From the IMG/VR virus record IMGVR_UViG_3300045391_003027: a stretch of DNA of 40,012 bases; one strand, given 5' to 3'. This document shows, one piece after another, positions 1 through 40,012 of the stretch (positions within the stretch are counted from its first letter, which is position 1; each line of letters begins with the position of its first letter). Made by a program: the position numbers and the translations under genes. This DNA comes from a virus. A model generated the notes under the pieces. It searched no databases. It had not been told where the DNA came from and saw only the letters and a list, made by a program, of their open reading frames with translations.

Positions 1-63
1 CGGACTCATGCAGCCCCCAAAGGCAGAAGAGGCCGCACCACTCCTTTTCCTTGTCGGTGTCGG
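1..63. repeat. Terminal 63-nt direct repeat, copy 1 (identical to 39950-40012); circular-closure overlap
   Basis: nt 1-63 (cggactcatgcagccccc...cttgtcggtgtcgg) match the last 63 nt of the window letter for letter. Joining the copies restores one uninterrupted minus-strand ORF. Confidence 0.95.
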
Positions 64-199
64 CGAAGTGCCCATTGGGACCGAATGCGCTCCGGTGGTA
101 CTCCATGATGCGCAGGTGCCCGGGCGAGCCGATCTCCTGCTGGACGATGCGGCAGAAGGTGTCGCGCGTTGGCGGCGGCGGGCGGTTCAGGTCGAACAT
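1..199 (-). CDS. Endolysin, N-terminal part (CHAP/NlpC-P60-like peptidoglycan hydrolase); the gene wraps through the window junction
   Basis: ATG at 199-197. The frame runs off the left edge, so it is absent from the ORF track. My translation: MFDLNRPPPPTRDTFCRIVQQEIGSPGHLRIMEYHRSAFGPNGHFADTDKEKEWCGLFCLWGLHES. Codon phase is continuous with 39618-40012 through the 63-nt repeat. The WCGxFCxW motif looks like a catalytic-Cys motif. Confidence 0.6.
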   Translation of the reverse strand, partial: MFDLNRPPPPTRDTFCRIVQQEIGSPGHLRIMEYHRSAFGPNGHFADTDKEKEWCGLFCLWGLHES

Positions 200-218
200 A
201 TGTTAGCCTGCGCAAGGC

Positions 219-431
219 ATGCGGAAGTCAAAGCGACTGCAGGACGCCTTGAGAGCGCATACCTTTGCCCCGGTAAAGGTTTTCGCAATTGGCACCGACG
301 CCAAGGGTGAACCCGTCGCCATCCCAATGCGGGCAAATTGCGACGGTGGGCTCGTGAGCGAGCCACTCGACAAAGAAGCCAGCATCGTCGGTTTGCTCGC
401 CGATGGGCGCTTCGTCAATCTTCCTGGCTGA
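219..431 (+). CDS. Hypothetical 70-aa protein, opposite in orientation to the surrounding late operon
   Basis: It shares third-codon positions with the antisense ORF 203-586. My hand counts give GC1 about 66% and GC2 about 46% for the plus frame, and the reverse for the minus frame. The plus product is balanced (MRKSKRLQDALRAHTFAPVKVFAIGTDAKGEPV...), whereas the minus product is Ser/Pro/Arg-rich. GC3 is lower than in neighbouring genes. Confidence 0.45.
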   Translation: MRKSKRLQDALRAHTFAPVKVFAIGTDAKGEPVAIPMRANCDGGLVSEPLDKEASIVGLLADGRFVNLPG

Positions 432-438
432 GAGCGCA

Positions 439-621
439 TTACGGTCGTCCCTCGCACCACGCGCGCTGCTCGGCGGTCAGCTCGACCCGCTTCGCCACCG
501 CAGCAGCGCACGATAGGCGGCCCACGTCGACGCCCGTACGGATCGTCTGGGCTTCGCGCTCCGGGCCCGTCGCTGCGCAACTCCAAGAAGCCAGCAGCAG
601 AGTAACCAGCGCATGTTTCAT
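439..621 (-). CDS. Small secreted or lipoprotein-like protein (60 aa, 3 Cys)
   Basis: Internal ATG at 621-619 is preceded by aaggaa. Product: MKHALVTLLLASWSCAATGPEREAQ... It has a hydrophobic signal-like N-terminus with a Cys at position 15, but the lipobox is not canonical. GC3 is high. The gene lies directly downstream of the last fibre gene. Confidence 0.5.
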   Translation of the reverse strand: MKHALVTLLLASWSCAATGPEREAQTIRTGVDVGRLSCAAAVAKRVELTAEQRAWCEGRP

Positions 622-631
622 GGGGTTCCTT

Positions 632-2083
632 TCACGCGAACAGGGTGCGGGCCTGACCAGCCGGCACCTTGCCTTGGGTTGGCGGCGCGACGGGGAGCGC
701 GGCCTCAAAGAGCATGTTGCCGGCTGCGGCCGCATCGAACTCGACCAGCCAGGTCGCGAGCGCCTGGTCGGCAATGGTCACATCTGCTGATGTGCTGGCG
801 ATGCCGTTTGAGGCGTCGTTCCACGTCGTGTTTTGCGTGACGGCGACGCGGCCGCCCTGAGGCGTGCCGCCCGTGCTCTGCGCCCCCTGGTAGTACTGCC
901 AATACACCGTCGCAAGCTGCGCATCCGCCTCGCCGCCCAGCAGTAGGTTCAGAAGCGATGCCATTTTGGCGGTAGAGAAGCCGCTGCCCGAGTCTGCGAG
1001 CGTAACAGCGCCAGCCAAGACGCTGAGAGCCGCGCCGCCGTTGACGACGTTTTGCGGTGAGGCAAGGGTGCAGCGCCCGATTTCGTCGGTGCCCGCCAAG
1101 TCCTCATAGAGGCGAATTTCATCGACCACGCCCCAGTCGCCGCCCGACGCACCGGGGAAATTGAACGGGTTCGCGTTGACCTTTGTCCGGGTCGTGGTGT
1201 GCGTCCAATTCGTGGTGTTGTTGGTCAAGCTAGCTGGCGCATAGCCGTTGCCAGTGACCCTCACCCCGGCCACGTAGGCGTGCGCGTAGATCGTCGCGGC
1301 CGGCGTATAGGTGACCTTGTTGAGTTGGTGGTTGAGGAGTTGATTTTTCTTGGCGGTTGCGATGGTGCCCATAGGAGTCCCCGCGATGATCATGGCGGCG
1401 AGCGCCTGACCGTTTTGGATGTAGCCGGCCGTCGTCAGGTGAAGCCCACCGGGCTCCCAGTCGTAGCCGTCGCGATCGAGGAAATGCGAAGCGCTGCCGG
1501 CGGCCTGTAGCTGCAGCGAGTTGACCAAGGTGGAGTAGAGCCCCGGTGTGCCGTTGTTCAGCGTCGAGTGGGTCTTGTTGATCCAGATCTTGGAGAACGT
1601 GATTCCGAGGCTCGACGCCAGGCCGGCGTGCGACTGCGCGAAGTTGGAAGCCCAGAGCGATGGGATGCCGCTTGTGGGGTAGCGCGCGTCCTCCTCGCCT
1701 TGGTCCGCGATGTGATGGTGAATGAACGTGTCGCCCGGGTATTTGGCCTGAATCAGCGTCCAGGCACGCTGCATCTCCGCAATGCCGGCCGCGTAGTACG
1801 TGCCGCCCGGGATCCAGTCGTTGGCGTAGGTCGACCCCTTGCAGACGTTGACAATGATCGTCTTGTAGCCAGCGGCGTTGAGCGCTTTGCCCAGCTCGAA
1901 ATCCTTGCCGTGTGTGTCGTCGAGCGCATGCAAAACTTGGGTGAGTGCAGGCGTCGTGCTGGGCAGCAGGACGTCGTAGTAGTCGACCGCGGCAAGCGTT
2001 TGCGAGCCGGACCCACCAGGGTTGGTCCCGTAATTGTTGCTCTGACCTGGGAAGCCGGCCCAGAGAACATGACGGACGGTCAT
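632..2083 (-). CDS. Tail fibre or receptor-modifying protein with an N-terminal SASA-type (DUF303) carbohydrate O-acetylesterase domain
   Basis: 483 aa. FPGQSNNYG matches the GQSN(M)xG catalytic-Ser motif and IADQGEEDA matches the QGE-D motif of the sialate-O-acetylesterase family. The C-terminal half carries two fibre-like modules. The start overlaps the upstream stop as ATGA. Confidence 0.6.
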   Translation of the reverse strand: MTVRHVLWAGFPGQSNNYGTNPGGSGSQTLAAVDYYDVLLPSTTPALTQVLHALDDTHGKDFELGKALNAAGYKTIIVNVCKGSTYANDWIPGGTYYAAGIAEMQRAWTLIQAKYPGDTFIHHHIADQGEEDARYPTSGIPSLWASNFAQSHAGLASSLGITFSKIWINKTHSTLNNGTPGLYSTLVNSLQLQAAGSASHFLDRDGYDWEPGGLHLTTAGYIQNGQALAAMIIAGTPMGTIATAKKNQLLNHQLNKVTYTPAATIYAHAYVAGVRVTGNGYAPASLTNNTTNWTHTTTRTKVNANPFNFPGASGGDWGVVDEIRLYEDLAGTDEIGRCTLASPQNVVNGGAALSVLAGAVTLADSGSGFSTAKMASLLNLLLGGEADAQLATVYWQYYQGAQSTGGTPQGGRVAVTQNTTWNDASNGIASTSADVTIADQALATWLVEFDAAAAGNMLFEAALPVAPPTQGKVPAGQARTLFA

Positions 2084-3324
2084 GACGTTCCATTCGCCAG
2101 CGCGGTGTTGATGTTGCCCAGATCGGAGGAGCCTTTTTGGCTGCTGTACAGAATCAGGTCGTAGACCAGTCCGCTTAGGAAGACGCCCGCCGCGTTGTCG
2201 TCCTCGGCGCCGATGCTGAAACGATTCGTGGTCAGCGTACCGATATTCTGTGTGCCTGCGGGCCCCTGATTGCTGCCGTTGTTGACGCGGACTTGAATCG
2301 TAGAGTTGGAGCCCGCGCTATCCCACTCTACGTTGACCGCTGACGTGCTGGTGTTGTCCGCTGTGCTGTCATTGGTCGCGTTGGTGCCGGCGTCGTTGAA
2401 CCAGCTATGGCTCTGTCGCCCGTTGCCCAAAACAGATTGGCCGAAGCGGCGCTTTTTGTTGCTACTGCCGCTGTTCGCAGGACCACATACGGTCCCCAAA
2501 GCGTCCGCGGCCGTGTAGGCCACGCGATACGCCAGGGTGAATGCGGGGTCATTGGCGAAAATGTTGTAGACAGCCGCGTCGGTCGAGCGCAGGTACTGGG
2601 CGCCCGCGAAGAAGAGCGCAGCTTTCCCATCCGGAGTGCTCGCGGAATGCCTGAATACCGGCTGGATAGAGGCCGTCGCCTGGGTGAAGGTGTAGGAGTG
2701 CCCTTCGGTGCTCAAGACCGTGGCTGTGGTGCCTTCCCAGGTCTGGTCCGTATTGTAGGTTCCCGCTGGGAAGCCGACGACGTTTCCGGCGGCAACACCG
2801 TCGGGGATGCTGTAGCTGGCCGTCGTCGTGACGCCGGTGTGTGCCCAGCTGTTTCCGCTGTCATAACTGATGTCGAACTTTGCTTGACCCTGGCCCGTCC
2901 CGCCGGACGTATCCGAGATCCTGACCTTGATGCCCGGGCAGTTAGAACCGTACGTAAGCGAACCGGTGCCAGCGGCCAGCGTCACGACCGGCGGAGCCGT
3001 TCCGGCCGCGCGCATCGTTCCGCCAAGGGTCTTTGAAGCCTGCGACACCTGCACCCGCAGATCCGGAGTCGGAATGCCGACGCTCGCGACGATGTCCAGG
3101 GTCAAGCTGGCCTGGAAGCTGACCGGCGTCGCGAGCGATGCGACAGTTTGCAGGCCGAGATTTGCAGAGAAGTCGATGGTTGGGGCGCCCGCGCCGCCTC
3201 CTGGTACACCGCTGCCAACGCGGCCGCGGTTGTTGCGGTCGCCTGGGCGCCGGTTGAACGCGTACGCCCGCCGCAGATCAACGCATCGGGGTAGCTCCAG
3301 GCACTTGCGGCGCGCGAATCGCAT
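2080..3324 (-). CDS. Tail fibre or receptor-binding protein with a C-terminal LamG/concanavalin-like lectin-type domain (tentative)
   Basis: 414 aa. It is rich in Thr/Ser/Gly/Asn beta-strand sequence. The C-terminal pattern ...FTLAYRVAY...SHSWFND...TIQVRVNNGS...FSIGAEDDNAAGVFLSGLVYDLILYS resembles Laminin_G_3 domains. Confidence 0.45.
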   Translation of the reverse strand: MRFARRKCLELPRCVDLRRAYAFNRRPGDRNNRGRVGSGVPGGGAGAPTIDFSANLGLQTVASLATPVSFQASLTLDIVASVGIPTPDLRVQVSQASKTLGGTMRAAGTAPPVVTLAAGTGSLTYGSNCPGIKVRISDTSGGTGQGQAKFDISYDSGNSWAHTGVTTTASYSIPDGVAAGNVVGFPAGTYNTDQTWEGTTATVLSTEGHSYTFTQATASIQPVFRHSASTPDGKAALFFAGAQYLRSTDAAVYNIFANDPAFTLAYRVAYTAADALGTVCGPANSGSSNKKRRFGQSVLGNGRQSHSWFNDAGTNATNDSTADNTSTSAVNVEWDSAGSNSTIQVRVNNGSNQGPAGTQNIGTLTTNRFSIGAEDDNAAGVFLSGLVYDLILYSSQKGSSDLGNINTALANGTS

Positions 3325-3327
3325 GGG

Positions 3328-3786
3328 TCAGGCCTGCAGGTCGCGCACGTCGCCATTGGGTGGGAGGCTGCTCAACCAGAGCCGCAGCTTGGGCGTGCCG
3401 GTCTTGGCCTTGGTGAGCAGGTACTTGTAGGGCGTGCCGGCTGGCGCGTCGATGCCCGGCAGGCGCCCGGAGATTCGCTCGCCAGCCTTGATGCAGTGAC
3501 AGACGGTTGCTCCGTAGCCGGTGGCCGTCTCGTCAATGGCGCCGCCGTTGGCGTTGTGCAGCGCCACGTACACATCCTCGCCGGATGCACCGTCGTTCAT
3601 GATGGTAAGAAAGCGGCCCTTGAGCAGCGCTGTCAGGGAGGAAATGTCGTTCACGGCGCTGCTGGTACTCGTTGCGATGACGCCTTGAACGATCTGGGCC
3701 GGGATAGCGGGAGGCCCCGCGGCGGTGGCGATGTTCAGTAGCGGCAAGATGATATTTGCCGCTTCTTGTTCGGCTTGCGTGGTCAT
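3328..3786 (-). CDS. Hypothetical virion-module protein (152 aa)
   Basis: Its ATG overlaps the stop of the 1033-aa gene as ATGA. GC3 is high. I recognise no motif. Confidence 0.5.
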   Translation of the reverse strand: MTTQAEQEAANIILPLLNIATAAGPPAIPAQIVQGVIATSTSSAVNDISSLTALLKGRFLTIMNDGASGEDVYVALHNANGGAIDETATGYGATVCHCIKAGERISGRLPGIDAPAGTPYKYLLTKAKTGTPKLRLWLSSLPPNGDVRDLQA

Positions 3787-6700
3787 GCTGGTGCTCCCCG
3801 GAGCGTGGCTCCGATAGATTGTGATTCGCTCGCCATTGACTTGGCGACATTCGCCGGGCGTTTGCTTGGATGCGGCTGCGCGACCTTGTGCGCGGAGGCC
3901 TGCATCATCCCGGATACCTTGAGCGCGAAACCCGCGTCGAGCGTCGGATCGCCAGCGCCGTTTAGATCGAACATCAAGTCGGCCTGCAGACGTTCCTGGT
4001 ATGGGACAGGAATGCCGGCGGCGTCGAGCTTGGCGAAGCGCTGCAGCGCTTCGACCCGGATGCTCTGGTAGAGCGTGGGGTAGACGTTTTTGAGCGCATC
4101 GACCTGCTCGTACGTCACCATGCCTTTTTGGAAGTCGTCGAGCACCGTGAGCGGGTCGGCGACAGCAGCCCAGCGTTTTGCGAACTGCGCGATCTCGAGG
4201 TCGCTTGGCACAGGGCGATAGCCCGGCTGCATCACGGTCGGCTGCCGCAGCGGGACCGGCGTGTGCGAAAGCAGGTAGTTGACCCCCCGTGAGGCGGCTA
4301 CGGCCACGTGCTGAGTCAGGCGCGGCGCCGTCTCGGAGATGCCGCCCATCGCCGTGGTGGTGCGGTCGCGCACGCCCTGGCCAAGGTTCTGATTCATCAC
4401 CAGCAGCTGCTCGGTCCGCTTGCGGTAGGCGTCCTGGGGGTTCGGGTTGTCTCCCTGGAACAACTTAAGTGCCGATGGCGCGGCCGCGAAGCGCCCGAGC
4501 GCGATGGGCTTTCGCGCCGCCTCGCCCACGCGTTGCGCACGAGCCGTGAGGCGATCGAAGAAGCCGTCGAGAGAGTCGGCAACCTTGGCGTCGATATTCG
4601 CGGCTGTCCGGTTTACGACAGCCGCGCCCTTGCCGGCAGTGCCGCTGACCTTCGCGATCTTGCCCTCGAGCCATGCCGCCAGCTTCGATTCGGCTGACAT
4701 CGAGGCGAGGCGCTGCTGCAGCTCGAGCGTGGGAGCGGCGCCGCCGAGGAGCCCGCGCGCGAAGCCCTTGGCGGCACCCGAGACGCCTTCGGTCGACGCA
4801 CCGACCGCCGTCGACGCCGCGAGCTTGGCCAGAAACCCGCCGCCGATCTGGTCCGCCTCGATGCGCGCCTTGGCGCGATTGACGGCGTTGGCCGCGTCTG
4901 TAGCGGAGCTGACCGATTCGCGCATTTTCTGCAGCGACGCCAGGGCCTCGTCGAGCTTCTGCGCTCCGCCCGCCGACAGCGCATAGTTTTCCTTGATGGC
5001 GCGCAGCGTTGCCTCTTGGCTGTCGACAAATCGCGAGAATTGCCCCGCTCGCGTCCCGCCGCCGCCATCCCCGAGCCCGGAGAGCATGGCGCGGATACTG
5101 TCCTGGTTGCCCATGAACACCCGGCCACCAAAGTCGGCACCTTCATCACTGCCGACCTGCGTCACGAAAGGACGGAGGTCAAAACGCTCGCCGTTGATAC
5201 TGCCGACGCGGGCGTTGTTGACAGCCTTTTGGGCGGCAGCTTGCTTGGCGCCAACGAAGCCTTCGTCCATCAGGGCGCTGGCTGCGCGCTGGTATTCGGC
5301 CTGCGCAAAGTCACGCACCGGCTCGAGCAGCGCGCGCCCCTCGTAGCTGCTCGTGCTGCCGGCAGACGCGCGCGCCGTGCGCCACTTCTTCGCCAGCTCG
5401 CGACGCATCGAGTCATACTCCGCGATGGCATCGGCGCCGTTTTCGGCAGCTAGGATGCGCCCCTCGTGATCGCGCACCATGGCGTCGATGTCCCGCAGCG
5501 CCTTTTCCGCGCTCGAGACCTTGGGCTTGCCCTTGGCCTGCACCGGTCCGGCCTCGCCTGCCGTCGCCAACTCGGATTGTCGCGCCTGCACCGCCGCGCG
5601 CATTTCGTCGAGGCGCTGACGAAGCGCCGCAGTCTCCTCCTGCGCGCGACCGATGACGGCAGTTTCATCGACACCATCGGCCGCCAGGTGCTCGGCAATC
5701 TTGCCGCGCTTGACCTGCAGATTGTCGATCTCATCGTAAATGGGCCGCTGGCGATCGAGCACGCCCGTCAGGTCTTTTGCCGTCTCTTCACTAGCGGCGT
5801 TCAGCACCGTATCGCGGTGGATGTACTGGGCCTCGGGCGTCGCCTCTTTCGTGAATGCGCGCCAATCGGTAGGAGCCGCCGCCTTGGCCTCCTGCACCAC
5901 CTTGGCAGCCTCCTCCTGGGCAGCAGCGCGCCGAGCCGCCGGGTTCAGGCCAGCGCTATCGGCCGCCTCCGCAACGCGTGCCTCGGTGGCGTCCGTGACG
6001 GCAGCGGTCGGAGCTTCGCGCTTCGCTGCTGCGCTGAATGCTGCCGCGGCTTCGTCGGACACGGCTTCGCGTCCTAGAGCCCGAGATGCGGCACCCTTGG
6101 CGCCCACCAGCCCGGCCCCGGCAGCCCCGAGCCCGAGCGAGGCGCCCCCGCCGATGAGCGCCCCCCAGCCCATGCTCGCCATGAGCTTCTCGGCCGTGAG
6201 CGGCTTGTCCTCGATGTAGGCGTCGTCCGTCGCCTGGCTTTCGCCGAACGCCGCGCCCTCGACGGCGCCAGCCGCGGTCTGAGCAGCAAGGCGGGCCCCG
6301 AGCCCCATGCCGGCGGTAGCCTCCCCTACGGCTGCTCCAGGGCCAACCATGGCCCACGGCAGTTGCCCCGCGATAGTGCCCGCACCCGCGGTCAGGGGGT
6401 TCGCCTCGCGGCGCCCGGCGGCGGCTTGGCGGTATTGCTCGTCGAGCTCGGCTGCCTTGGCCTCGTCGCGCTCGCCCATAGCGCCGCTGACCAGGCCCTC
6501 GACGGCTGCGCGACCCGTGAGCGTGTCGGGGTTCACGACGCTTCCGGCGGGCACGTCGCCTACCGCCCTGCGCGCGATGGCTTGCCCCGTGCGCAAGCCC
6601 GCGCGAACCGGGATCAGCGGCACGTCGATGGCGCCAGCCGCGGCACTCTCGGCGAACGCCTTGGCCTTTTCCGGGAGCGTCGAGCGGGCGATTTCGACGT

Positions 6701-6884
6701 CACGGTGAGCGACGTCTTCCGCGGAGACGGGCAGATAGTTGGGATCTTCGTCGAGCAGCCGCGCGGCGTCGCTTGCGGCAACGGTGACGATATTGCCTCG
6801 CCGATCGCGCAGGAACGCCTGGTCTCCTCGGGTATAAACCGGGCCGACCGTGGTCTGCTCGTAGCGTGGAGTCTCACCCGCCAT
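3783..6884 (-). CDS. Large internal-virion or DNA-ejection-like protein (1033 aa)
   Basis: It is Ala/Glu/Arg-rich with long predicted helices. A Gly/Ala-rich hydrophobic stretch (...MGWGALIGGGASLGLGAAGAGLVGA...) is present. Its position, third of three large proteins between the nozzle-like gene and the fibres, matches podovirus core proteins. Confidence 0.45.
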   Translation of the reverse strand: MAGETPRYEQTTVGPVYTRGDQAFLRDRRGNIVTVAASDAARLLDEDPNYLPVSAEDVAHRDVEIARSTLPEKAKAFAESAAAGAIDVPLIPVRAGLRTGQAIARRAVGDVPAGSVVNPDTLTGRAAVEGLVSGAMGERDEAKAAELDEQYRQAAAGRREANPLTAGAGTIAGQLPWAMVGPGAAVGEATAGMGLGARLAAQTAAGAVEGAAFGESQATDDAYIEDKPLTAEKLMASMGWGALIGGGASLGLGAAGAGLVGAKGAASRALGREAVSDEAAAAFSAAAKREAPTAAVTDATEARVAEAADSAGLNPAARRAAAQEEAAKVVQEAKAAAPTDWRAFTKEATPEAQYIHRDTVLNAASEETAKDLTGVLDRQRPIYDEIDNLQVKRGKIAEHLAADGVDETAVIGRAQEETAALRQRLDEMRAAVQARQSELATAGEAGPVQAKGKPKVSSAEKALRDIDAMVRDHEGRILAAENGADAIAEYDSMRRELAKKWRTARASAGSTSSYEGRALLEPVRDFAQAEYQRAASALMDEGFVGAKQAAAQKAVNNARVGSINGERFDLRPFVTQVGSDEGADFGGRVFMGNQDSIRAMLSGLGDGGGGTRAGQFSRFVDSQEATLRAIKENYALSAGGAQKLDEALASLQKMRESVSSATDAANAVNRAKARIEADQIGGGFLAKLAASTAVGASTEGVSGAAKGFARGLLGGAAPTLELQQRLASMSAESKLAAWLEGKIAKVSGTAGKGAAVVNRTAANIDAKVADSLDGFFDRLTARAQRVGEAARKPIALGRFAAAPSALKLFQGDNPNPQDAYRKRTEQLLVMNQNLGQGVRDRTTTAMGGISETAPRLTQHVAVAASRGVNYLLSHTPVPLRQPTVMQPGYRPVPSDLEIAQFAKRWAAVADPLTVLDDFQKGMVTYEQVDALKNVYPTLYQSIRVEALQRFAKLDAAGIPVPYQERLQADLMFDLNGAGDPTLDAGFALKVSGMMQASAHKVAQPHPSKRPANVAKSMASESQSIGATLRGAPA

Positions 6885-8835
6885 AGGGGGTCACCTTCAC
6901 GGGCGCGGCGGCGCCCTTGCGCTCACGGTTGACGCCGCGGCTGCGGCGCTCGTATTCGCCACGCGCCTCATCCGGATACGTTGCGTCGGTGTCGCGCTCG
7001 ACGTCGTTCAGAGAGCCAACTGCGCGCTGCAAACCACGCACGGCCGCGGCGTCGTCCTCGCCCAGCAAGTAGGAATTGATGTATTCCGCCTGCTGCGGCG
7101 AAACGCTTGCGCCCGAGAGTGCCTTGCCCGTCTGTGCGGCGGCTTTCGCTCGCGCCTCTTGCACACGGTGCGCGCCTTGGCGATCGAGACTCGGTCGACC
7201 CACACCGGGGATGTCCTCGCCGCTACCGGTGAAAGTGAAGTCGTCAGCGTTGACGGGTTTGCCGGTGCGCTTGTCGACCAACACGCCCTTGGCCCAGTCC
7301 GCCCGGAGCCCGTAGGCGTCGGCCAGGTCGGAGAGCGACGAGCGGGAATCCGCAAACGCCTGCTTCTGCTTGCCGTACTCCTCTACGAATTTGAGCCGGT
7401 CTTTGGGCTCCATTTCGCCAAAGTCCTGCGCCTGGTCTTTCGGCAGCAGCTTGGCGCGCGCCGCGTACTCCTCAGGCGACAATGGCCGCTCGACGTATCC
7501 GGCGCCGGTGGCGGCCTTGGGCTGCACAAAAGCCTGCTGCTGCGACCGCGTTTGCTTGCCGATGCTGGCGTTGTAGAGCGCCTGCTCGTTCTGGATGACC
7601 TGCTGCTGGGTGAGGGCGTTGAATTTTCGCGCCTCGACCTGGTACTGCGGCAGCTTCGACTCGTTTGCGAACATCTGCGCCTGCAGGTCGGCGCTCTTGT
7701 TCATGGCGATGCGCAGCGCCGCCTCCGACTGCTGCAGGTCATAGCCATAGTTGTCCATCATCTGCGCCAGCTTGTTGCGGCGCGATACTCGCCCAGCCTC
7801 GATTTCGTCGCGCTGAGCGGCGATGTCTCGATCAATGGCCTTTTGCGTGATCTCGAACGCGAAGTTTGGGGCGCCGGTTTTGGTCGATGCGTATGCACCG
7901 AGCCCCTGCGCGATGGCTAGGCCAATCGTCGCGAATAGACCACGGTCGTGGAAGTAGCGGTCGGGGTCCACATGCGCCGTCTTCTCATAGTGGTCGAGGT
8001 CATCCTGCAACCGCGCACGGTCGACGTGATAGCTCGACACCATGCGGTTGTGGTTGTCCTGCGCCGTCGCTGCGGCTTGCTCGAGCTTGGGCGCCAGCGC
8101 GCGCTGTGAAGCCAGCTGATTGCGCGTCTGCTGCTCCTCGAGCGCCATCCCCTCGAGCTGCGCGTCCCTCACTTCCTTGGCGGCGCCGATGCGCTCGCGG
8201 GCTTGCGCAGGGTCGTAGGGCGCGCCGCTCTCCGTCACTGTGTTGGCGCCGGTTGGCACCATAACGCCTTGCGCGATCATCTTGTGCGGATCGACGCCGG
8301 GGGAACCCGGCGAATAGACACGCTTCGTGCCACGCAAAATGTCCTCAGCGGCGCGCTGCCCCATCGCGCTCCGCGCTGCCGTGGCCGTGTCGCCAGGCCC
8401 CTGCGGCGGCACCGCCGGACCCTGCGGATCGCGCGCGATCGAGGCGGGCACACCCGCTGGAATGGTGCCGGTGGCGTTGGCGACCGCATCGTTGGCGCGC
8501 GCCACGATTTCGGAATCGCGGGCATCCGCGCGCGCGCCGGGCGTGTCTGCCCAGAAAGCCGCGTTCTGATCGGCAAGGCGTTGCCCCGCGTGATAGATGT
8601 CCGGCTTCTGGTAGACCGGTCCCGTGGGCACTTCTGGCGGTCGCGCTAGCATCGGCGGCGGCGAATTCATCGCGAGGCGCTGGTCGGGGGCGGCGTCGAT
8701 GGCGCCCTTGGTTTTGCTGATGCGCGCAGCCAGGTCCGGCTCGTAGGCGTACTGGCTCGCACCCGAGTCGAAGTGGAACACGCCCGCGCCATCGGGCGCG
8801 TCGGGGTCCTGCTCGAAACGAACCAGCTCGGCCAT
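6874..8835 (-). CDS. Internal-virion or ejection-like protein (653 aa) with one hydrophobic segment
   Basis: High-GC3 ORF with Gln/Ala-rich coiled-coil-like regions. It has a TM-like segment, LFATIGLAIAQGLGAYA. Its start is coupled by 1 nt to the upstream stop (TGATG). Confidence 0.45.
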   Translation of the reverse strand: MAELVRFEQDPDAPDGAGVFHFDSGASQYAYEPDLAARISKTKGAIDAAPDQRLAMNSPPPMLARPPEVPTGPVYQKPDIYHAGQRLADQNAAFWADTPGARADARDSEIVARANDAVANATGTIPAGVPASIARDPQGPAVPPQGPGDTATAARSAMGQRAAEDILRGTKRVYSPGSPGVDPHKMIAQGVMVPTGANTVTESGAPYDPAQARERIGAAKEVRDAQLEGMALEEQQTRNQLASQRALAPKLEQAAATAQDNHNRMVSSYHVDRARLQDDLDHYEKTAHVDPDRYFHDRGLFATIGLAIAQGLGAYASTKTGAPNFAFEITQKAIDRDIAAQRDEIEAGRVSRRNKLAQMMDNYGYDLQQSEAALRIAMNKSADLQAQMFANESKLPQYQVEARKFNALTQQQVIQNEQALYNASIGKQTRSQQQAFVQPKAATGAGYVERPLSPEEYAARAKLLPKDQAQDFGEMEPKDRLKFVEEYGKQKQAFADSRSSLSDLADAYGLRADWAKGVLVDKRTGKPVNADDFTFTGSGEDIPGVGRPSLDRQGAHRVQEARAKAAAQTGKALSGASVSPQQAEYINSYLLGEDDAAAVRGLQRAVGSLNDVERDTDATYPDEARGEYERRSRGVNRERKGAAAPVKVTPYGG

Positions 8836-10457
8836 CAGTATTCCGCCGCCTGCCGCGGTCGCTCGCGAGCAAAGCCGTAGTCAGTCTTGAATTCCGGCAC
8901 GAAGTCATCGCGCTTCGTTCGCGCGTTGAGCGCGTCGAGCTGCGCGGACATTTCGTCGAGTTGCTTTTGCTGCGCACTCAGTGCGCCCGTGTTCACCAAC
9001 GATAGTCGCTGGGTATCGACGCCAAGTTTGCCGTCCGGGCGCTTGACGACCGCGGTTGAGCCGGCTGGCGTCGCCGCCAAGTCCTGCGCCATCGGGCCGT
9101 AGTTGCGGCGGTCGTTTGCGCCGGGCGCACCGGGGTCTTTGTAGTCGTAGAAGCTACCCGGCGCCTTGCGGACGGCGTCCTGCGCGGCAGCATCGAGCGC
9201 GTCAGTATCGGGTGGCCGCAGCTCCGGGCGCGGGAAGTCGTCAGCGCCGAAGAACTGCTGTTGCATCGGAGTAGCAGCCGAAACCTGTGCCTCGGCGTAG
9301 GCTGGTCGCGCCGTTGCGCTGTGGAAGCCTTGGCGCTCGGTCGGGTCGTAACCGCCCATCTCCTTCGGGCGCTCGATCGTGCCGTCGAAGTAGAGGCCAC
9401 GGCCGAAGTCGGAGCCTGCGCCCTCGTCGCCACGAATGTTCGTTTTGGCGCGGACGTCGGACATGGCCGAAATGAGAGCCGCTGCGCCAGCTACGTAGGC
9501 GCTGGTGTTTTGGTCGTCGCGCTGCTGCTCCTGCAGGTTGTAGCCGTTGGCTGCTGCCCACGCGCGCAGCTGGTTGTCCTCGTATGACTTGCCCAAGTCG
9601 GCTTGGGTGCCGCGGATCTGATTCCCGGTGTTCTGCGCGCCCACCGATGTCTGGTAGCCAGCGTTGGCGTTGCCGTAGCCCTGCTGCTGGACTCCAGCGC
9701 CCTGGAAGTATGCCTGCTGACCGAGCCCGGTCATGCCCTGAACCATGGCGTCGTTTTGGCTCTGGCTCTGCAGCAATTGGTTGTTCGCGTTGAGCACGTT
9801 GCCTGCCTGGCGACGGCGCCAGTCAGCGTTCTCCTGCGCGCGCAGCTGCGCGGACCCTGTTGCTTGGTTCGCGTCGAGGGTGGCCAGATTCGTCTGCGCT
9901 TGGCCCATCGAGGCAGCGTTGGAGCCGAAGCCGCGGCCCGATCGCGCCAGCGCGAGCTGTGAAGCCATCGCCTTGTCGGTGCCGGCTTGCAGCTGCGCCT
10001 GCGCGGCACTGGGTCCCTCCTGCTGCTCGAGCCCGGCGACGTATTGTGCCCACGGTTTGCCGGTGTCGCGCGAATCGAAATAGGCAGCGTCGCCTGTGCG
10101 TTGCTGGAGTAGTTGCCTACCGCCGTATGCAACGTCGTTACCGGCAGCTGCCGCTTGCTGCCCGCTTTGCACCGCGGCATCACCGGTGCCCCAGGCTTTG
10201 TTGACCGCCTCGTCCGCGCCAAATGGCGTCCGGCCGTACATGTAATCGCGCGGGTCCGCACCGCCGTGCTGGTAGGCAAACAGCGGGTTGTCCTGGGTGT
10301 CCTTCCACGTGAAGTCGTAGCTGTTTTCGTAGGGCGTCCCGGCGAAGTCGGTCCGGTGTTGCGTCTGGTAACGAAAGTCGCTGCCGCTACCATCGTCGAA
10401 AAGGACGCCTCCCTTACCCTTCGCGTCATCCTCTGCGCCGCCATCCCAGAAAGACAT
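8835..10457 (-). CDS. Gln/Asn/Gly/Ala-rich virion protein (540 aa) ending in a peptidase-S74-like intramolecular-chaperone module
   Basis: MSDVRAKTNI (about nt 9464) matches the SDxRxKxNI autocleavage signature. ...GSFYDYKDPG...NYGPMAQDLAATPAGSTAVVKRPDGKLGVDTQRLSLVNTGALSAQQKQLDEMSAQLDAL matches the remainder of the domain. Confidence 0.55.
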   Translation of the reverse strand: MSFWDGGAEDDAKGKGGVLFDDGSGSDFRYQTQHRTDFAGTPYENSYDFTWKDTQDNPLFAYQHGGADPRDYMYGRTPFGADEAVNKAWGTGDAAVQSGQQAAAAGNDVAYGGRQLLQQRTGDAAYFDSRDTGKPWAQYVAGLEQQEGPSAAQAQLQAGTDKAMASQLALARSGRGFGSNAASMGQAQTNLATLDANQATGSAQLRAQENADWRRRQAGNVLNANNQLLQSQSQNDAMVQGMTGLGQQAYFQGAGVQQQGYGNANAGYQTSVGAQNTGNQIRGTQADLGKSYEDNQLRAWAAANGYNLQEQQRDDQNTSAYVAGAAALISAMSDVRAKTNIRGDEGAGSDFGRGLYFDGTIERPKEMGGYDPTERQGFHSATARPAYAEAQVSAATPMQQQFFGADDFPRPELRPPDTDALDAAAQDAVRKAPGSFYDYKDPGAPGANDRRNYGPMAQDLAATPAGSTAVVKRPDGKLGVDTQRLSLVNTGALSAQQKQLDEMSAQLDALNARTKRDDFVPEFKTDYGFARERPRQAAEY

Positions 10458-10459
10458 GC

Positions 10460-13400
10460 TTAACCTCGCTCTCCCGTGTTGACGCGCCTGCTGCCGCCGT
10501 GGCTGTCGTCGATGTCCAGGGTCCAGCCCATGAAGCGCCAGCCGTGGCCCGCGGTCGTCAATCGGAGACGCGCCGCCGTGCCGTTCATCACAGCTTGGAT
10601 GTGCGCGCGGTACCCCGGCGCATCGAGTCCCGACATGCTGAACGTCGTACCGACGTCGTTCGCGTTGTCGACGTGCACGAAAAGCGAGGCGTCCGCGTTG
10701 GTGTAGCCGCTCGGCATCGCGTCAAAGAGCCCGACCACATTGTTGAACCGGCCCCAACCAGCGACGCCATAGGGGCGGATGGCGTTCCATTCGAGCTCGC
10801 TCGCGATGGGTGCCTCGCCCGCAGCCCCCTCGGCATCCACCGTGAGGCTGCCGTCCTCGAGCAAGAAGCCGTAGCCGTCGGCCGTGTTGGACACGAGCGC
10901 AAGCACAGCGCCCTGCTCGGTGTCGCAAATGGACATGATTTCAAACGGGTACTCATCGACAGCCCAAGCCCCGCTATCCAGATCGAAGGTCAGCACGTTG
11001 ACGGTGCCGTTGCAGAAGCGAGCTGTGCGCGTCTCGTCGGAGGTGATGACGGCGCATCCGGTGATGCTGTCCTCGGTCACATCGAACGAACGTTGCACCG
11101 CCGCGCCGACGAAGCGCGGTTCACCCAGGCCACGGGGTAGCAGCTCGAGCCCGCGCGCGCTCTGGAAGAAGATTCCCGCGCTCGTTTCCAAGATGCTCAG
11201 GTCATTGACGCACCCGGTCGAGCGCGTGATGCACCGCGGAGTGTCCCAGGCGCCCTGCCCCTGGTCGCTCGGGCCGCCGCCCTGCACTGCGTAGATGCCC
11301 TGTGCTGTGAAGAAGATTGTGATTCCGTCTTGGAAGGCAATGCCGGTCAGTTCGTCCGGCACCGCGACGCGGAAGGCAGGCGAGTCGCTGAATTGCGGCG
11401 GCTCGCCCGGCACGGAGAACTTGCTGCTCTGGGCCTGCTCCCGATCCCAAAGCCCGGCGAGCCAATAGCGGTCCTCGGTGGCTTTGATAATTCGGCAGCT
11501 GGGTGGGTGGTTGTTGTCTAGTACTCCGCCGTCCGTGTAGATGTCCTCGCGCGTCAGGATCGAGGCGTCATCGAGCAGGTCGACGAACGTAGTCGTCCCG
11601 TTTGGCACGATGGGCGCGCCCTGCGCTGGGGTGCAGCGGAAGAAGTTCTGCCCGTTCGCTTCGGTGCGGTAAACGTGCACCACGTAGCGACTGTCGAGCG
11701 CCGGATCTCCCGCCGACGACACACGGGCATAGCGGCGCAAAATATTCGCCGGGAAGCCCAGTGACAAGGTCATCGTATTTTGCCCGACGCCCGTCGACTG
11801 CAACATGACTGGGCTGGGCTCGGAGCGAAGACGGCGGCCGCGGCTATCAATGCGCTCGACGACGGCGCGGTACTGGAATTGGGAGCTGGCCGTGAGCGAG
11901 CCAGCGCCTACGCTTGGGGTGGCGCTGATGATGGTTGGCCCAAAAATCCCAACGTCCAGCCCGTACTCTTGAGCCGCAAACGCGCCATCCAGATTGGTCC
12001 CGAAGGGGTGATCTGAGATGACGGGCTCGCCTGGAACGAGCACCATCCCACTCGCAAGCGGCGCGGCGCGGCGCGCCTCCGTTTCGAACAGCAACCACTC
12101 GGAGAGCGCAAAGCCGCGGATGCCGCCCGTTTCGTTGCGCACCACGCGCGGCAGGCCGACTACCCACGTTCCGTCGTTGAGCCGCGCCGGTGTTGCCAGC
12201 GCCTGCAGGTAGTAGCCACCCCACCACGTGGTATTGCTGCTCGGCGCATAGAAAGAATCGGTAACGAGCGCCACCTTAGGGTTGAGCAGGCGTGCCGCGT
12301 TCCCAAGGCGATCCCGCGCGAAGTCGAGCAGAATATTTCGCGAAGGGCCGACGTTCCCGATCTGCAAACGCCCCCAGAACATGCCGGCATTGAACGGCGC
12401 CGTGAGCGGTAGCACACCGTGAATGTCGCCGTCGGTTCCGGGCGTCGTCAGCGTCCCTGTGGCTGTAAGCAACATTGGGCGAGTGAGGTCGGAAGAGACG
12501 CTGCCGCCCGCGCCGAGTGAGCGTCCCACCAGTAAAAATGCTTGCTGCGCGCCAGCGGTGCTCCGACCAAACAATGGCGGGGTGAGACTCAGCGTAGGGA
12601 TGGCAGTATCTGTGTAAACGATCTGCGTTCCGGCCGTCACGACCAACGCCGTGCTGTAGACGGTGGCGCGCGAGAGACAGTCGCCGAGAAAGTTCACATC
12701 GACGTAGCCGTGGTAAAGATGCGTCGAGTCGCAGTAGACACTCATCGGCTGGCTGCCGGTATTGGTCAGCGTGGTAGACGCGACCGAGGTCAGCCCCTGC
12801 ATCTTGCGAATGGTGATCGTGGTCGCGCCGCTTTGGTACGTGAGCGCCCACCCGACGCCAGGCCAGTTGCACACGGCCCAATACCCGCTCGCGCCAGTTA
12901 GCGTGCCGACGGTCGAAAAGGCGCCCATGGTCGCGCCCGAATCGCTCACGGTGATAATGGCCGCCTGCAGCGCCGTACCGTCGCGCTTGAGTACGACAAA
13001 GGTGCCCGCGGTCGAGTCGTCGGCAAGCACCCACCCGGCAGTGGCGTTCCCGATCGCGAACTGCTGAAACGTTGCGACGAGCGTGCCGCCCTCGGTAAAC
13101 ACCTGGCAAATCCAGCCGTTAGTCTCCGGGTTGACGCCACCACCTTCGTTGATCGAATGCAACACCGCGACGTAGCCGCTCGCCGTGGCCTGACTCAGCG
13201 GGAAAGGCGTGGGGGTGTTGCTACTAACGCTCAACTCCTCGCGCGCGATCGTCGTGAGCTTGCCTTTGGGCAGGGCATTGCCATAGCTGCCCGCCACGTG
13301 CACGCGGTTCTTGTCGAGGTCGTAGCGAAAGCCGAGCCCCTGCGAACCGAACATGAATCCGCCCGGGCACGGGGCGAGGTATTCCGGACCGGCACCAGCC

Positions 13401-13594
13401 AGGCTGGCGTAGGTGATGGCGGCGCTCGTCGCAATGGCGAGCGCACGCGTGCCGCGTCGACACTGCACCTCGCCCTGGTAAGGGAACCGCACGTTTTTGG
13501 CCACGCGCAGAGTCCCGAGCGGCGCGACGTGCTCCGACAAATCCTCGCGGACGCCGGGCAGCACGGGAACGGAGAGCGGCTTGGTGTTGGCCAT
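10460..13594 (-). CDS. Large tail protein (1044 aa), possibly nozzle or tubular-tail-protein-B-like
   Basis: Long high-GC3 ORF rich in beta-type sequence. Size and position resemble podovirus nozzle proteins. I see no diagnostic motif, so the function is positional inference only. Confidence 0.35.
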   Translation of the reverse strand: MANTKPLSVPVLPGVREDLSEHVAPLGTLRVAKNVRFPYQGEVQCRRGTRALAIATSAAITYASLAGAGPEYLAPCPGGFMFGSQGLGFRYDLDKNRVHVAGSYGNALPKGKLTTIAREELSVSSNTPTPFPLSQATASGYVAVLHSINEGGGVNPETNGWICQVFTEGGTLVATFQQFAIGNATAGWVLADDSTAGTFVVLKRDGTALQAAIITVSDSGATMGAFSTVGTLTGASGYWAVCNWPGVGWALTYQSGATTITIRKMQGLTSVASTTLTNTGSQPMSVYCDSTHLYHGYVDVNFLGDCLSRATVYSTALVVTAGTQIVYTDTAIPTLSLTPPLFGRSTAGAQQAFLLVGRSLGAGGSVSSDLTRPMLLTATGTLTTPGTDGDIHGVLPLTAPFNAGMFWGRLQIGNVGPSRNILLDFARDRLGNAARLLNPKVALVTDSFYAPSSNTTWWGGYYLQALATPARLNDGTWVVGLPRVVRNETGGIRGFALSEWLLFETEARRAAPLASGMVLVPGEPVISDHPFGTNLDGAFAAQEYGLDVGIFGPTIISATPSVGAGSLTASSQFQYRAVVERIDSRGRRLRSEPSPVMLQSTGVGQNTMTLSLGFPANILRRYARVSSAGDPALDSRYVVHVYRTEANGQNFFRCTPAQGAPIVPNGTTTFVDLLDDASILTREDIYTDGGVLDNNHPPSCRIIKATEDRYWLAGLWDREQAQSSKFSVPGEPPQFSDSPAFRVAVPDELTGIAFQDGITIFFTAQGIYAVQGGGPSDQGQGAWDTPRCITRSTGCVNDLSILETSAGIFFQSARGLELLPRGLGEPRFVGAAVQRSFDVTEDSITGCAVITSDETRTARFCNGTVNVLTFDLDSGAWAVDEYPFEIMSICDTEQGAVLALVSNTADGYGFLLEDGSLTVDAEGAAGEAPIASELEWNAIRPYGVAGWGRFNNVVGLFDAMPSGYTNADASLFVHVDNANDVGTTFSMSGLDAPGYRAHIQAVMNGTAARLRLTTAGHGWRFMGWTLDIDDSHGGSRRVNTGERG

Positions 13595-14025
13595 CAGGGT
13601 GCCGTGAACCAGTTCTGTCCGTCGTTTTTGAGGACGTAGAGGCCCTGGGTGTTCTTCAGCAGTGAAGCGGCGCCGTTGATGAGCGGCCGATCCTTACGGT
13701 TCATGCCGAGTCCCGTGGGCACGAGCTCGGCTACGTTGCCGGTGTCGAGCAGGATGAATTCGAGCGGCACACCGATGTAACGCGGCTCGATGCGCGGGAG
13801 CTGCACCGCCGCATCCCCCATCAACAGCAGACGATTCAGTACGCCCCACTTGAGCACGCCAATCTCGTCGGAGCGCAGCAAAGCAATTTTCTCAGTAGCC
13901 GGCCGCAGCAGAAACATGCCCGACGCGAACGAGCGCACGAGCTCGCGCAGCGCCGTGAGCGTGCGCTGGCCGGCGTCGGGAGAATCCGCGACGGATGGGA
14001 ATGCGGTGGCGGGGGCCTGGTTCAT
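13594..14025 (-). CDS. Hypothetical tail-module protein (143 aa)
   Basis: I re-set the start to the ATG at 14025-14023 (MNQAPAT...), which overlaps the tailspike stop as ATGA. The end is coupled by 1 nt to the next gene. Confidence 0.45.
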   Translation of the reverse strand: MNQAPATAFPSVADSPDAGQRTLTALRELVRSFASGMFLLRPATEKIALLRSDEIGVLKWGVLNRLLLMGDAAVQLPRIEPRYIGVPLEFILLDTGNVAELVPTGLGMNRKDRPLINGAASLLKNTQGLYVLKNDGQNWFTAP

Positions 14026-16097
14026 AGCGTCGCCGCGCTCACTTCCACCCATGCGGCCAGCGACGAGCTGCGGCGGTAGCGCACTGATGTGCCGGGCGTC
14101 AGAACCTTGCCGCCAAATACGGTCAGACCTGATGCGCCGGTCGCGTTCGCGGTGCGCACGGCCTCGAACTCCAGGCCATCAGCAAGGCTGGCCGTTGGCG
14201 CCGTCATCGTCCGCGGCGCTGTGAGCGGACTGTCGAAAATCTGGGTCTGCGCGCTGTTTACGGTAAGCGTGGGGCTGGTGTCGCCGTTGTTCCCCGAGAC
14301 GCTGGGTTGCTGATAGATGCGGTGACCGGTGCCGAGCTGCAGATCGATCGGGGTATTACACTCCTGCAGGTCGTTCACACCGAGGCGGCAATTCTGCGCG
14401 TTGGTGTCGGCGAATACGCCACGGAGGCTAACCGGCGTGGTTCCGCCCGCCCGCACGCCTTCGACGAGGACCTTTTGGCAGAGCCCGGCGCCAGTCGCGT
14501 TGATGTAGACCGCGATGCCCGTCGCGCTCGTTGCGTGCTTGAGCGAGCCGCTCACCTTGACGTTGACCGAGTCGCGGATGCGCACGAGGTTCGCGCCGAC
14601 CTGGGTCGGTTCGGCCACGTTGACGTTGATATCACCCGTGTCGACGTTCTGAACCCAGACGCTCGCGTTCGCGTTCATGCAGCCGACCGCAGTGCAGCCG
14701 ACCATAGTCACGTTGCGCAGCGCCGTCGCGTTGATGGTGTTCGCGACGTAGAAGCTGATTCCGGTAGTATCCTCAGCAACGCACCCCGTCAGCTTGGCGT
14801 AGCGCACCGAGGCAGTCGCACCGCGCGTCGGGAACGTGATCCGGAAGCCCTCGGCCGTAGTGCGCACCGCGCGGCAGTTGGCGAGCGCGAAGCCTGACTC
14901 CTGGTCACTCTCGTTGTGGAGCACGAAGCCAGCATCCGTCGTGTAGTACGCCTCGCAATCCTCCAACGAGGCGCTCGGACACTCGATGTTGAAGCCGGCG
15001 CCCGTCGAGCTATACACGGTGCACTTCGCGAACTTCAGGTCCTCAGCCGCGGTGTGCGTATCGAAAGCGTCGCCGCCGCCACCGCCACGGGCCGGCGTGG
15101 TCGAATAGCACTTCATGCCGCGCCAGGTGATGCGCCGCGTAATGCCCTTCGTGGTCGTGCTGTTGCCGGTGGTCGTGATGTGCCGGACGCGCTCAGCGGT
15201 GAAGCAATCAACGTCGCAATCCTGACAGGCGTTGTCGAACAGGATGCCATACGCCTGCTGGTCGTTGACGAAGTCCTTCGCATGGCCGCCGCGGACCTTG
15301 CAGAAAATGGAGTCCTGGAACCAGATGCCGACAAGGTCGGTCCGCTCGAAATGCACGTCCTGAACAACGCATCGGTACGCCTTGAACAGCTGAATGCCGC
15401 GGTGGTCTTTGTCGCTGCCAGCCGTGGTGAGCGTCCCGCCGCCCAGAATCTTGCCGCCCGTGATGCGGACGTTTTCGATCGGCGTGACCTTGCTGGCCGT
15501 CGCGCCGTTCGCCGTGTTGTAGGCGCCGCCACGCAGCGGGGTCTCAAGCGTCACCGTAGTGCCGGCAACAGACGCCACGCGCACCAGCTCACCAATCTTG
15601 CTGTTGGTGCTGCTCGCGTCGAAAACGGAGTCCGAGCAGACGCGAATCAGGTCGCCTTGCACCAGCGTGGCGGCGTTTGGCGCGGAGAGGCTGATGCTGG
15701 TCGCTCCCTTCGCCGCGTTCGCGGTGAGCGCCAGCGTTGCGCCCTCGGAGCCCGCACCGGAGATCGCGCAGGTATCGTTGGCGGCGCCCGAGATATCCAG
15801 GACCGCCTTGGGGTCGAGCTCTAGGTGGAAGCCCGAGGCACACGTGATGCCGCCCTGGGAAAGATTGACCGTGCCGCCGTTGACCTTGACCTTGTAGCCG
15901 GTGACGACAGCGGCGTCGGCGAGCGCCTGCAATACCGCGCGGTCACCGACGGCATTGGCCGGCGTGTAGGCAAACGTCGAATTGACGATGTCTACCAGCA
16001 GCTGACCGACGCGAAGCGCCGTGTTGAAATTCGTGACGGTGGCGTCACGAATCTGCTGCGCGCGCGCCGCCGCGTCGTCGAGTGTGACTACGCTCAC
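14022..16097 (-). CDS. Tailspike or depolymerase with a right-handed parallel beta-helix (pectate-lyase-like) fold
   Basis: About 691 aa. Successive short repeats carry Cys/Asn/Val ladders (...VRITGGKILGGG..., ...CVVQDVHFER..., ...NCRAVRTTAEGFRI..., ...VTMVGCTAVGC...). I propose the GTG at 16097-16095, which overlaps the upstream stop as GTGA. The ORF track uses the TTG at 16109. Confidence 0.55.
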   Translation of the reverse strand: MSVVTLDDAAARAQQIRDATVTNFNTALRVGQLLVDIVNSTFAYTPANAVGDRAVLQALADAAVVTGYKVKVNGGTVNLSQGGITCASGFHLELDPKAVLDISGAANDTCAISGAGSEGATLALTANAAKGATSISLSAPNAATLVQGDLIRVCSDSVFDASSTNSKIGELVRVASVAGTTVTLETPLRGGAYNTANGATASKVTPIENVRITGGKILGGGTLTTAGSDKDHRGIQLFKAYRCVVQDVHFERTDLVGIWFQDSIFCKVRGGHAKDFVNDQQAYGILFDNACQDCDVDCFTAERVRHITTTGNSTTTKGITRRITWRGMKCYSTTPARGGGGGDAFDTHTAAEDLKFAKCTVYSSTGAGFNIECPSASLEDCEAYYTTDAGFVLHNESDQESGFALANCRAVRTTAEGFRITFPTRGATASVRYAKLTGCVAEDTTGISFYVANTINATALRNVTMVGCTAVGCMNANASVWVQNVDTGDINVNVAEPTQVGANLVRIRDSVNVKVSGSLKHATSATGIAVYINATGAGLCQKVLVEGVRAGGTTPVSLRGVFADTNAQNCRLGVNDLQECNTPIDLQLGTGHRIYQQPSVSGNNGDTSPTLTVNSAQTQIFDSPLTAPRTMTAPTASLADGLEFEAVRTANATGASGLTVFGGKVLTPGTSVRYRRSSSLAAWVEVSAATL

Positions 16098-16864
16098 GTA
16101 TAGCTCCAATCGAAAGTGCTGTCGAAGATGCCAGGGCCGCCCGCGATGCCACCGCCGCCAAATACCAGACGGCGACTCAGCGGGAACGAGCCCACGCGCC
16201 CACCGCGCACATCACGGCGGCGTGCCACGCTCGGCCGATCTCCGCGCAGCTTGGTCTTGAACTCCGCCTTGAGCTGCTCACAGCGCGCCACCGCGTTGTC
16301 GATGAGGCCGGGGTATTGGTCGCGCGTGAGCAGCGGAATCAGGCTGTTCCAGCGCACCCACTCTTCCCAGCCCACCATGCCATCGAACGTGTCGGAGCCT
16401 GCAACCAGGTCGACGAACACTCCGAGGTACCAGACGGTGATCGGAAACTCCGACTGCGGCGGCGGCAGGATGCCGATTACGTCGCCGTACTGAATCCACG
16501 CGGCCGGCACGCCGTTTTGCTGCAGGTAGTCGTTTCGCGATTCGAACGGCACCTTGTCGAGGTCGTAGGCCTGACCGTCCGCAATGCACTCGACGGCCTG
16601 CACATGCGCCACCGCCGGGTTGAGCGCCGACAAGTCGACCTCGCGCCAGACGTAAGGTGACGTCGCGCCGGTCGTCAGGTTCACGGTGTACGGCGTGAGG
16701 TAGAGCCCGAAGCCCTCCTCCGTCACCCACTCGCGAAAGCGCTGGATGCTCTGGTTGATCTCGCGAGTGAGCTTGGCGTCGGAATGGCGCAGCTCCGCCC
16801 CCTCGACGTCCGCCAGGTAGCGGAGATCGGCGATCAGGTCGTCGAGGGAGCGGGTGCGTGCCAT
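16094..16864 (-). CDS. Head-tail adaptor or tubular-tail-A-like protein (tentative, 256 aa)
   Basis: High-GC3 ORF between the head genes and the tailspike. The N-terminal helix region ...LTREINQSIQRFREWVTEEGF... recalls adaptor proteins. The function is inferred from position. Confidence 0.3.
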   Translation of the reverse strand: MARTRSLDDLIADLRYLADVEGAELRHSDAKLTREINQSIQRFREWVTEEGFGLYLTPYTVNLTTGATSPYVWREVDLSALNPAVAHVQAVECIADGQAYDLDKVPFESRNDYLQQNGVPAAWIQYGDVIGILPPPQSEFPITVWYLGVFVDLVAGSDTFDGMVGWEEWVRWNSLIPLLTRDQYPGLIDNAVARCEQLKAEFKTKLRGDRPSVARRRDVRGGRVGSFPLSRRLVFGGGGIAGGPGIFDSTFDWSYT

Positions 16865-16867
16865 GCC

Positions 16868-17119
16868 TCAGTTCACCGGCTCGGTGCTGCTGGTGCCGCT
16901 GGTGCCGCTGCCAGCACCTTCCGCGCCGGCCGCTTCAGGCTCCGGCGGAGGCGCGGGTGGCGGGGCCAACGCCATCGCAGCGGCAACCCACGCTTCCCGC
17001 ACGCGTGCAGGTAGCTGTTCCCACGCCTGAAGGTCGTACGGCGGCGCCGCGAGCCCGGCCGGAGCCTTGCCCTCGAGCGACGTGACGTAGGCCTCGTAGG
17101 CTTGTTTCGCTTGTTCCAT
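16868..17119 (-). CDS. Hypothetical small head/neck-module protein (83 aa, Pro/Ala-rich C-terminus)
   Basis: ATG-started ORF with high GC3, tightly packed between neighbouring genes. Confidence 0.4.
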   Translation of the reverse strand: MEQAKQAYEAYVTSLEGKAPAGLAAPPYDLQAWEQLPARVREAWVAAAMALAPPPAPPPEPEAAGAEGAGSGTSGTSSTEPVN

Positions 17120-17121
17120 GG

Positions 17122-17385
17122 TCAGTACTCCGGGCTCTCCATGCAGAGAGCGATGAGGCGCTTGAGCGCCGGGTATTGGTCCGCCGACATGTCGGGGAAC
17201 GCTTCGGCTGCCGCGGACTCGAAACCCGGCGGCAGCTCGCTTTGCTCGTCATCGGCGCCCATCGCGCCGGTGTCATCGGCGTCGGACATGGCGCCGCCGG
17301 GCGGAGGCTTGCGACCCCCGCCCTTGGGCTTGCCCGCCACGATGAGGGCCAGGTCCGGCCCGGCCATCTCGCGCGGTGCGGCCAT
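17122..17385 (-). CDS. Hypothetical acidic small protein (87 aa)
   Basis: I re-set the start to the ATG at 17385-17383 (MAAPREMAGPDLALIV...), which shares 1 nt with the upstream TGA. The longer ORF-track start would overlap the previous gene by 130 nt. Confidence 0.4.
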   Translation of the reverse strand: MAAPREMAGPDLALIVAGKPKGGGRKPPPGGAMSDADDTGAMGADDEQSELPPGFESAAAEAFPDMSADQYPALKRLIALCMESPEY

Positions 17386-17762
17386 CAGTCGGCCCTCATG
17401 TCGAGCTTGAAGGTGAGCCAGATTTCGTCGCCACTCGCCGGGTTCGTCGCAGTGCCGCCACCGTTGCCGATGACGAGTTGTGCCGTACCCGCCGCGGCGT
17501 CGTAGGCGGCCCACCAGTGCGTTTTCACGGTCCCAGCAGGCGAGTAGAGCTCCGCAAAAATGCGGGCCTTCTGTGCCTTGGGGAACGTAATGTCGTAGGT
17601 GCCGGCGCTCGCGTTCTTCGCGACCGTGACACCCGGATCATCTGCGGTCAGCGTGCCGACTGCACCGGCGGCCCCAATCGCTTGGGTCGCGCCGATATGC
17701 AGCCGGTCGCGCTTTGCGCATCGACCCGGCCAGTGCGGAACGTCTCCAGCTACGGCGGTCAT
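17385..17762 (-). CDS. Hypothetical beta-rich protein downstream of the capsid gene (125 aa); possible decoration protein
   Basis: The ATG lies 2 nt after the capsid TAA. Gly/Thr/Ala-rich beta-type sequence. The function is guessed from position only. Confidence 0.35.
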   Translation of the reverse strand: MTAVAGDVPHWPGRCAKRDRLHIGATQAIGAAGAVGTLTADDPGVTVAKNASAGTYDITFPKAQKARIFAELYSPAGTVKTHWWAAYDAAAGTAQLVIGNGGGTATNPASGDEIWLTFKLDMRAD

Positions 17763-17764
17763 GG

Positions 17765-19105
17765 TTACACCGCCACGCGGCCGCAGTAACCGGGCGCCGG
17801 CACACAGAACGCGGGATACGCCTGGATGCGGTGCTCGTAGTCGTTGCTGCTCGTCTTACGCAGCATTTCGAGTCCGTCGCCGTTGAGGACGAACGGGATT
17901 TTCTCGTACGCCGCCAGCTTGATGCTCGGCATGTGCAGAGCGAAGCCGGTGGAGTACGGGCAGAACGGGTCGGCGAAAATCTCCACCCGCTTGCCAGCCA
18001 CGGCCAGCTTGATGCTGTCGTAGTTGAAGCGCGCGTCGCTACCGATATCGCGCGAGCCGCGGGATTCGAGCGAATCGGCAAGGGACTGCCACTTCTCCGG
18101 GTTGAGGTAGATCTCCGTCGGACCGGGCCCGAAATTGCGGCTGCGCATGCGCGTCACGAGACGCTTGATGCGCTGCTCCAAGTTCAGGTTGGTGACCTCG
18201 GCGCTGGTCAGGCGGACGCCCGACATGCGCGCGATGTCCAGGGTGCGGTCCAAGCCCTCGAACGTGGTCGAGGACGGGTCCGAGCCCGGGATCCACGCGC
18301 CAAGGCCGAGGATGATGCGGTTCGCGCCGGAGCCACCGAAGTCGCCGTCGCGGAAGCCGTACATCGTACCGGTCCAGTTGGTGGGCGTGCCCGCCGAGCC
18401 GCCGCTGGTCGTCGACACGGTGAACGTGCCGGCGTTGCGGTTGACGGCAACCACATAGCCCTTGTCGGCGCCGGAGTTGATGAGCGTGTGCGACGAGCTC
18501 GATCCGTCGTTGGCGGACACCACCAGGATCTGGCCGACCTCGATGTTCACGACGTCGTCAGCGGTAGCCAGCGTGCACACGCCGCTCGAGATGGTGAAGC
18601 CGCCGGGGGTAACCGACTGGCCGCCGTTCGAGTAGAGGTACGTGCTGAACGTGTCGCCAAAAGCGTTGTACAGACCGTCGATTTCGACCGTCTGATTGCG
18701 CAGGAATGCGCCCGCGTTGTTGCGGCTCGCGCGGATGACCTTGTCGCCGACTTCGACCGAACCGGTGTAGTCGCCGAACAGGACCGTCCACTTTTTGCCC
18801 AGCAGGTTGCCGCCGCTGGTTTGCTGCGACCCTTGCTGCGCCTTGGCCACGGTGGCGCCGAGGCCCTGCGGGTTGCTGACGATCAGCGGATGGACGTAAA
18901 GGTCGCCGCTGTGGTCCTCCTCGCGAGTGACACGGCCGAACAGCGGCCGCTCCTTCTTGGAGAGGTCGTCGATCTTGTCTTTGGTGTAGTCCTCTTTGAG
19001 GAACGCGTCGTACTGGGTGAGCGTGGAGGCGTACGCGACACACGGGTCGCGCTCCTCGACGCACGCTTGCATGCTGTCGTTGAGATTGAGAGAGATGCTG
19101 CGCAT
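17765..19105 (-). CDS. Major capsid protein (446 aa)
   Basis: It is the gene after the scaffold-like gene in the portal-scaffold-capsid order. Size and composition suit an HK97-fold coat with an insertion domain. The family is not resolved by eye. Confidence 0.6.
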   Translation of the reverse strand: MRSISLNLNDSMQACVEERDPCVAYASTLTQYDAFLKEDYTKDKIDDLSKKERPLFGRVTREEDHSGDLYVHPLIVSNPQGLGATVAKAQQGSQQTSGGNLLGKKWTVLFGDYTGSVEVGDKVIRASRNNAGAFLRNQTVEIDGLYNAFGDTFSTYLYSNGGQSVTPGGFTISSGVCTLATADDVVNIEVGQILVVSANDGSSSSHTLINSGADKGYVVAVNRNAGTFTVSTTSGGSAGTPTNWTGTMYGFRDGDFGGSGANRIILGLGAWIPGSDPSSTTFEGLDRTLDIARMSGVRLTSAEVTNLNLEQRIKRLVTRMRSRNFGPGPTEIYLNPEKWQSLADSLESRGSRDIGSDARFNYDSIKLAVAGKRVEIFADPFCPYSTGFALHMPSIKLAAYEKIPFVLNGDGLEMLRKTSSNDYEHRIQAYPAFCVPAPGYCGRVAV

Positions 19106-19147
19106 CGGAGTGCTGCTCCGGCGCGCACGAAGTCAGTGGCTCTTTGG

Positions 19148-20521
19148 TCAGCCCATTCGCGCTGCGAACGCTCGGATGCGCTCGTCACGCGACAAACTGC
19201 GCGTGGAGCCTCCTGCCTGTGCGGCCTGTGAGGGGATCGGGCTTCGAGCGCGCGGGGCGCTCGTCCTCACTGGCTCATTCCCTGCCAGGCCGGGTGACTC
19301 GGAGCTCGGCGCGGCCGCTCCGGAGGCCGTTGGGTCGTAGCGCCATTCCTCTAGCCGCTGCTTGAATTCGTCGCGGGCCATGTCGGCCGCCACGTGCAGC
19401 GGGATAGTCGTTTTGGTGTGCGGGTCGTAGTGCTCGCCGCGGAGCTCGACCACGCGCCGAATGAACGGCTTTTGCTTTGCGAAGTGCGCCAGCTCGCCGT
19501 CCTCGGACTGCGAAAGCTTCTCGAACGTGCTCTGTGCCTCTCGGTTCAACGCGGCGAGTTGCTGCGCTCGCGGGTCGTCCTGCTCAGGCTTCTGGCGTCC
19601 CTGTTTGAGCTCAGCCAGCTCGGTTTTCATCGCGTCGAGCTGCTGCGCCAACCGGGTCTTTTCCGGGTCGGCGGACAGGTGCTGATGCATCGCCTTGCGC
19701 GTAAGCTCGTTGATGTTTTCTCCGGGGAACACCAGCTCGAGCGCTTTGGTGTAGTCCTTCGCGGCATAGGCCTTGCGGGCCTGAATCATCGGCTCGAAAT
19801 CGCGCTGCAAGCGCTGGCTAAGTTCGGTCGCGTTCGCGTGTAGCTGGCTCGACTTCGCGCGCTCGTCTTTCTGGAATCGGCGGAAGTCCGCCCACTCTTT
19901 CGAGCTCACGCCCAGCTTGCGCGCCAAGCCTTCGCGGATGCCTTCGAACTCCTCGGGGCGGAGGTCGCCGAAAGCGATCTTTATGGCCTTGTCGACGTCG
20001 CCGTGGCGTAGCCGGGCCTTAGCCTTGAGCTGATGCGTGCCGCGCGGTTCGGGCTTGCCGGTGTCCGCGTCCTCATCGACTTCGCTGCCGTCGCCGCCGT
20101 CCGCCTCGGTTTCGGCGGGAGCTGCCTCCGCCTTGGGCTTCGGGTTCGCCTGAGCGGCGGGCTCGGCAGCTTCTGCGGCGGGGGTCTCCGTGGCCGCCTC
20201 GGGCTTCGCTGCACGCTTCGTTCCCGGCTTCGGTCCGGGCTTGGCGCGGCGCTCGGCCTCGGGCGCGGTAACCTCGACGCCATCCTTTTCGGCGGTCGCG
20301 TTCATCGCACGCGCGAACTTTTGGATATTCGACTCGCGCTTGTCGGCGGGCGCTGTGTTGGCGACCGCCTTGGGCTTCTCTTTGCCCTTTTGCTCGTCGC
20401 CAGGCGCGGCTTGCTCGGGTGCGTCGGCCTTGGTCGGCGCCGTCTTGACCGGCTTCGCAGCAGCGCCCGCGCTGGCTTCAGCGGCAGCGTTGGTGGCGAC
20501 GACTTCAGCGGTAGCTGCCAT
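19148..20521 (-). CDS. Scaffolding protein (457 aa)
   Basis: It lies between the portal and capsid genes. The N-terminus is highly charged Ala/Glu/Lys/Pro low-complexity sequence, followed by a long helical region. Confidence 0.5.
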   Translation of the reverse strand: MAATAEVVATNAAAEASAGAAAKPVKTAPTKADAPEQAAPGDEQKGKEKPKAVANTAPADKRESNIQKFARAMNATAEKDGVEVTAPEAERRAKPGPKPGTKRAAKPEAATETPAAEAAEPAAQANPKPKAEAAPAETEADGGDGSEVDEDADTGKPEPRGTHQLKAKARLRHGDVDKAIKIAFGDLRPEEFEGIREGLARKLGVSSKEWADFRRFQKDERAKSSQLHANATELSQRLQRDFEPMIQARKAYAAKDYTKALELVFPGENINELTRKAMHQHLSADPEKTRLAQQLDAMKTELAELKQGRQKPEQDDPRAQQLAALNREAQSTFEKLSQSEDGELAHFAKQKPFIRRVVELRGEHYDPHTKTTIPLHVAADMARDEFKQRLEEWRYDPTASGAAAPSSESPGLAGNEPVRTSAPRARSPIPSQAAQAGGSTRSLSRDERIRAFAARMG

Positions 20522-20524
20522 GGG

Positions 20525-22546
20525 TCACGCTGCCGCCGGCATCGGCGGTCCTCCTGCTGGCATGGGCATCGGGCCCGGTGGGGCGCCCGGCGGCATAGGC
20601 GGCGCTCCAGCACCGGGCATGGCTGGTCCACCAGGCGCCGGAGCCACCGCGTCTTGCGAGCCCGGGTCGATGCCCTGAGCAATCTGCGCGGCCCGGAGAC
20701 CCTTTTTGGTGATCTCGTTGTCGAGCTGCTGCATGAACGTCAGAAAAAATTGCTCGTTGAACGTCGGGATGCCGTCGAGCTGCGCGTCCAGGTAAGCCTC
20801 GGCCACCTGCACCATCGCGTCCTCGAGCGAGGGCATCCACGGGATCGGTGCCTTGAACCGGAACGAGCCGTCCTGCTGCTTTTGCGGCGTCGCGTCCAAC
20901 CAATCGTCGATGTAGCGCTCGATGAGTTGGCGTTGCTTGCCAGCCTTGTCGACTTCTTGCTTGGTGTCGAGATACTCGATCACGCGGAGCAGGGCATCAT
21001 CACTCAGTTTGCCGGACGCGTTCAGCTCCTGTGCGAGCTGCAGGCGGTCGGTGGGCGTGTTTTTGAGCCCACTCACCGGATACACGTCGTACGCGTCGAT
21101 GGGTAGCTTCACGTCGTTCCAGCGGTACGAACGGAGCGAGCCCTCGCCGCGCCAGCGCAGCGTGTAATCCTTCTTTTCATCGCCGATGTTGTCGTTTGCG
21201 GCGACGATTTGGCGAGCTGCCTCGACGGCACAGGCCGTCTCGTATTTCTTGAAGACCACCGCGAAGCGCTCGGTCTCCATGTCGGCGAGCGTGCGGATGG
21301 CGACGCCGGCCGTGACGCCTTGCTCTTTGCGGCTGGTGGCGGACATCTGGCTGATGCCGCTGATTTCGTACGCCTTGCGGTCGTTCAGCTGCACCCACTC
21401 GAGCACCTGCTCATTGAGCGGCGATGGCGAAAACCACTGCACCGGATTTGCGCCGGGCGTCTTGCGAATATTGATCGCGTCCTCGTTCGTGAGCAGATCT
21501 TCTTCACGGACGCTGCCCTCGTCGTAGATGCACACGGACTGCGACGTGCGCTTGACCACGGATTGGCAGCGCGCGATCGATTCGTTCACCTCGTCGCAAA
21601 TCGGCATGACCTCCTCGACGAGCGAGACCGCGCCGAAGCCCAGCACTTCCCACGCCCAGCGCAGGAAGATGAACGGAAACTCCTGGCGCTTCCACGGCTC
21701 GTCGAGGAGAACATGTCCGCCGTTCGGACCATCGATGGCCACCACGTGGCGCCCGGGCATGTTTTTGCTCAGCGGCAGCCGCCAAGCCTCGCGGACCTTG
21801 ATCTGATCGGCCACGCGCGTCGTGCCGGCTACGTTGCGCGTGAGCTCGTCCTCGTACTCTGCCGCGCGGTAAATGGCTTCCTGATCTGCATCGCCCGGGT
21901 ACTGCGCCGCGAGCGAATCGCGGTCGTACGGGTAAATGTGAAACAGCGACAGGGGATTGCCGTTCTGCGCCTCGAGCGCATCTACAAACACTTCCCACGG
22001 GAGCACTCGGTCGATGCACACGCGCTCGTTTTCAACGTCCGGCGTGAACTTCATGGCGCACGCGGCGGGGAAAATGCAGCTATCCAAAAACACGCGCTGC
22101 GATACTTCCCAGAAGTCTGCGTACGCGCCCTGAGGGCGGAGCATCGTCGCTTCGACGCATCGGTCGAGCTTCTGCGCCTTGCGCTTCGTCTCCCAGTCGG
22201 CGTCGCTGGTGACGAACTGCGACTTGGGGCGCTGGCGGCCCGCGATCTTGGCCTGCGCGGTATTGGCCAAGCTGCGCTCGGTCGCCCATCGGAGCGGCAC
22301 GGCATTGTCGCCGTCGCCAACCTCCATGCTGCCGGCGGTGTAGTAGGCGCCCGCGGTCAGGCTGCGAATGCGGCGCATCTCGTAGCGCGAGAGCGCCTCG
22401 AGGCAGCGGGTCTTACGGCCCTTCTGCTCGTTCTCGAGCGCGTCGCAGAGCTCGACGACGGCGCGACCAACGTCCTCCTTTGACGCGCGTTGCCAGCGCT
22501 TCTGCGCCAGGCGCTCGGACGCTGGTTGCTCGGCTTGCTCTGCCAA
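20525..22546 (-). CDS. Portal (head-tail connector) protein, 673 aa, probably T7-type
   Basis: It is the first gene of the late string, upstream of scaffold and capsid. ...LANTAQAKIAGRQRPKSQFVTSDADWETKRKAQKLDRCVEA...IDRVLPWEVFVD resembles the podovirus connector family as I recall it. TTG start at 22546. The C-terminal tail is Pro/Gly/Met-rich. Confidence 0.6.
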   Translation of the reverse strand: MAEQAEQPASERLAQKRWQRASKEDVGRAVVELCDALENEQKGRKTRCLEALSRYEMRRIRSLTAGAYYTAGSMEVGDGDNAVPLRWATERSLANTAQAKIAGRQRPKSQFVTSDADWETKRKAQKLDRCVEATMLRPQGAYADFWEVSQRVFLDSCIFPAACAMKFTPDVENERVCIDRVLPWEVFVDALEAQNGNPLSLFHIYPYDRDSLAAQYPGDADQEAIYRAAEYEDELTRNVAGTTRVADQIKVREAWRLPLSKNMPGRHVVAIDGPNGGHVLLDEPWKRQEFPFIFLRWAWEVLGFGAVSLVEEVMPICDEVNESIARCQSVVKRTSQSVCIYDEGSVREEDLLTNEDAINIRKTPGANPVQWFSPSPLNEQVLEWVQLNDRKAYEISGISQMSATSRKEQGVTAGVAIRTLADMETERFAVVFKKYETACAVEAARQIVAANDNIGDEKKDYTLRWRGEGSLRSYRWNDVKLPIDAYDVYPVSGLKNTPTDRLQLAQELNASGKLSDDALLRVIEYLDTKQEVDKAGKQRQLIERYIDDWLDATPQKQQDGSFRFKAPIPWMPSLEDAMVQVAEAYLDAQLDGIPTFNEQFFLTFMQQLDNEITKKGLRAAQIAQGIDPGSQDAVAPAPGGPAMPGAGAPPMPPGAPPGPMPMPAGGPPMPAAA

Positions 22547-22578
22547 TACGTCGACAATGCTGACGGTTTACCAACATT

Positions 22579-22600
22579 CTGTCAAGATAGGACTTGACAG
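22579..22600. promoter_or_regulatory. 22-bp palindrome CTGTCAAG-ATAGGA-CTTGACAG in the portal/terminase divergent gap
   Basis: Perfect 8-bp arms place a consensus TTGACA hexamer on both strands (plus 22594-22599, minus 22585-22580). It lies in the 47-bp gap between divergent genes. The downstream -10 elements are weak. Confidence 0.35.
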
Positions 22601-24162
22601 TGGATTCGCGGCTCATCCTTGGCGAACTCCGGCGGCGGCTGGCGCAGCAACCGGGCGACGGTTGGACTGCGGCCAAGCTCATCAAGCTCTGCCACCCGAA
22701 ACAGGCCGCGTTCGTGGGAGACAAGAGTAGGCGCAAGGCCGCACTGTGCTCCCGCCGCGCCGGCAAGAGCTTCGGCCTACTGGTGTGGTTCATTGTGGGA
22801 GCCATCACCGATCCGGGTGGATTGTCGGTGTTCATTTGCCGCACCAAAGGCGACGCGCGTCGCATCCTCGAGCCAGCGGTGATGGAGCTGCGCGAGCGCA
22901 CCGGGATGGCGCTGCCGTTCTACGAGCGCGATGGCCAACTCATGCTCGGGCTGCCCGGGCGTCACCAGCTGTGGCTGGCTGGCTGCAAAGACCAAAGCGA
23001 GGTCGGCAAGTTCCGCGGCGCCGGCAAGGGCTACCGCCGCGCTGCGGTCGACGAGGCACAGGAATTCGCCGATGACGTGCTGCGCAAGCTGGTTCTAGGC
23101 GCGCTCGAGCCGGCGCTGCTCGACAAGCACGGCGACCTGGCCATCACCGGCACGCCTGGACCGATTCCGGCGGGGCTTTTCCACGAAATCACCACTGGAG
23201 AAGGCGGCACGAAGTGGCCAACGCACGCCTGGACGATTCACGACAACCCCCACATTCAGGACGCGGAAGCCGAGCTCGCCGCCTACCTGAAACAGTACGG
23301 GCTCACGCCAGACGCGCCCGTGTTCATCCGCGAGTGGCGCGGTTTGTGGGTCTACGACGCTTCGGCGCTCGTGTACCCGTTCGTGGGCGACAAGAATGCC
23401 TGCAAGGCCGACGAGATCCCGACCGAGGGCGCGGCGTGGGTGCTCGGTATCGACCTCGGCTCGAGTTCAGCCACGGCGTTCGTGCTCGGCTGCATCGTGC
23501 CGGGACAGGCACACGTCTACATCGTCAGCGCCGCCAAGCATGAGAATTGGATACCGTCGCGCATCGCGGCAGAGGTCGAACGCTACCGCAAGGCGACGCC
23601 AGGCCTGCGCGTAGTGGTCGACGAGGGCGGCCTGGGGCGCGGCTACGCGCAGGAGATGCGCGAGCGCTACGGTATTCCGTGTGAGGCGGCCGAGAAAACC
23701 AAGAAACGCGGCTTCCAAGAGATTGTGGCCGGCGAGCTCCGCAGCGCGACCATCAAGATCGAAGCGTGGGCGTGCCGTGAGCTGCTCGACGAAATGAGCA
23801 TTCTGCAGTGGTTGCCGGACCGCTCCGAGGAGGACTCGGCCCGCTTCGCGAACCACGCCTGCGACGCGTTCTTGTATTGCGTGCGGGCGCTCCGCAGCGG
23901 CTACAACCCGCAGCTTGAGCCGCCCAAGCCCGGCACCCCCGAATGGTGGGCGCAGCAGCGGGAGAAAGAGCGCGCGGCCGCCAGGGACCGCGGGCGAAAG
24001 CGCCAGCGCGGATTCAAGCGGGTGGCGCTGCGCGAAGCTTTGCCCGGAGTCGTCGAATTGATGCCGCTAGCTTTCCGCGATGCGCAGCCGGCGTCACGTA
24101 CCCGGTTTCACGCCGCCAGCGCTGGACACCAACCAGAAACTCCAGCTCTTCTTGCGGCGTAA
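22594..24162 (+). CDS. terL: Terminase large subunit
   Basis: Walker A-like CSRRAGKSF, Walker B-like AAVDEAQEF and a downstream nuclease-type region are present. Start is TTG at 22594, or GTG at 22600 preceded by AGGA with a 7-nt spacer. It is the only plus-strand gene between two minus-strand blocks. Confidence 0.75.
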   Translation: MTVDSRLILGELRRRLAQQPGDGWTAAKLIKLCHPKQAAFVGDKSRRKAALCSRRAGKSFGLLVWFIVGAITDPGGLSVFICRTKGDARRILEPAVMELRERTGMALPFYERDGQLMLGLPGRHQLWLAGCKDQSEVGKFRGAGKGYRRAAVDEAQEFADDVLRKLVLGALEPALLDKHGDLAITGTPGPIPAGLFHEITTGEGGTKWPTHAWTIHDNPHIQDAEAELAAYLKQYGLTPDAPVFIREWRGLWVYDASALVYPFVGDKNACKADEIPTEGAAWVLGIDLGSSSATAFVLGCIVPGQAHVYIVSAAKHENWIPSRIAAEVERYRKATPGLRVVVDEGGLGRGYAQEMRERYGIPCEAAEKTKKRGFQEIVAGELRSATIKIEAWACRELLDEMSILQWLPDRSEEDSARFANHACDAFLYCVRALRSGYNPQLEPPKPGTPEWWAQQREKERAAARDRGRKRQRGFKRVALREALPGVVELMPLAFRDAQPASRTRFHAASAGHQPETPALLAA

Positions 24163-24186
24163 ACCGCGCTCTTGGACGCTTAACGC

Positions 24187-24396
24187 TCACGGCTCGAGGC
24201 GCGCCACGATAACGTTGCTGTCCGGCGTCCAATAGCGCTCTCCCGTCTCGGGGTCTGAGAACGTCCAACCGCCGTCGAAGCGCTGTACGTCTACGCTCGC
24301 GTCACTAGGCCCACTTGGGACCGGGTTTCGGAGCGCTAGGCTCGTTACCTTGAGGTCGCTGTTTTCGTCGGACGCGGCGTTTTTCTTGGGTGGCAT
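24187..24396 (-). CDS. Hypothetical 69-aa protein
   Basis: ATG at 24396-24394 is preceded by AGGAGA with a 7-nt spacer. Product: MPPKKNAASDENSDLKV... GC3 is higher than in the overlapping tail of the upstream ORF. Confidence 0.5.
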   Translation of the reverse strand: MPPKKNAASDENSDLKVTSLALRNPVPSGPSDASVDVQRFDGGWTFSDPETGERYWTPDSNVIVARLEP

Positions 24397-24841
24397 CTGT
24401 CGTTTCTCCTGTGGTTTCAATCGTGAGCTTTTGCTGTTCGCGCAGCTCGATGAGGGTGTCCGCGAGCTCGGCGACCTGCGCCGCTGGTAGGCGCTTGGTG
24501 GCTTCGCGCACGAGTTCGGCATCGGTCATGCGCTCGAGGCGCTCGGCGTCGCTCCTGTTCGGCTCGCCCGTCATGCCTTGTAGCACGGCGACCGCTTGGA
24601 CCACCTTGAGCATTACGGCGGTGTCGGGCGCCGGCACCTCGGCTCCGCGCTTGTTCGTGTAGGTCCTGGCCTGCGCTTCGTCCCACACATGCTCGAGCCG
24701 CACCATCAGCGCCTCGCGCCGCTCGTCGGGAGGAAGGTGCGACAGCTCGCGAAAGGGACGCATCACGGGCCCGTTGCCGCGGTGGCGGTCGGCTGTCACC
24801 CGTGCCTCCAAATCCCCAAAGGACCCAAGCGCAGCTGCCAC
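24305..24841 (-). CDS. Possible terminase small subunit (178 aa)
   Basis: ...TNKRGAEVPAPDTAVMLKVVQAVAVLQGMTG... resembles small-terminase cores. GTG start at 24841. The last 92 nt overlap the next gene in another frame and have low GC3. Confidence 0.35.
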   Translation of the reverse strand: MAAALGSFGDLEARVTADRHRGNGPVMRPFRELSHLPPDERREALMVRLEHVWDEAQARTYTNKRGAEVPAPDTAVMLKVVQAVAVLQGMTGEPNRSDAERLERMTDAELVREATKRLPAAQVAELADTLIELREQQKLTIETTGETTDATQEKRRVRRKQRPQGNEPSAPKPGPKWA

Positions 24842-24932
24842 GCTTGGCCCTTACGCACAAACCGACAGAGCGGCTGCTGGCGATACTGGGCCCAATAGCG
24901 CCAGCGTTTCCAGACCCAATGAACCGTGATGT

Positions 24933-25145
24933 TCACGGCGCCGGCAGCTCCTTGGCGTGATCCTCGATGAGCTTGGCGAGCGTGCGCCCGCTGCGGTCCG
25001 GGTATTGCGCCACCAACTCAGCCGCGCGTAGCAAGCCCTGGCGATAACCCTCTTGCTGCGCCACGCGGAGCGGGGCCATTGCATCGAGGAAGATTGCGCG
25101 CCCCTCAGCTCGGCTCGGTTGCGGCGGCTTCTTCTGCTTGGGCAT
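24933..25145 (-). CDS. Hypothetical 70-aa protein
   Basis: ATG at 25145 is preceded by AGGAG. GC3 is high. Confidence 0.45.
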   Translation of the reverse strand: MPKQKKPPQPSRAEGRAIFLDAMAPLRVAQQEGYRQGLLRAAELVAQYPDRSGRTLAKLIEDHAKELPAP

Positions 25146-25308
25146 GATGCTCCTGGGGCAGCTCGATCTTGGGTTTGGTGCCCGGCAGCAGCGCGAACGG
25201 CCACGGCGTTTCGGTCAGGCCGAAAGCGTTGGCGAGCCGCCCGAGCATCTGCAGCTCAGAGAGCGCGCCTTGGGACGGCGGCATGCGGCCAAAGTAACGC
25301 AGGGTCAT
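25105..25308 (-). CDS. Hypothetical 67-aa protein
   Basis: The ATG overlaps the upstream stop as ATGA (25305-25308). GC3 is high. Confidence 0.45.
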   Translation of the reverse strand: MTLRYFGRMPPSQGALSELQMLGRLANAFGLTETPWPFALLPGTKPKIELPQEHHAQAEEAAATEPS

Positions 25309-25397
25309 TCTGCCGTGACCCCCATCACCACGCCAACGACAGCGCCGATGGCGAAGCCGGCCATAAATGCGATCAGGCAGGCGTCAAATAGGTTCAC
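25305..25397 (-). CDS. Possible 30-aa single-pass membrane peptide
   Basis: GTG at 25397-25395 overlaps the GroES-like stop as GTGA. My translation is VNLFDACLIAFMAGFAIGAVVGVVMGVTAE. Its stop overlaps the next ATG as ATGA. It is too short for the ORF track. Confidence 0.3.
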   Translation of the reverse strand: MNLFDACLIAFMAGFAIGAVVGVVMGVTAE

Positions 25398-25945
25398 CGG
25401 CGCTGCTCCCCGTAGTCGAGCTCGAGCGCCTCGTACTCGGGACGCTGGTCCGGCAACTCGAACAGAATCTCGTCGGCGCGCACCATGCGGTATTCGCCAC
25501 CGGGACGCTCGTGCTTGGTGGGCACGGGGAAGCTCTCCCAGCTGCAACCGCGGGGATTCGTGCGGGGCTTGGCCACATCCAGCGACCAGTCCTGCCCCGC
25601 GCGCTCGTCGACTACCACGCACATGCCGGGCTCCACCTCCGTCGGCACGAGCGGGCCGCGACCGTCGCGCAACCGCCAACCGGGACCCGTGGCGAGCACG
25701 ATGGCCTCGCGCACGCCATTGGCCTTGCCTTGGCGGTTCGCCGGCAGCACGAGCAGGCTCCCGCTCATGCGTTCGGGCCGCGGCTTGAGATACAGCAGCA
25801 CATTGTCGTCGAGCGGGCGGATGCGGCTCGGGTGGCTATCGCCAGCAGCAGGCTGGTCGCCGGCCAGCATATCGAATAGCGGCGGAATGGTCGGAGCAGG
25901 TGGTGCCTCGCTCGGGCTCGGTAGCTCGATTGCTGGCTTGCTCAT
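25394..25945 (-). CDS. GroES/Cpn10-like co-chaperonin with a Pro-rich N-terminal extension and an internal insertion (183 aa)
   Basis: The sequence aligns by eye to GroES. IRPLDDNVLL fits IRPLxDRVLV. SGSLLVLP fits the mobile-loop AGGIVL. REAIVLATGPG fits GEVxAVGxG. EVEPGMCVVVDE fits DVKVGDxVxF. YRMVRADEILFEL fits the C-terminal strand. Confidence 0.6.
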   Translation of the reverse strand: MSKPAIELPSPSEAPPAPTIPPLFDMLAGDQPAAGDSHPSRIRPLDDNVLLYLKPRPERMSGSLLVLPANRQGKANGVREAIVLATGPGWRLRDGRGPLVPTEVEPGMCVVVDERAGQDWSLDVAKPRTNPRGCSWESFPVPTKHERPGGEYRMVRADEILFELPDQRPEYEALELDYGEQRR

Positions 25946-26000
25946 GGTGACACCTCATGATCGCGCGCGCGGGTAAAGGTACGATTTGGACGAATGCACA

Positions 26001-26322
26001 TCACTTTTCTCCTCTCGAGTCTTGGTCACTTCCTGGAAAGCCTCTGAGATCGCGCGGTGTCTGAATGCCGCTGATGCACCACTGCAAACGCGAACGATTG
26101 GCCTTCGCCAGCCCCCGCCGGCCGCATTCGCGATGCAACTTGGTCAAGCCCTGCGCCCGACAGAACGCCCGTAGCCGCGTTTCGCTCGTGCCCAGCTGAT
26201 AGACAGCCTTGCGCAGCGCGCGTTTCGCTCGTGCCCAGCTGATAGACAGCCTTGCGCAGCGTCGGCGCCTCGCGCAGCACGTCGGCGACGTGTGTGGGTT
26301 CGAGCACGACGTAGGCCTTCAT
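26001..26322 (-). pseudogene. Small gene frameshifted by a 43-bp tandem duplication
   Basis: ATG at 26322-26320 overlaps the upstream stop as ATGA. The reading frame MKAYVVLEPTHVADVLREAPTLRKAVYQLGTSETR is then shifted +1 by the second repeat copy. Deleting one copy gives a 92-aa ORF ending at 26001 (...RLRAFCRAQGLTKLHRECGRRGLAKANRSRLQWCISGIQTPRDL...) with better GC3. Confidence 0.5.
26177..26262. repeat. Tandem duplication, 2 x 43 bp (gcgtttcgctcgtgcccagctgatagacagccttgcgcagcg + c/t)
   Basis: Copies at 26177-26219 and 26220-26262 match at 42 of 43 positions. The unit length is not a multiple of 3. Confidence 0.9.
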
Positions 26323-26645
26323 GCCGCATGCCTCCCGCCGCGGGTCGGTTGGTCGCGCTCGTCGAGCCGCTTGGCGCGCTCGGCCTCCCACCGTGCGTCG
26401 ACCGCCGAGCGCCCGTAACGCTCGTGCAGCAGGTCGCGGAAGCGCCCGACGTGCACCGCGCGCTCGGCGGCGGAAAGCGGCTTGCGGTCATTCTCGCGCT
26501 GCTCCGCGTGCGCCTCCAGGCGCGCGTTGAACCGCTGCCACTCGAGAAACAGCTGGTTGTTCAGGCGCTCCCAGGCTTCGCCGTGGCCCTTGTCGGCGGC
26601 CTCCGGCGCGTAGGCTGCGGGGTCCCAATCCTCATCGTAAACCAT
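26319..26645 (-). CDS. Hypothetical 108-aa protein
   Basis: ATG at 26645, 2 nt after the upstream TAG. Charged, helical-looking sequence. Confidence 0.45.
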   Translation of the reverse strand: MVYDEDWDPAAYAPEAADKGHGEAWERLNNQLFLEWQRFNARLEAHAEQRENDRKPLSAAERAVHVGRFRDLLHERYGRSAVDARWEAERAKRLDERDQPTRGGRHAA

Positions 26646-26647
26646 GG

Positions 26648-27619
26648 CTATTTCGTGCCTCCGATTGCTTGGGCCTCACGCATCAGCGCCATCGCCTTGG
26701 CGCCAGCTTCCTTGGCCGATTTGGCGGCGCGGCTTTGCCTGCCGCCCGTTTGCGCGTCGTGCTCCAGCTCGCCGATTGGCTTGAGCTTTCCCGGGGTTTC
26801 GCACTTAAACTTCAGGTCAGCGCGAAGCTTTCGGAACCAATTCGCATCCCGGCGGCCCATGCCGCCTCCGATGGTCCAATGCGTCACGAATTCCCGGGTT
26901 CCAGCGCGGATTTGCTCCGGCTCGACGCCGTACCGCTCCACGAAATCACGCACAATGCCCACGGATTCTGCCTTTTCGAGCAGATCCAGCGGACAGGTTG
27001 TGAGCTTCGTCTCCGTTGCCGCAGGCTCTGAATCGGCCGGGGTGGCGGTTGGCGCGCGCCCCTGCGCGCGGTCTCCCACCAGCACGGCTGGATTGGCTGG
27101 TACAGCACGGCTGAGCACAGAGTGACCAGTTGTGACGTGCTGTGACTGCGCGTGACTCTTGGTCACGCCTTGTGACCCGTCGTCACGTTCCGTGACAAGC
27201 TCATCCAGGAGAGAACCGGCCCGGTGCGCCGCCGCCCTTCTTGCTCGGCTCTCTCGCTGGCGCTGGGCATCGCTCTGCGTTGCCTCCTGCGCCCGGATGA
27301 AGTTGGGCACGAAAAGTACCCTGTCGTGCACGGTGACCACGCCGCGCTCTAGGAGCTTCGCGACGCCCGTGCGTGCGTGCTCCAAGGGTAGGTCGGCGAG
27401 CGCCGCCAGTGCCTCTGCGGGCTCCAGGCCCTCGAGTTCTAAGATGCCTGCCCGGTCCACCTCGAGCAGGAGGGCGTGCAGACACATTCGCCCGTCCCAC
27501 CCCAGCAGCTTCGTGGTGACCGTTTTGCGCGTGTAGATGCGCACGTAGCGTTCGTCTTCGAAGTTCAGGCCGCCCTCCGTCGCACCTTGCCGCGCACCCG
27601 CTTCGGCGGGGTCTGCCAA
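26648..27619 (-). CDS. Replication initiator or replisome-organiser-like protein (winged-helix N-terminal domain)
   Basis: ...FEDERYVRIYTRKTVTTKLLGWDGRMCLHALLLEVDRAGILEL...VAKLLERGVV resembles phage replisome-organiser N-terminal domains. The C-terminal ...EFVTHWTIGGGMGRRDANWFRKLRADL resembles Rep-type tails. The start is uncertain: the TTG at 27619 overlaps ruvC by 55 nt. Confidence 0.45.
   Translation of the reverse strand: MADPAEAGARQGATEGGLNFEDERYVRIYTRKTVTTKLLGWDGRMCLHALLLEVDRAGILELEGLEPAEALAALADLPLEHARTGVAKLLERGVVTVHDRVLFVPNFIRAQEATQSDAQRQRESRARRAAAHRAGSLLDELVTERDDGSQGVTKSHAQSQHVTTGHSVLSRAVPANPAVLVGDRAQGRAPTATPADSEPAATETKLTTCPLDLLEKAESVGIVRDFVERYGVEPEQIRAGTREFVTHWTIGGGMGRRDANWFRKLRADLKFKCETPGKLKPIGELEHDAQTGGRQSRAAKSAKEAGAKAMALMREAQAIGGTK
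27122..27196. repeat. Eight GTGAC/GTCAC (GTSAC) pentamers at exact 10-bp phasing; candidate iteron or origin array inside the replication gene
   Basis: Pentamers start at 27122, 27132, 27142, 27152, 27162, 27172, 27182 and 27192. A 10-bp period is not a codon multiple. An 11-bp direct repeat, cagcacggctg, lies alongside at 27080 and 27103. Confidence 0.6.
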
Positions 27620-28125
27620 AGCAGGTGATGCAGGTGCGGAATGCCGTGCCCGTCCAGCACCGCGTTCACGGTGCAGAAGGCGTCGGCCTGGTCGGCGTCG
27701 TCGAAGTCCCCACCCACGGTGCGCAGGGCCTCGACGACGTATTTCTTTGGGTCACCCGGCGGCTTGGCACCGAGCATCAACTTTCGCGCGTGCGCGAGAT
27801 TGACAAACTGCAGGTCGAGCCCAGCTTGGTCGAGCAGCTCGAGACGGAGCACACCGCGGAGCTCGGCGAGCGGCACCGTGCTGAACGCGCGCTGTGGCGG
27901 CAGATCTTCGGCCACCACATGCGTCGCGCCAACACGGATCAGCCACGTGCGCACGTCGCGCGCGATGTCACGGAGTCGACCCGTCACCTCGCGCGTGCTC
28001 GCGCCCTTGTGGAGTGGGACCCCGAAGCTCGTGCGCTCAACGCGCGCAAAGTCGAGGTCCCACCCTGAGGGCACAGCTACGGCGCCGAAGCCCGTGAGGC
28101 TGATATCCAGGCCGCCGATGATCAC
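27565..28125 (-). CDS. ruvC: RuvC-like Holliday-junction resolvase (186 aa)
   Basis: I re-set the start to the GTG at 28125-28123, which overlaps the upstream stop as GTGA. VIIGGLDISLTGFGAV fits the RuvC N-terminal Asp motif, and ...DDADQADAFC fits the C-terminal acidic motif. Confidence 0.6.
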   Translation of the reverse strand: MIIGGLDISLTGFGAVAVPSGWDLDFARVERTSFGVPLHKGASTREVTGRLRDIARDVRTWLIRVGATHVVAEDLPPQRAFSTVPLAELRGVLRLELLDQAGLDLQFVNLAHARKLMLGAKPPGDPKKYVVEALRTVGGDFDDADQADAFCTVNAVLDGHGIPHLHHLLWQTPPKRVRGKVRRRAA

Positions 28126-28946
28126 GCCTGCGCGCTCGCCCCGGCAGTGGCCTTGGGTTTGCGCGGCTTGCGCTTCTTTTCTGTCGGCAGAGGCGTCGCC
28201 TTGTCCGTGACGTCTTTCGCCACCTCGTCGCTGAGCGCCTTGGCCTGAGCCGCCGCGTCTTTCTTGCCGTTCGGCGCCTTCAGCTCGAGCTCCAGCTGTT
28301 TCTCGCGCTCGGTCATGGCGCGCTCGGTGAGCAGCTCGTTCGTATCGGTGCGCCGCTCCTCGACGGTGCCGGTCTTGTAGAGGTAGTTGCGCACGCACGG
28401 CACGTCGCGATAGGCGGCGCCATCGCGCACCTCGAGGGAGAGGCGATGCATCTCGGACGCCAGCTCCTCGATGTGCGCGTTCGCTTGCTTCTTCGCGGCG
28501 TCGCGCTCGGTCTCTTTCTGCTGGATCTCACCGAGCAGGAAGGCGCTGCGCTTTGCGCGCTCGACCACCTCATCGTTCTTCAGCACCACGCGCAGATTTC
28601 GCGTGAATTTCTCGGTCTTCACGTCCTTCGGATCAGTCTTTTTCGCAGCCATTGCGTCCCTTTCTGCCTCCGCCAACAAGCGCTCGGCGTCCGCGATGGA
28701 CTCCGGGCCAGAATGCTTTTTTGCTATCGTGAGCAGCTCGCGCGCGACCCGGTGGCGCTTGCGCACCAGCTGCAAACACGCCGGGCACGTGACGCGGGAA
28801 ACATCGCTCGTGCCACCCTCACCCACGGTCACGGTGAGCTTGCGGCATTCGCTCGGCCACTTGCGCGACCAGTGCGTGACTGGCGTCGTCGCACGGCTCG
28901 CTCGGCGCGCGTCAGGGTCGGCGGCCGCGACTACCGAGGCCAGCAC
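28122..28946 (-). CDS. Hypothetical coiled-coil protein with a Lys-rich C-terminal tail (start uncertain)
   Basis: GC3 in this frame becomes high only from about 28950 downward. The candidate GTG is at 28946. Product contains ...CPACLQLVRKRH..., long helices and ...PTEKKRKPRKPK. The ORF-track N-terminus (28947-29135) looks like a shadow of the zinc-ribbon frame. Confidence 0.4.
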   Translation of the reverse strand: MLASVVAAADPDARRASRATTPVTHWSRKWPSECRKLTVTVGEGGTSDVSRVTCPACLQLVRKRHRVARELLTIAKKHSGPESIADAERLLAEAERDAMAAKKTDPKDVKTEKFTRNLRVVLKNDEVVERAKRSAFLLGEIQQKETERDAAKKQANAHIEELASEMHRLSLEVRDGAAYRDVPCVRNYLYKTGTVEERRTDTNELLTERAMTEREKQLELELKAPNGKKDAAAQAKALSDEVAKDVTDKATPLPTEKKRKPRKPKATAGASAQA

Positions 28947-29145
28947 GCCGGAGCCGGTACGCGAGCCTACAGGCGTTGCATCGGTTATCGAGCCCGCCTT
29001 GGCCCTTGTTGTGCGGCGAGAAGCACTCGAGCGGCCACCACTCGCCGCCGGGGCAGGATTCGCAGAATTTGGCTCGCCCCCACCAGAAAAGGCGGAAGCG
29101 CGAGGCGCCGTAGTGGAGGACTGGGCGCGGCTCATCCGGCTCCAT
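28912..29145 (-). CDS. Small zinc-ribbon protein (about 77 aa)
   Basis: Very high GC3. Motif: FCESCPGGEWWPLECFSPHNKGQGGLDNRCNACRLAY (CxxC...CxxC). Start is ATG at 29145 or TTG at 29184. Confidence 0.5.
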   Translation of the reverse strand: MEPDEPRPVLHYGASRFRLFWWGRAKFCESCPGGEWWPLECFSPHNKGQGGLDNRCNACRLAYRLRRAGLGSRGRRP

Positions 29146-29353
29146 CCCCGCCCTCGTCAGCCCGGATACCGAGCTGCTCGTCAAGCACCGTCAGCGACCG
29201 TTCGAGGAGCGAACGCGCGCGGCTCAGTTGCGCCCGTGATTCCTCCAGCGCCTCGTGCGTGTTGGCGAGCGTGACACGCAGTCGCTCAAGCTCCTGAGAC
29301 GAATCGGGCGCCGTCGCGATGGCACAGCCGCAGCTGGGACAGGCGTCAGCCAC
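29132..29353 (-). CDS. Hypothetical 73-aa protein (CxxC plus coiled coil)
   Basis: GTG start at 29353. Product: ADACPSCGCAIA... followed by heptad-like ...LERLRVTLANTHEALEESRAQLSRARSLLERSL. Confidence 0.4.
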   Translation of the reverse strand: MADACPSCGCAIATAPDSSQELERLRVTLANTHEALEESRAQLSRARSLLERSLTVLDEQLGIRADEGGDGAG

Positions 29354-29573
29354 GGCGCCCCTCCGCGTTGTCGGCCAGCTCGATCATGTCTTGGCCGAGC
29401 TCGCGCGCCATATCCGGCGGCATGACCAGCTTGATCTGGTCGCACAGGAATTCGACCCGGCCGTCCACCACCTGCAGCACGACGGCGAGCCCAGCGTGAG
29501 CCCGCGTCGGTGGCACAGCTGCGCCACCTGAGGCCGCCGGCCGACGGAACGGCAGCACGATGCCGTCGCTCAC
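29346..29573 (-). CDS. Hypothetical 75-aa protein, first gene downstream of the attP region
   Basis: GTG at 29573 is preceded by AGGAGA with a 7-nt spacer. The RBS abuts the 18-bp palindromic repeat. Confidence 0.4.
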   Translation of the reverse strand: MSDGIVLPFRRPAASGGAAVPPTRAHAGLAVVLQVVDGRVEFLCDQIKLVMPPDMARELGQDMIELADNAEGRRG

Positions 29574-29584
29574 GGCCGCGTCTC

Positions 29585-29602
29585 CTGGGGGTCCCCCAGA
29601 TC
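29585..29602. repeat. 18-bp repeat ctgggggtcccccagatc (contains the palindrome CTGGGGG-T-CCCCCAG), copy 1
   Basis: An identical copy lies at 29791-29808. The two copies bracket the tRNA fragment and the terminator. Confidence 0.85.
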
Positions 29603-29711
29603 GCCAAATGTCTCGACGGATTTAGCCGAGGCACCGCGCGTCACAACATCGTGAAAACGCGGTCGAAATCGCGTGCCGGTTATCTTGAGGTGCTGGCGCC
29701 GTAACTGGCTT

Positions 29712-29736
29712 GGAGGTTCAAGTCCTCTCCGCTGCA
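29712..29736 (+). other. tRNA 3'-end fragment (T-arm plus 3' acceptor strand); candidate attP core
   Basis: GGAGG-TTCAAGT-CCTCT forms a T-stem/loop with the conserved GTTCAAGTCC pattern, followed by CCGCTGC-A. No complementary 5' acceptor strand (GCAGCGG) lies within 90 nt upstream. It sits next to the integrase gene. Confidence 0.5.
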
Positions 29737-29739
29737 CTG

Positions 29740-29779
29740 AAAAAACCGCCTGATCCGAAGTCAGGCGGTTTTTCTTTTG
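29740..29779. terminator. Bidirectional intrinsic terminator
   Basis: Perfect 10-bp stem, AACCGCCTGA (29744-53) with TCAGGCGGTT (29761-70), and a 7-nt loop. An A-run lies upstream and tttcttttg downstream, so a U-tract follows on both strands. The integrase TGA lies inside the stem. Confidence 0.7.
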
Positions 29780-30933
29780 GAACGCTTTTTCTGGGGGTCC
29801 CCCAGATCCACCGTCGCCAGCGCCGCCCGAAAGGACGGCTTCACGTAGCGGGACGTGGTGCTCAGCAGCTTGTGCCCCACCCGGTACTGGATACCCACGA
29901 TGCTCTTGCCCTGCTCGAGCTCGTGCGTCGTAAAGGCCGACCGTAGGTGTGACCCCGCAAACCGCTTGGCCGCCTCGCCCTTCAGCACCGCCGTGGCCGC
30001 CGCCTTGATGTGCGGCCGGTAGTCGTGCCAACCGAATATCAGCCCAGCGTCCGGACACACGGCGTCGAGGGCCGCCCTGGCCTTGCGCGTTAGGGGCACG
30101 TCGCGCGCCCAGCGCGCCTTGTCGATGTCCGCCGTGATGCGCAGCACCGGCGAGCCCTTGGCGTAGTGCTCGGGCACGCTGAGCTTGTCGAGCGTTGCGG
30201 GCCGGAGCCCAGTCTCGTAGCCCACCACGAAGCGCGCCCGGATCGGGAACAGCTTGGCCTTGTATGTTCGCTTGCGCGCCAGGTCGCGCCGTGGCGGCCC
30301 CTTCCGCCCGCCCCACTCCGGCAGCTTGGCGATGATGCGCAGCGTCTCCTGGGGGGAGATTGCGTCGGCCGCGGTACGGCGCCGGACGGGGTGCGCCTTG
30401 CCCGTCACGTTCTTGGGCACGCCGGCAATCGGAAATGCCGCCGGCAGCGCGCCAATTTCCTCGAGGGCACAAAACGACACCAGATTGCGGAGCGCGGTGA
30501 GCTCGTGTCGCACGGTCGACGCCAGCACCTTGCCAAGGCGCCGCCGCCGATACTCCGCGCAGCCCGCCTCGGTCAGCTTCTCGACCGACCCAAAGAACGG
30601 CACGAAATGCGAGCGCGCGTAGTCCCGCCAAACGTCCCGCGTTGGCTCCGCGTGCGTGGTTGTCAGCCATTCTTGCCATGCGCTTACGAGATCCTCGAGT
30701 GCAGGTGCACCACCGACGCGAGGTGCACGTTTGGCGATTCGGAGCTCTCCAGCTCGAGCAGCGGCGACGAGGCGCGCGGCCTCTGCGTTAGCTTTGCCCT
30801 CGTCTCTTGTGCCCGTGGACCGCTCAGTAGTGCGACCATCAGCGGTGAAGCGGGCGCGCCAGTTTTCGTTGGGCGAGTTGCGGGTGAGCGTCCAGGCTTG
30901 GTTTTTCCGTCGCTTGAGAGTGATTCTGCCCAT
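29761..30933 (-). CDS. int: Tyrosine integrase (site-specific recombinase), 390 aa
   Basis: ETGLRPATL supplies the first catalytic Arg, HLRSAFTTH the H-x-x-R motif and GHKLLSTTSRYV the His and Tyr. The N-terminal arm-type domain is MGRITLKRRKNQAW...RFTADGRTTERSTG. I took the ATG at 30933; the ORF-track start is the TTG at 31035. Confidence 0.8.
   Translation of the reverse strand: MGRITLKRRKNQAWTLTRNSPNENWRARFTADGRTTERSTGTRDEGKANAEAARLVAAARAGELRIAKRAPRVGGAPALEDLVSAWQEWLTTTHAEPTRDVWRDYARSHFVPFFGSVEKLTEAGCAEYRRRRLGKVLASTVRHELTALRNLVSFCALEEIGALPAAFPIAGVPKNVTGKAHPVRRRTAADAISPQETLRIIAKLPEWGGRKGPPRRDLARKRTYKAKLFPIRARFVVGYETGLRPATLDKLSVPEHYAKGSPVLRITADIDKARWARDVPLTRKARAALDAVCPDAGLIFGWHDYRPHIKAAATAVLKGEAAKRFAGSHLRSAFTTHELEQGKSIVGIQYRVGHKLLSTTSRYVKPSFRAALATVDLGDPQKKRSKRKTA
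29791..29808. repeat. 18-bp repeat ctgggggtcccccagatc, copy 2 (inside the integrase 3' end)
   Basis: Identical to 29585-29602. On the minus strand it encodes ...DLGDPQ... of the integrase tail. Confidence 0.85.
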
Positions 30934-31070
30934 GCGTCGAGATCCGATTCGAGGAACAGCACGCGCCGACCAATCTTCTTTGGCGTGAGCGCAGGTCGCA
31001 CGTGCGCGTCGAATGCCGCGACCGAGCACCGGCAACGTTCGGCCGCTTCGCGTTTCGTCAAGAGCCTCAC
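30684..31070 (-). CDS. Excisionase/AlpA-like HTH protein; the ORF runs 250 nt into the integrase gene in another frame
   Basis: GTG at 31070 overlaps the upstream stop as GTGA. (V)RLLTKREAAERCRCSVAAFDAHVRPALTPKKIGRRVLFLESDLDAWAESL is a typical MerR-type or Xis HTH_17 pattern. No stop occurs until 30684. Confidence 0.5.
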   Translation of the reverse strand: MRLLTKREAAERCRCSVAAFDAHVRPALTPKKIGRRVLFLESDLDAWAESLSSDGKTKPGRSPATRPTKTGAPASPLMVALLSGPRAQETRAKLTQRPRASSPLLELESSESPNVHLASVVHLHSRIS

Positions 31071-31474
31071 GCCGCTGCCTCCTGATCTAGACGGATCAGT
31101 GCGTCGAGCGCACGCGCCACCGGCCCCTCATTGCGGAACCACTCGCCCTGCTCACGATACTCGCGAAAGCAGTCGTGCAAAAAGCGCTCGAGCTCTAGGC
31201 CGCCCGGCACGCTGCATAGCAGCTGCATTTTGCGTCCGGTTGCCAGCTCGAGCGTTCGTTGACGACCGGAAACGTTATCGGACCAGCCCACCTTCACGAG
31301 ATTGTCGAGCGCGATGAAGTAGACCACTCGGCCCGACGGGAATTGGGCATCGCGCGCCGGCACCGCGTTGCCCTCGCAGGCACCGCTGGCCACCGTGACG
31401 AGCTTCCCGCCACAACGCACGCGCCACCGCCACGAATAGCGATCGCGGCGCTCTATTGAGCCGGGCGTGTTCAC
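31067..31474 (-). CDS. T5orf172 (MUG113, GIY-YIG-superfamily) domain protein, 135 aa
   Basis: GRVVYFIALDNLVKVGWSDNVSGRQRTLELATGRKMQLLCSVPGGLELERFLHDCFREYREQGEWFR fits the T5orf172 pattern (KIG..., R...L, E..LH..F, EWF). The GTG start overlaps the upstream stop as GTGA. Confidence 0.55.
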   Translation of the reverse strand: MNTPGSIERRDRYSWRWRVRCGGKLVTVASGACEGNAVPARDAQFPSGRVVYFIALDNLVKVGWSDNVSGRQRTLELATGRKMQLLCSVPGGLELERFLHDCFREYREQGEWFRNEGPVARALDALIRLDQEAAA

Positions 31475-31743
31475 GATGCCGCCTTCTGGTCGGGCACGAA
31501 GCGGCAGCCCTGCCCGCACTTCGGGACCTTGCCATCACGCACCTGGCGCCGGACATGGCCGAGCGCGCGCATGATTTCGACGCCGCAGCGGCACCGGAAG
31601 AACCACTGCGACGTGTCGCCCTTGCACTGGCGCAGCGGCGTGAGCCAGCCGTATTCGGCCGCCACGGGCTTCGCGTTACGGGCTCGCGCTCCGAGTTGCG
31701 GCGTGCCGGATAGCGAAACAGGAAGATCGCGAACGCGCGTCAC
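31471..31743 (-). CDS. Zinc-finger protein (about 90 aa) of the 'GxLT...W.C.CG...GC' type
   Basis: YGWLTPLRQCKGDTSQWFFRCRCGVEIMRALGHVRRQVRDGKVPKCGQGC is the N-terminal module common in phage endonuclease-associated proteins. GTG at 31743 overlaps the upstream stop as GTGA. Confidence 0.45.
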   Translation of the reverse strand: MTRVRDLPVSLSGTPQLGARARNAKPVAAEYGWLTPLRQCKGDTSQWFFRCRCGVEIMRALGHVRRQVRDGKVPKCGQGCRFVPDQKAAS

Positions 31744-32117
31744 GGCGGGAACCCCATCCGCCAATTGGTCTCAGCAGCGATCTTCGGGTCGATCGAGATT
31801 CCGACGTCGGTGGCCTTGTAGCCCGGAAACATGGCCTCGAGCTCCCGTTGCTTGTGCTCACACTCGGTGACGATCTGCGCCATGAACTCGTCGAGGGTGA
31901 AAACGCCCTTGGCGATGAGCAGCGCCGTGAGCGCATTGACCTCGACGCGCAGCATGAGCACAGCGTCGGCGCGGTCCCGGTAGGCCTTCACACCCGGCGC
32001 GTCGGCAGCCTTCGTGCCGATCATCCAGCCCACTAAGACGCTCCGCCACTTGCCCAGACGTTGTGTCGCTCGCTCGTAGGCCTCACGGATCCCCGCGCTT
32101 GTTTGTTCGTCCTTCAC
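31740..32117 (-). CDS. Hypothetical 125-aa protein
   Basis: GTG at 32117 overlaps the upstream stop as GTGA (VKDEQTSAGIREAYERATQRLGKW...). GC3 is high. Confidence 0.45.
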   Translation of the reverse strand: MKDEQTSAGIREAYERATQRLGKWRSVLVGWMIGTKAADAPGVKAYRDRADAVLMLRVEVNALTALLIAKGVFTLDEFMAQIVTECEHKQRELEAMFPGYKATDVGISIDPKIAAETNWRMGFPP

Positions 32118-32347
32118 GCAGCATTCTTTCCGGCCGTGACGGCCTCGATGGCACAAAGCAGGTCGAGCCGGTCAGCGCGCTTGCGGTTGCAGCGCAGCAG
32201 CCGCCGCACGCCACGCGCGGTCGTGCCGACGAGCGCCCCGAGCTCGTCTTGGGTGAGCTGGCTCGCGGCACAGGCGCGCAGCAGCCGCGCACGACCGGCG
32301 CCTTTGGGCCTCGCTGGCGCGGGGAACAGCAGCAGTTTACCGGCCAT
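32114..32347 (-). CDS. HTH DNA-binding protein (77 aa)
   Basis: ATG at 32347. SQLTQDELGALVGTTARGVRRLL is a helix-turn-helix pattern. Confidence 0.45.
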   Translation of the reverse strand: MAGKLLLFPAPARPKGAGRARLLRACAASQLTQDELGALVGTTARGVRRLLRCNRKRADRLDLLCAIEAVTAGKNAA

Positions 32348-32504
32348 GCCTGCCCCCAATCCGGAACCGGTCGCCGTCGTGCTCCAGCGCCTGCTGGAAG
32401 CGTTCCGGTCGGCGGGTGAGCTGCGGCTCCTGGCTGCCGGCGAGCCCGTAGACGAGGGCAGCGCCGAGCGGCAGCAGGGCCAGGAAAACCGAGGCGGCGA
32501 TCAT
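32337..32504 (-). CDS. Small membrane protein (55 aa, N-terminal TM)
   Basis: ATG at 32504. Product: MIAASVFLALLPLGAALVYGLAGSQEPQL... GC3 is very high. Confidence 0.45.
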   Translation of the reverse strand: MIAASVFLALLPLGAALVYGLAGSQEPQLTRRPERFQQALEHDGDRFRIGGRHGR

Positions 32505-32557
32505 GTCAGCGCGCCCCCGATTGACGCCCCGGTGCGGGAGCGATGAGGTGGGTGACG

Positions 32558-32887
32558 ATGACTTTGGAGTCGGATGCGCGCGGCGCGATCTTTGGGTTGC
32601 TGGTGTGCGTAGCGGCCCTGCTGGCATGCGGCGGCGGAGCCGAATGGACGCGGGTAGGCGCACGGACCTACGCAATCGAGTGCGACGGGACGCGGGAGTG
32701 CCACCAGCGGGCCCACCGGCTCTGCCCCTACGGCTACAAGGTCAAGGAGCAGCCCAGCAGGGACGACCTCCTCGTGACATGCGCACCGCCTGTCTTTTGC
32801 AGCAACCAGGGCGACTGCGCAGCACAGGGGCTTCGTTGCGTGAAAAGCAAGCGCTACCCCGGCCGCGGCGTCTGCGCCGACCAGTAG
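32558..32887 (+). CDS. Cys-rich lipoprotein (109 aa), a lone plus-strand gene inside the minus-strand early region
   Basis: ATG at 32558 is preceded by GAGGTGG. MTLESDARGAIFGLLVCVAALLAC has a canonical L-L-A-C lipobox. The mature part has 9 further Cys. GC3 is high. It ends 2 nt from the convergent Cro-like gene. Confidence 0.6.
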   Translation: MTLESDARGAIFGLLVCVAALLACGGGAEWTRVGARTYAIECDGTRECHQRAHRLCPYGYKVKEQPSRDDLLVTCAPPVFCSNQGDCAAQGLRCVKSKRYPGRGVCADQ

Positions 32888-32889
32888 CG

Positions 32890-33120
32890 TCACGCGGCGT
32901 CTCCCGCCGCTTCTGGCTCCGGGGCTGCCTCGTCCCACTCCGGCAGGTCGATGCCGTAGTGCGTCTTGATCTTGATGCGCCACGGCGCGCTCGGCTTTCG
33001 GTCTCCCGACGCCCAGCGGCTCACCAGATTCTGTCGAGCTCCCAGCTCCGTCGCGACCTGCACCATGCGCCCGTGGGGCTTGCACAGTTCGGCGAAGCGC
33101 TTCGATCCCTTCGAAACCAT
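32890..33120 (-). CDS. Cro/YdaS-like HTH regulator (76 aa)
   Basis: ATG at 33120. MVQVATELGARQNLVSRWASGDRKPSAPWRIKI fits the YdaS/Cro-type pattern. No SD lies upstream, and the gene starts 12 nt from the operator palindrome. It is divergent from the repressor. Confidence 0.55.
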   Translation of the reverse strand: MVSKGSKRFAELCKPHGRMVQVATELGARQNLVSRWASGDRKPSAPWRIKIKTHYGIDLPEWDEAAPEPEAAGDAA

Positions 33121-33131
33121 CGGACGGAGCC

Positions 33132-33163
33132 TATCCCTCTTGGGATATATGTCAAGAGGGATA
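33132..33163. promoter_or_regulatory. 32-bp operator palindrome OR-like: TATCCCTCTTG-N10-CAAGAGGGATA, with a leftward TTGACA
   Basis: Perfect 11-bp inverted arms. On the minus strand it reads TTGACA (33155-33150), a 16-nt spacer, then TAGGCT, pointing into the Cro-like gene. It fills the cro/repressor gap. Confidence 0.6.
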
Positions 33164-33164
33164 C

Positions 33165-33560
33165 ATGTCCCGTGCCAGGATCGGCCTGCGAATGCCGAAA
33201 GTGACCGTGGCAACACCCTTGGAAGTGACCGGTATGCCCGTTCGGTTGCACGGGGCGATGCAGGCCGTTGCTCAGGCCTCGGGGCTCAAGAAGCTCACGC
33301 AGACGCAGCTGCAGGAGCTGTCGGGCGTCGCGCAAAGTTCGATTTCGCGCCTGCTCAACAAGAAGCGCGCCGGTGGTGGGCACGTCGCGCACGCTGTCCT
33401 AATCGCCCAGGCGCTTGGCGTCCGTCCGGGTTGGCTCATCGTGGGCGAGGAGCCGATGCGTCCCGCTGGCGCGGTCGTTCCGCGGCTCCCACAGGTCGTC
33501 GATGCAGACGCGCAGCGCCCGGCGAACGTTGGCGTGGCTGCCAAACACGGTAAGAAGTAG
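33165..33560 (+). CDS. CI-like XRE-family repressor
   Basis: LTQTQLQELSGVAQSSISRLLNKKR...AVLIAQALGVRPGWLIVGEEP is an HTH_3 pattern. It is divergent from the Cro-like gene. The start is uncertain: ATG at 33165 abuts the operator, with alternatives at 33192 and 33234. Confidence 0.6.
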   Translation: MSRARIGLRMPKVTVATPLEVTGMPVRLHGAMQAVAQASGLKKLTQTQLQELSGVAQSSISRLLNKKRAGGGHVAHAVLIAQALGVRPGWLIVGEEPMRPAGAVVPRLPQVVDADAQRPANVGVAAKHGKK

Positions 33561-33691
33561 GCGCCCGTCCCCCGAGGTCACGTCCACTGCCACCCCTCGT
33601 GAACAGGGCCTGATCCGATAGCGGTAGGCCATGGCTAGGTAGAACGCGCCAATCGGTCGCCGGCTTTGCGCGGTTGCGTACCCAAACGTTT

Positions 33692-33723
33692 TATCCCTCT
33701 TGACATATATCCCAAGAGGGATA
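33692..33723. promoter_or_regulatory. Second copy of the 32-bp operator palindrome, inverted, with a rightward TTGACA
   Basis: It is the exact reverse complement of 33132-33163. On the plus strand it reads TTGACA (33700-33705), a 16-nt spacer, then TAGTGT, facing the 33833 -> 39008 operon. Confidence 0.6.
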
Positions 33724-33832
33724 GTGTACCTGAGTCCTCGCTCGGAGGGGGCCTCGCAGCAGGCACCCCATCCCCCCTGGCCTGACCGGCTACGGGGCCC
33801 CGACTCCGGGCGAGCACAACCAGGAGCCCCCG

Positions 33833-34003
33833 TTGAAAGCCACCATTCACGTCGATTCTGACCAGCCCGTGTTGGTGCTGGTCCTGCCGCTTCCGCCCCG
33901 GAAGTGCCGCGAGCTGCCCGCCGACGGCCGCCGCGTCGTCGATACCACCGCCGAGCCCGCACCCGCCAACGTCGTCCACTTTCGGAAGGCCGTCGGTCAG
34001 TGA
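33833..34003 (+). CDS. Hypothetical 56-aa protein (first gene of the early-right operon)
   Basis: Not in the ORF track because it is under 60 aa. TTG start preceded by AGGAG with a 6-nt spacer. My translation is (M)KATIHVDSDQPVLVLVLPLPPRKCRELPADGRRVVDTTAEPAPANVVHFRKAVGQ. GC3 is very high. Its stop overlaps the next GTG as GTGA. Confidence 0.45.
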   Translation: MKATIHVDSDQPVLVLVLPLPPRKCRELPADGRRVVDTTAEPAPANVVHFRKAVGQ

Positions 34004-34293
34004 AGCTCGTCTGGAGCGATCTCGAGCGGCGCGCCGTTGCGATCAGCATCATCGGCAAGCTGACCCATGTGGCGCCGAGCCCGTGGGACATGGCCGCGCT
34101 CGCGGTCGAGCTGGCCGAGATGGCGAACGAGTCCATCGGCCACTGCTGCGATCGGCAGCCGCACCTCGGCACTCGCGAGGAGCTGCAGTCAGAGCTGGAG
34201 CGCGTGCGTGCCGTCGCGCGCGAATCCTCGCAATCGACCACAGCAGCGCGGATGGCGCAGATCGCAGCCGGCGGATCGGGGGTGCCGTCGTGA
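34000..34293 (+). CDS. Hypothetical 97-aa protein
   Basis: GTG at 34000 overlaps the upstream stop as GTGA (VKLVWSDLERRAVAISIIGKL...). Confidence 0.45.
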   Translation: MKLVWSDLERRAVAISIIGKLTHVAPSPWDMAALAVELAEMANESIGHCCDRQPHLGTREELQSELERVRAVARESSQSTTAARMAQIAAGGSGVPS

Positions 34294-34496
34294 GCCTGGC
34301 GGCGAACGTCGAGCGCATCGAGCGTCGCATCGGGCCGCTCGATAGTCACGAGCGCGAGTTCGTCGCCGGCTTTCGCTACTGCGTCGACATGTTGGAGGCG
34401 CGTTGGCTGCTCAAGCGCACGGGCGCCGTGCTTGTGAAGCGGTACCGCCGCATCCGTGGCGCGCTGCACCCCTACCTGACCTGGGGGATGCCGTGA
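34290..34496 (+). CDS. Hypothetical 68-aa protein
   Basis: GTG at 34290 overlaps the upstream stop as GTGA (VSLAANVERIERRIGPLDSHEREF...). Confidence 0.45.
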   Translation: MSLAANVERIERRIGPLDSHEREFVAGFRYCVDMLEARWLLKRTGAVLVKRYRRIRGALHPYLTWGMP

Positions 34497-34801
34497 CCGA
34501 ACCCGCGATCCTCTACGCCGAGCACATCGACGATTTGGGCCAGGCCTGGAGCCTGGCGCTGGTGCGAACGCGTTGGGCCAACGAGGGCCAGTGCGTGCTC
34601 GAGTGCACCAACAAGGCAGGCGTGAGCCTGGTCGAGCAGGGCGCCTGGTCGGTGGCCCACGATGACGACGGCCCCGCCCTGCTCCGCGTAGAAATCCCGA
34701 TGGACGATGAGCTGAACTACGCGGCCCTGAACCTGCTGCTCGGCAAGCTCGTCGCCAAGGGCGGCAGTTGGGGCATCGAATCACACGAGGTGCTGCCGTG
34801 A
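34493..34801 (+). CDS. Hypothetical 102-aa protein
   Basis: GTG at 34493 overlaps the upstream stop as GTGA (VTEPAILYAEHIDDLGQAWSLALV...). Confidence 0.45.
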   Translation: MTEPAILYAEHIDDLGQAWSLALVRTRWANEGQCVLECTNKAGVSLVEQGAWSVAHDDDGPALLRVEIPMDDELNYAALNLLLGKLVAKGGSWGIESHEVLP

Positions 34802-35091
34802 CCGCGCTCCCATTCCCCAGCGGTGTCCCGATCGACGTGTCGGCCATGCCGGCAGCATCGAGCGGCCGCACCACGCTCGCCGACGGGAGCGAAGGCGCCG
34901 TGCTGCAGCCCGCGTACACGGAGCCGCCGCGCCCGCGCTTTCCAGCCGTGTCGACGCCGCGCCTGCTGGTGCTGGCTGACGAGCTCGGCACGATGGTCGC
35001 GCTCGAGCAACACAAGGGCGAGCCCTGGGTTGACTGGGCCGCCAACGTCGAGCGCCAAGCCGTCGCCGAACTGGCCCGGCGCGCCATCTGA
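34798..35091 (+). CDS. Hypothetical 97-aa protein
   Basis: GTG at 34798 overlaps the upstream stop as GTGA (VTALPFPSGVPIDVSAMPAASSG...). Confidence 0.45.
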   Translation: MTALPFPSGVPIDVSAMPAASSGRTTLADGSEGAVLQPAYTEPPRPRFPAVSTPRLLVLADELGTMVALEQHKGEPWVDWAANVERQAVAELARRAI

Positions 35092-35122
35092 CTACCCGGC
35101 GCTGCGGCGCCAAGGAGGGACC

Positions 35123-35392
35123 ATGTCTGCTGCGAAACAGATCGCTACCGAAACCGATGCGGCGACGCCCGCCGCGATCAGCCGCGAGGCGCGCGCCCAT
35201 CTGCGCGCCGTGTTCTACGACACCGTGCAAGCGCTCGCGGCGCTCGATTCTGGCGACCACTGCGGCGCCGACAACGCGCTCAAGGCCGCCATGCTGGCCG
35301 CCGCGGACGCGCGCGCTGCGCTGCAGCCGCTGCTCGCGCCGCTGTCACCCAAGGCCCAAGTCGACGCCTCACTCAAGGAGTGGCTCACATGA
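35123..35392 (+). CDS. Hypothetical 89-aa Ala-rich helical protein
   Basis: ATG at 35123 is preceded by AAGGAGGGA. Confidence 0.5.
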   Translation: MSAAKQIATETDAATPAAISREARAHLRAVFYDTVQALAALDSGDHCGADNALKAAMLAAADARAALQPLLAPLSPKAQVDASLKEWLT

Positions 35393-36846
35393 AAGACATT
35401 GTTCTCATCGATCACGGCAGCGTCTACTGGGCTGCCTGGCACTCCAGCGTGCACGAGGAGGTCAGCGCCGCGCATGACCGGTGCGTCGCCCACGTCCGCA
35501 AGATTGCCGGAAACACGAAGGCGGTCGCCATCTGCTGCGATTCGCCCAAAAGCAACCGCCGCGCGAAGTTCCCGGAATACAAGGCCAATCGCCCGGAGAA
35601 AGACCACGCGGCTATCGAGCAGCTGCAGCGCACGAAAGAGACCCTGCGCCGCGACGGCTTCCTGCTCTGGGAGGTCGAGGGCTACGAGGCCGACGACGTG
35701 ATCGCCAGCGCCGTCAAGCTCGCACTCGCCGACCCCGAAAACGGAATCACCGTGTGCACCGCCGACAAAGACCTGATGCAGCTCGTCGGTCCGCGCGTCA
35801 TCTGGGAGAGCACCCGCGTAGACCTGCAGTTGCAGGTGCTGGGCGTCCAAGAAAAGCTCGGCGTGCCGCCTGCCATGGTGCGCGACTGGCTCGCCCTCGT
35901 CGGCGACAAGTCCGACAACGTGCCGGGCGTGCCGGGGATCGGTCCCGTCAAGGCCGCGGCACTGCTGAACGAGTTCGGCAACATCGAGACGATTCTCGAG
36001 CGTGTTCAGAAAAACGTCACGCACAAGCTCTTTAGCCCGGCCATTGCCGCCGCTTTCTACGATGCGCAGAACCTGAAGAATCTGGCCATCGCGCGTGAGC
36101 TGGTGACCCTCGTCGACACGCTGCCGGTAAACTTTGACGAGATCTTCGAGGAGCGCGCATCTCAACCGCTGGTCGCGCCAACCGGGGAGTTTGACGATGA
36201 GCCGGCTCCCGCGTCGGCGCCGGTGCCCACCCCTGCTCCCCAACAGACGCCCGAGCCGCGCACCGAGCTTGTCGTCGCGCCACAGCAGCCGGCGCCTGTC
36301 ACGACTTTGGCGCCCGCGCAAAGCTCCGCTCCTTCTGCGCCGGCCCTCTCTGCATACGAGCAGCAGCTGCAGCCGCAGACGCTGAAAGCGGCCTCGATCT
36401 TGGCGGAGACGCTTTTCAATTCGCGGCTGTACCAAAAGCTCGGCAACAAAGAGGCGATCTTCGCGGTCATCCTGCGCGGGCGCGAGATGGGGCTGACCGC
36501 GCTCACCTCGCTCGACATGTTCCACGTCGTCGAGGGCAGGCCGACCATGACGGCGCACATGCTCATCTCCCGTGCGAAGCAACACCCCGACTGCAAGTAC
36601 TTCCGCTACATCGGCGGTGACGACACGTACGCGGAGTACGAGACATGGAACCGGCTCAATCCCGAGCCGACGCGGCTCAAGTACACCATCGAGCAAGCGA
36701 AGCGCGCAGGTGTCGTCAAGGCCGGTTCGAATTGGGAAAAGCGCCCCGCCGAGATGTTGCGCAAAACGTGCGGCGTGCAGCTCGCACGTATCGAATACCC
36801 CGAGGCCTTGGGTGGCCTCTACGCACAAGAGGAGCTCGCGGCCTGA
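35389..36846 (+). CDS. Fusion protein: N-terminal FEN / Pol I-type 5'-3' exonuclease, then a Pro/Ala/Gln linker, then a C-terminal RecT-like single-strand annealing domain (485 aa)
   Basis: ATG at 35389 overlaps the upstream stop as ATGA. The exonuclease motifs are LIDHGS, FPEYKANRPEK, GYEADDVIAS, TADKDLMQLV and GDKSDNVPGVPGIGPVKAA (H3TH). The C-terminus ...GLTALTSLDMFHVVEGRPTMTAHMLISRA...GSNWEKRPAEMLRKTCGVQLARIEYPEALGGLYAQEEL fits the RecT pattern W...P.EML.K....L.R...P. Confidence 0.65.
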   Translation: MKDIVLIDHGSVYWAAWHSSVHEEVSAAHDRCVAHVRKIAGNTKAVAICCDSPKSNRRAKFPEYKANRPEKDHAAIEQLQRTKETLRRDGFLLWEVEGYEADDVIASAVKLALADPENGITVCTADKDLMQLVGPRVIWESTRVDLQLQVLGVQEKLGVPPAMVRDWLALVGDKSDNVPGVPGIGPVKAAALLNEFGNIETILERVQKNVTHKLFSPAIAAAFYDAQNLKNLAIARELVTLVDTLPVNFDEIFEERASQPLVAPTGEFDDEPAPASAPVPTPAPQQTPEPRTELVVAPQQPAPVTTLAPAQSSAPSAPALSAYEQQLQPQTLKAASILAETLFNSRLYQKLGNKEAIFAVILRGREMGLTALTSLDMFHVVEGRPTMTAHMLISRAKQHPDCKYFRYIGGDDTYAEYETWNRLNPEPTRLKYTIEQAKRAGVVKAGSNWEKRPAEMLRKTCGVQLARIEYPEALGGLYAQEELAA

Positions 36847-38180
36847 TGGCAAAGAAGAAGCTTACGAAACTCACCGAGGCACAAGAGGCGCGCGTTGCGA
36901 CGTGGCGCGCGGAGTGGCTGACTCACGGCTGCTGTACCGAACGAGCGGACCGCCCGCGCGCGCAGGCCGCCATCACGGCCATGTACGAGGCAATCGGCGA
37001 GAAGGCGCCGGTGTACCTCTGGTTCGATTCGCCCATGTCGGCGTCGCTCGCCGCGGGGCTCCTGCTCTCGCTCAAGGCGAAGAAACCGCTGCGCGATCAG
37101 CTCGTCAGCCAGCTCGACAGCCAGCTCGACAGCCAGCTCGTCAGCCAGCTCGACAGCCAGCTCGACAGCCAGCTCGTCAGCCAGCTCGACAGCCAGCTCG
37201 ACAGCCAGCTCGGCAGCCAGCTCTACAGCCAGCTCGGCAGCCAGCTCGGCAGCCAGCTCGGCAGCCAGCTCTACAGCCAGCTCGACAGCCAGCTCGACAG
37301 CCAGCTCGGCAGCCAGCTCGGCAGCCAGCTCGGCAGCCAGCTCTACAGCCAGCTCGTCAGCCAGCTCGACAGCCAGCTCTACAGCCAGCTCTACAGCCAG
37401 CTCGGCAGCCAGCTCGTCAGCCAGCTCGACAGCCAGCTCTACAGCCAGCTCGGCAGCCAGCTCGGCAGCCAGCTCGACAGCCAGCTCTACAGCCAGCTGC
37501 GAGAAGATCTCAGAAGCCACGCGCGAAGCGCGGCGACCAACACGATGGCCACCAGTTGGCGCTACGGCTGGGTCGCGTTCTACAGCTTCCTGCAGGACGT
37601 TTTGGGCTTGGAGGCAGACGCCGAGGTGTTGCGGCGCCTCGGGCTTTGGAAGGAGCTCCTGCAGTCGTCCTTCTGGTTCATTCCGTACCAGGGAATGTGC
37701 TTCGTGAGCGATCGCCCGTCGGCCATCCATTGGGACGAGCGCGCGCGGCTGCATCACCCGTCCGAGGCCGCCGTGCAGTTCCGCGACGGCTACCGCTTGT
37801 TCATGTGGCACGGGACGCGAGTGCCCGAGCAATGGATTACGGCGCCCCAAAGCATCGACGTCACGGCCGCGTTGACTTGGGAAAATATCGAGGAGCGACG
37901 CGCGGCGGCCGAAATCATCGGTTGGCGCAAGGTGCGCGAGACTCTGATGGTCGAGGGCAAGGCGCGCATCATCGACGCCGACCCCGACCCCTACATCGGC
38001 ACGCTCTACGAAGTGGACTTGCCCGACTCGCCAGGCGAGAAGTTCTTGGACGTGCGCTGCGGCACAGGGCGCGACTTCACGCTGCCGGTGGACCCGAAGT
38101 CAAAGACGGCACTTGAGGCCAACGCCCGCACGTACCGGCTCAAGCCGAGCGAATACAAGAAACTCGAGGCGCGAACCTAG
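36846..38180 (+). CDS. Three-part protein (444 aa): an 84-aa N-terminal domain, a (Q-L-x-S)x33 tetrapeptide-repeat tract, and a roughly 225-aa C-terminal domain (possibly DUF6745-like)
   Basis: The ATG shares 1 nt with the upstream TGA. Only this frame gives sensible flanking domains. The C-terminal part ...VSDRPSAIHWDERARLHHPSEAAVQFRDGYRLFMWHGTRVP...WENIEERRAAAEIIGW...GTLYEV...ART matches a conserved family as I recall it. Confidence 0.6.
   Translation: MAKKKLTKLTEAQEARVATWRAEWLTHGCCTERADRPRAQAAITAMYEAIGEKAPVYLWFDSPMSASLAAGLLLSLKAKKPLRDQLVSQLDSQLDSQLVSQLDSQLDSQLVSQLDSQLDSQLGSQLYSQLGSQLGSQLGSQLYSQLDSQLDSQLGSQLGSQLGSQLYSQLVSQLDSQLYSQLYSQLGSQLVSQLDSQLYSQLGSQLGSQLDSQLYSQLREDLRSHARSAATNTMATSWRYGWVAFYSFLQDVLGLEADAEVLRRLGLWKELLQSSFWFIPYQGMCFVSDRPSAIHWDERARLHHPSEAAVQFRDGYRLFMWHGTRVPEQWITAPQSIDVTAALTWENIEERRAAAEIIGWRKVRETLMVEGKARIIDADPDPYIGTLYEVDLPDSPGEKFLDVRCGTGRDFTLPVDPKSKTALEANARTYRLKPSEYKKLEART
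37098..37499 (+). repeat. Tandem 12-bp repeat array, about 33 units of CAGCTC-NNC-AGC
   Basis: By my manual count there are 33 full units plus a terminal CAGCTG. Nine of the 12 nt are invariant in every unit. The variable codon is GAC, GGC, GTC or TAC (D x11, G x10, V x5, Y x7). Confidence 0.9.
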
Positions 38181-38203
38181 GCGCGCCGGAAGGAAAGCAA
38201 CAA

Positions 38204-38557
38204 ATGAAGACGATTCAAAACATGGGTGCGCAGGGCGACGTGCTGTTCCGTCGCATCGACAAGCTGCCGGCGGGCGTCGCCGAGCAGAAAGCCGCTGCAG
38301 AGGGCCACGTCGTGGCGCACTCGGAAACGGGGCATCACCACACCGTGAGCCCGCTGGAGGCCAAGTTGTTCGACAAGGCGACGCGCGACCCGATGATCTG
38401 CTACCTGCAGCTCGCGGGCGACTTCGCCGACGTGGTGCATCACCGCCCCCACGACACCCACGAAACGCTGCGGCTCGCCGGCGGAGCGGGCGCCATCTAC
38501 GAGGTCCGCCGTCAGGAAGAGTACACGCCGGAAGGCTGGCGCCGCGTCGAGGACTAG
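38204..38557 (+). CDS. Hypothetical His-rich small beta protein (117 aa)
   Basis: ATG preceded by GGAAGGAAAG. Motifs are QGDVLFRRIDKLP, AHSETGHHH and HHRPHDTHE. It recalls a recurrent small phage protein family of unknown function. Confidence 0.5.
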   Translation: MKTIQNMGAQGDVLFRRIDKLPAGVAEQKAAAEGHVVAHSETGHHHTVSPLEAKLFDKATRDPMICYLQLAGDFADVVHHRPHDTHETLRLAGGAGAIYEVRRQEEYTPEGWRRVED

Positions 38558-38565
38558 CGCCCAAA

Positions 38566-38598
38566 CAGGCGGGCGGCGAACCTGATGCCGCCCGCCTG
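38566..38598 (+). terminator. GC-rich stem-loop (12-bp perfect stem) between two early-right genes; terminator-like but lacking a U-tract
   Basis: CAGGCGGGCGGC-gaacctgat-GCCGCCCGCCTG. Confidence 0.35.
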
Positions 38599-38630
38599 CC
38601 CGCGCATCTAGCAGCCGCGAAAGGGACCCA

Positions 38631-39008
38631 ATGAGCGACGCACCCGTCCCATACAACATCGGTACCCAGGTCGTGCATCAAGGCGGCGAGCTTGGCTCCG
38701 TCGTTCCTGAACCGGAGCGGTACGCCGGGCGATACCACAGCGCCTCTGACCTGGAGACGCTCAAGCACCTCGTTTGGTTTCTGCCAGTCCCTGGTAACGA
38801 GGACCCGAAGCCAGAGCCTCGACTCGTCAGAACGATCGAGCTGCGACCGTACATCCCACGACCGCCGGTTACGCAACACGGCTCAGCTAGCTGTCGAGCA
38901 TGCGGAGCAGACTACCCACACGTGCACGACCGCAAGGGCTTTCCGCACGCCGTCGAAACGCCGAAAGAGGAGTACCGGTTTCCGCCTGGCACTCATTACG
39001 AGGACTAG
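38631..39008 (+). CDS. Hypothetical 125-aa protein (last gene of the early-right operon)
   Basis: ATG preceded by aaaggga. Plausible composition. It is convergent with the end of the late/lysis string. Confidence 0.45.
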   Translation: MSDAPVPYNIGTQVVHQGGELGSVVPEPERYAGRYHSASDLETLKHLVWFLPVPGNEDPKPEPRLVRTIELRPYIPRPPVTQHGSASCRACGADYPHVHDRKGFPHAVETPKEEYRFPPGTHYED

Positions 39009-39079
39009 GGCGCCCTGCCTCGGTCGACCTAAGGCGCAGCCGAATCAGGCCACGAGCGCTAGACAACGGCACTGGCGCA

Positions 39080-39400
39080 CTAAAACAGCTTCACGCCGCG
39101 CAGTATCAGCAGCGTTGCCGCCGCGATAGCCGCGAGTCCAAGCACCACCAGCACGACCGCGCGCCCCGTCGGTGTGAGCCCAGCGAGCGCGCCGAGCGCC
39201 ACCTTTGCCTGGCGCGGTGCATCGGACGGAATGGTGACCTTGCTGTCCTCTTCCTCGTCACTATAGCTCTGCAGCTGCGCCCGCGTGAGGCCCGCGTCCT
39301 GCTCGAGCTGCGCGACGCGTCGCTTGAGCTCGGCCACCTCCGCCTCCCACGGCTCCGGGAGCCGCGTGCCGGGAATGCCGGGCACGTTGGGCGGGGTCAT
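39080..39400 (-). CDS. Tail-anchored membrane protein with an N-terminal coiled coil (106 aa); lysis-cassette member
   Basis: ATG at 39400 overlaps the upstream stop as ATGA. Product: MTPPNVPGIPG...EAEVAELKRRVAQLEQDAGLTRAQLQ...EEEDSK...AVVLVVLGLAAIAAATLLILRGVKLF. The single TM is at the extreme C-terminus. Confidence 0.5.
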   Translation of the reverse strand: MTPPNVPGIPGTRLPEPWEAEVAELKRRVAQLEQDAGLTRAQLQSYSDEEEDSKVTIPSDAPRQAKVALGALAGLTPTGRAVVLVVLGLAAIAAATLLILRGVKLF

Positions 39401-39621
39401 GGCGCGGCCGCCGCCATGGCAGAGACGACGGCCGAAACGAGGGAGAGGAACGTGCACGCGACGCAGATTGCGACGTAGGTGCGGAACTGCCCGCGGATGC
39501 CGCGAAACTCGTCGTACATCGCGATCGTCTTCTGGCTGACGTCGTGCATCGCGGCGCGGACGTCGTTCAGGTCAGAGCGCATCAGCGGTCGGTCGATGGG
39601 CGTGTTTTCGTCCTGGCTCAT
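39397..39621 (-). CDS. Tail-anchored membrane protein (74 aa); holin-like candidate
   Basis: ATG at 39621 overlaps the endolysin stop as ATGA. Product: MSQDENTPIDRPLMRSDLNDVRAAMHDVSQKTIAMYDEFRGIRGQFRTYVAICVACTFLSLVSAVVSAMAAAAP. The single TM is C-terminal. Confidence 0.5.
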   Translation of the reverse strand: MSQDENTPIDRPLMRSDLNDVRAAMHDVSQKTIAMYDEFRGIRGQFRTYVAICVACTFLSLVSAVVSAMAAAAP

Positions 39622-40012
39622 TCGGCATCCGTGGGCGGCGGGCTGGGCTCGGTGTCGTGCTGTAGCAGCTTGTCGATGGAGTAGAAGCAAGTCGGCTTGT
39701 TGAGCGGGATGCGTGTGCGGAGCACGACGGTGTCGGCGGCCTGGTTACCGTCGCAGCTCGTGAATGTGCCCGCGTCGGGGTCGACGCTGATGACGACGGC
39801 GTGGTGACGGTAGGGCCTGTCGTAGTAGGCAATGTCGCCGGGATCCGGCAGACGCGTCTTGGCCCAAGGCACATTGGGACCGAGCTTGTCGAGGCGCTGC
39901 TCCTCGCAGAAGCCGCCGCCGCTGCGCCAAAACACGGCCAGGGCGATGCCGGACTCATGCAGCCCCCAAAGGCAGAAGAGGCCGCACCACTCCTTTTCCT
40001 TGTCGGTGTCGG
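39618..40012 (-). CDS. Endolysin, C-terminal part (CHAP/NlpC-P60-like); the joined product is about 176 aa
   Basis: The ORF is open to the right edge and stops with TGA at 39620-39618. The tail ...GDIAYYDRPYRHHAVVISVDPDAGTFTSCDGNQ fits the His and Asn/Asp half of a Cys-His papain-like amidase. Confidence 0.6.
   Translation of the reverse strand, partial: DTDKEKEWCGLFCLWGLHESGIALAVFWRSGGGFCEEQRLDKLGPNVPWAKTRLPDPGDIAYYDRPYRHHAVVISVDPDAGTFTSCDGNQAADTVVLRTRIPLNKPTCFYSIDKLLQHDTEPSPPPTDAE
39950..40012. repeat. Terminal 63-nt direct repeat, copy 2 (identical to 1-63)
   Basis: Direct comparison of both window ends gives 63/63 identity. Confidence 0.95.

Follow-up and report, generated by a model that had tools for sequence, protein, structure and literature searches.

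The replication origin of phage lambda lies in the middle of its initiator gene, where a stretch that opens easily lies downstream of the initiator's repeated binding sites (PMC7466680). In phage SPP1, oriL is located within gene 38, and the direct repeats bound by G38P adjoin the unwinding element (PMC6316719). Rep proteins are also able to bind one strand of the DUE (PMC4081077), and in the core origin of SV40 and other polyomaviruses the initiator reads bare GAGGC pentanucleotides arranged in inverted pairs (PMC1779811). Origins have been located in hardly any uncultured phages, and a signature of pentamers at 10-bp spacing, such as the one described here, marks both a candidate origin and its initiator. 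RepA_N replicons (pSK41 and pAD1 type) encode an initiator that joins a winged-helix N-domain to a C-domain specific for the host, and carry their iterons in the central, poorly conserved part of the gene. In bacterial oriC, DnaA boxes and DnaA-trios form a layout in which duplex sites abut a short-period repeat in the melting region.

The window analyzed here, a stretch of 40,012 bp in full, contains an initiator-type gene with an array of GTSAC pentamers inside it. The features of the locus are as follows.

26648..27619, minus strand: initiator-type gene, 323 aa as called (ORF list; identical JGI protein P0001; homologue alignment)
27290..27532, minus strand: winged-helix N-domain, aa 30-110 (AlphaFold2, pLDDT above 90)
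27212..27283, minus strand: conserved basic helix, aa 113-136 (QSDAQRQRESRARR), candidate DNA-reading element (alignment, model)
27122..27196, no strand assigned: eight GTSAC, candidate initiator-binding sites or iterons (pattern and repeat search, codon resampling, family conservation)
27182..27196, no strand assigned: inverted pair 1, coding strand GTCAC-GGAAC-GTGAC (sequence; family consensus)
27162..27176, no strand assigned: inverted pair 2, coding strand GTCAC-AAGGC-GTGAC (sequence; family consensus)
27122..27156, minus strand: four direct GTCAC (coding strand) at 10-bp spacing (sequence; like runs in homologues)
27081..27121, minus strand: second array, of 5-nt period, directly after the last GTCAC, candidate unwinding element (lag identity, stability)
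27051..27070, no strand assigned: alternating CG tract (GGCGCGCGC ... GCGCGCG) after the 5-nt array
26660..27004, minus strand: helical C-terminal domain, aa 206-320 (pLDDT 90-97)

The layout resembles that of lambda: the predicted sites lie between the parts of the gene encoding the N- and C-domains, at the same position in 70 loci, and they translate into the linker that joins the putative DNA-binding domain at the N-terminus to the putative recruitment domain at the C-terminus. As in lambda, some sites are inverted repeats, bound there by dimers and presumably here as well, and the number of repeats varies among relatives. The lambda origin differs in its four to six 19-bp inverted-repeat iterons, placed about two turns apart, and in its truly AT-rich region, whereas the window carries 5-6 bp sites, one per turn, as two 15-bp inverted pairs plus four direct repeats, and the stretch that follows is a 5-nt-period repeat of only relative instability. 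No P-like gene is recognized, and Pfam PF04492 (Phage_rep_O) is matched neither by the window protein (E≤0.1) nor by its 76 homologues (E≤0.01). The lambda-style internal origin put forward by the sequence-only reading, made from the letters alone, is supported as regards the layout and the replication-type protein; by its sequence this protein falls outside the lambda O family, and the array is not uniform.

SPP1 G38P is comparable in that the candidate sites lie within the protein's own gene and that the fold matches of the window protein include phage replisome organizers; one of the 76 homologues matches Pfam PF09681 (Phage_rep_org_N, E 6e-4), and the window protein itself does not. SPP1 differs in that it encodes a helicase and the loader for it and carries its origin a second time, as oriR, no counterpart of any of these having been found here; its repeats are also of another type and length. 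The RepA_N replicons share the two-domain initiator with in-gene sites, and RepA N-domain structures (4pql, 5kbj) are weak PDB fold matches; they differ in belonging to Gram-positive plasmids with another iteron architecture and in showing no sequence match (Pfam; tblastn of 72,556 plasmids). The SV40 origin belongs to a eukaryotic virus, uses an unrelated origin-binding fold and has four closely packed sites outside the coding region. The two-part layout of DnaA boxes and DnaA-trios offers an analogy only: the trios have a period of 3 nt rather than 5 nt, the window protein has no AAA+ domain, and its binding to a single strand would be purely hypothetical.

On sequence and structural-model evidence, the gene product appears to be a replication-initiator-type protein, whose close relatives are remotely homologous to phage replication-initiation proteins. 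The homologues begin at the residue equivalent to aa 18, where the window reads LNFEDERY and most homologues MNFEDERY, so the true start may be near 27568. AlphaFold2 predicts a winged-helix N-domain (element order helix-strand-helix-helix-strand-strand), a disordered linker (pLDDT below 50) and a helical C-domain; the array encodes aa 142-166, within that linker, in agreement with the earlier assignment of this segment to a linker between the winged-helix N-domain and the C-domain. In BFVD, the fold matches are phage replisome organizers or replication initiators, with E values of 5e-5 to 1e-3; replisome organizers are matched over the full length at E 5e-5 to 6e-3, and a PDB fold search with the full-length model returned only generic winged-helix regulators. 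By sequence, the window protein has no Pfam match at E≤0.1, the sole sub-threshold one being PqqD, and no PHROG match at E≤0.1; NCBIfam and PDB sequence searches were negative, and tblastn against phages and 72,556 plasmids gave no match. Its homologues are more informative: with phrog_1408, 2447, 1032 and 16167 considered as the PHROG replication-initiation families, 22 of the 76 reach phrog_1408 ('replication initiation protein'), at E 3.8e-21 in the best case. One relative, P0003, shares 53% identity with the window protein in its best BLASTP segment, and its residues 22-251 align to positions 20-252 of a phrog profile 302 positions long. PHROG families labelled 'replication initiation O-like' are matched by a few homologues, at least partly via their C-domains. 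The C-module of the window is common to P0026, P0028, P0029 and P0033, and other homologues carry unrelated C-domains (among the 76, DnaT-like in nine and DnaA_N in one, besides O-like or DUF1376-like ones); the C-domain is one of several interchangeable modules in the family.

The array consists of eight GTGAC or GTCAC sites in exact 10-bp steps, with GTGAC at 27122, 27132, 27142, 27152, 27172 and 27192 and GTCAC at 27162 and 27182. This phasing, first noticed in the sequence-only reading, is found alike by direct inspection of the sequence, pattern search and repeat finder; Tandem Repeats Finder left the array undetected because only five of every ten bases repeat. Two classes of site, the inverted pairs and the direct run, make it non-uniform. 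Across the whole window, GTSAC occurs 91 times in 40,012 bp against 84 expected, and the pattern search found no second chain of GTSAC at 10-bp spacing elsewhere in it. That all sites face one side of the helix, as had been proposed, is only approximately correct: by geometry, an exact 10.0-bp spacing at 10.5 bp per turn moves successive sites gradually around the helix, by about 120 degrees in all over 70 bp, unless overtwisting or wrapping of the DNA makes up for it. The array lies about 400 nt into the gene, at a fixed place in the linker-coding part.

Selection on this array acts at the DNA level, and does so family-wide. The eight sites cycle through reading frames 0, 1 and 2 of the gene, and the peptide at them reads VT / RD / SQ / VT / SH / SQ / VT / GH. 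When the peptide was held fixed and synonymous codons were redrawn from the window's own codon usage, a chain of eight sites was reached in none of 100,000 draws, the longest chain being five, in 11 draws. This codon-shuffled control, which the sequence-only reading had suggested, upholds its claim that peptide repetition is unable to explain a 10-bp period, and a peptide-repeat origin of the array is ruled out by the resampling together with the frame and codon statistics. Its remark on codons with low GC3 is likewise confirmed, GC3 in the window gene being 0.56-0.64 in the linker vs 0.80-0.88 in the N-domain. Among 56 distinct arrays, frames 0, 1 and 2 hold 182, 134 and 108 sites, and the sites force rare codons: TCA (54% vs 13%), GGT (50% vs 12%), CGT (48% vs 8%) and TGT (88% vs 19%). 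The bases stay while the residues vary (R/G/S/C + D/H; x-S-R/Q/H/P). A peptide conserved without its phased pentamers would have counted against the earlier proposal; homologues show the opposite, keeping the phased pentamers over varying amino acids.

The family survey covered 70 related viral contigs or loci from IMG/VR. GTSAC is 10-20 times enriched at the same gene position, its density being about 0.2 per 100 bp in the 6-kb flanks and 2.4-3.8 per 100 bp between +300 and +500 nt of the gene. Spacings between neighbouring sites are concentrated inside the array at 10 bp (271), 11 bp (19), 20 bp (27) and 21 bp (27) and are flat outside it, and exact-10 chains of at least three sites all fall within the initiator-type gene. 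Each locus holds 4-13 sites, ordered by a common grammar: one to three inverted pairs GTCAC-RAAWC-GTGAC lead to four to six direct GTCAC (the latter in most homologous loci), which lead in turn to a low-stability repeat of 5-nt period. The inverted-pair consensus from 71 distinct pairs is GTCAC-[AG]AA[AT]C-GTGAC, with an A-rich spacer. The N-domain family comprises 2,580 representatives at E≤1e-3. The family counts about 2,000 protein clusters at 50% identity, and neither Pfam nor NCBIfam has a model for it. Queried with two full-length members (the window protein and P0003), the cultured-phage collection yielded no relative; P0011 matched cultured phages through its C-terminal domain only.

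The basic helix that follows the N-domain is the best-conserved segment of the family, with near-invariant A110, Q111, D117, R120 and R125 in the homologue alignment, and AlphaFold2 models a helix at 117-136. Several lineages carry a 10-bp array of another pentamer, namely GTWAC in L011 and L021, GACAC in L048, GTCCC in L046 and GTCCG in L063, and the 5-nt repeat after the array is visible in L011, L046 and L048. Basic-helix residues 116-117 differ in the variant-pentamer lineages (SD, SN, TE). Pentamer and basic-helix residues thus seem to change together, in about five variant lineages only, as would be expected for an initiator and its own sites. As with iterons, there are many copies of a short site per locus and alternative pentamers where the basic helix differs, in these few lineages.

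Directly after the last GTCAC, the coding strand reads T CTGTG CTCAG CCGTG CTGTA CCAGC CAATC CAGCC GTGCT. Identity at a lag of 5 nt averages 0.52 in the family vs 0.265 in controls, lags 10, 15 and 20 being raised as well; in the window it is 0.49, a value reached by about 1% of control segments. The 11-mers CAGCACGGCTG at 27080-27090 and 27103-27113 (sequence, repeat finder), described earlier as two direct repeats beside the array, are real and form part of this adjacent 5-nt-period element, not of the 10-bp array. Across the family, no DNA nearby is less stable than the 40 bp after the last site (mean z +1.41 and +1.06). In the window this stretch reaches -1.50 kcal/mol per step, the mean being -1.62, a relative instability only; it is not strongly AT-rich and does not fall within the least stable 1% of the window.

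The phage is temperate and probably one of myxobacteria; a scan of genome contigs with a narrow alignment found one Kofleriaceae MAG only, and the host assignment is therefore weak. The window encodes an integrase (29761-31035) and a terminase (22594-24162). Genes for helicase, primase or polymerase were found neither among the window ORFs scanned nor in the gene tables of two related contigs (L072, L073). No helicase-loader gene is recognized downstream, where a 108-aa ORF (26319-26645) has no Pfam or PHROG match, nor in L072 or L073. DnaA boxes near iterons are common, not universal; here, TTATCCACA with up to two mismatches is absent from 26600-27700, and the family shows no enrichment. No sigma-70-like promoter lies within 25800-29400, and neither an internal promoter nor an internal terminator was found. 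The cumulative GC skew peaks at about 24-26 kb, not at 27.1 kb; it was dropped as an independent origin signal, being uninformative because the maximum coincides with a switch in gene orientation.

Other functions could be imagined for such an array. That it is a neutral by-product of a low-complexity linker with decapeptide or slippage repeats, without any DNA-level selection, draws on the disorder of the encoded linker (pLDDT below 50) and on the VT that recurs every 10 aa; we give this almost no credence, since the 10-nt and 5-nt periods are not multiples of 3, all three frames are occupied, rare codons are forced, amino acids vary, and the array persists where N-domains are only 30-40% identical and where C-domains have been exchanged. 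A role as RNA or single-stranded structure, either through GTCAC-N5-GTGAC hairpins or as an mRNA array for an RNA-binding protein, is suggested by the two inverted pairs, which are able to form hairpins with 7-base-pair stems. It was rejected, and is very improbable, because the segment folds no better than shuffled sequences (z -1.4 as ssDNA, -0.3 as RNA) and has no Rfam match; the direct-repeat run is moreover incapable of pairing, and spacings of 10, 11, 20 and 21 are a property of duplex DNA.

DNA-level conservation and pentamer changes point to a cognate protein-binding array, not specifically to an origin, and the locus lacks DnaA boxes or a strongly AT-rich stretch, so a regulatory operator or roadblock has to be weighed, in which the array is coated by the initiator, or by a different DNA-binding protein of the phage, so as to autoregulate transcription of the initiator operon or control copy number while replication starts elsewhere. 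Initiators often autoregulate. An operator normally overlaps a promoter, yet no sigma-70-like one lies in 25800-29400; the array sits some 400 nt inside the gene, at a fixed linker position, and is always followed by the low-stability element of 5-nt period, for which an operator has no need. Its position also agrees with lambda O and SPP1 G38P, both known to have origins within the gene (PMC7466680, PMC6316719), and we consider the operator unlikely. Also improbable, and more so, is that the array serves as a recognition site in packaging, as a centromere for partition, or as an accessory site in recombination or excision, with a terminase, a ParB-like protein or a winged-helix protein of the excisionase kind bound to it. 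P2 Cox, 186 Apl and plasmid centromeres (parC, for instance) make use of short tandem repeats spaced by about one turn, and an excisionase-like winged-helix protein would bind once per turn, as P2 Cox does; the integrase and terminase encoded by the window, and a ParB_N gene nearby in one relative, fit this as well. Packaging sites, however, usually lie in or beside the small terminase gene and excision sites beside attP, whereas this array is bound to one gene in at least 70 contigs, whatever the neighbours, and its pentamer changes along with the initiator's own basic helix; of the two related contigs with gene tables, L072 has ParB_N and L073 does not.

We consider the array to be the core of the phage replication origin, overprinted on the linker-coding part of the initiator gene, where the initiator would bind and replication would fire, with a probability of about 0.72. 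By analogy, it is most likely an in-gene origin of the lambda O and SPP1 G38P kind whose iterons are unusually short and phased with the helix. From the features above we infer that the gene product binds these sites, that it forms a filament, that the DNA unwinds at the 5-nt array and that the origin fires. The initiator product would bind the sites through its winged helix and the following basic helix, as dimers on the two 15-bp inverted pairs (GTCAC-N5-GTGAC) and as further protomers placed head to tail along the four direct GTCAC, one per helical turn. Because the 10.0-bp spacing is tighter than the helical repeat of 10.5 bp, we propose that the filament wraps or twists the DNA; the strain may reach the adjacent 40-bp stretch of 5-nt period, the least stable locally, which would then open, and the variable C-terminal domain could recruit the host helicase-loading machinery.

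A more specific and decidedly tentative version holds that these elements jointly form a two-part origin type new to the literature, in a large, high-GC and probably myxobacterial phage family of about 2,000 clusters at 50% identity. The initiator filament would assemble on bare pentamers, one per turn, nucleating at the inverted pairs and extending along the direct repeats; reading would rest mainly on the basic helix that follows the winged helix, in which residues 116-117 (SD, SN, TE) would act as a simple specificity code. Strain or single-strand contacts would be delivered to the abutting pentanucleotide-step repeat, a 5-nt analogue of the DnaA-trios that would serve as the unwinding element in GC-rich DNA without an AT-rich stretch, and the whole would be superimposed on the sequence that codes for the linker.

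The locus is a case of overlapping codes, in which the protein sequence of the linker is dictated by candidate DNA-binding sites, down to the choice of R, G, S or C, and the pentamer-switching lineages would amount to a small recognition code. The 5-nt element raises the question of how origins open in genomes of 65-70% GC without an AT-rich region, and the segment 27040-27210 plus the gene is a possible minimal replicon for myxobacteria. Beyond the 5-nt array, CGCGCG/GCGCGC is 5-6 times enriched in the family at +40 to +80 past the last GTCAC, where the alternating CG tract of the window lies; the cause may be at the level of the DNA or of the peptide ('RAR').

The eight GTSAC pentamers (GTGAC or GTCAC) at 27122-27196 fall where a gene of replication-initiator type (26648-27619, minus strand) encodes its linker, and probably form an origin of replication bound by that gene's own product, a reading to which we assign a probability of roughly 0.7. 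The elements of the locus, the pentamers being located by sequence reading, pattern search and repeat finder, are as follows:

Array and adjoining elements in the window
27122, 27132, 27142, 27152, 27172, 27192: GTGAC
27162, 27182: GTCAC
27081-27121, coding strand minus: 5-nt-period element
27051-27070: CG tract past the 5-nt array

The sequence-only reading had reported eight pentamers at exact 10-bp steps, and all eight coordinates were confirmed. The 40-kb window holds 91 GTSAC against 84 expected from shuffles, and a pattern search of it found no other 10-bp-spaced chain. The pentamers cycle through frames 0, 1 and 2 of the gene, encoding VT..RD..SQ..VT..SH..SQ..VT..GH (aa 142-166). With the peptide fixed and the window's own codon usage, a chain of eight appeared in 0 of 100,000 synonymous-codon redraws, the longest being five, which upholds the earlier claim that the chain does not come from the peptide; the protein sequence does not account for the array. 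The proposed use of low-GC3 codons in the linker also held, GC3 dropping from 0.80-0.88 in the N-domain coding part to 0.56-0.64 in the array region, and the two 11-bp direct repeats noted at 27080 and 27103 are real, being included in the 5-nt-period element.

Across relatives, the array is a DNA-level, family-wide feature with once-per-turn phasing and a fixed grammar. In 70 IMG/VR contigs encoding relatives, the stretch +300 to +500 nt into the gene carries 2.4-3.8 GTSAC per 100 bp versus about 0.2 in the 6-kb flanks; spacings between neighbours inside are 10 bp (n=271), 11 bp (n=19), 20 bp (n=27) and 21 bp (n=27), with a flat distribution outside. All exact-10 chains of at least three sites in these loci fall within the initiator gene and extend to 13 units. 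Information is confined to the pentamer and one purine after it (spacer positions <0.25 bit), and frames 0, 1 and 2 hold 182, 134 and 108 sites in 56 distinct arrays. Codons required by the motif are strongly over-used, array residues vary just within base-permitted sets (R/G/S/C then D/H; x-S-R/Q/H/P), and the three-frame signature VT.[RGSC][DH]..S[RQHPL].VT occurs in 124 of 211 family members examined. The case that would speak against the sequence-only reading was homologues keeping the peptide and losing the pentamers; the reverse was found, the DNA being conserved and the peptide following it.

Codon use in 56 distinct arrays and in the N-domain of the same genes
TCA: arrays 54%, N-domain 13%
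GGT: arrays 50%, N-domain 12%
CGT: arrays 48%, N-domain 8%
TGT: arrays 88%, N-domain 19%

Five of the 70 related loci also carry three GTCAC spaced exactly 10 bp apart inside the N-domain coding part, about 180-240 bp upstream from the main array; this mini-array covers three frames (GH..S..VT) and may be a second binding cluster.

Mini-arrays of three GTCAC in related loci
L020: 4529-4553
L024 and L031: 6143-6167
L042: 6184-6208
L062: 6174-6198

Read on the coding strand, family arrays open with one to three inverted pairs, GTCAC-N5-GTGAC, whose conserved spacer is A-rich (consensus [AG]AA[AT]C, 71 distinct pairs), followed by four to six direct GTCAC with GC-rich spacers; the window array, C-G-C-G-C-C-C-C, consists of two inverted pairs followed by four direct sites. 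Immediately 3′ of the last GTCAC, most loci (L001-L069) carry a second array with units such as (CCGTA)x5, (CTCAG)x5 or CCTAG/CCGTG mixtures. Identity at lag 5 averages 0.52 (control segments 0.265), with an equal rise at lags 10, 15 and 20, so that the base period is 5 nt rather than a peptide-type 15 nt. This short-period repeat is of low stability: by nearest-neighbour energies, the 40-bp stretch is locally the least stable DNA (family mean z +1.41 and +1.06), and a very stable CG-alternating tract comes after it. Just past the 5-nt array, in the interval +20 to +80 nt from the last GTCAC, CGCGCG/GCGCGC is enriched 5-6 times in the family and GATC about 3 times in relatives, with no GATC past the 5-nt array in the window; the cause may lie either at the DNA level or at the peptide level ('RAR', 'DP'). 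Dam-type methyltransferases are encoded on two related contigs (L072, L073).

Loci without GTSAC carry another pentamer in the same place with a 10-bp period (10-11 bp in some lineages), the complete layout being clearest in L048 and L011.

Alternative pentamers by locus
L011: GTTAC/GTAAC
L021: GTWAC plus GTSAC
L048: GTGTC/GACAC, inverted pairs, then direct run, then 5-nt repeat
L046: GTCCC x5, then (CCAGC)n
L063: GTCCG x4

In pentamer-switch lineages, an otherwise conserved basic helix of the initiator differs: in this small sample, residues 116-117 are SD with GTSAC, SN with GTWAC or GACAC, and TE with GTCCC or GTCCG. Such joint change would be the pattern expected of an initiator and its own sites, small as the sample is, and makes the basic helix a candidate reading element.

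The window product (323 aa as called) matched nothing in Pfam, PHROG, NCBIfam or PDB sequences, and tblastn gave no match among 50,697 phage and 72,556 plasmid records. An AlphaFold2 model was built with 76 homologues:

Predicted domains of the window product
aa 30-110: winged-helix domain, confident (pLDDT above 90)
aa 117-136: long basic helix
aa 137-205: disordered stretch holding the array-coded residues (pLDDT below 50)
aa 206-320: helical C-domain

Fold searches against solved structures returned generic winged-helix regulators only; predicted viral structures matching over the full length were phage replisome organisers, Lin1244-like, DUF1376 and 'replication initiator' proteins (E 5e-5 to 1e-3). 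Of the 76 homologues, 22 matched phrog_1408, annotated 'replication initiation protein', with a best E of 3.8e-21; five more replication-initiation PHROGs, a DnaD-like loader family and O-like families were matched by others. The match of homologue P0003 to phrog_1408 is co-linear over aa 22-251 and thus includes the shared N-domain. C-terminal halves are several unrelated modules, among them DnaT-like (n=9) and DnaA_N-like (n=1), and that of homologue P0011 recurs in cultured phages of Vibrio and Xanthomonas, in their 'replication protein O', 'primosomal protein I' and DUF1376 genes; the C-domains are interchangeable and of helicase-recruitment type. At E<=1e-3 the N-domain family counts 2,580 cluster representatives, and at E<=1e-10 it counts 1,937; in the 150 best matches the domain begins within the first ten residues.

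At the proposed origin, the N-terminal part of the initiator would bind the pentamers, as dimers on inverted pairs and as head-to-tail protomers along the direct run. Since the 10.0-bp spacing is shorter than the 10.5-bp helical repeat, aligned protomers would require wrapping or overtwisting, a strain that opening of the adjoining 5-nt-repeat stretch could relieve, while the C-domain would recruit the host helicase system. Such a scheme, with sites and an opening stretch inside the initiator gene, has two precedents: lambda ori, where the O gene contains iterons and an AT-rich region (PMC7466680), and SPP1 oriL, where gene 38 contains direct repeats and an unwinding element (PMC6316719). The window array would work in the manner of these in-gene origins (lambda O, SPP1 G38P) and of that of RepA_N plasmids. 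By sequence the initiator belongs to neither Phage_rep_O nor RepA_N, and it is linked remotely, by way of relatives, to Phage_rep_org_N and the PHROG initiator families. Pentanucleotide recognition is known for the SV40 initiator (PMC1779811). Known iterons are 17-22 bp and about two turns apart, whereas here a bare pentamer recurs once per turn, in two site classes of fixed order, with a 5-nt-period repeat in place of the AT-rich region, and the design recurs in a very large family outside Pfam and NCBIfam models. A literature search turned up no description of this initiator family, nor of a GTCAC origin.

A regulatory operator or roadblock, though unlikely, would be compatible with the cognate-site evidence, but it leaves unexplained the fixed intragenic position, the missing promoter (a search of 25800-29400 found none of sigma-70 type) and the coupled low-stability repeat. 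Less probable still is a packaging, partition or excision site, because the array stays with the initiator gene, and its pentamer switches along with the basic helix, regardless of neighbours. An RNA or single-strand structure is improbable given folding z-scores of -1.4 and -0.3 and an Rfam search without match, and a neutral peptide repeat, contradicted by codon resampling and by the frame and codon statistics, is hardly credible.

Several observations concern the initiator gene and its surroundings. The called start, TTG at 27619, adds 17 residues seen in no homologue and overlaps the end (27565) of a RuvC-like gene; most homologues begin at MNFEDERY, corresponding to window aa 18 (LNFEDERY, codon CTG 27568-27566, which forms CTGA with the upstream stop), and from these sequences the called TTG is uncertain as the true start. 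Some family members carry an extra domain between the N-domain and the array, that of P0076 matching Pfam T5orf172 and MUG113; an inserted sequence (..YF.QSE.GGPIKIG..) is, by eye, common to L030, L044, L055, L057 and P0081. In L030, L044 and L057 the GTSAC cluster is irregularly spaced and shifted to about +630 to +770 nt, and L055 is without one.

The window represents a temperate phage of roughly 40 kb (portal, terminase, tail spike, integrase, RuvC-like resolvase); the sole genome match was to a MAG from Kofleriaceae (Myxococcota). The two related contigs with gene tables show no gene for a helicase, primase or polymerase. A 488-aa ORF (35380-36846) matches an exonuclease at aa 3-258 and RecT-like annealing proteins at aa 334-486 and overlaps the next ORF (36645-38180) by about 200 nt; it is either a fusion of exonuclease and annealase or the result of a frameshift or a problem in ORF calling. 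On the related contig L073, the initiator gene, with a DnaT-like C-domain, has directly upstream a gene (6853-7173) for a 106-aa protein consisting of a DnaA C-terminal DNA-binding domain (domain IV). A GroES/Cpn10-like gene between the replication gene and terminase (window 25394-25945, L073 9646-10011) is a conserved neighbour of the replication gene in both. Between this gene and the 108-aa ORF of the initiator operon sits a perfect 43-bp tandem duplication (26176-26261; 2.0 copies, 100% identity), which may have arisen recently, may be an artefact of assembly, or may serve as a regulatory repeat.

Follow-up and report, generated by a model that had tools for sequence, protein, structure and literature searches.

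Two copies of a 32-bp element, arranged as mirror images, stand on either side of a gene for a helix-turn-helix (HTH) protein in the genome of an uncultivated phage, and the question raised by this locus is what such a pair does there. The window, by which we mean the whole stretch of 40,012 nucleotides that was analysed, is a complete phage genome, assembled as a circle, with a length of about 39.95 kb and 65% GC; a repeat search found its first bases again at its end (bases 1-63 equal bases 39950-40012). Domain searches revealed both a tyrosine integrase and a large terminase, and these genes, together with that for an exonuclease-RecT fusion, identify the phage as temperate. Given the tyrosine integrase, an immunity switch is to be expected. 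No close cultured relative was found in INPHARED, and the best match of the terminase is to a Halorubrum phage at 29% identity. Scans of GTDB genomes with the operator core and with a profile of the Cro-like protein, both described below, yielded zero matches.

Direct reading of the left copy (33132-33163, TATCCCTCTTGGGATATATGTCAAGAGGGATA) and of the right copy (33692-33723, TATCCCTCTTGACATATATCCCAAGAGGGATA) bears out an earlier interpretation of this DNA, the sequence-only reading, in which the two 32-bp copies had been described as exact reverse complements. A repeat search extends the match to 33 nt (33131-33163 and 33692-33724, 100% complementary, with 528 nt between them), and this is the sole perfect inverted repeat of its size in the window, the other listed pairs being 70-85% complementary. 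The copies occupy exactly the two intergenic gaps beside an HTH_3 repressor gene and a Cro-like HTH gene (Table 1). Each contains an outward-facing TTGACA, at 33155-33150 on the minus strand and at 33700-33705 on the plus strand, and each TTGACA is followed after 16 nt by a TAnnnT hexamer, both as the same reading had claimed. As a general property, however, the exact identity of the two copies does not hold, since those in related phages agree at 27-32 of 32 positions.

Table 1. Coordinates of the observed and predicted features in and around the switch region, with the basis of each assignment or a remark on its placement.
Feature	Position	Strand	Basis or remark
Tyrosine integrase	29761-31035	-	Domain search
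Cro-like gene, 76 aa, five-helix XRE-type HTH	32890-33120	-	ORF, weak sequence matches, AF2 model
Candidate -10 of the leftward promoter, TAGGCT	33128-33133	-	16-nt spacer; cro-like ATG 7 nt later
Predicted left operator, promoter-proximal 16-mer, TATCCC-TCTT-GGGATA	33132-33147		Perfect 6-4-6 palindrome between -35 and -10
Predicted left operator, promoter-distal 16-mer, TATGTCAAGAGGGATA	33148-33163		Degenerate palindrome (4/6), holds the leftward -35
Candidate repressor promoter, TGc-CAGGAT, extended -10-like	33173-33181	+	12 nt past the operator, 10 nt before ATG 33192
Repressor gene, 122 aa, XRE/HTH_3, without peptidase domain	33192-33560	+	Pfam, phrog, start in relatives
Hairpin GGCCUG-AU-CCG-AUAG-CGG-UAGGCC	33607-33630	+	Downstream of the repressor stop codon, before the right operator
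Predicted right operator, promoter-distal 16-mer, TATCCCTCTTGACATA	33692-33707		Holds the rightward -35 TTGACA
Predicted right operator, promoter-proximal 16-mer, TATCCC-AAGA-GGGATA	33708-33723		Perfect palindrome in the -35/-10 spacer
Candidate -10 of the rightward promoter, TAGTGT	33722-33727	+	16-nt spacer
First ORF of the rightward early operon	33833-34003	+	TTG start preceded by AGGAG
Exonuclease-RecT fusion	35380-36846	+	Reached by the rightward early operon

Relatives were found in metagenomes by a search with the repressor and then with the Cro-like profile, which together recovered about ten lineages. Nine of them (the window with L017, L001, L002, L015, L013/14, L016, L025/26, L020-22 and L023/24) share a single layout of cro-like gene, 32-mer, divergent repressor gene, hairpin, inverted 32-mer and early genes, and the starts of the 32-mers lie 521-562 bp apart in the eight repressor-bearing lineages that were measured. 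The repressors of these relatives are 36-74% identical to that of the window and the genes outside the module differ, as with the SbcCD-like genes in L001, which together argue for a mobile immunity cassette. A further lineage (L003/L005/L018/L019) has retained the two 32-mers, here separated by only 176-180 bp, and no repressor gene lies in that interval or up to 9 kb away. Scans of IMG/VR with the palindrome, the repressor and a shorter operator core gave no relatives. Among the candidates that we discarded are four low-GC IMG/VR matches explained by chance (L009-L012), distant HTH genes in unrelated contexts that the Cro-like profile drew from IMG/VR (L007 and L008), and two chance matches from the metagenome scan (L004 and L006).

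In a three-lineage alignment, 97% of the columns in the left 32-mer and 84% of those in the right 32-mer are invariant, versus 63% in both coding sequences and 12-44% in the flanking non-coding stretches. It is mainly because of this phylogenetic footprint that we accept an operator/promoter reading of the repeats. Their earlier assignment as predicted operator-promoter modules, one for the leftward cro-like gene and the other for the rightward operon, thus receives strong comparative support from about ten lineages.

The two genes beside the repeats both encode HTH proteins. The Cro-like gene is the first one transcribed leftward and is divergent from the repressor gene across 33132-33163. 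Sequence matches of its product are weak (HTH_31, E=0.033; phrog_638, E=0.003; the Cro protein of PDB entry 3bd1, E=0.009). The AF2 model, with a pLDDT of 88, has a five-helix XRE/Cro fold, for which Foldseek gives TM values of about 0.6 to HigA, DdrO, ImmR, SinR, C.AhdI and Xfaso Cro. Starting from the ATG, 11 lineages share the N-terminus MVSKGS, and the recognition helix, QQSxVSRWASG, like the operator core, hardly varies.

For the repressor, Pfam HTH_3 (PF01381) matches residues 42-91 of a 131-aa ORF with 30.9 bits against a cutoff of 23 (E=2.8e-7), and phrog_4, annotated as 'transcriptional repressor', matches with E=8e-12. Pfam shows only HTH-type domains in this ORF, so that a C-terminal autocleavage domain of the S24/LexA type is absent; the AF2 model of the protein (pLDDT 42) was unusable. 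The longest ORF does begin at 33165, one base past the repeat, as had been pointed out, but the ATG there is absent from relatives. The interval 33165-33191 exhibits no codon periodicity and only 36% invariant columns. On the alignments, the true start is the conserved ATG at 33192, and the conserved length of the protein is 112-127 aa across lineages. The variable sites of the repressor are distributed 34/22/79 over the three codon positions in the three-lineage alignment. An earlier hint at a leaderless repressor mRNA loses its original basis with the ATG at 33165, but the ATG at 33192 also lacks a Shine-Dalgarno sequence, and a near-leaderless mRNA is plausible.

The promoter elements, too, are conserved. 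Each of the 20 promoter copies has TTGACA or TTGTCA followed after 16-17 nt by nAnnnT, and A2 and T6 of the -10 are kept at a spacer of 16 or 17 in every copy. The -35 matches the sigma-70 consensus at all six positions and the -10 at only three of six, although this consensus may not be that of the host. Because the -10 hexamers match at just three positions, a consensus sigma-70 scan at its thresholds reported no promoter at either module. The cro-like ATG at 33120 has no Shine-Dalgarno sequence and lies close to the expected transcription start, both as previously noted, at 7 nt past the hexamer; in ten lineages this distance is 6-8 nt. Since an ATG so placed leaves no room for a leader, there is good reason to predict that the cro-like mRNA is leaderless. 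The first early gene shows a like geometry between -10 and start in L013, L015, L016, L020 and L023. An archaeal TATA-box reading of the central ATATAT was rejected, as AGGAG precedes other genes and TTGACA/nAnnnT is conserved; it is also disfavoured by the inspected proteins, which by eye are not acidic in the manner of halophiles.

A comparison of all 20 copies from the ten lineages in promoter orientation resolves the elements further. The promoter-distal 16-mer has the consensus TATCCC[T/G]CTTG[A/T]CATA, with G or C as the last base in L023, and nine lineages have one and the same sequence in both of its copies, the pair in L023 differing at the last base. For the promoter-proximal 16-mer the consensus is [T/A/C]AT[C/T/G]CC-NNNN-GG[G/A]AT[A/T/G], in which the central tetranucleotide is AAGN in 15 of the 20 copies and its exact complement, NCTT, in five. 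The flipped centres occur in L001, L015, L018, L020 and L023. These lineages represent different clades, and the flips are seen on both sides of the repressor gene. In all 20 copies the proximal 16-mer nevertheless keeps its 6-4-6 palindrome, which is complementary at 5-6 of 6 positions. Over the whole element, positions 1-6, 8-11, 13-15, 18-19, 21-22, 27-28 and 30 are invariant. A core of ATCCC-N4-GGGAT can be recognised twice per 32-mer, with 16 bp from centre to centre, and the two units span the region from -35 to -10. Within a 16-bp site the half-site centres are 9-10 bp apart, and such a spacing is typical for an HTH dimer. Flips of the centre that leave the arms 5-6/6 complementary are what one would expect if a symmetric dimer reads the site. 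As judged from these copies, the conserved unit is a 16-bp symmetric site with the core ATCCC-N4-GGGAT, rather than the 11-bp arms on which the sequence-only reading had centred.

Each module thus has the composition of a bipartite operator, in which a perfect 6-4-6 palindrome and a degenerate 16-mer (4/6) stand 16 bp apart from centre to centre. The earlier statement that there is only one operator per promoter, without the usual triplet, needs amendment in its first half, as two adjacent 16-bp sites are predicted for each promoter from the 20 copies; its second half stands, and no tripartite operator is present. No third unit for either region was found anywhere in the genome at up to two mismatches. 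A genome-wide search for the 16-mer unit returned only the four units and one chance match with three mismatches, and a search for further 11-bp half-sites gave nothing past the four arms beyond chance. One 11-mer with a single mismatch, at 25045, has no partner, and the five matches found compare with 3.5 expected. Other repeated or palindromic candidates for repressor sites were not found in the window. Cooperativity between two bound dimers is not guaranteed by this arrangement, because adjacent 16-bp sites set them on roughly opposite faces of the helix.

We consider it likely, from these comparisons, that 32890-33727 is the lysis/lysogeny switch of a temperate phage, with promoter-fused bipartite operators for the repressor. 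Each 32-mer would be a promoter fused to a bipartite operator, wherein the degenerate 16-mer holds the -35 and the perfect palindrome fills the spacer. The left module would drive the leaderless cro-like mRNA, and the right module the early operon for recombination and replication. Dimers of the XRE repressor, two per module, would occupy the 16-mers and thereby exclude RNA polymerase from both lytic promoters, and very probably the Cro-like protein would occupy the same 16-mers. A weak promoter, dependent mainly on its -10, would serve the repressor gene itself, and the hairpin would separate this gene from the right module. Transcription is predicted to begin at or about 33120 on the minus strand, and at about 33188-33192 and about 33734 on the plus strand. 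Looping over the 560 bp between the operators is possible, and the spacing would simply reflect gene length.

Two other views of the elements have to be weighed against this switch. The 11-bp arms are complementary at 9-11 of 11 positions in the window and in 15 of the 20 copies, the 32-mer folded as single-stranded DNA gives an 11-bp stem, and where G is found at position 7 it appears in both outer arms, so that the symmetry reaches at least 7 bp. Each 32-mer might, in line with the sequence-only reading, be one operator, with 11-bp arms around a 10-bp spacer and half-sites 21 bp apart from centre to centre, on which a single dimer or tetramer would sit. However, complementarity of the arms drops to 6-7 of 11 in five of the 20 copies; five copies have four consecutive arm bases complemented with the 6-4-6 palindrome intact, and neither one clade nor one side of the repressor gene accounts for these flips. 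In addition, the inner hexamers GGGATA/TATCCC are conserved as well as the outer ones, and a half-site spacing of 21 bp is atypical for XRE dimers. The arms, although perfect inside each copy of the window as first described, are not the feature that relatives conserve, and we regard a single operator per element as unlikely. We find it quite unlikely that the elements serve as operators chiefly or exclusively for the Cro-like protein, an autorepressor of two divergent promoters on this view, with the 122-aa XRE protein acting elsewhere or otherwise, despite the fact that the Cro-like gene accompanies them in every lineage, including the repressor-less one, and that the Cro-like helix Q-S-x-V-S-R-W is nearly invariant in the same way as the core ATCCC/GGGAT. 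The sites bracket the repressor gene in nine lineages, no alternative repressor site was found in the window, and the variable operator positions track the type of repressor helix rather than the Cro helix. The recognition helices of the repressors are of the types QSSISRLLN, QGNISLLLN and QST[IV]SRLLT, and QGNISL pairs with operators that have G rather than T at position 7 in both outer half-sites, a co-variation that rests on essentially one evolutionary event. As the repressor-less lineage keeps both elements, a repressor gene beside them is not strictly needed, and the repressor cannot be assumed to be the sole binder. Helix types that track position 7, together with a Cro helix and a core that are both near-invariant, make the repressor and the Cro-like protein both credible binders, as in lambda, and the retention of both 32-mers in the repressor-less lineage suggests that the Cro-like protein probably binds the 16-mers too.

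A different kind of explanation takes the 32-mers as inverted recombination sites akin to lox or FRT, in an 11-10-11 format, and the repressor segment as a programmed invertible cassette. In geometry they resemble the core sites of recombinases, the window, L013 and L016 each have two exact copies, and genes for a tyrosine integrase and an exonuclease-RecT fusion are present in the phage. Moreover, the interior of L003/L005/L018 is inverted relative to homologous flanks. The repressor-less interior block, hairpin included, matches the interior of the window only when the cro-like gene is placed on the opposite side; alignments in that orientation score 38-51 versus a shuffle mean of 19 (sd 3), and the reverse complement scores 19-25, while the flanks of this lineage are homologous to those of the window. 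These alignments imply that at least one inversion of the segment between the repeats took place in evolution. However, one and the same interior orientation is found in all nine repressor-bearing lineages, which come from many independent samples, and this argues for a rare recombination event and against a programmed switch. The one inverted lineage is also the one without the repressor gene, so that it resembles a rare evolutionary event, and the copies differ at 2-5 positions in seven of the ten lineages. The spacers of tyrosine recombinase core sites are typically 6-8 bp long, a length that the 10-bp spacer exceeds, and recombination sites would leave the spacing of TTGACA, nAnnnT and ATG unexplained. 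The ORFs scanned around the region include none with an invertase-type domain, and the sole recombinase among them is the integrase about 2.1 kb away. We therefore hold a programmed invertible cassette to be extremely improbable. A related version, in which recombination between the 32-mers, perhaps by the exonuclease-RecT protein or the integrase, recurrently flips the repressor gene and the hairpin as a cassette, is in our judgment very improbable. If it were true, flipping would change which lytic operon is shielded from read-through from the repressor gene, and flipping combined with repressor loss could yield the Cro-only variants L003/L005/L018. The mirror symmetry would then have been selected for as a means of switching or modular exchange, and would be more than a mere promoter duplication.

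Returning to the switch with bipartite operators, some sequence features bear on how its repressor gene might be expressed. The sole conserved motif in the 28-nt gap between operator and repressor gene is GTGCnAGnnTC. In nine lineages the hexamer upstream of the repressor fits [C/G]A[A/G][A/G][A/C]T, preceded by TG in four of them; it lies 12-13 nt past the operator and 7-12 nt before a start without a Shine-Dalgarno sequence. These features suggest a repressor promoter that relies on its -10, stands back-to-back with the cro promoter, and would give rise to a near-leaderless mRNA. Relative to this predicted promoter, the centre of the perfect 16-mer falls near -48 and that of the degenerate 16-mer near -32. 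We might speculate that such a geometry would allow activation of the repressor gene at low levels of repressor and autorepression at high levels.

The locus can be compared with well-studied immunity regions, and the most obvious of these is that of phage lambda. Common to both are a repressor gene between two operator-promoter regions that govern two outward early units (here by sequence), a small Cro-like HTH gene that points away from the repressor gene, with one operator region common to the two, and an integrase on the leftward side. The repressor mRNA here is probably without a leader, like that of lambda cI when transcribed from PRM. Looping between the flanking operators is established for lambda (PMC2685085), in which these are about 2.3 kb apart, whereas those described here are separated by 560 bp. 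Other differences are that each operator has two 16-bp sites rather than three 17-bp sites, that the operator regions are mirror copies of one sequence, and that the repressor has no S24/LexA-like cleavage domain. Furthermore, the repressor gene and the right early operon run in the same direction, with the hairpin between them, and the cro-like gene is at the 'left' operator.

Smaller regulators provide parallels for the operator itself. The repressor gp33 of mycobacteriophage BPs binds as a tetramer, between -35 and -10, to a palindrome of 12 bp and a second, degenerate one (PMC4557955). Likewise, the window has a small XRE-like repressor divergent from cro, with an operator between the lytic -35 and -10, and a good palindrome and an adjacent degenerate copy together make the full predicted site. 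However, the BPs palindrome (CGACATATGTCG, 12 bp) is arranged with a gap of 5-8 bp and at five dispersed loci, in contrast to two loci of unrelated sequence in the window, and BPs has integration-dependent immunity with a C-terminal degradation tag. In the C-boxes of the controller (C) proteins of restriction-modification systems there are two dimer sites, of which the distal one activates and the proximal one represses (PMC6237814). The resemblance is that of two adjacent palindromic sites for a small XRE-type HTH protein, overlapping a weak promoter, and the structures that match the Cro-like model include C.AhdI. Nevertheless, C-boxes serve the timing of restriction-modification, one per system, without a mirrored copy or a second regulator. 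In the telomere phage PY54, cI and cro mRNAs were found to be leaderless by RACE (PMC4488713). The immB region of PY54/N15 is thus similar in having divergent cI and cro genes, with mRNAs that are leaderless from the AUG in PY54 and predicted to be leaderless or nearly so here. Unlike the window, PY54 has tripartite lambda-like operators, a Cro acting on a single site, and a repressor without mirror-image brackets.

From these comparisons, the locus would best be described as a lambda-style immunity region with bipartite, mirror-image operator-promoter modules, which is essentially ordinary and should not surprise a specialist; the current picture of how phages control lysogeny is unchanged. 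What it offers is a compact switch of about 840 bp from uncultivated high-GC temperate phages without a close cultured relative, for which the cis elements can be placed to the base: two predicted promoters, four 16-bp units, a candidate maintenance promoter and a candidate insulating hairpin. It also provides a natural example of bipartite operators that are predicted to be read by small XRE proteins, of a switch apparently run on leaderless or near-leaderless mRNAs, and of operator symmetry made visible by repeated natural flips of a central tetranucleotide.

The stretch between the repressor gene and the right operator holds one further conserved element. The hairpin there is kept in all ten lineages, with 88.9% of cells paired and compensatory changes at two pairs. 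Its covariation score of 0.18, compared with 0.064 in shuffles, was reached by none of 500 shuffles and is above all slid controls. Folding of the entire 131-nt spacer is no better than that of shuffles (z = +1.5); conservation is local to the hairpin, which has no U-tract and no Rfam match. We also considered an antisense ORF that starts at 33632 (MAYRYRIRP...), whose variable sites, counted by hand in four lineages, are distributed 5/1/8 over the codon positions; by a rough chi-square, this pattern is not significant when the choice of frame is allowed for. Because of the compensatory changes in the stem, the hairpin is preferred over the antisense ORF, although some chance of a coding role is left. 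Its position between the repressor gene and a co-directional lytic promoter would fit a terminator or an insulator, and we propose the hairpin as a candidate for either function.

In five of the related loci recovered from metagenomes (L013, L015, L016, L020 and L023), examination of the far element, the 32-mer on the early-operon side of the repressor gene, together with the sequence downstream of it, reveals that the early operon's first gene likewise begins 6-9 nt past the -10 hexamer. Because this gene too lies so close to its predicted promoter, it is possible, judging from sequence, that all three transcripts of the switch are leaderless in these relatives.

A hairpin (33607-33630) separates the repressor gene from the right operator; it is kept in the window and in L001, L002, L013, L015, L016, L018, L020, L023 and L025, and it displays two compensatory pairs. 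On the minus strand, the substitutions in this stretch are also codon-like (MAYRYRIRP…), a pattern that may, with low probability, reflect coding.

In the lineage represented by L003, L005 and L018, the 32-mers are merely 176-180 bp apart, and the interior between them is inverted relative to the flanks. No repressor gene was found within 9 kb in these three loci.

Coordinates of features in the window and in the repressor-less lineage
Feature	Coordinates	Strand	Remarks
Cpn10 (GroES)-like domain protein, phage-encoded	25394-25945	-	domain match
T5orf172/MUG113-domain gene	31067-31519	-	domain match
Second small HTH-like ORF	32114-32359	-	Xre-like-HTH E=0.0098; repressor similarity weak
Lipoprotein-like ORF	32543-32887	+	GC3 0.83, good coding statistics; signal …LLACGG
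Exonuclease-RecT fusion	35380-36846	+	one ORF; domain matches
SQL-repeat protein ORF	36645-38180	+	511 aa, early operon
32-mer pair, repressor-less lineage	L003 1729-1936; L005 4253-4464; L018 6776-6987		

The lipoprotein-like ORF is convergent with the cro-like gene, their stop codons being only 2 nt apart. This arrangement, together with its coding statistics and its signal, suggests that the ORF may be a moron. A similar lipoprotein-like gene, likewise convergent, is present beyond the cro-like gene of L003. The interval separating the cro-like gene from the integrase contains two more genes, the second HTH-like ORF and the T5orf172/MUG113-domain gene.

Within the early operon, the exonuclease-RecT ORF carries a RecT-type annealing domain fused to a 5'-3' exonuclease whose N and C domains are FEN-like, and this fusion is also found in the relatives L021 and L025. 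In the middle of the SQL-repeat protein, the tetrapeptide SQL[D/G/Y/V] recurs about 45 times, encoded by a tandemly repeated 12-nt unit (more than 35 copies at 37002-37600). A homologue carrying the same repeat is present at the end of L005.

A repeat search of the window revealed that its terminal 63 bases are identical (1-63 and 39950-40012), and the sequence is thus a complete, circularly assembled phage genome, about 39,949 bp in length. Additionally, 26176-26261 is a perfect tandem duplication of 43 nt.

Follow-up and report, generated by a model that had tools for sequence, protein, structure and literature searches.

A phage gene that joins a FEN-type 5'-nuclease domain to a RecT/Redβ-like annealase core in a single predicted polypeptide

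Phage exonuclease–annealase pairs, which underlie recombineering, have been described as two-component systems in which the partner proteins and the host SSB are recognised through the C-terminal domain of the annealase, and their expected mode of action is resection followed by annealing (PMC11611040). In the case of Redβ, it is the C-terminal domain that normally binds lambda Exo and SSB (PMC11611040). Phage T7 pairs gp6, a FEN-family nuclease and duplex-specific 5'-3' exonuclease without which no recombinants form, with the annealing-proficient ssDNA-binding protein gp2.5, by which gp6 is stimulated (PMC4124056). In this study, we describe a gene from a temperate phage, the product of which, judged from its sequence, appears to combine in one chain what phages usually encode as a recombination module of two genes, and to do so with another class of nuclease. 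The protein is a member of a conserved family from metagenomes. It resembles lambda Red (Exo and Bet) and the Rac RecE and RecT proteins in having an annealase core of the RecT/Redβ superfamily, and also in that, within the early region of a temperate phage, the annealase is encoded jointly with a 5'-3' nuclease. However, while lambda Red and RecET use a PD-(D/E)XK nuclease and consist of two polypeptides that form a non-covalent complex, the nuclease described here is a PIN-like/H3TH FEN, which is connected to the annealase in one chain by a disordered linker. In addition, the annealase is without the C-terminal domain through which exonuclease and host SSB are bound in lambda Red-type systems, a tail that is typical of the RecT/Redβ family rather than strictly defining for it. 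The likeness to T7 lies in the pairing of a FEN-family duplex exonuclease with an ssDNA-binding and annealing protein; gp6 and gp2.5 are, however, separate proteins, and T7 is virulent with its own replisome, whereas the phage studied here is temperate and no replisome genes were detected in it. Furthermore, gp2.5 is an OB-fold protein and not a member of the RecT/Redβ group.

The gene is located in the IMG/VR record IMGVR_UViG_3300045391_003027, a stretch of 40,012 nucleotides that was analysed as a whole and is referred to here as the window. Both ends of the window share 63 identical bases, which indicates a complete genome of about 39.95 kb; it is that of a temperate phage with an integrase. 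In the ORF listing, the reading frame extends on the plus strand from a GTG at 35380 to 36846 (488 aa), while the true start is the ATG at 35389, giving a gene at 35389–36846 that encodes 485 aa followed by a TGA stop. This start is supported by a Shine–Dalgarno-like AAGGAG read from the sequence at 35375–35380 on the same strand, 8 nt 5' of the ATG, by the ATGA overlap with the stop of the preceding gene and by homologues that start at the same methionine. Initiation at the GTG is unlikely since the AAGGAG overlaps the GTG itself. At the other end, the TGA (36844–36846) overlaps the ATG of the downstream gene in the sequence TGATG, and GC3 lies between 0.73 and 1.00 throughout the frame. The ORF at 35389–36846 is a single uninterrupted, translationally coupled gene. 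An identical protein, P0001, is present in the JGI collection, where its name is only '5'-3' exonuclease'. Scans for promoter and terminator consensus sequences gave no signal above shuffled expectation.

The N-terminal part of the protein (aa 1–255; 35389–36153, plus strand) consists of a PIN-like N-domain and an H3TH domain and is, by its domains, ligands and fold, a complete FEN/Pol I-type 5'-nuclease with predicted activity. It matches PF02739 over aa 5–141 (84.3 bits, cut-off 34.3, E = 1e-23) and PF01367 over aa 159–250 (72.9 bits, cut-off 40, E = 3e-20), and phrog_107 'exonuclease' spans aa 3–255; all matches of this half in Pfam, PHROG and NCBIfam are to FEN/PIN-like families. The motifs named in the first-pass annotation were all located, YKANR at aa 64–68, EADD at aa 100–103, DKDLMQL at aa 126–132 and the H3TH motif GDxSDNxPGVxGIG at aa 172–185, where it reads GDKSDNVPGVPGIG. 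Nine acidic residues, which by mapping onto the Taq and T5 residues we take to be the ligands of both metal sites, are all present (D8, D51, E100, D102, D103, D126, D128, D173 and D176); in an alignment of 37 sequences D8 is conserved in at least 90% and the other eight are invariant. A PDB profile search with the FEN half matched Pol I, Taq, Xni and T5 FEN. The AlphaFold model is confident for this domain as well as for the RecT domain (pLDDT >90 in both), and Foldseek aligned the FEN half with PLE1, ExoIX, T5 FEN and M. smegmatis FEN at E = 1e-17 to 1e-13 and target-normalised TM-scores of 0.64–0.88. The best sequence and fold matches of aa 1–255 are therefore the Pol I 5'-nuclease, ExoIX (Xni), the T5 D15 FEN and M. 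smegmatis FenA, with which the protein shares the full two-metal-site carboxylate set and the H3TH motif, the closest among these being the Pol I 5'-nuclease domains together with ExoIX. None of these enzymes bears an annealase domain. In DNA polymerase I, the 5'-nuclease is followed by the polymerase and 3'-5' exonuclease domains, both of which the fusion protein is without; in agreement with this, the NCBIfam Pol I models scored 158 and 142 bits where the cut-offs are 720 and 600, in alignments limited to about 250 N-terminal profile positions (aa 42–250 for the 158-bit match).

A disordered acidic linker rich in Ala, Pro and Glu follows (aa about 256–322; 36154–36354, plus strand), which is 65 aa long as bounded by the HMM matches and is in frame throughout with a GC3 of 0.73–0.80. 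AlphaFold gave pLDDT values below 50 at aa 266–317, which predicts disorder. Among 198 complete family members, the linker varies between 30 and 175 aa with a median of 67; its net charge has a median of -7, and A, P and E account for 15%, 14.5% and 13% of its residues.

The remaining residues (aa about 323–485; 36355–36843, plus strand) form, according to Pfam, PHROG and Foldseek, a RecT/Redβ-type annealase core for which annealing activity is predicted. A match of the C-terminal half to annealase families was the point on which the first-pass annotation had staked this assignment beforehand, and such matches were obtained with Pfam RecT, phrog_561/phrog_4171 and, by Foldseek, 7UJL. The score for PF03837 RecT is 27.6 bits with the whole protein and 29.6–30.8 bits with the C-terminal half alone (cut-off 24), and the gathering score is exceeded in the query and in all 24 family members tested. 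For all three Pfam domains, the HMM scores lie well outside what chance would give. As the Pfam model covers the last ~55 residues only (profile positions ~130–187 of 198), the assignment of the remainder of the domain rests on PHROGs and on the fold: phrog_561 and phrog_4171 'RecT-like ssDNA annealing protein' span aa 331–483 at E ~1e-10, and in Foldseek the DNA-bound Redβ N-terminal domain (7ujl_A) was matched at E = 3.2e-5 and a TM-score of 0.57 in an alignment of 155 columns of the 161-residue target. 'RecT family' proteins in BFVD were matched by Foldseek at E values from 4e-9 to 6e-7. The C-terminal motif described earlier was found as W-EKR-P-A-EML-R-K...YP...GLYAQEEL, and it is on the corresponding W-x-x-x-P-x-x-MLR-x-K motif that a profile of the family aligned with Redβ 7UJL (E = 0.024). 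The protein ends 2 residues past the RecT core, which is also the median for the family (maximum 24).

The partial Pfam alignment of the query (profile positions 131–187 of 198, 27.6 bits against the cut-off of 24), together with an NCBIfam bet_lambda score of 27–30 bits against a cut-off of 77, might suggest a decayed RecT remnant without annealing function, in which case the protein would simply be a 5'-3' exonuclease to which a DNA-binding appendage has been added. We regard this as very improbable, since conservation within the protein is highest in this domain (mean column identity of 60%, with 18 positions invariant in 24 sequences), since the PHROG RecT families align over ~150 residues, and since the structural alignment to the Redβ DNA-binding domain spans 155 of 161 residues.

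A low-complexity, GC-rich linker is the type of sequence that is prone to indel errors, and a missed stop or frameshift in it could have joined two genes by an assembly or sequencing artefact. We give this practically no credence. Both domains were found in one chain in 121 of 121 sequences, comprising the best 120 homologues listed and one cluster mate, and likewise in 96 further cluster representatives, which brings the family to at least 217 homologues with identities down to ~35% and about 100 clusters at 50% identity; homologues at E of 1e-10 or better number roughly 2,700. All of the 217 independent both-domain sequences, which were drawn from JGI, Logan, ENA and NCBI assemblies, are single chains, in frame and with linkers of many lengths; in addition, 13 of 13 IMG/VR loci are fused and coding-like GC3 persists through the linker. 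The proteins P0128, P0190 and P0155, which seem to carry only the RecT part, were considered as split versions and rejected, as their frames are open to the edge of contigs of less than 1 kb and they are truncations; in P0128 the upstream frame encodes the end of the FEN domain. The artefact explanation is effectively refuted by these data, and HMMs, folds and the family as a whole confirm the original proposal of a single polypeptide in which a FEN/Pol I-type exonuclease is fused to a RecT-like annealase without a stop or frameshift in the linker.

The fusion was absent from the 50,697 GenBank phages and 72,556 plasmids searched, and no description of a FEN–RecT fusion was found in the literature searched in full text, which included PMC11611040, PMC8093625 and PMC5512222. 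A full-length-alignment scan of genome contigs listed 80 loci, each matching the FEN half only, because the ubiquitous Pol I 5'-nuclease pattern swamped the scan. In a structure search of the viral UniProt set BFVD, the only both-domain match among the best 50 listed was UniProt A0A6J5MUB0 of an uncultured Caudovirales phage (E = 1.6e-40, 35% identity over 493 columns), which is named 'PIN_53EXO domain containing protein' and in which the nuclease half alone is annotated. One homologue has an NCBI cluster label pointing to a Candidatus Dormibacteraeota MAG; it is probably a binned phage contig.

The nearest standalone RecT-like proteins, such as P0244, P0213 and P0186, are 40–45% identical over the whole 160-residue core and carry Pfam RecT. 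These proteins carry the core at the N-terminus and extend beyond it by about 100–250 residues, a part that the fusion family is without. They also adjoin a separate exonuclease gene, in place of which the fusion family has the covalent FEN: the neighbour of P0244 is a PDDEXK_1/DUF2800 nuclease gene, and P0213 is overlapped by a phrog_298 exonuclease gene. The earlier suggestion that the exonuclease belongs to a different class from the usual partners is thus supported, the nearest standalone relatives adjoining another kind, which in one case is PD-(D/E)XK. From these sequence comparisons, the fusion family appears to have lost the RecT C-terminal tail and to have gained a covalent FEN, and the replacement of PD-(D/E)XK by FEN is a clean non-orthologous displacement combined with a gene fusion.

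The fusion gene lies in an early block on the plus strand, which is headed by an HTH repressor-like gene at 33165–33560 (plus strand; phrog_4 and phrog_8 transcriptional repressor/regulator, E = 8e-12), and relatives show the same order of a divergent HTH gene, small genes and the fusion. The gene immediately upstream (35123–35392, plus strand, 89 aa), whose stop overlaps the start of the fusion gene, matches no PDB sequence, and homologues of it were absent from the 18 related loci. The downstream gene, a DUF6745 gene (36846–38180, plus strand) whose start overlaps the fusion-gene stop, is present in just 2–3 related loci and is therefore not a conserved partner of the fusion gene; it carries a 12-bp tandem repeat. 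A tblastn search with all window proteins against 15 loci revealed no conserved partner gene, and all-versus-all clustering of the ORFs within 5 kb in 18 loci yielded no neighbouring gene family common to more than four, so that the fusion gene looks self-contained. Two ORF clusters that did occur in more than four loci are antisense shadow ORFs inside the fusion gene and were discarded as artefacts.

The first-pass annotation had noted no separate exonuclease or SSB gene nearby, and HMM scans detected none anywhere in the genome; a PD-(D/E)XK gene and a Gam-like gene were likewise not detected by our searches of the complete genome. The only other recognisable recombination nuclease is encoded on the minus strand at 27565–28125, where the RuvC resolvase that had been proposed does match the PHROG family of RuvC-like Holliday-junction resolvases (phrog_159, E = 1.8e-15); the ORF gave no Pfam match and no PDB sequence match. 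A GC3-based gene call at 27625–28068 on the plus strand is wrong, the real gene being this minus-strand ORF. Approximately two-thirds of the ORFs of the genome are without annotation, and an unrecognised partner of the fusion protein may therefore exist.

These data also bear on the question of whether the protein is a replication enzyme, with the FEN domain removing Okazaki RNA primers and the RecT-like domain serving as a mere ssDNA-binding tether on the lagging strand. The phage FENs T4 RNase H, T5 D15 and T7 gp6 have roles in primer removal (PMC4124056), and the FEN half matches the structures of these phage FENs. However, searches of the complete genome revealed neither a phage DNA polymerase nor a primase or helicase, so that host Pol I would be available anyway; conservation extends beyond a DNA-binding patch to the entire Redβ-like core, and the nearest relatives of the core belong to bona fide exonuclease and RecT modules. 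We therefore consider a replication function unlikely.

With somewhat more confidence than doubt, we propose instead that the protein functions as a one-polypeptide phage exonuclease–annealase recombinase of the EATR/SynExo type, to which lambda Red and RecET belong. Both domains are intact and under constraint, and the fusion is kept while the length of the linker varies. The gene follows an HTH repressor-like gene within an early operon, the position held by recombination genes in lambda-like phages, and T7 gp6 provides a precedent for a FEN-family nuclease in phage recombination. According to this recombinase model, the FEN-type nuclease would bind a dsDNA end or nick and strip the 5'-ended strand. 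The flexible acidic linker of ~65 residues would tether the RecT-like domain and deliver it in cis onto the emerging 3' strand, where it would oligomerise and anneal the strand to complementary ssDNA, either another resected end or a lagging-strand template. Finally, the same FEN active site could trim a leftover 5' flap to give a ligatable junction. RecT is thought to contact its exonuclease much as Redβ does, and in the fusion protein the covalent tether would stand in for the non-covalent contact between the Redβ C-terminal domain and the exonuclease, which is consistent with the absence of the C-terminal tail. For a temperate phage, the biological role of such a protein may be recombination-dependent replication, repair or mosaicism.

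It should be noted that Pol I 5'-nuclease domains and ExoIX are mainly flap and nick nucleases and not processive end-resecting enzymes, which weakens the recombinase model. A division of labour, in which the RecT domain anneals or assimilates a strand made by another nuclease or by replication and the FEN domain later trims the 5' flap or overhang, would make the protein in effect a Pol I with an annealase in place of the polymerase. The FEN half is indeed most like Pol I N-terminal domains, ExoIX and mycobacterial FenA (NCBIfam DNA polymerase I at 158 bits; the Foldseek TM-score reaches 0.88, to ExoIX), and the helical-arch region between YKANR and EADD appears Pol I-like in length. Against this stands that searches of the genome revealed no further nuclease able to produce the single strand, that the FEN domain fills the slot of a separate resecting-type exonuclease in the closest standalone relatives (PD-(D/E)XK once), and that resection of duplex ends does occur with FEN-family enzymes, T7 gp6 among them (PMC4124056). 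A division of labour of this kind seems to us rather improbable as the whole explanation; resection and flap-trimming roles are, however, not mutually exclusive.

Two further points, besides the possible presence of an unrecognised partner, speak against the recombinase model. As the fusion family is without the SSB-binding C-terminal domain, the model does not account for access to SSB-coated DNA, and under a covalent 1:1 stoichiometry each annealase subunit of a filament would carry a nuclease of its own, an arrangement for which we know of no counterpart. A stronger version of the recombinase model, which we put forward only tentatively, is that of a self-sufficient single-gene dsDNA recombinase, in which resection, loading in cis and annealing are all carried out by one chain with no partner exonuclease; such an enzyme would also be independent of the binding of host SSB by a C-terminal domain.

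The annotation of these proteins has a blind spot, in that more than 200 database entries carry only the label "5'-3' exonuclease". From the practical side, a compact, partner-free enzyme (~485 residues) encoded by GC-rich phages known from metagenomes is a candidate for a single-gene tool, which may be of use for dsDNA recombineering in hosts where lambda Red and RecET perform poorly, or in compact genome-editing fusions, which currently attract interest (PMC12825301). For the biology of phage recombination, the fusion family suggests that the problem of coupling nuclease and annealase can be solved differently, by a covalent flexible tether, and that a nuclease of unrelated fold, FEN, can take the place of PD-(D/E)XK. 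The fusion thus represents a natural experiment, which asks whether cis-loading is the essential function of the contact between Exo and annealase, whether the SSB contact is dispensable and what effect a 1:1 stoichiometry has on filaments. If the self-sufficient version of the recombinase model is true, this would be the first natural covalent exonuclease–annealase and the first RecT-family recombination system built on a FEN nuclease, and a recombinase of this kind would be unusually portable between hosts.

In this study, we show by HMM and fold comparison that the two halves of the protein encoded at 35389-36846 (+) belong to the FEN and RecT/Redβ families, respectively. In the ORF listing the longest open frame runs from a GTG at 35380 to 36846 (+; 488 aa); judged from the local sequence, the ATG at 35389 is the biologically sensible start and gives 485 aa, because AAGGAG is located 8 nt upstream (35375-35380), the TGA of the upstream gene (35123-35392, +) overlaps it as ATGA and the equivalent methionine opens the homologues ('MKEVLLIDHGS...'). 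The TGA stop (36844-36846) shares bases with the start ATG of the gene that follows (TGATG), and with overlaps at both ends the fusion gene is therefore coupled in translation to both of its neighbours. The product of the upstream gene, an Ala-rich, helical protein of 89 aa, gave no PDB match and no homologue among 18 related loci. The coupled gene directly downstream (36846-38180, +) encodes a DUF6745 protein and contains, at 37098-37498 (+), a 12-bp tandem repeat (33.4 copies, 92% matching, consensus CAGCTCGACAGC), which codes for tetrapeptide repeats of the form SQL[D/G/Y/V] within the N-terminal half of that protein, leaves the opposite strand open as well (ORF 36819-37850, -) and could be a length-variable region.

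The N-terminal half is matched by the Pfam models 5_3_exonuc_N (aa 5-141; 84.3 bits, cut-off 34.3) and 5_3_exonuc/H3TH (aa 159-250; 72.9 bits, cut-off 40) and by a PHROGs 'exonuclease' family (aa 3-255; E = 4e-33). NCBIfam has no model that scores above its cut-off for the fusion protein, and therefore pipelines name it only '5'-3' exonuclease'. In a 37-sequence family alignment D51, E100, D102, D103, D126, D128, D173 and D176 are invariant and D8 is at least 90% conserved; by mapping from Taq and T5 FEN, these residues make up the whole set of carboxylates expected at a two-metal FEN active site, and the predicted active site is intact. The family profile matches Pol I of M. smegmatis and Taq (E ~1e-44) and also Xni, mycobacterial FenA, T5 FEN and T4 RNase H, while a Foldseek comparison of aa 1-255 with the PDB returned PLE1, ExoIX, T5 FEN and MsFEN (TM-scores 0.64-0.88). 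The FEN half shares 37-41% identity with the region that bacterial polA genes encode at the N-terminus. This Pol I/ExoIX-like character favours the main alternative to a recombinase that both resects and anneals, namely that the FEN domain only trims flaps after annealing. We regard this restricted role as possible and give it a minority weight; the two activities are not mutually exclusive.

The first-pass annotation had placed the C-terminal half among the RecT-type annealases, which is borne out by Pfam, PHROGs and Foldseek. Pfam RecT matches aa 430-483 (27.6 bits, cut-off 24) and is present in 24/24 C-terminal halves of the family, two PHROGs 'RecT-like ssDNA annealing protein' families match aa 331-483 (E ~1e-10), and in the PDB the fold matches Redβ(1-177) on DNA (E = 3.2e-5, 155 columns over a 161-residue target); several 'RecT family' proteins were also found among viral predicted structures. 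The profile of this half alone gives a weak match to 7UJL, the N-terminal domain of Redβ (E = 0.024), which sits on the motif highlighted in that annotation, W-x3-P-x2-MLR-x-K...AR...G-x-Y; all motifs that it quoted, for both halves, are present where it had located them. The Redβ/RecT core is intact and strongly conserved, and we consider it very unlikely that the annealase half has decayed.

AlphaFold2, run on the family alignment, gave a model of mean pLDDT 88.4 in which two domains are confident and residues 266-317 disordered. Among the 198 complete family members the linker is 30-175 aa long (median 67), rich in Ala, Pro and Glu, and has a median net charge of -7; the tether is thus flexible and acidic. 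At its start (window 36154-36230, aa ~256-280) lies a semi-conserved acidic/aromatic patch, GEFDDE in the window protein and DADFDE, EDYMxID or DMGDIDE in relatives. This recalls the acidic tips at the C-termini of SSB and of T7 gp2.5, the gp2.5 tail being the element reported to stimulate the FEN gp6 (PMC4124056). As pure speculation, the patch might contact the FEN or host SSB-tail-binding proteins.

An earlier concern was that a stop codon or frameshift had been missed in the linker. None was found, and the third-position GC of the gene is 0.73-1.00 in all 30-codon windows, linker included. A large protein collection includes an identical protein (JGI, on a 40,030-bp contig). Full-length homologues in it number at least 120; they derive from JGI, Logan, ENA and NCBI assemblies and show 43-69% identity and, with one exception, 97-100% coverage. 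Using HMMs made from each half, both domains were detected in 121/121 best sequences and in 96 further 50%-cluster representatives (217 in total, 198 complete). When the RecT half alone was compared by phmmer with 1.84 billion cluster representatives, there were 9,928 matches at E <=1e-3, 2,673 at <=1e-10 and 108 at <=1e-30, and for ~103 of the best 150 the match was C-terminal in a protein of ~440-630 residues. At 13/13 IMG/VR loci recovered by RecT-specific patterns, mostly on contigs of 37-47 kb, the FEN motifs are in the same ORF. Three homologues that appeared to be 'RecT-only' (P0128, P0190 and P0155) were rejected as split genes: each is at the end of a contig of only 824-972 bp and its frame is still open where the contig stops, and the upstream frame of P0128 reads 'LVTLRTDATIPFSEVF', the end of a FEN domain. 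Given the conserved one-chain fusion, these contig-end fragments and the variable linker, a frameshift artefact is therefore excluded, and the probability that the fusion is artefactual is negligible.

We infer that the protein works in a manner similar to the exonuclease-annealase recombinases (EATR/SynExo); however, these consist of two polypeptides with a PD-(D/E)XK nuclease, whereas here a FEN nuclease is part of one chain. The fused arrangement was present in 0/50,697 GenBank phage records (872 match, none at >=80% coverage) and 0/72,556 plasmid records. Among the best 50 listed matches to predicted structures of UniProt viral proteins only one spans both domains, and its label is no more than 'PIN_53EXO domain containing protein'. 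Full-text searches of the literature, and searches by term in the main reviews, turned up no account of a FEN-RecT fusion; an earlier mention in passing is possible.

At matches weaker than about E = 1e-33, the search with the RecT half reached a second class of proteins of 240-540 residues, in which the core is N-terminal and followed by ~100-250 extra residues; most of these proteins carry Pfam RecT. Two such relatives lie in ordinary two-gene exonuclease+RecT modules: a gene for a PDDEXK_1/DUF2800 nuclease comes after P0244, and upstream of P0213 is a 230-aa protein matching PHROG 'exonuclease' families 298 and 69, whose stop overlaps the P0213 start. Whereas these standalone relatives have a C-terminal extension, members of the fusion family end a median of 2 residues past the core; the partner-binding tail is lost and the separate exonuclease gene replaced. 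The simplest reading is that a covalent tether took over from a non-covalent one and that a FEN-type nuclease displaced the separate exonuclease partner (PD-(D/E)XK where typed). The standalone relatives P0255 (537 aa), P0244 (437 aa), P0238 (379 aa) and P0203 (368 aa) have unusually long, unannotated extensions of 190-380 residues, which could be other, uncharacterised C-terminal-side fusions.

Bases 1-63 of the window are identical to bases 39950-40012, and it is therefore a complete genome of ~39.95 kb, circularly permuted/assembled or terminally redundant. Its gene content (portal, large terminase, SU10-type adaptor, GP4-type fibre and tailspike-like proteins, HTH regulators and a tyrosine integrase at 29761-31035, -) indicates a temperate, podovirus-like phage. 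Adjoining the integrase region, 31067-31519 (-) encodes a protein of 150 aa that carries MUG113/T5orf172 (GIY-YIG-like) domains, and the 183-aa product of 25394-25945 (-), with a Cpn10/GroES-like domain (PF00166, 28.9 bits, over cut-off), may be a phage-encoded co-chaperonin. The RuvC resolvase reported previously at 27565-28125 (-) is supported as RuvC-like by phrog_159 (E = 1.8e-15), the ORF being matched by PHROGs only and not when Pfam or the PDB sequences were searched; a gene called from GC3 on the opposite strand (27625-28068, +) was rejected as a shadow ORF. This is the only other recognisable recombination nuclease in the genome. The first-pass annotation saw no separate exonuclease or SSB gene nearby, and none was detected in the whole window, nor was a DNA polymerase, primase or helicase, although many ORFs are unannotated. 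A replication role in primer removal seems improbable to us.

On balance, we somewhat favour the fusion protein being a resect-and-anneal recombinase. At a duplex end the FEN half would digest the 5' strand; the annealase tethered to it would load in cis onto the 3' overhang and pair it with a complementary strand, and the FEN half could trim 5' flaps at the joint as well. A FEN-family precedent is T7 gp6, a 5'-3' exonuclease specific for duplex DNA: T7 recombinants do not form in its absence, and the annealing-proficient gp2.5 stimulates it via the acidic tail of gp2.5 (PMC4124056). T5 exonuclease, also a FEN, serves in vitro to expose homologous ends for annealing (PMC6379645). A difficulty for the resect-and-anneal model is that Redβ has been reported to require, in vivo, the contact that its C-terminal domain makes with SSB (PMC11611040), and the fusion protein is without this domain.

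The fusion gene usually forms part of an early operon that follows a divergent HTH gene; in the window, the plus-strand block containing it starts behind an HTH repressor-like gene (33165-33560). No neighbouring gene family is common to more than 4 of 18 loci with a family member. A DEAD/ResIII helicase recurs at three of these (L093, L098 and L100); at L098 (11778-13850) and L100 (4283-6473) it adjoins a VRR-NUC nuclease less than 3 kb from the fusion gene, and this pair may form an accessory branch-processing module for some members of the family. The fusion gene behaves as a self-contained module moving among mosaic phage genomes and, with its function predicted, is of real interest to those working on phage recombination and recombineering.

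Follow-up and report, generated by a model that had tools for sequence, protein, structure and literature searches.

An in-frame, variable 12-bp repeat array in a DUF6745 accessory protein of a temperate phage: a candidate contingency module

Why would a phage gene carry 33 perfect copies of a 12-bp unit, in frame, between two conserved domains? The question is raised by the window, by which we mean the whole stretch of 40,012 nucleotides analysed here (IMG/VR record IMGVR_UViG_3300045391_003027). It stems from a temperate phage with 66% G+C, in which the repeat-bearing protein, a member of the DUF6745 family, is accessory. An earlier note on this DNA had read the repeat as a length- or composition-variable protein module or, alternatively or in addition, as an array acting at the DNA level.

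The array, its gene and the neighbouring genes

The features discussed below are:

35380..36846, plus strand: upstream 488-aa ORF, 5'-3' exonuclease domains fused to a RecT-like C-terminus
36846..38180, plus strand: 444-aa ORF with N-domain, (QLxS)n array and DUF6745 C-domain; its ATG overlaps the upstream stop (ATGA)
36846..37085, plus strand: conserved N-terminal domain of ~80 aa, KLTxxQE...W...G...PADR...Y...G...P...F.SP (alignment, AF2, tblastn, HMM)
37086..37097, plus strand: leading degenerate unit CCGCTGCGCGAT (P-L-R-D), in register with the array
37098..37493, plus strand: (QLxS)n array, 33 perfect 12-bp units CAGCTC-NNC-AGC (TRF and unit-by-unit reading)
37494..37517, plus strand: two trailing degenerate units, CAGCTGCGAGAA (QLRE), then GATCTCAGAAGC (DLRS)
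37518..38177, plus strand: C-terminal domain, with a Pfam DUF6745 match over residues 265-439 (nt 37638-38162)
38204..38557, plus strand: partner gene for a 117-aa all-beta protein (phrog_27831), starting 24 nt past the DUF6745 stop

In the TRF output a single array spans 37098-37498; its period is 12, it has 33.4 copies and 0% indels, and its consensus is CAGCTCGACAGC. Along the array the 33 units follow the order VDDVDDVDDGYGGGYDDGGGYVDYYGVDYGGDY. Units differ from one another only at positions 7 and 8 (bases one and two of the x codon), and this codon reads GAC (D) in 11 units, GGC (G) in 10, TAC (Y) in seven and GTC (V) in five; the small x alphabet of a lineage, here D, G, V and Y, results from this confinement. 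TRF and the unit-by-unit reading thus confirm the earlier description of perfect CAGCTC-NNC-AGC units with a single D/G/V/Y codon as the sole variable one, and the latter also bears out that GCC (Ala) is absent from all 33 units and that the order opens with V-D-D three times. This opening, VDDVDDVDD, forms a 36-bp super-repeat in three copies and is the part of the array most prone to assembly collapse or expansion. A degenerate 34th unit, CAGCTGCGAGAA (QLRE), lies at 37494-37505, and the leucine period of four spans residues 82-222, equivalent to 36 units including the degenerate edge units PLRD, QLRE and DLRS. A two-unit pattern allowing up to two mismatches had 33 matches in the array and a single one in the rest of the window; 0.08 would be expected by chance. 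CAG, CTC and AGC are preferred codons of this genome.

The tract is in frame and translated between two conserved domains, as the earlier note had claimed and as both Pfam and the homologues attest; the latter begin at a methionine equivalent to the start of the ORF at 36846-38180. In Pfam, residues 265-439 matched DUF6745 (PF20530) with 71 bits against a cutoff of 27, so that the label given to the C-domain in the earlier note was correct. Invariant motifs of this domain include RLH, DG, W.HG..VP..W, N.EQRR, GW and CGTGR.F. HMM searches of both flanks had been suggested before; the N-domain is covered by no Pfam model, yet it is present throughout the DUF6745 family. It gave tblastn matches in 50 loci (chosen by the C-domain), and its HMM matched the locus of a sister phage, L087, with E=6.5e-31. 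The two domains are not independent of each other; they co-occur throughout the family. Upstream, the exonuclease/RecT ORF precedes the DUF6745 gene in L087 as well, and the ATGA overlap suggests that both genes are translationally coupled. The former label of an "early" protein was drawn solely from the position beside the exonuclease/RecT gene. The exact 444-aa protein of the window has no entry as a called gene in the gene index.

The full-length AF2 model has a pLDDT of 79.8, with values above 90 for residues 11-70 of the N-domain. The array is modelled as two long helices with a pLDDT of 40-68; a strict period of 4.0 does not hold leucine on one face of a regular alpha-helix, and glycine is frequent at x. 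From the secondary-structure layout only, we infer that the N- and C-domains may dock and that the array may project as a hairpin. The model found no structural match in the PDB (best E = 0.8), and only other DUF6745 proteins matched in a viral structure library. A profile search against PDB sequences returned low-complexity matches only. Library matches to MSCRAMM SD-repeat adhesins, trigger factor, DUF826 and HsdS were rejected as composition artefacts of the repeat.

The DUF6745 gene and the gene for the 117-aa protein form a conserved two-gene module. The partner, with the motifs AQGDV...HSETGHHH...H.R..DTH.T...RQ...PEGW, lies within 4 kb of the DUF6745 gene in 75 of 85 loci chosen by the C-domain alone, and is mostly adjacent. 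This linkage, which the window shares, emerged as a family trait from the present analysis and has no published basis. The partner model (pLDDT 90) gave no structural match in the PDB (best E = 0.13). Literature searches found no papers on phrog_27831 and none on DUF6745.

Spread of the array and its turnover between relatives

A phmmer search with the C-domain alone retrieved 6,399 cluster representatives at E<=1e-3 (clusters at 50% identity). The family occurs in phages and prophages of Proteobacteria, Actinobacteria and Myxococcota and, by structural match, in a cyanobacterial phage, and its genes occupy phage and prophage accessory regions. Hundreds of homologues consist of the N-domain, an (x-S-Q-L)n array of 2-74 units and DUF6745, and the array always lies at the junction of the N- and C-domains. 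Most members join the two domains directly without a repeat. These proteins have a short linker (median ~106 aa before the start of the C-domain model) where the window protein has an array of ~140 aa; they resemble the latter in their homologous N- and C-domains, the same partner gene and the same phage or prophage setting. Since the domains co-occur family-wide and are mostly joined directly, the array is a recurrent insertion, and since most members are without it, it is dispensable for the core function. The earlier note had named findings that would speak against its reading. Flanking domains encoded by separate genes with an untranslated repeat were looked for and never seen. A repeat-free homologue is indeed the norm, but the array is not absent from all relatives, as about 8-17% of those sampled regardless of repeats carry it. 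On a tree of the C-domain, the 23 carriers are scattered, requiring 19 Fitch changes compared with 21.3 for shuffled labels.

Variants at the same junction use other codons, namely SSLx, QQLx, ASLx/DSLx, GQLx/DQLx and DNLx/ANLx; recoded relatives include AGC-CTC-NNG-AGC (SLxS) and AAC-CTG-NGG-GNC (NLxD). Viral-contig arrays of the DNA type found in the window reside in DUF6745 genes in 25 of 31 cases (19 with the C-domain, six truncated ones with the N-domain), while two are truncated and unassignable and four are unrelated. A scan of a genome collection with a single protein query found no relatives, and this collection was screened by the array DNA pattern instead. The DUF6745 protein gave no real match in PADLOC or NCBIfam. 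Arrays of this kind also generate mirror-image spurious ORFs. Because they break short-read assemblies and give such ORFs, the array-bearing DUF6745 family is probably under-counted and mis-annotated.

Between close relatives the array changes as complete 12-bp units, singly or in blocks, are gained, lost or reshuffled. Five pairs of homologues with 100% identical N- and C-terminal flanks differ by internal blocks of 5-18 units, and in pairs with 99% identical flanks the x strings are unrelated. The sister phage L087 has 50 units that use the same four 12-mers as the window in a different order. Its flanks are ~80% identical to those of the window, with ~39% divergence at third codon positions, and all units of the two phages have the same CAGCTC...AGC. 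L088 shares 3.2 kb of flanks with L087 without a mismatch, and the two differ only within the array. For 655 nt upstream of the array and 865 aligned nt downstream, L089, a second contig of the window's phage, does not differ from the window; its array has 13 units, which correspond to the final 13 of the 34 in the window. Both L088 and L089 carry frameshifts and irregular indels, as expected from errors or decay. Three independent records of a Rhizorhabdus histidinilytica prophage share an identical 30-unit array. The variation is documented to a large extent by metagenome assemblies, and 13 of 31 viral-contig arrays sit at contig ends, with some circular contigs beginning and ending inside the array; because such assemblies demonstrably break at arrays, some differences in unit number could be collapse artefacts. 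The proposal of a module variable in length and composition has held up, given the unit blocks that distinguish homologues with identical flanks and the 50 and 13 units of L087 and L089 compared with 33 in the window. Replication slippage, or unequal recombination among nearly identical units, would produce such change and would keep the frame.

Across 36 arrays (904 units), the first two positions of x had 104 recurrent variant states and the third had six, whereas the Q, L and S codons showed 0 synonymous and eight non-synonymous variant states. Asp (25%), Tyr (25%), Arg (20%) and Gly (19%) together make up 88% of the x residues. Ala, Pro, Thr, Phe and Ile never occur at x, even though a single mutation would turn GAC, GGC or GTC into GCC. 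As the variation in these arrays is exclusively non-synonymous, selection on the protein is indicated.

Possible roles of the array

On balance we lean towards the reading that the translated, hypervariable array would give the DUF6745 accessory protein a module for contingency or specificity in conflicts between phage and host or between phages, by analogy with known repeat proteins. Rapid heritable change in unit number and x order would change how long a repetitive projection is and what surface it shows, or how far apart the domains lie. The altered array could then retune the interaction of the protein with a variable partner in such conflicts. The model for this proposal is gp54 of mycobacteriophage Tweety, in which changes in repeat number switch counter-defence specificity.

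Alternatively, the array could be a near-neutral low-complexity expansion that grew from a slippage-prone 12-bp seed in a permissive linker, with selection only keeping the frame and removing disruptive residues. We regard this as possible but rather doubtful. It would agree with the many relatives that lack the array and join the domains directly, with a near-random distribution of carriers on the tree, with unit numbers from 2 to 74 and with the existence of frameshifted or deleted copies. Moreover, three point mutations and duplication suffice for the four unit types of the window, and because only so few mutations are needed, the lack of synonymous change in the window array alone is not significant (own estimate ~0.08). 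A neutral expansion is, however, difficult to reconcile with the strongly non-random x alphabet across the 36 arrays, in which D, Y, R and G dominate and residues one mutation away are missing, or with Q, L and S that stay invariant over hundreds of units despite the third-position divergence of the flanks. Long in-frame arrays also persist in many lineages, and analogous ones arose independently in Tweety gp54, for which a phenotype has been demonstrated (PMC9262239), and in BPP-1 Bbp36. A role at the level of the nucleic acid, with 33 phased CAGCTC sites for binding, partition, packaging or recombination, or with a structured RNA, and with coding as a secondary matter, seems very unlikely. 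The unchanged CAGCTC...AGC in all units of the window and L087 would fit such a role, as would the occurrence of CAGCTC in distant high-GC relatives found without the DNA pattern (L003, L011, L018, L023, L033) and an array RNA that folds better than shuffled controls (z = -4.0). Yet relatives keep the peptide period and position with other DNA (AGCCTC..., AACCTG..., Asn-rich in AT-rich genomes), and arrays always keep the frame and occupy the same domain junction in the same protein family, which speaks against the binding, partition or packaging array that the earlier note had offered as its alternative. In addition, the 12-bp period is out of phase with the DNA helical repeat, the three constant codons are those that the genome prefers anyway, and the RNA ensemble is diffuse (MFE structure frequency 0.0013, centroid only -57 kcal/mol), as any AGCU-palindrome array would be.

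An origin by misassembly, in which a short repeat of a metagenomic contig was expanded, collapsed or made chimeric, is highly improbable. Such an artefact would be in line with the breakage of assemblies at arrays, the irregular indels in L088 and L089 and the missing gene call for the window's product. Against it stand the same architecture in hundreds of independent assemblies, isolate genomes and GenBank phage records, the prophage array found identical in three independent records, and a perfect reading frame with conserved domains continuing on both sides; doubt is limited to the exact unit count, and the existence of the array is firm. We give barely any credence to targeted mutagenesis of the x codons by a DGR-type (diversity-generating retroelement) system, a reading that is largely refuted and that we rejected. 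Variation limited to two nucleotide positions per unit is reminiscent of it, and so are codons none of which, within the observed grid, is a single mutation away from a stop, much as codons are designed in DGR variable regions. The changes from GAC to GGC or GTC also hit an adenine. TAC, however, differs from GAC at a G and not at an adenine, and each lineage reuses 3-5 discrete unit types often, which fits rare point mutations followed by unit shuffling. The subset of ORFs tested contained no reverse transcriptase, and the window has no template-like second copy of the repeat.

In a further reading, which we consider unlikely, the arrays would be natural minimalist recognition polymers that present one residue from a small alphabet per unit. 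New binding specificities or valencies would come from shuffling, duplication and deletion of units and not from point mutation, so that the array, acting with the 117-aa partner, would generate diversity by recombination. This logic would have evolved at least three times independently in temperate phages (DUF6745, Tweety gp54 and BPP-1 Bbp36). The D/Y/R/G palette comes close to the reduced codes in use for synthetic antibody libraries, and likewise to the Tyr/Arg 'stickers' known from proteins that phase-separate.

Comparison with known tandem-repeat proteins

In HsdS of the type IC restriction-modification systems EcoR124I/II, a 12-bp repeat encoding TAEL is present in two or three copies, and the copy number sets the distance and rotation between domains and hence the specificity (PMC3874165). 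As in the window, the unit is a tetrapeptide with leucine. The HsdS repeats are part of an antiparallel helical coiled coil, and the AF2 model of the window protein has two long antiparallel-length helices. In contrast to the 33 units of the window, HsdS has only 2-3 and no variable position, and Pfam detected no target-recognition domain (Methylase_S) or HsdS domain in the window protein. The sole PADLOC match, a weak one of 24 bits to the central HsdS region, is confined to the repeat and probably represents a composition or coiled-coil artefact. Bbp36 of the temperate Bordetella phages BPP-1/BMP-1 is a dispensable non-structural protein with an in-frame tandem repeat, variable region 2 (VR2), whose copy number varies from 9 to 20 between isolates (PMC2884959). 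Gly, Tyr and Arg abound in this repeat (GTATAGYR). Homology was rejected, as the unit has 24 bp (an octapeptide), the N-domain is DUF7666 and DUF6745 is missing.

The closest known analogue is Tweety gp54, a non-homologous protein that is comparable by resemblance alone. It contains a 12-bp tetrapeptide array, (A-A-x-S/Y)n, with an experimentally shown role (PMC2884959, PMC8549241, PMC9262239): defence-escape mutants gain or lose repeats, which retunes specificity against the Phrann gp29/gp30 and MichelleMyBell prophage defences (PMC8549241, PMC9262239). We take this phenotype from two reviews and the 2007 genome paper, and the reviewers of that work call the mechanism obscure. The earlier note knew of no described function for such a repeat, but for the analogous gp54 array a role has been demonstrated (PMC2884959, PMC8549241, PMC9262239). 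Like the window protein, gp54 is a non-essential protein from the non-structural arm of a temperate phage with an in-frame array between unique N- and C-terminal regions. In gp54, two residues per unit are invariant and third codon positions do not vary, variation being found at the first and second (PMC2884959); our recomputation gave 0 synonymous and 26 non-synonymous differences. The window array shows the same pattern of invariant third and variable first and second codon positions. The variable alphabet of gp54 is likewise small (G, W, Q, S, Y), and close relatives differ in unit number (48, 26 and 15); Che8 gp57 and PMC gp51 belong to this type as well. Unit number also differs between near-identical relatives of the window, subject to the caveat on metagenome assemblies given above. 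We rejected homology because gp54 has no DUF6745 match, a BLASTP E of 67 and no match to the HMMs of the N- or C-domain. The repeat chemistry differs as well, with an Ala-Ala core in Tweety and Gln-Leu...Ser in the window, and the C-terminal region of gp54 has only ~40 aa. Its neighbouring genes are unrelated to those of DUF6745, and no homologue of the 117-aa partner was found in the 12-kb Tweety region examined.

Experiments on counter-defence specificity tuned by tetrapeptide repeat number exist for one phage protein only, Tweety gp54. The same genetic design, with 12-bp in-frame units, first- and second-position variation in one or two codons and rapid gain, loss and reshuffling of units, is now seen in an unrelated and far larger family that no paper we found mentions. 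The tightly linked partner gene and the biased D/Y/R/G alphabet are newly uncovered and can be used as experimental handles. If the analogy with gp54 holds, unit-shuffling arrays would be a general, convergent route for temperate phages to evolve fast in conflicts.

The array and its setting in the window

The 12-bp array that the earlier note had described is real, and every detail of that description that could be checked by unit-by-unit reading and with Tandem Repeats Finder (TRF) proved accurate, the absence of GCC included. TRF reports one long array at 37098-37498 with a period of 12, 33.4 copies, no indels and the consensus CAGCTCGACAGC. Read unit by unit, 37098-37493 comprises 33 perfect units in which positions 7 and 8 alone vary and the other 10 of 12 are invariant. 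Each unit encodes a tetrapeptide Q-L-x-S; the x residues read VDDVDDVDDGYGGGYDDGGGYVDYYGVDYGGDY, with the internal blocks VDD (three times), GGGY (twice) and VDY (twice) recurring. A two-unit pattern had 33 matches inside the array and a single one in the rest of the window; 0.08 were expected by chance. The degenerate edge units, PLRD on the 5' side and QLRE and DLRS on the 3' side, are in register, so that leucine occupies every fourth residue from 82 to 222.

Units of the window array
CAGCTC-GAC-AGC, 11 copies
CAGCTC-GGC-AGC, 10 copies
CAGCTC-TAC-AGC, 7 copies
CAGCTC-GTC-AGC, 5 copies

The window looks like the genome of a temperate phage of about 40 kb and 66% G+C, in which genes for a portal, a large terminase, a head protein, a tail spike and a tyrosine integrase were identified. 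The array-bearing gene lies in a plus-strand block beside a recombination gene, and it is presumed to be early solely from this position. Residues 265-439 of its product match Pfam DUF6745 (PF20530) with 71 bits against a cutoff of 27, as had been suspected from the motifs of the C-terminal domain. The gap to the downstream 117-aa ORF, here called the partner, is 24 nt.

Features of the window
29761-31032, minus strand, tyrosine integrase (Pfam Phage_integrase, 30.5 bits)
35380-36846, plus strand, exonuclease-RecT ORF of 488 aa (counterpart at 989-2452 in L087, a contig of a sister phage)
36846-38180, plus strand, array-bearing DUF6745 ORF of 444 aa, its ATG overlapping the upstream stop codon
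38204-38557, plus strand, partner ORF of 117 aa, phrog_27831, without known function
36819-37850, minus strand, spurious antisense ORF of 343 aa, (AELxVEL)n
36572-38116, plus strand, spurious ORF in another forward frame, (ARQP)n

In the 488-aa ORF the two domains (N and C) of a FEN-like 5'-3' exonuclease are followed, after a Pro/Ala-rich linker, by a RecT-like C-terminal segment; going by these similarities, the product would be a fusion of exonuclease and annealase. The sister phage has kept this fusion. The stop codon of the ORF and the DUF6745 start share ATGA. A perfect 43-bp direct repeat between the packaging genes and the integrase (26176-26261, 2.0 copies, 100% identity, TRF score 172) could be regulatory or attachment-related. 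Within the integrase gene, 165 bp (29813-29977) share 86% DNA identity with the integrase gene of Manatee Spring phage MW202476, which is otherwise dissimilar to the window and also carries a repeat-bearing DUF6745 gene. The array creates spurious long ORFs in other frames, antisense and in the second forward frame, which gene callers could mis-annotate. The 444-aa product of the window is not on record as a called gene; the product of its neighbour is.

Recurrence and turnover of the array

DUF6745 is a large and previously unstudied family, and a literature search found no paper mentioning DUF6745 or PF20530. A homologue could be detected in just two of 50,697 deposited phage genomes, which probably explains this lack of study. 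With the whole protein as query, a database search gave hundreds of matches, nearly all of them DUF6745 with coverage close to full length, that share a conserved N-domain of about 80 aa, a period-4 tract and the DUF6745 domain. At least five units were present in 112 of 121 proteins from this search (median 22, maximum 74), but the search seeds on shared words and therefore favours repeat-bearing proteins. Two repeat-blind samples served as correction. Using the C-domain alone, phmmer recovered 6,399 relatives with E<=1e-3 from 1.84 billion cluster representatives, of which 2,520 reached E<=1e-10; at least five units occurred in 22 of the best 150, or in 23 of 132 once filtered for complete domains. 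In viral-contig loci retrieved by a C-domain motif the count was 6 of 72. The array is thus not universal, but an insertion that recurs at a single fixed site, where N- and C-domain meet.

These carrier fractions are lower bounds because assemblies break at arrays. Among 31 arrays found by DNA pattern in viral contigs 13 stand at a contig end, and some circular contigs both start and end within the array, so that short-read data probably under-count the family and truncate its genes. Both ends lie inside a QLxS array in JAFDXN010000055.1 (L127/L137, 45,248 bp) and in IMGVR_UViG_3300033072_000969 (L103/L118, 62,341 bp), the pattern expected of circular phage genomes whose assembly broke at the repeat.

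DUF6745 relatives are found in accessory regions of phages and prophages, near small ORFs and genes for HNH, Dam, VRR-NUC and integrase proteins. Carriers of CAGCTC-type arrays include Rhizorhabdus, Sphingobium, Sphingomicrobium, Devosia and Reyranella as well as gammaproteobacterial and other MAGs. Prophages of Rhizorhabdus histidinilytica UM2 and Sphingobium naphthae RL-ZY01 are among those with an array. On a neighbour-joining tree of the C-domain the 23 carriers are scattered and require 19 Fitch changes, where shuffled labels gave 21.3 on average and 17 at the least; this indicates frequent gain and loss of the array, on a tree that is poorly resolved at about 50% sequence divergence.

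Units are gained, lost and shuffled, and the variation is confined to x. In five homologue pairs the N- and C-flanks are 100% identical and internal blocks of 5-18 units differ, as in DRGGDYRG[RDGRDGYDRRGRDGDYRG]YDRRGRDGDRDDGD, whose bracketed block is absent from the other member of the pair; this bears out the earlier proposal of a module variable in length and composition. In pairs whose flanks are 99% identical, the x strings are unrelated. The sister phage contig L087 (40,099 bp) has the gene order of the window, exo/RecT, DUF6745 and partner, and its array of 50 units uses exactly the four 12-mers of the window in a completely different order. Third codon positions match at only 61-63% in the flanks of these two genes and are identical throughout all 83 units of their arrays.

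Two further contigs differ at the array and may represent real variants, decay, or assembly or sequencing errors. L089 (Ga0310810_10297228), an independent contig that belongs to the phage of the window, corresponds to window 36436-38461 and shows no mismatch in the 1,520 nt that align outside deletions, 655 nt upstream and 865 nt downstream of the array. Its array retains just the final 13 of the window's 34 units (33 perfect units and the degenerate QLRE); the other 21 are missing, which amounts to a 252-bp deletion between two V-D units. A 91-nt deletion in its C-domain (window 37612-37702) causes a frameshift, and L089 is either a copy undergoing decay or a chimera made in assembly. L087 and L088, two contigs of one phage that stem from different samples, agree completely across 2,451 nt upstream of the array and 719 nt downstream. 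Their differences (L088 2468-3981, L087 2452-3981) lie in the array only, as irregular frame-shifting indels with a net loss of 16 nt that split the L088 gene into ORFs of 406 and 115 aa, and reflect either true, phase-like frameshift variation or errors made at the repeat in sequencing or assembly. A Rhizorhabdus histidinilytica prophage with three independent records served as a control; all three carry an identical 30-unit array, which indicates that arrays are real and stable on laboratory timescales.

Probable selection at x and predicted structure

The earlier note had also considered that the evenly spaced CAGCTC sites might act as DNA. Related arrays keep the periodicity, the leucine and the position in the protein while both residues and codons are altered, which speaks against this role.

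Related arrays, with peptide and DNA unit
Manatee Spring phage MW202476, S-S-L-x, AGC-CTC-NNG-AGC
M. abscessus prophage prophiGD102-1 gp38, Q-L-x-D/G, CAG-CTC-NGG-GNC
Contig with 44% G+C, N-L-x-D/A, AAC-CTG-NGG-GNC
Further forms, known as proteins only: QQLx, ASLx/DSLx and Asn-rich

Arrays of the CAGCTC-NNN-AGC type in viral contigs are almost exclusive to the DUF6745 family: among the 31, the C-domain follows 3' in 19, eight are cut off by the contig end (six of these with the N-domain upstream) and the remaining four, poly-Q or poly-P tracts, are unrelated. Compared with shuffled controls the array RNA has a modestly better fold (z = -4.0) with a diffuse ensemble, and any array with the AGCU palindrome would fold comparably. 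From these sequence comparisons the array appears to be a protein-level feature, and a function of the DNA itself is unlikely.

Neutral expansion of a linker is the main rival to the functional reading given below. In the window alone three point mutations and duplication suffice, so the lack of synonymous change there is not significant. We pooled 36 DUF6745-linked arrays with 904 units. Recurrent variant states numbered 104 at positions 1 and 2 of the x codon and six at position 3, and the Q, L and S codons had 0 synonymous and 8 non-synonymous states; many of these arrays were found via a pattern fixing CAGCTC and AGC over four consecutive units, and synonymous variants could still have entered through the extension rule. 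The x residues were Asp (25%), Tyr (25%), Arg (20%) and Gly (19%), then Val, Ser, Trp, His and Glu, and none of the 904 units had Ala, Pro, Thr, Phe or Ile. GCC is one step from GAC, GGC and GTC, yet Ala is absent. The alphabets fit codon grids whose third base is constant: {G,T,C}{A,G}C in the majority and N-G/A-G, giving W, R, G, E and Q, in a second class. The pooled pattern and the bias among equally reachable residues argue for selection on which x residue is displayed. The array is a hypervariable in-frame tandem repeat in a dispensable accessory protein of a temperate phage, and we infer that it tunes specificity in conflicts between phage and host or between phages, on balance the probable function; neutral expansion we regard as rather unlikely.

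The AF2 model of the window protein (86-sequence alignment) has a mean pLDDT of 79.8 and a pTM of 0.65, with 10-residue block means above 90 in the N-domain (11-70) and the C-domain (241-440). The array is modelled as a helix (80-134), a loop with pLDDT near 40 (135-158) and helices (159-233), which suggests, with low confidence, a hairpin of helices that stands out from N- and C-domains docked together. Such a layout would fit the repeat-free relatives, where a short linker connects the two domains. The strict four-residue period, which moves leucine off one canonical alpha-helix face, and the common glycines leave helix, hairpin and disorder all possible. Foldseek found no relative of the model in the PDB (best E = 0.8), and in a viral structure library DUF6745 proteins were the only matches, one of them from Microcystis phage Ma-LMM01.

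The partner gene and known repeat systems

The partner lies near the DUF6745 gene in 75 of 85 loci with a C-domain match (tblastn), 80 of which were retrieved through the C-domain motif. It lies at most 300 nt downstream in 35 loci, immediately upstream in about 25 and within 4 kb in the rest; the gene order varies and the genes are mostly directly adjacent. The two genes probably form a functional module, and this linkage was previously unnoticed.

Partner genes at other loci
L001 (MW202476), 7368-7700, unannotated
L005, 9033-9422
L006, 11052-11411
L087, 4001-4351

Databases contain over 1,800 members of the partner family. D12, H39, E41, H44, H46, H79, H86, R103, Q104 and E106 are among its invariant residues, its invariant motifs are AQGDV, HSETGHHH, H.R..DTH.T and RQ...PEGW, and the conserved histidines suggest that the protein may hold a metal site. 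AF2 predicts a confident all-beta fold (pLDDT 90) without a match in the PDB, and searches of Pfam, NCBIfam and PADLOC returned no family.

Several described repeat systems were compared with the array. A diversity-generating retroelement was excluded: the ORFs tested include no reverse transcriptase, the repeat has no template copy, and one variable site is not adenine. VR2 of BPP-1 Bbp36 represents a third, unrelated architecture, a DUF7666 domain and then (GTATAGYR)n. Aromatic residues, together with Arg and Gly, occupy variable or exposed positions of the repeat in three phage proteins that are unrelated to one another: D/Y/R/G or W/R/G/E in DUF6745, G/W/Q with S/Y in mycobacteriophage Tweety gp54 (L002 5645-6769) and GYR in Bbp36 (L121 12777-13706). 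Speculatively, the three proteins may share a physico-chemical logic such as multivalent 'sticker' surfaces.

The TAEL repeat of EcoR124I/II HsdS consists of 12-bp units that encode a tetrapeptide with a final leucine; it is part of an antiparallel coiled coil, in which the number of copies sets the inter-domain geometry (PMC3874165). The window protein has no HsdS domains and so does not belong to HsdS; the TAEL repeat is a mechanistic precedent for the array.

Tweety gp54 has 48 tetrapeptide repeats of 12-bp units in which the first two residues are invariant alanines and the third codon positions are invariant, and the copy number differs among Tweety, Che8 and PMC (PMC2884959). Homology to the window protein was rejected (no DUF6745 match, BLASTP E=67), and HMMs of the N-domain, C-domain and partner did not match the Tweety region, where a positive control scored strongly. 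Defence-escape mutants of Tweety gain or lose repeats, which tunes counter-defence against the (p)ppGpp-synthetase system Phrann gp29/gp30 or the MichelleMyBell defence by a mechanism described as obscure (PMC8549241, PMC9262239). Recomputed, the Tweety array has 0 synonymous and 26 non-synonymous differences, matching the signature of the window type, and gp54 is the closest described system to the window array.
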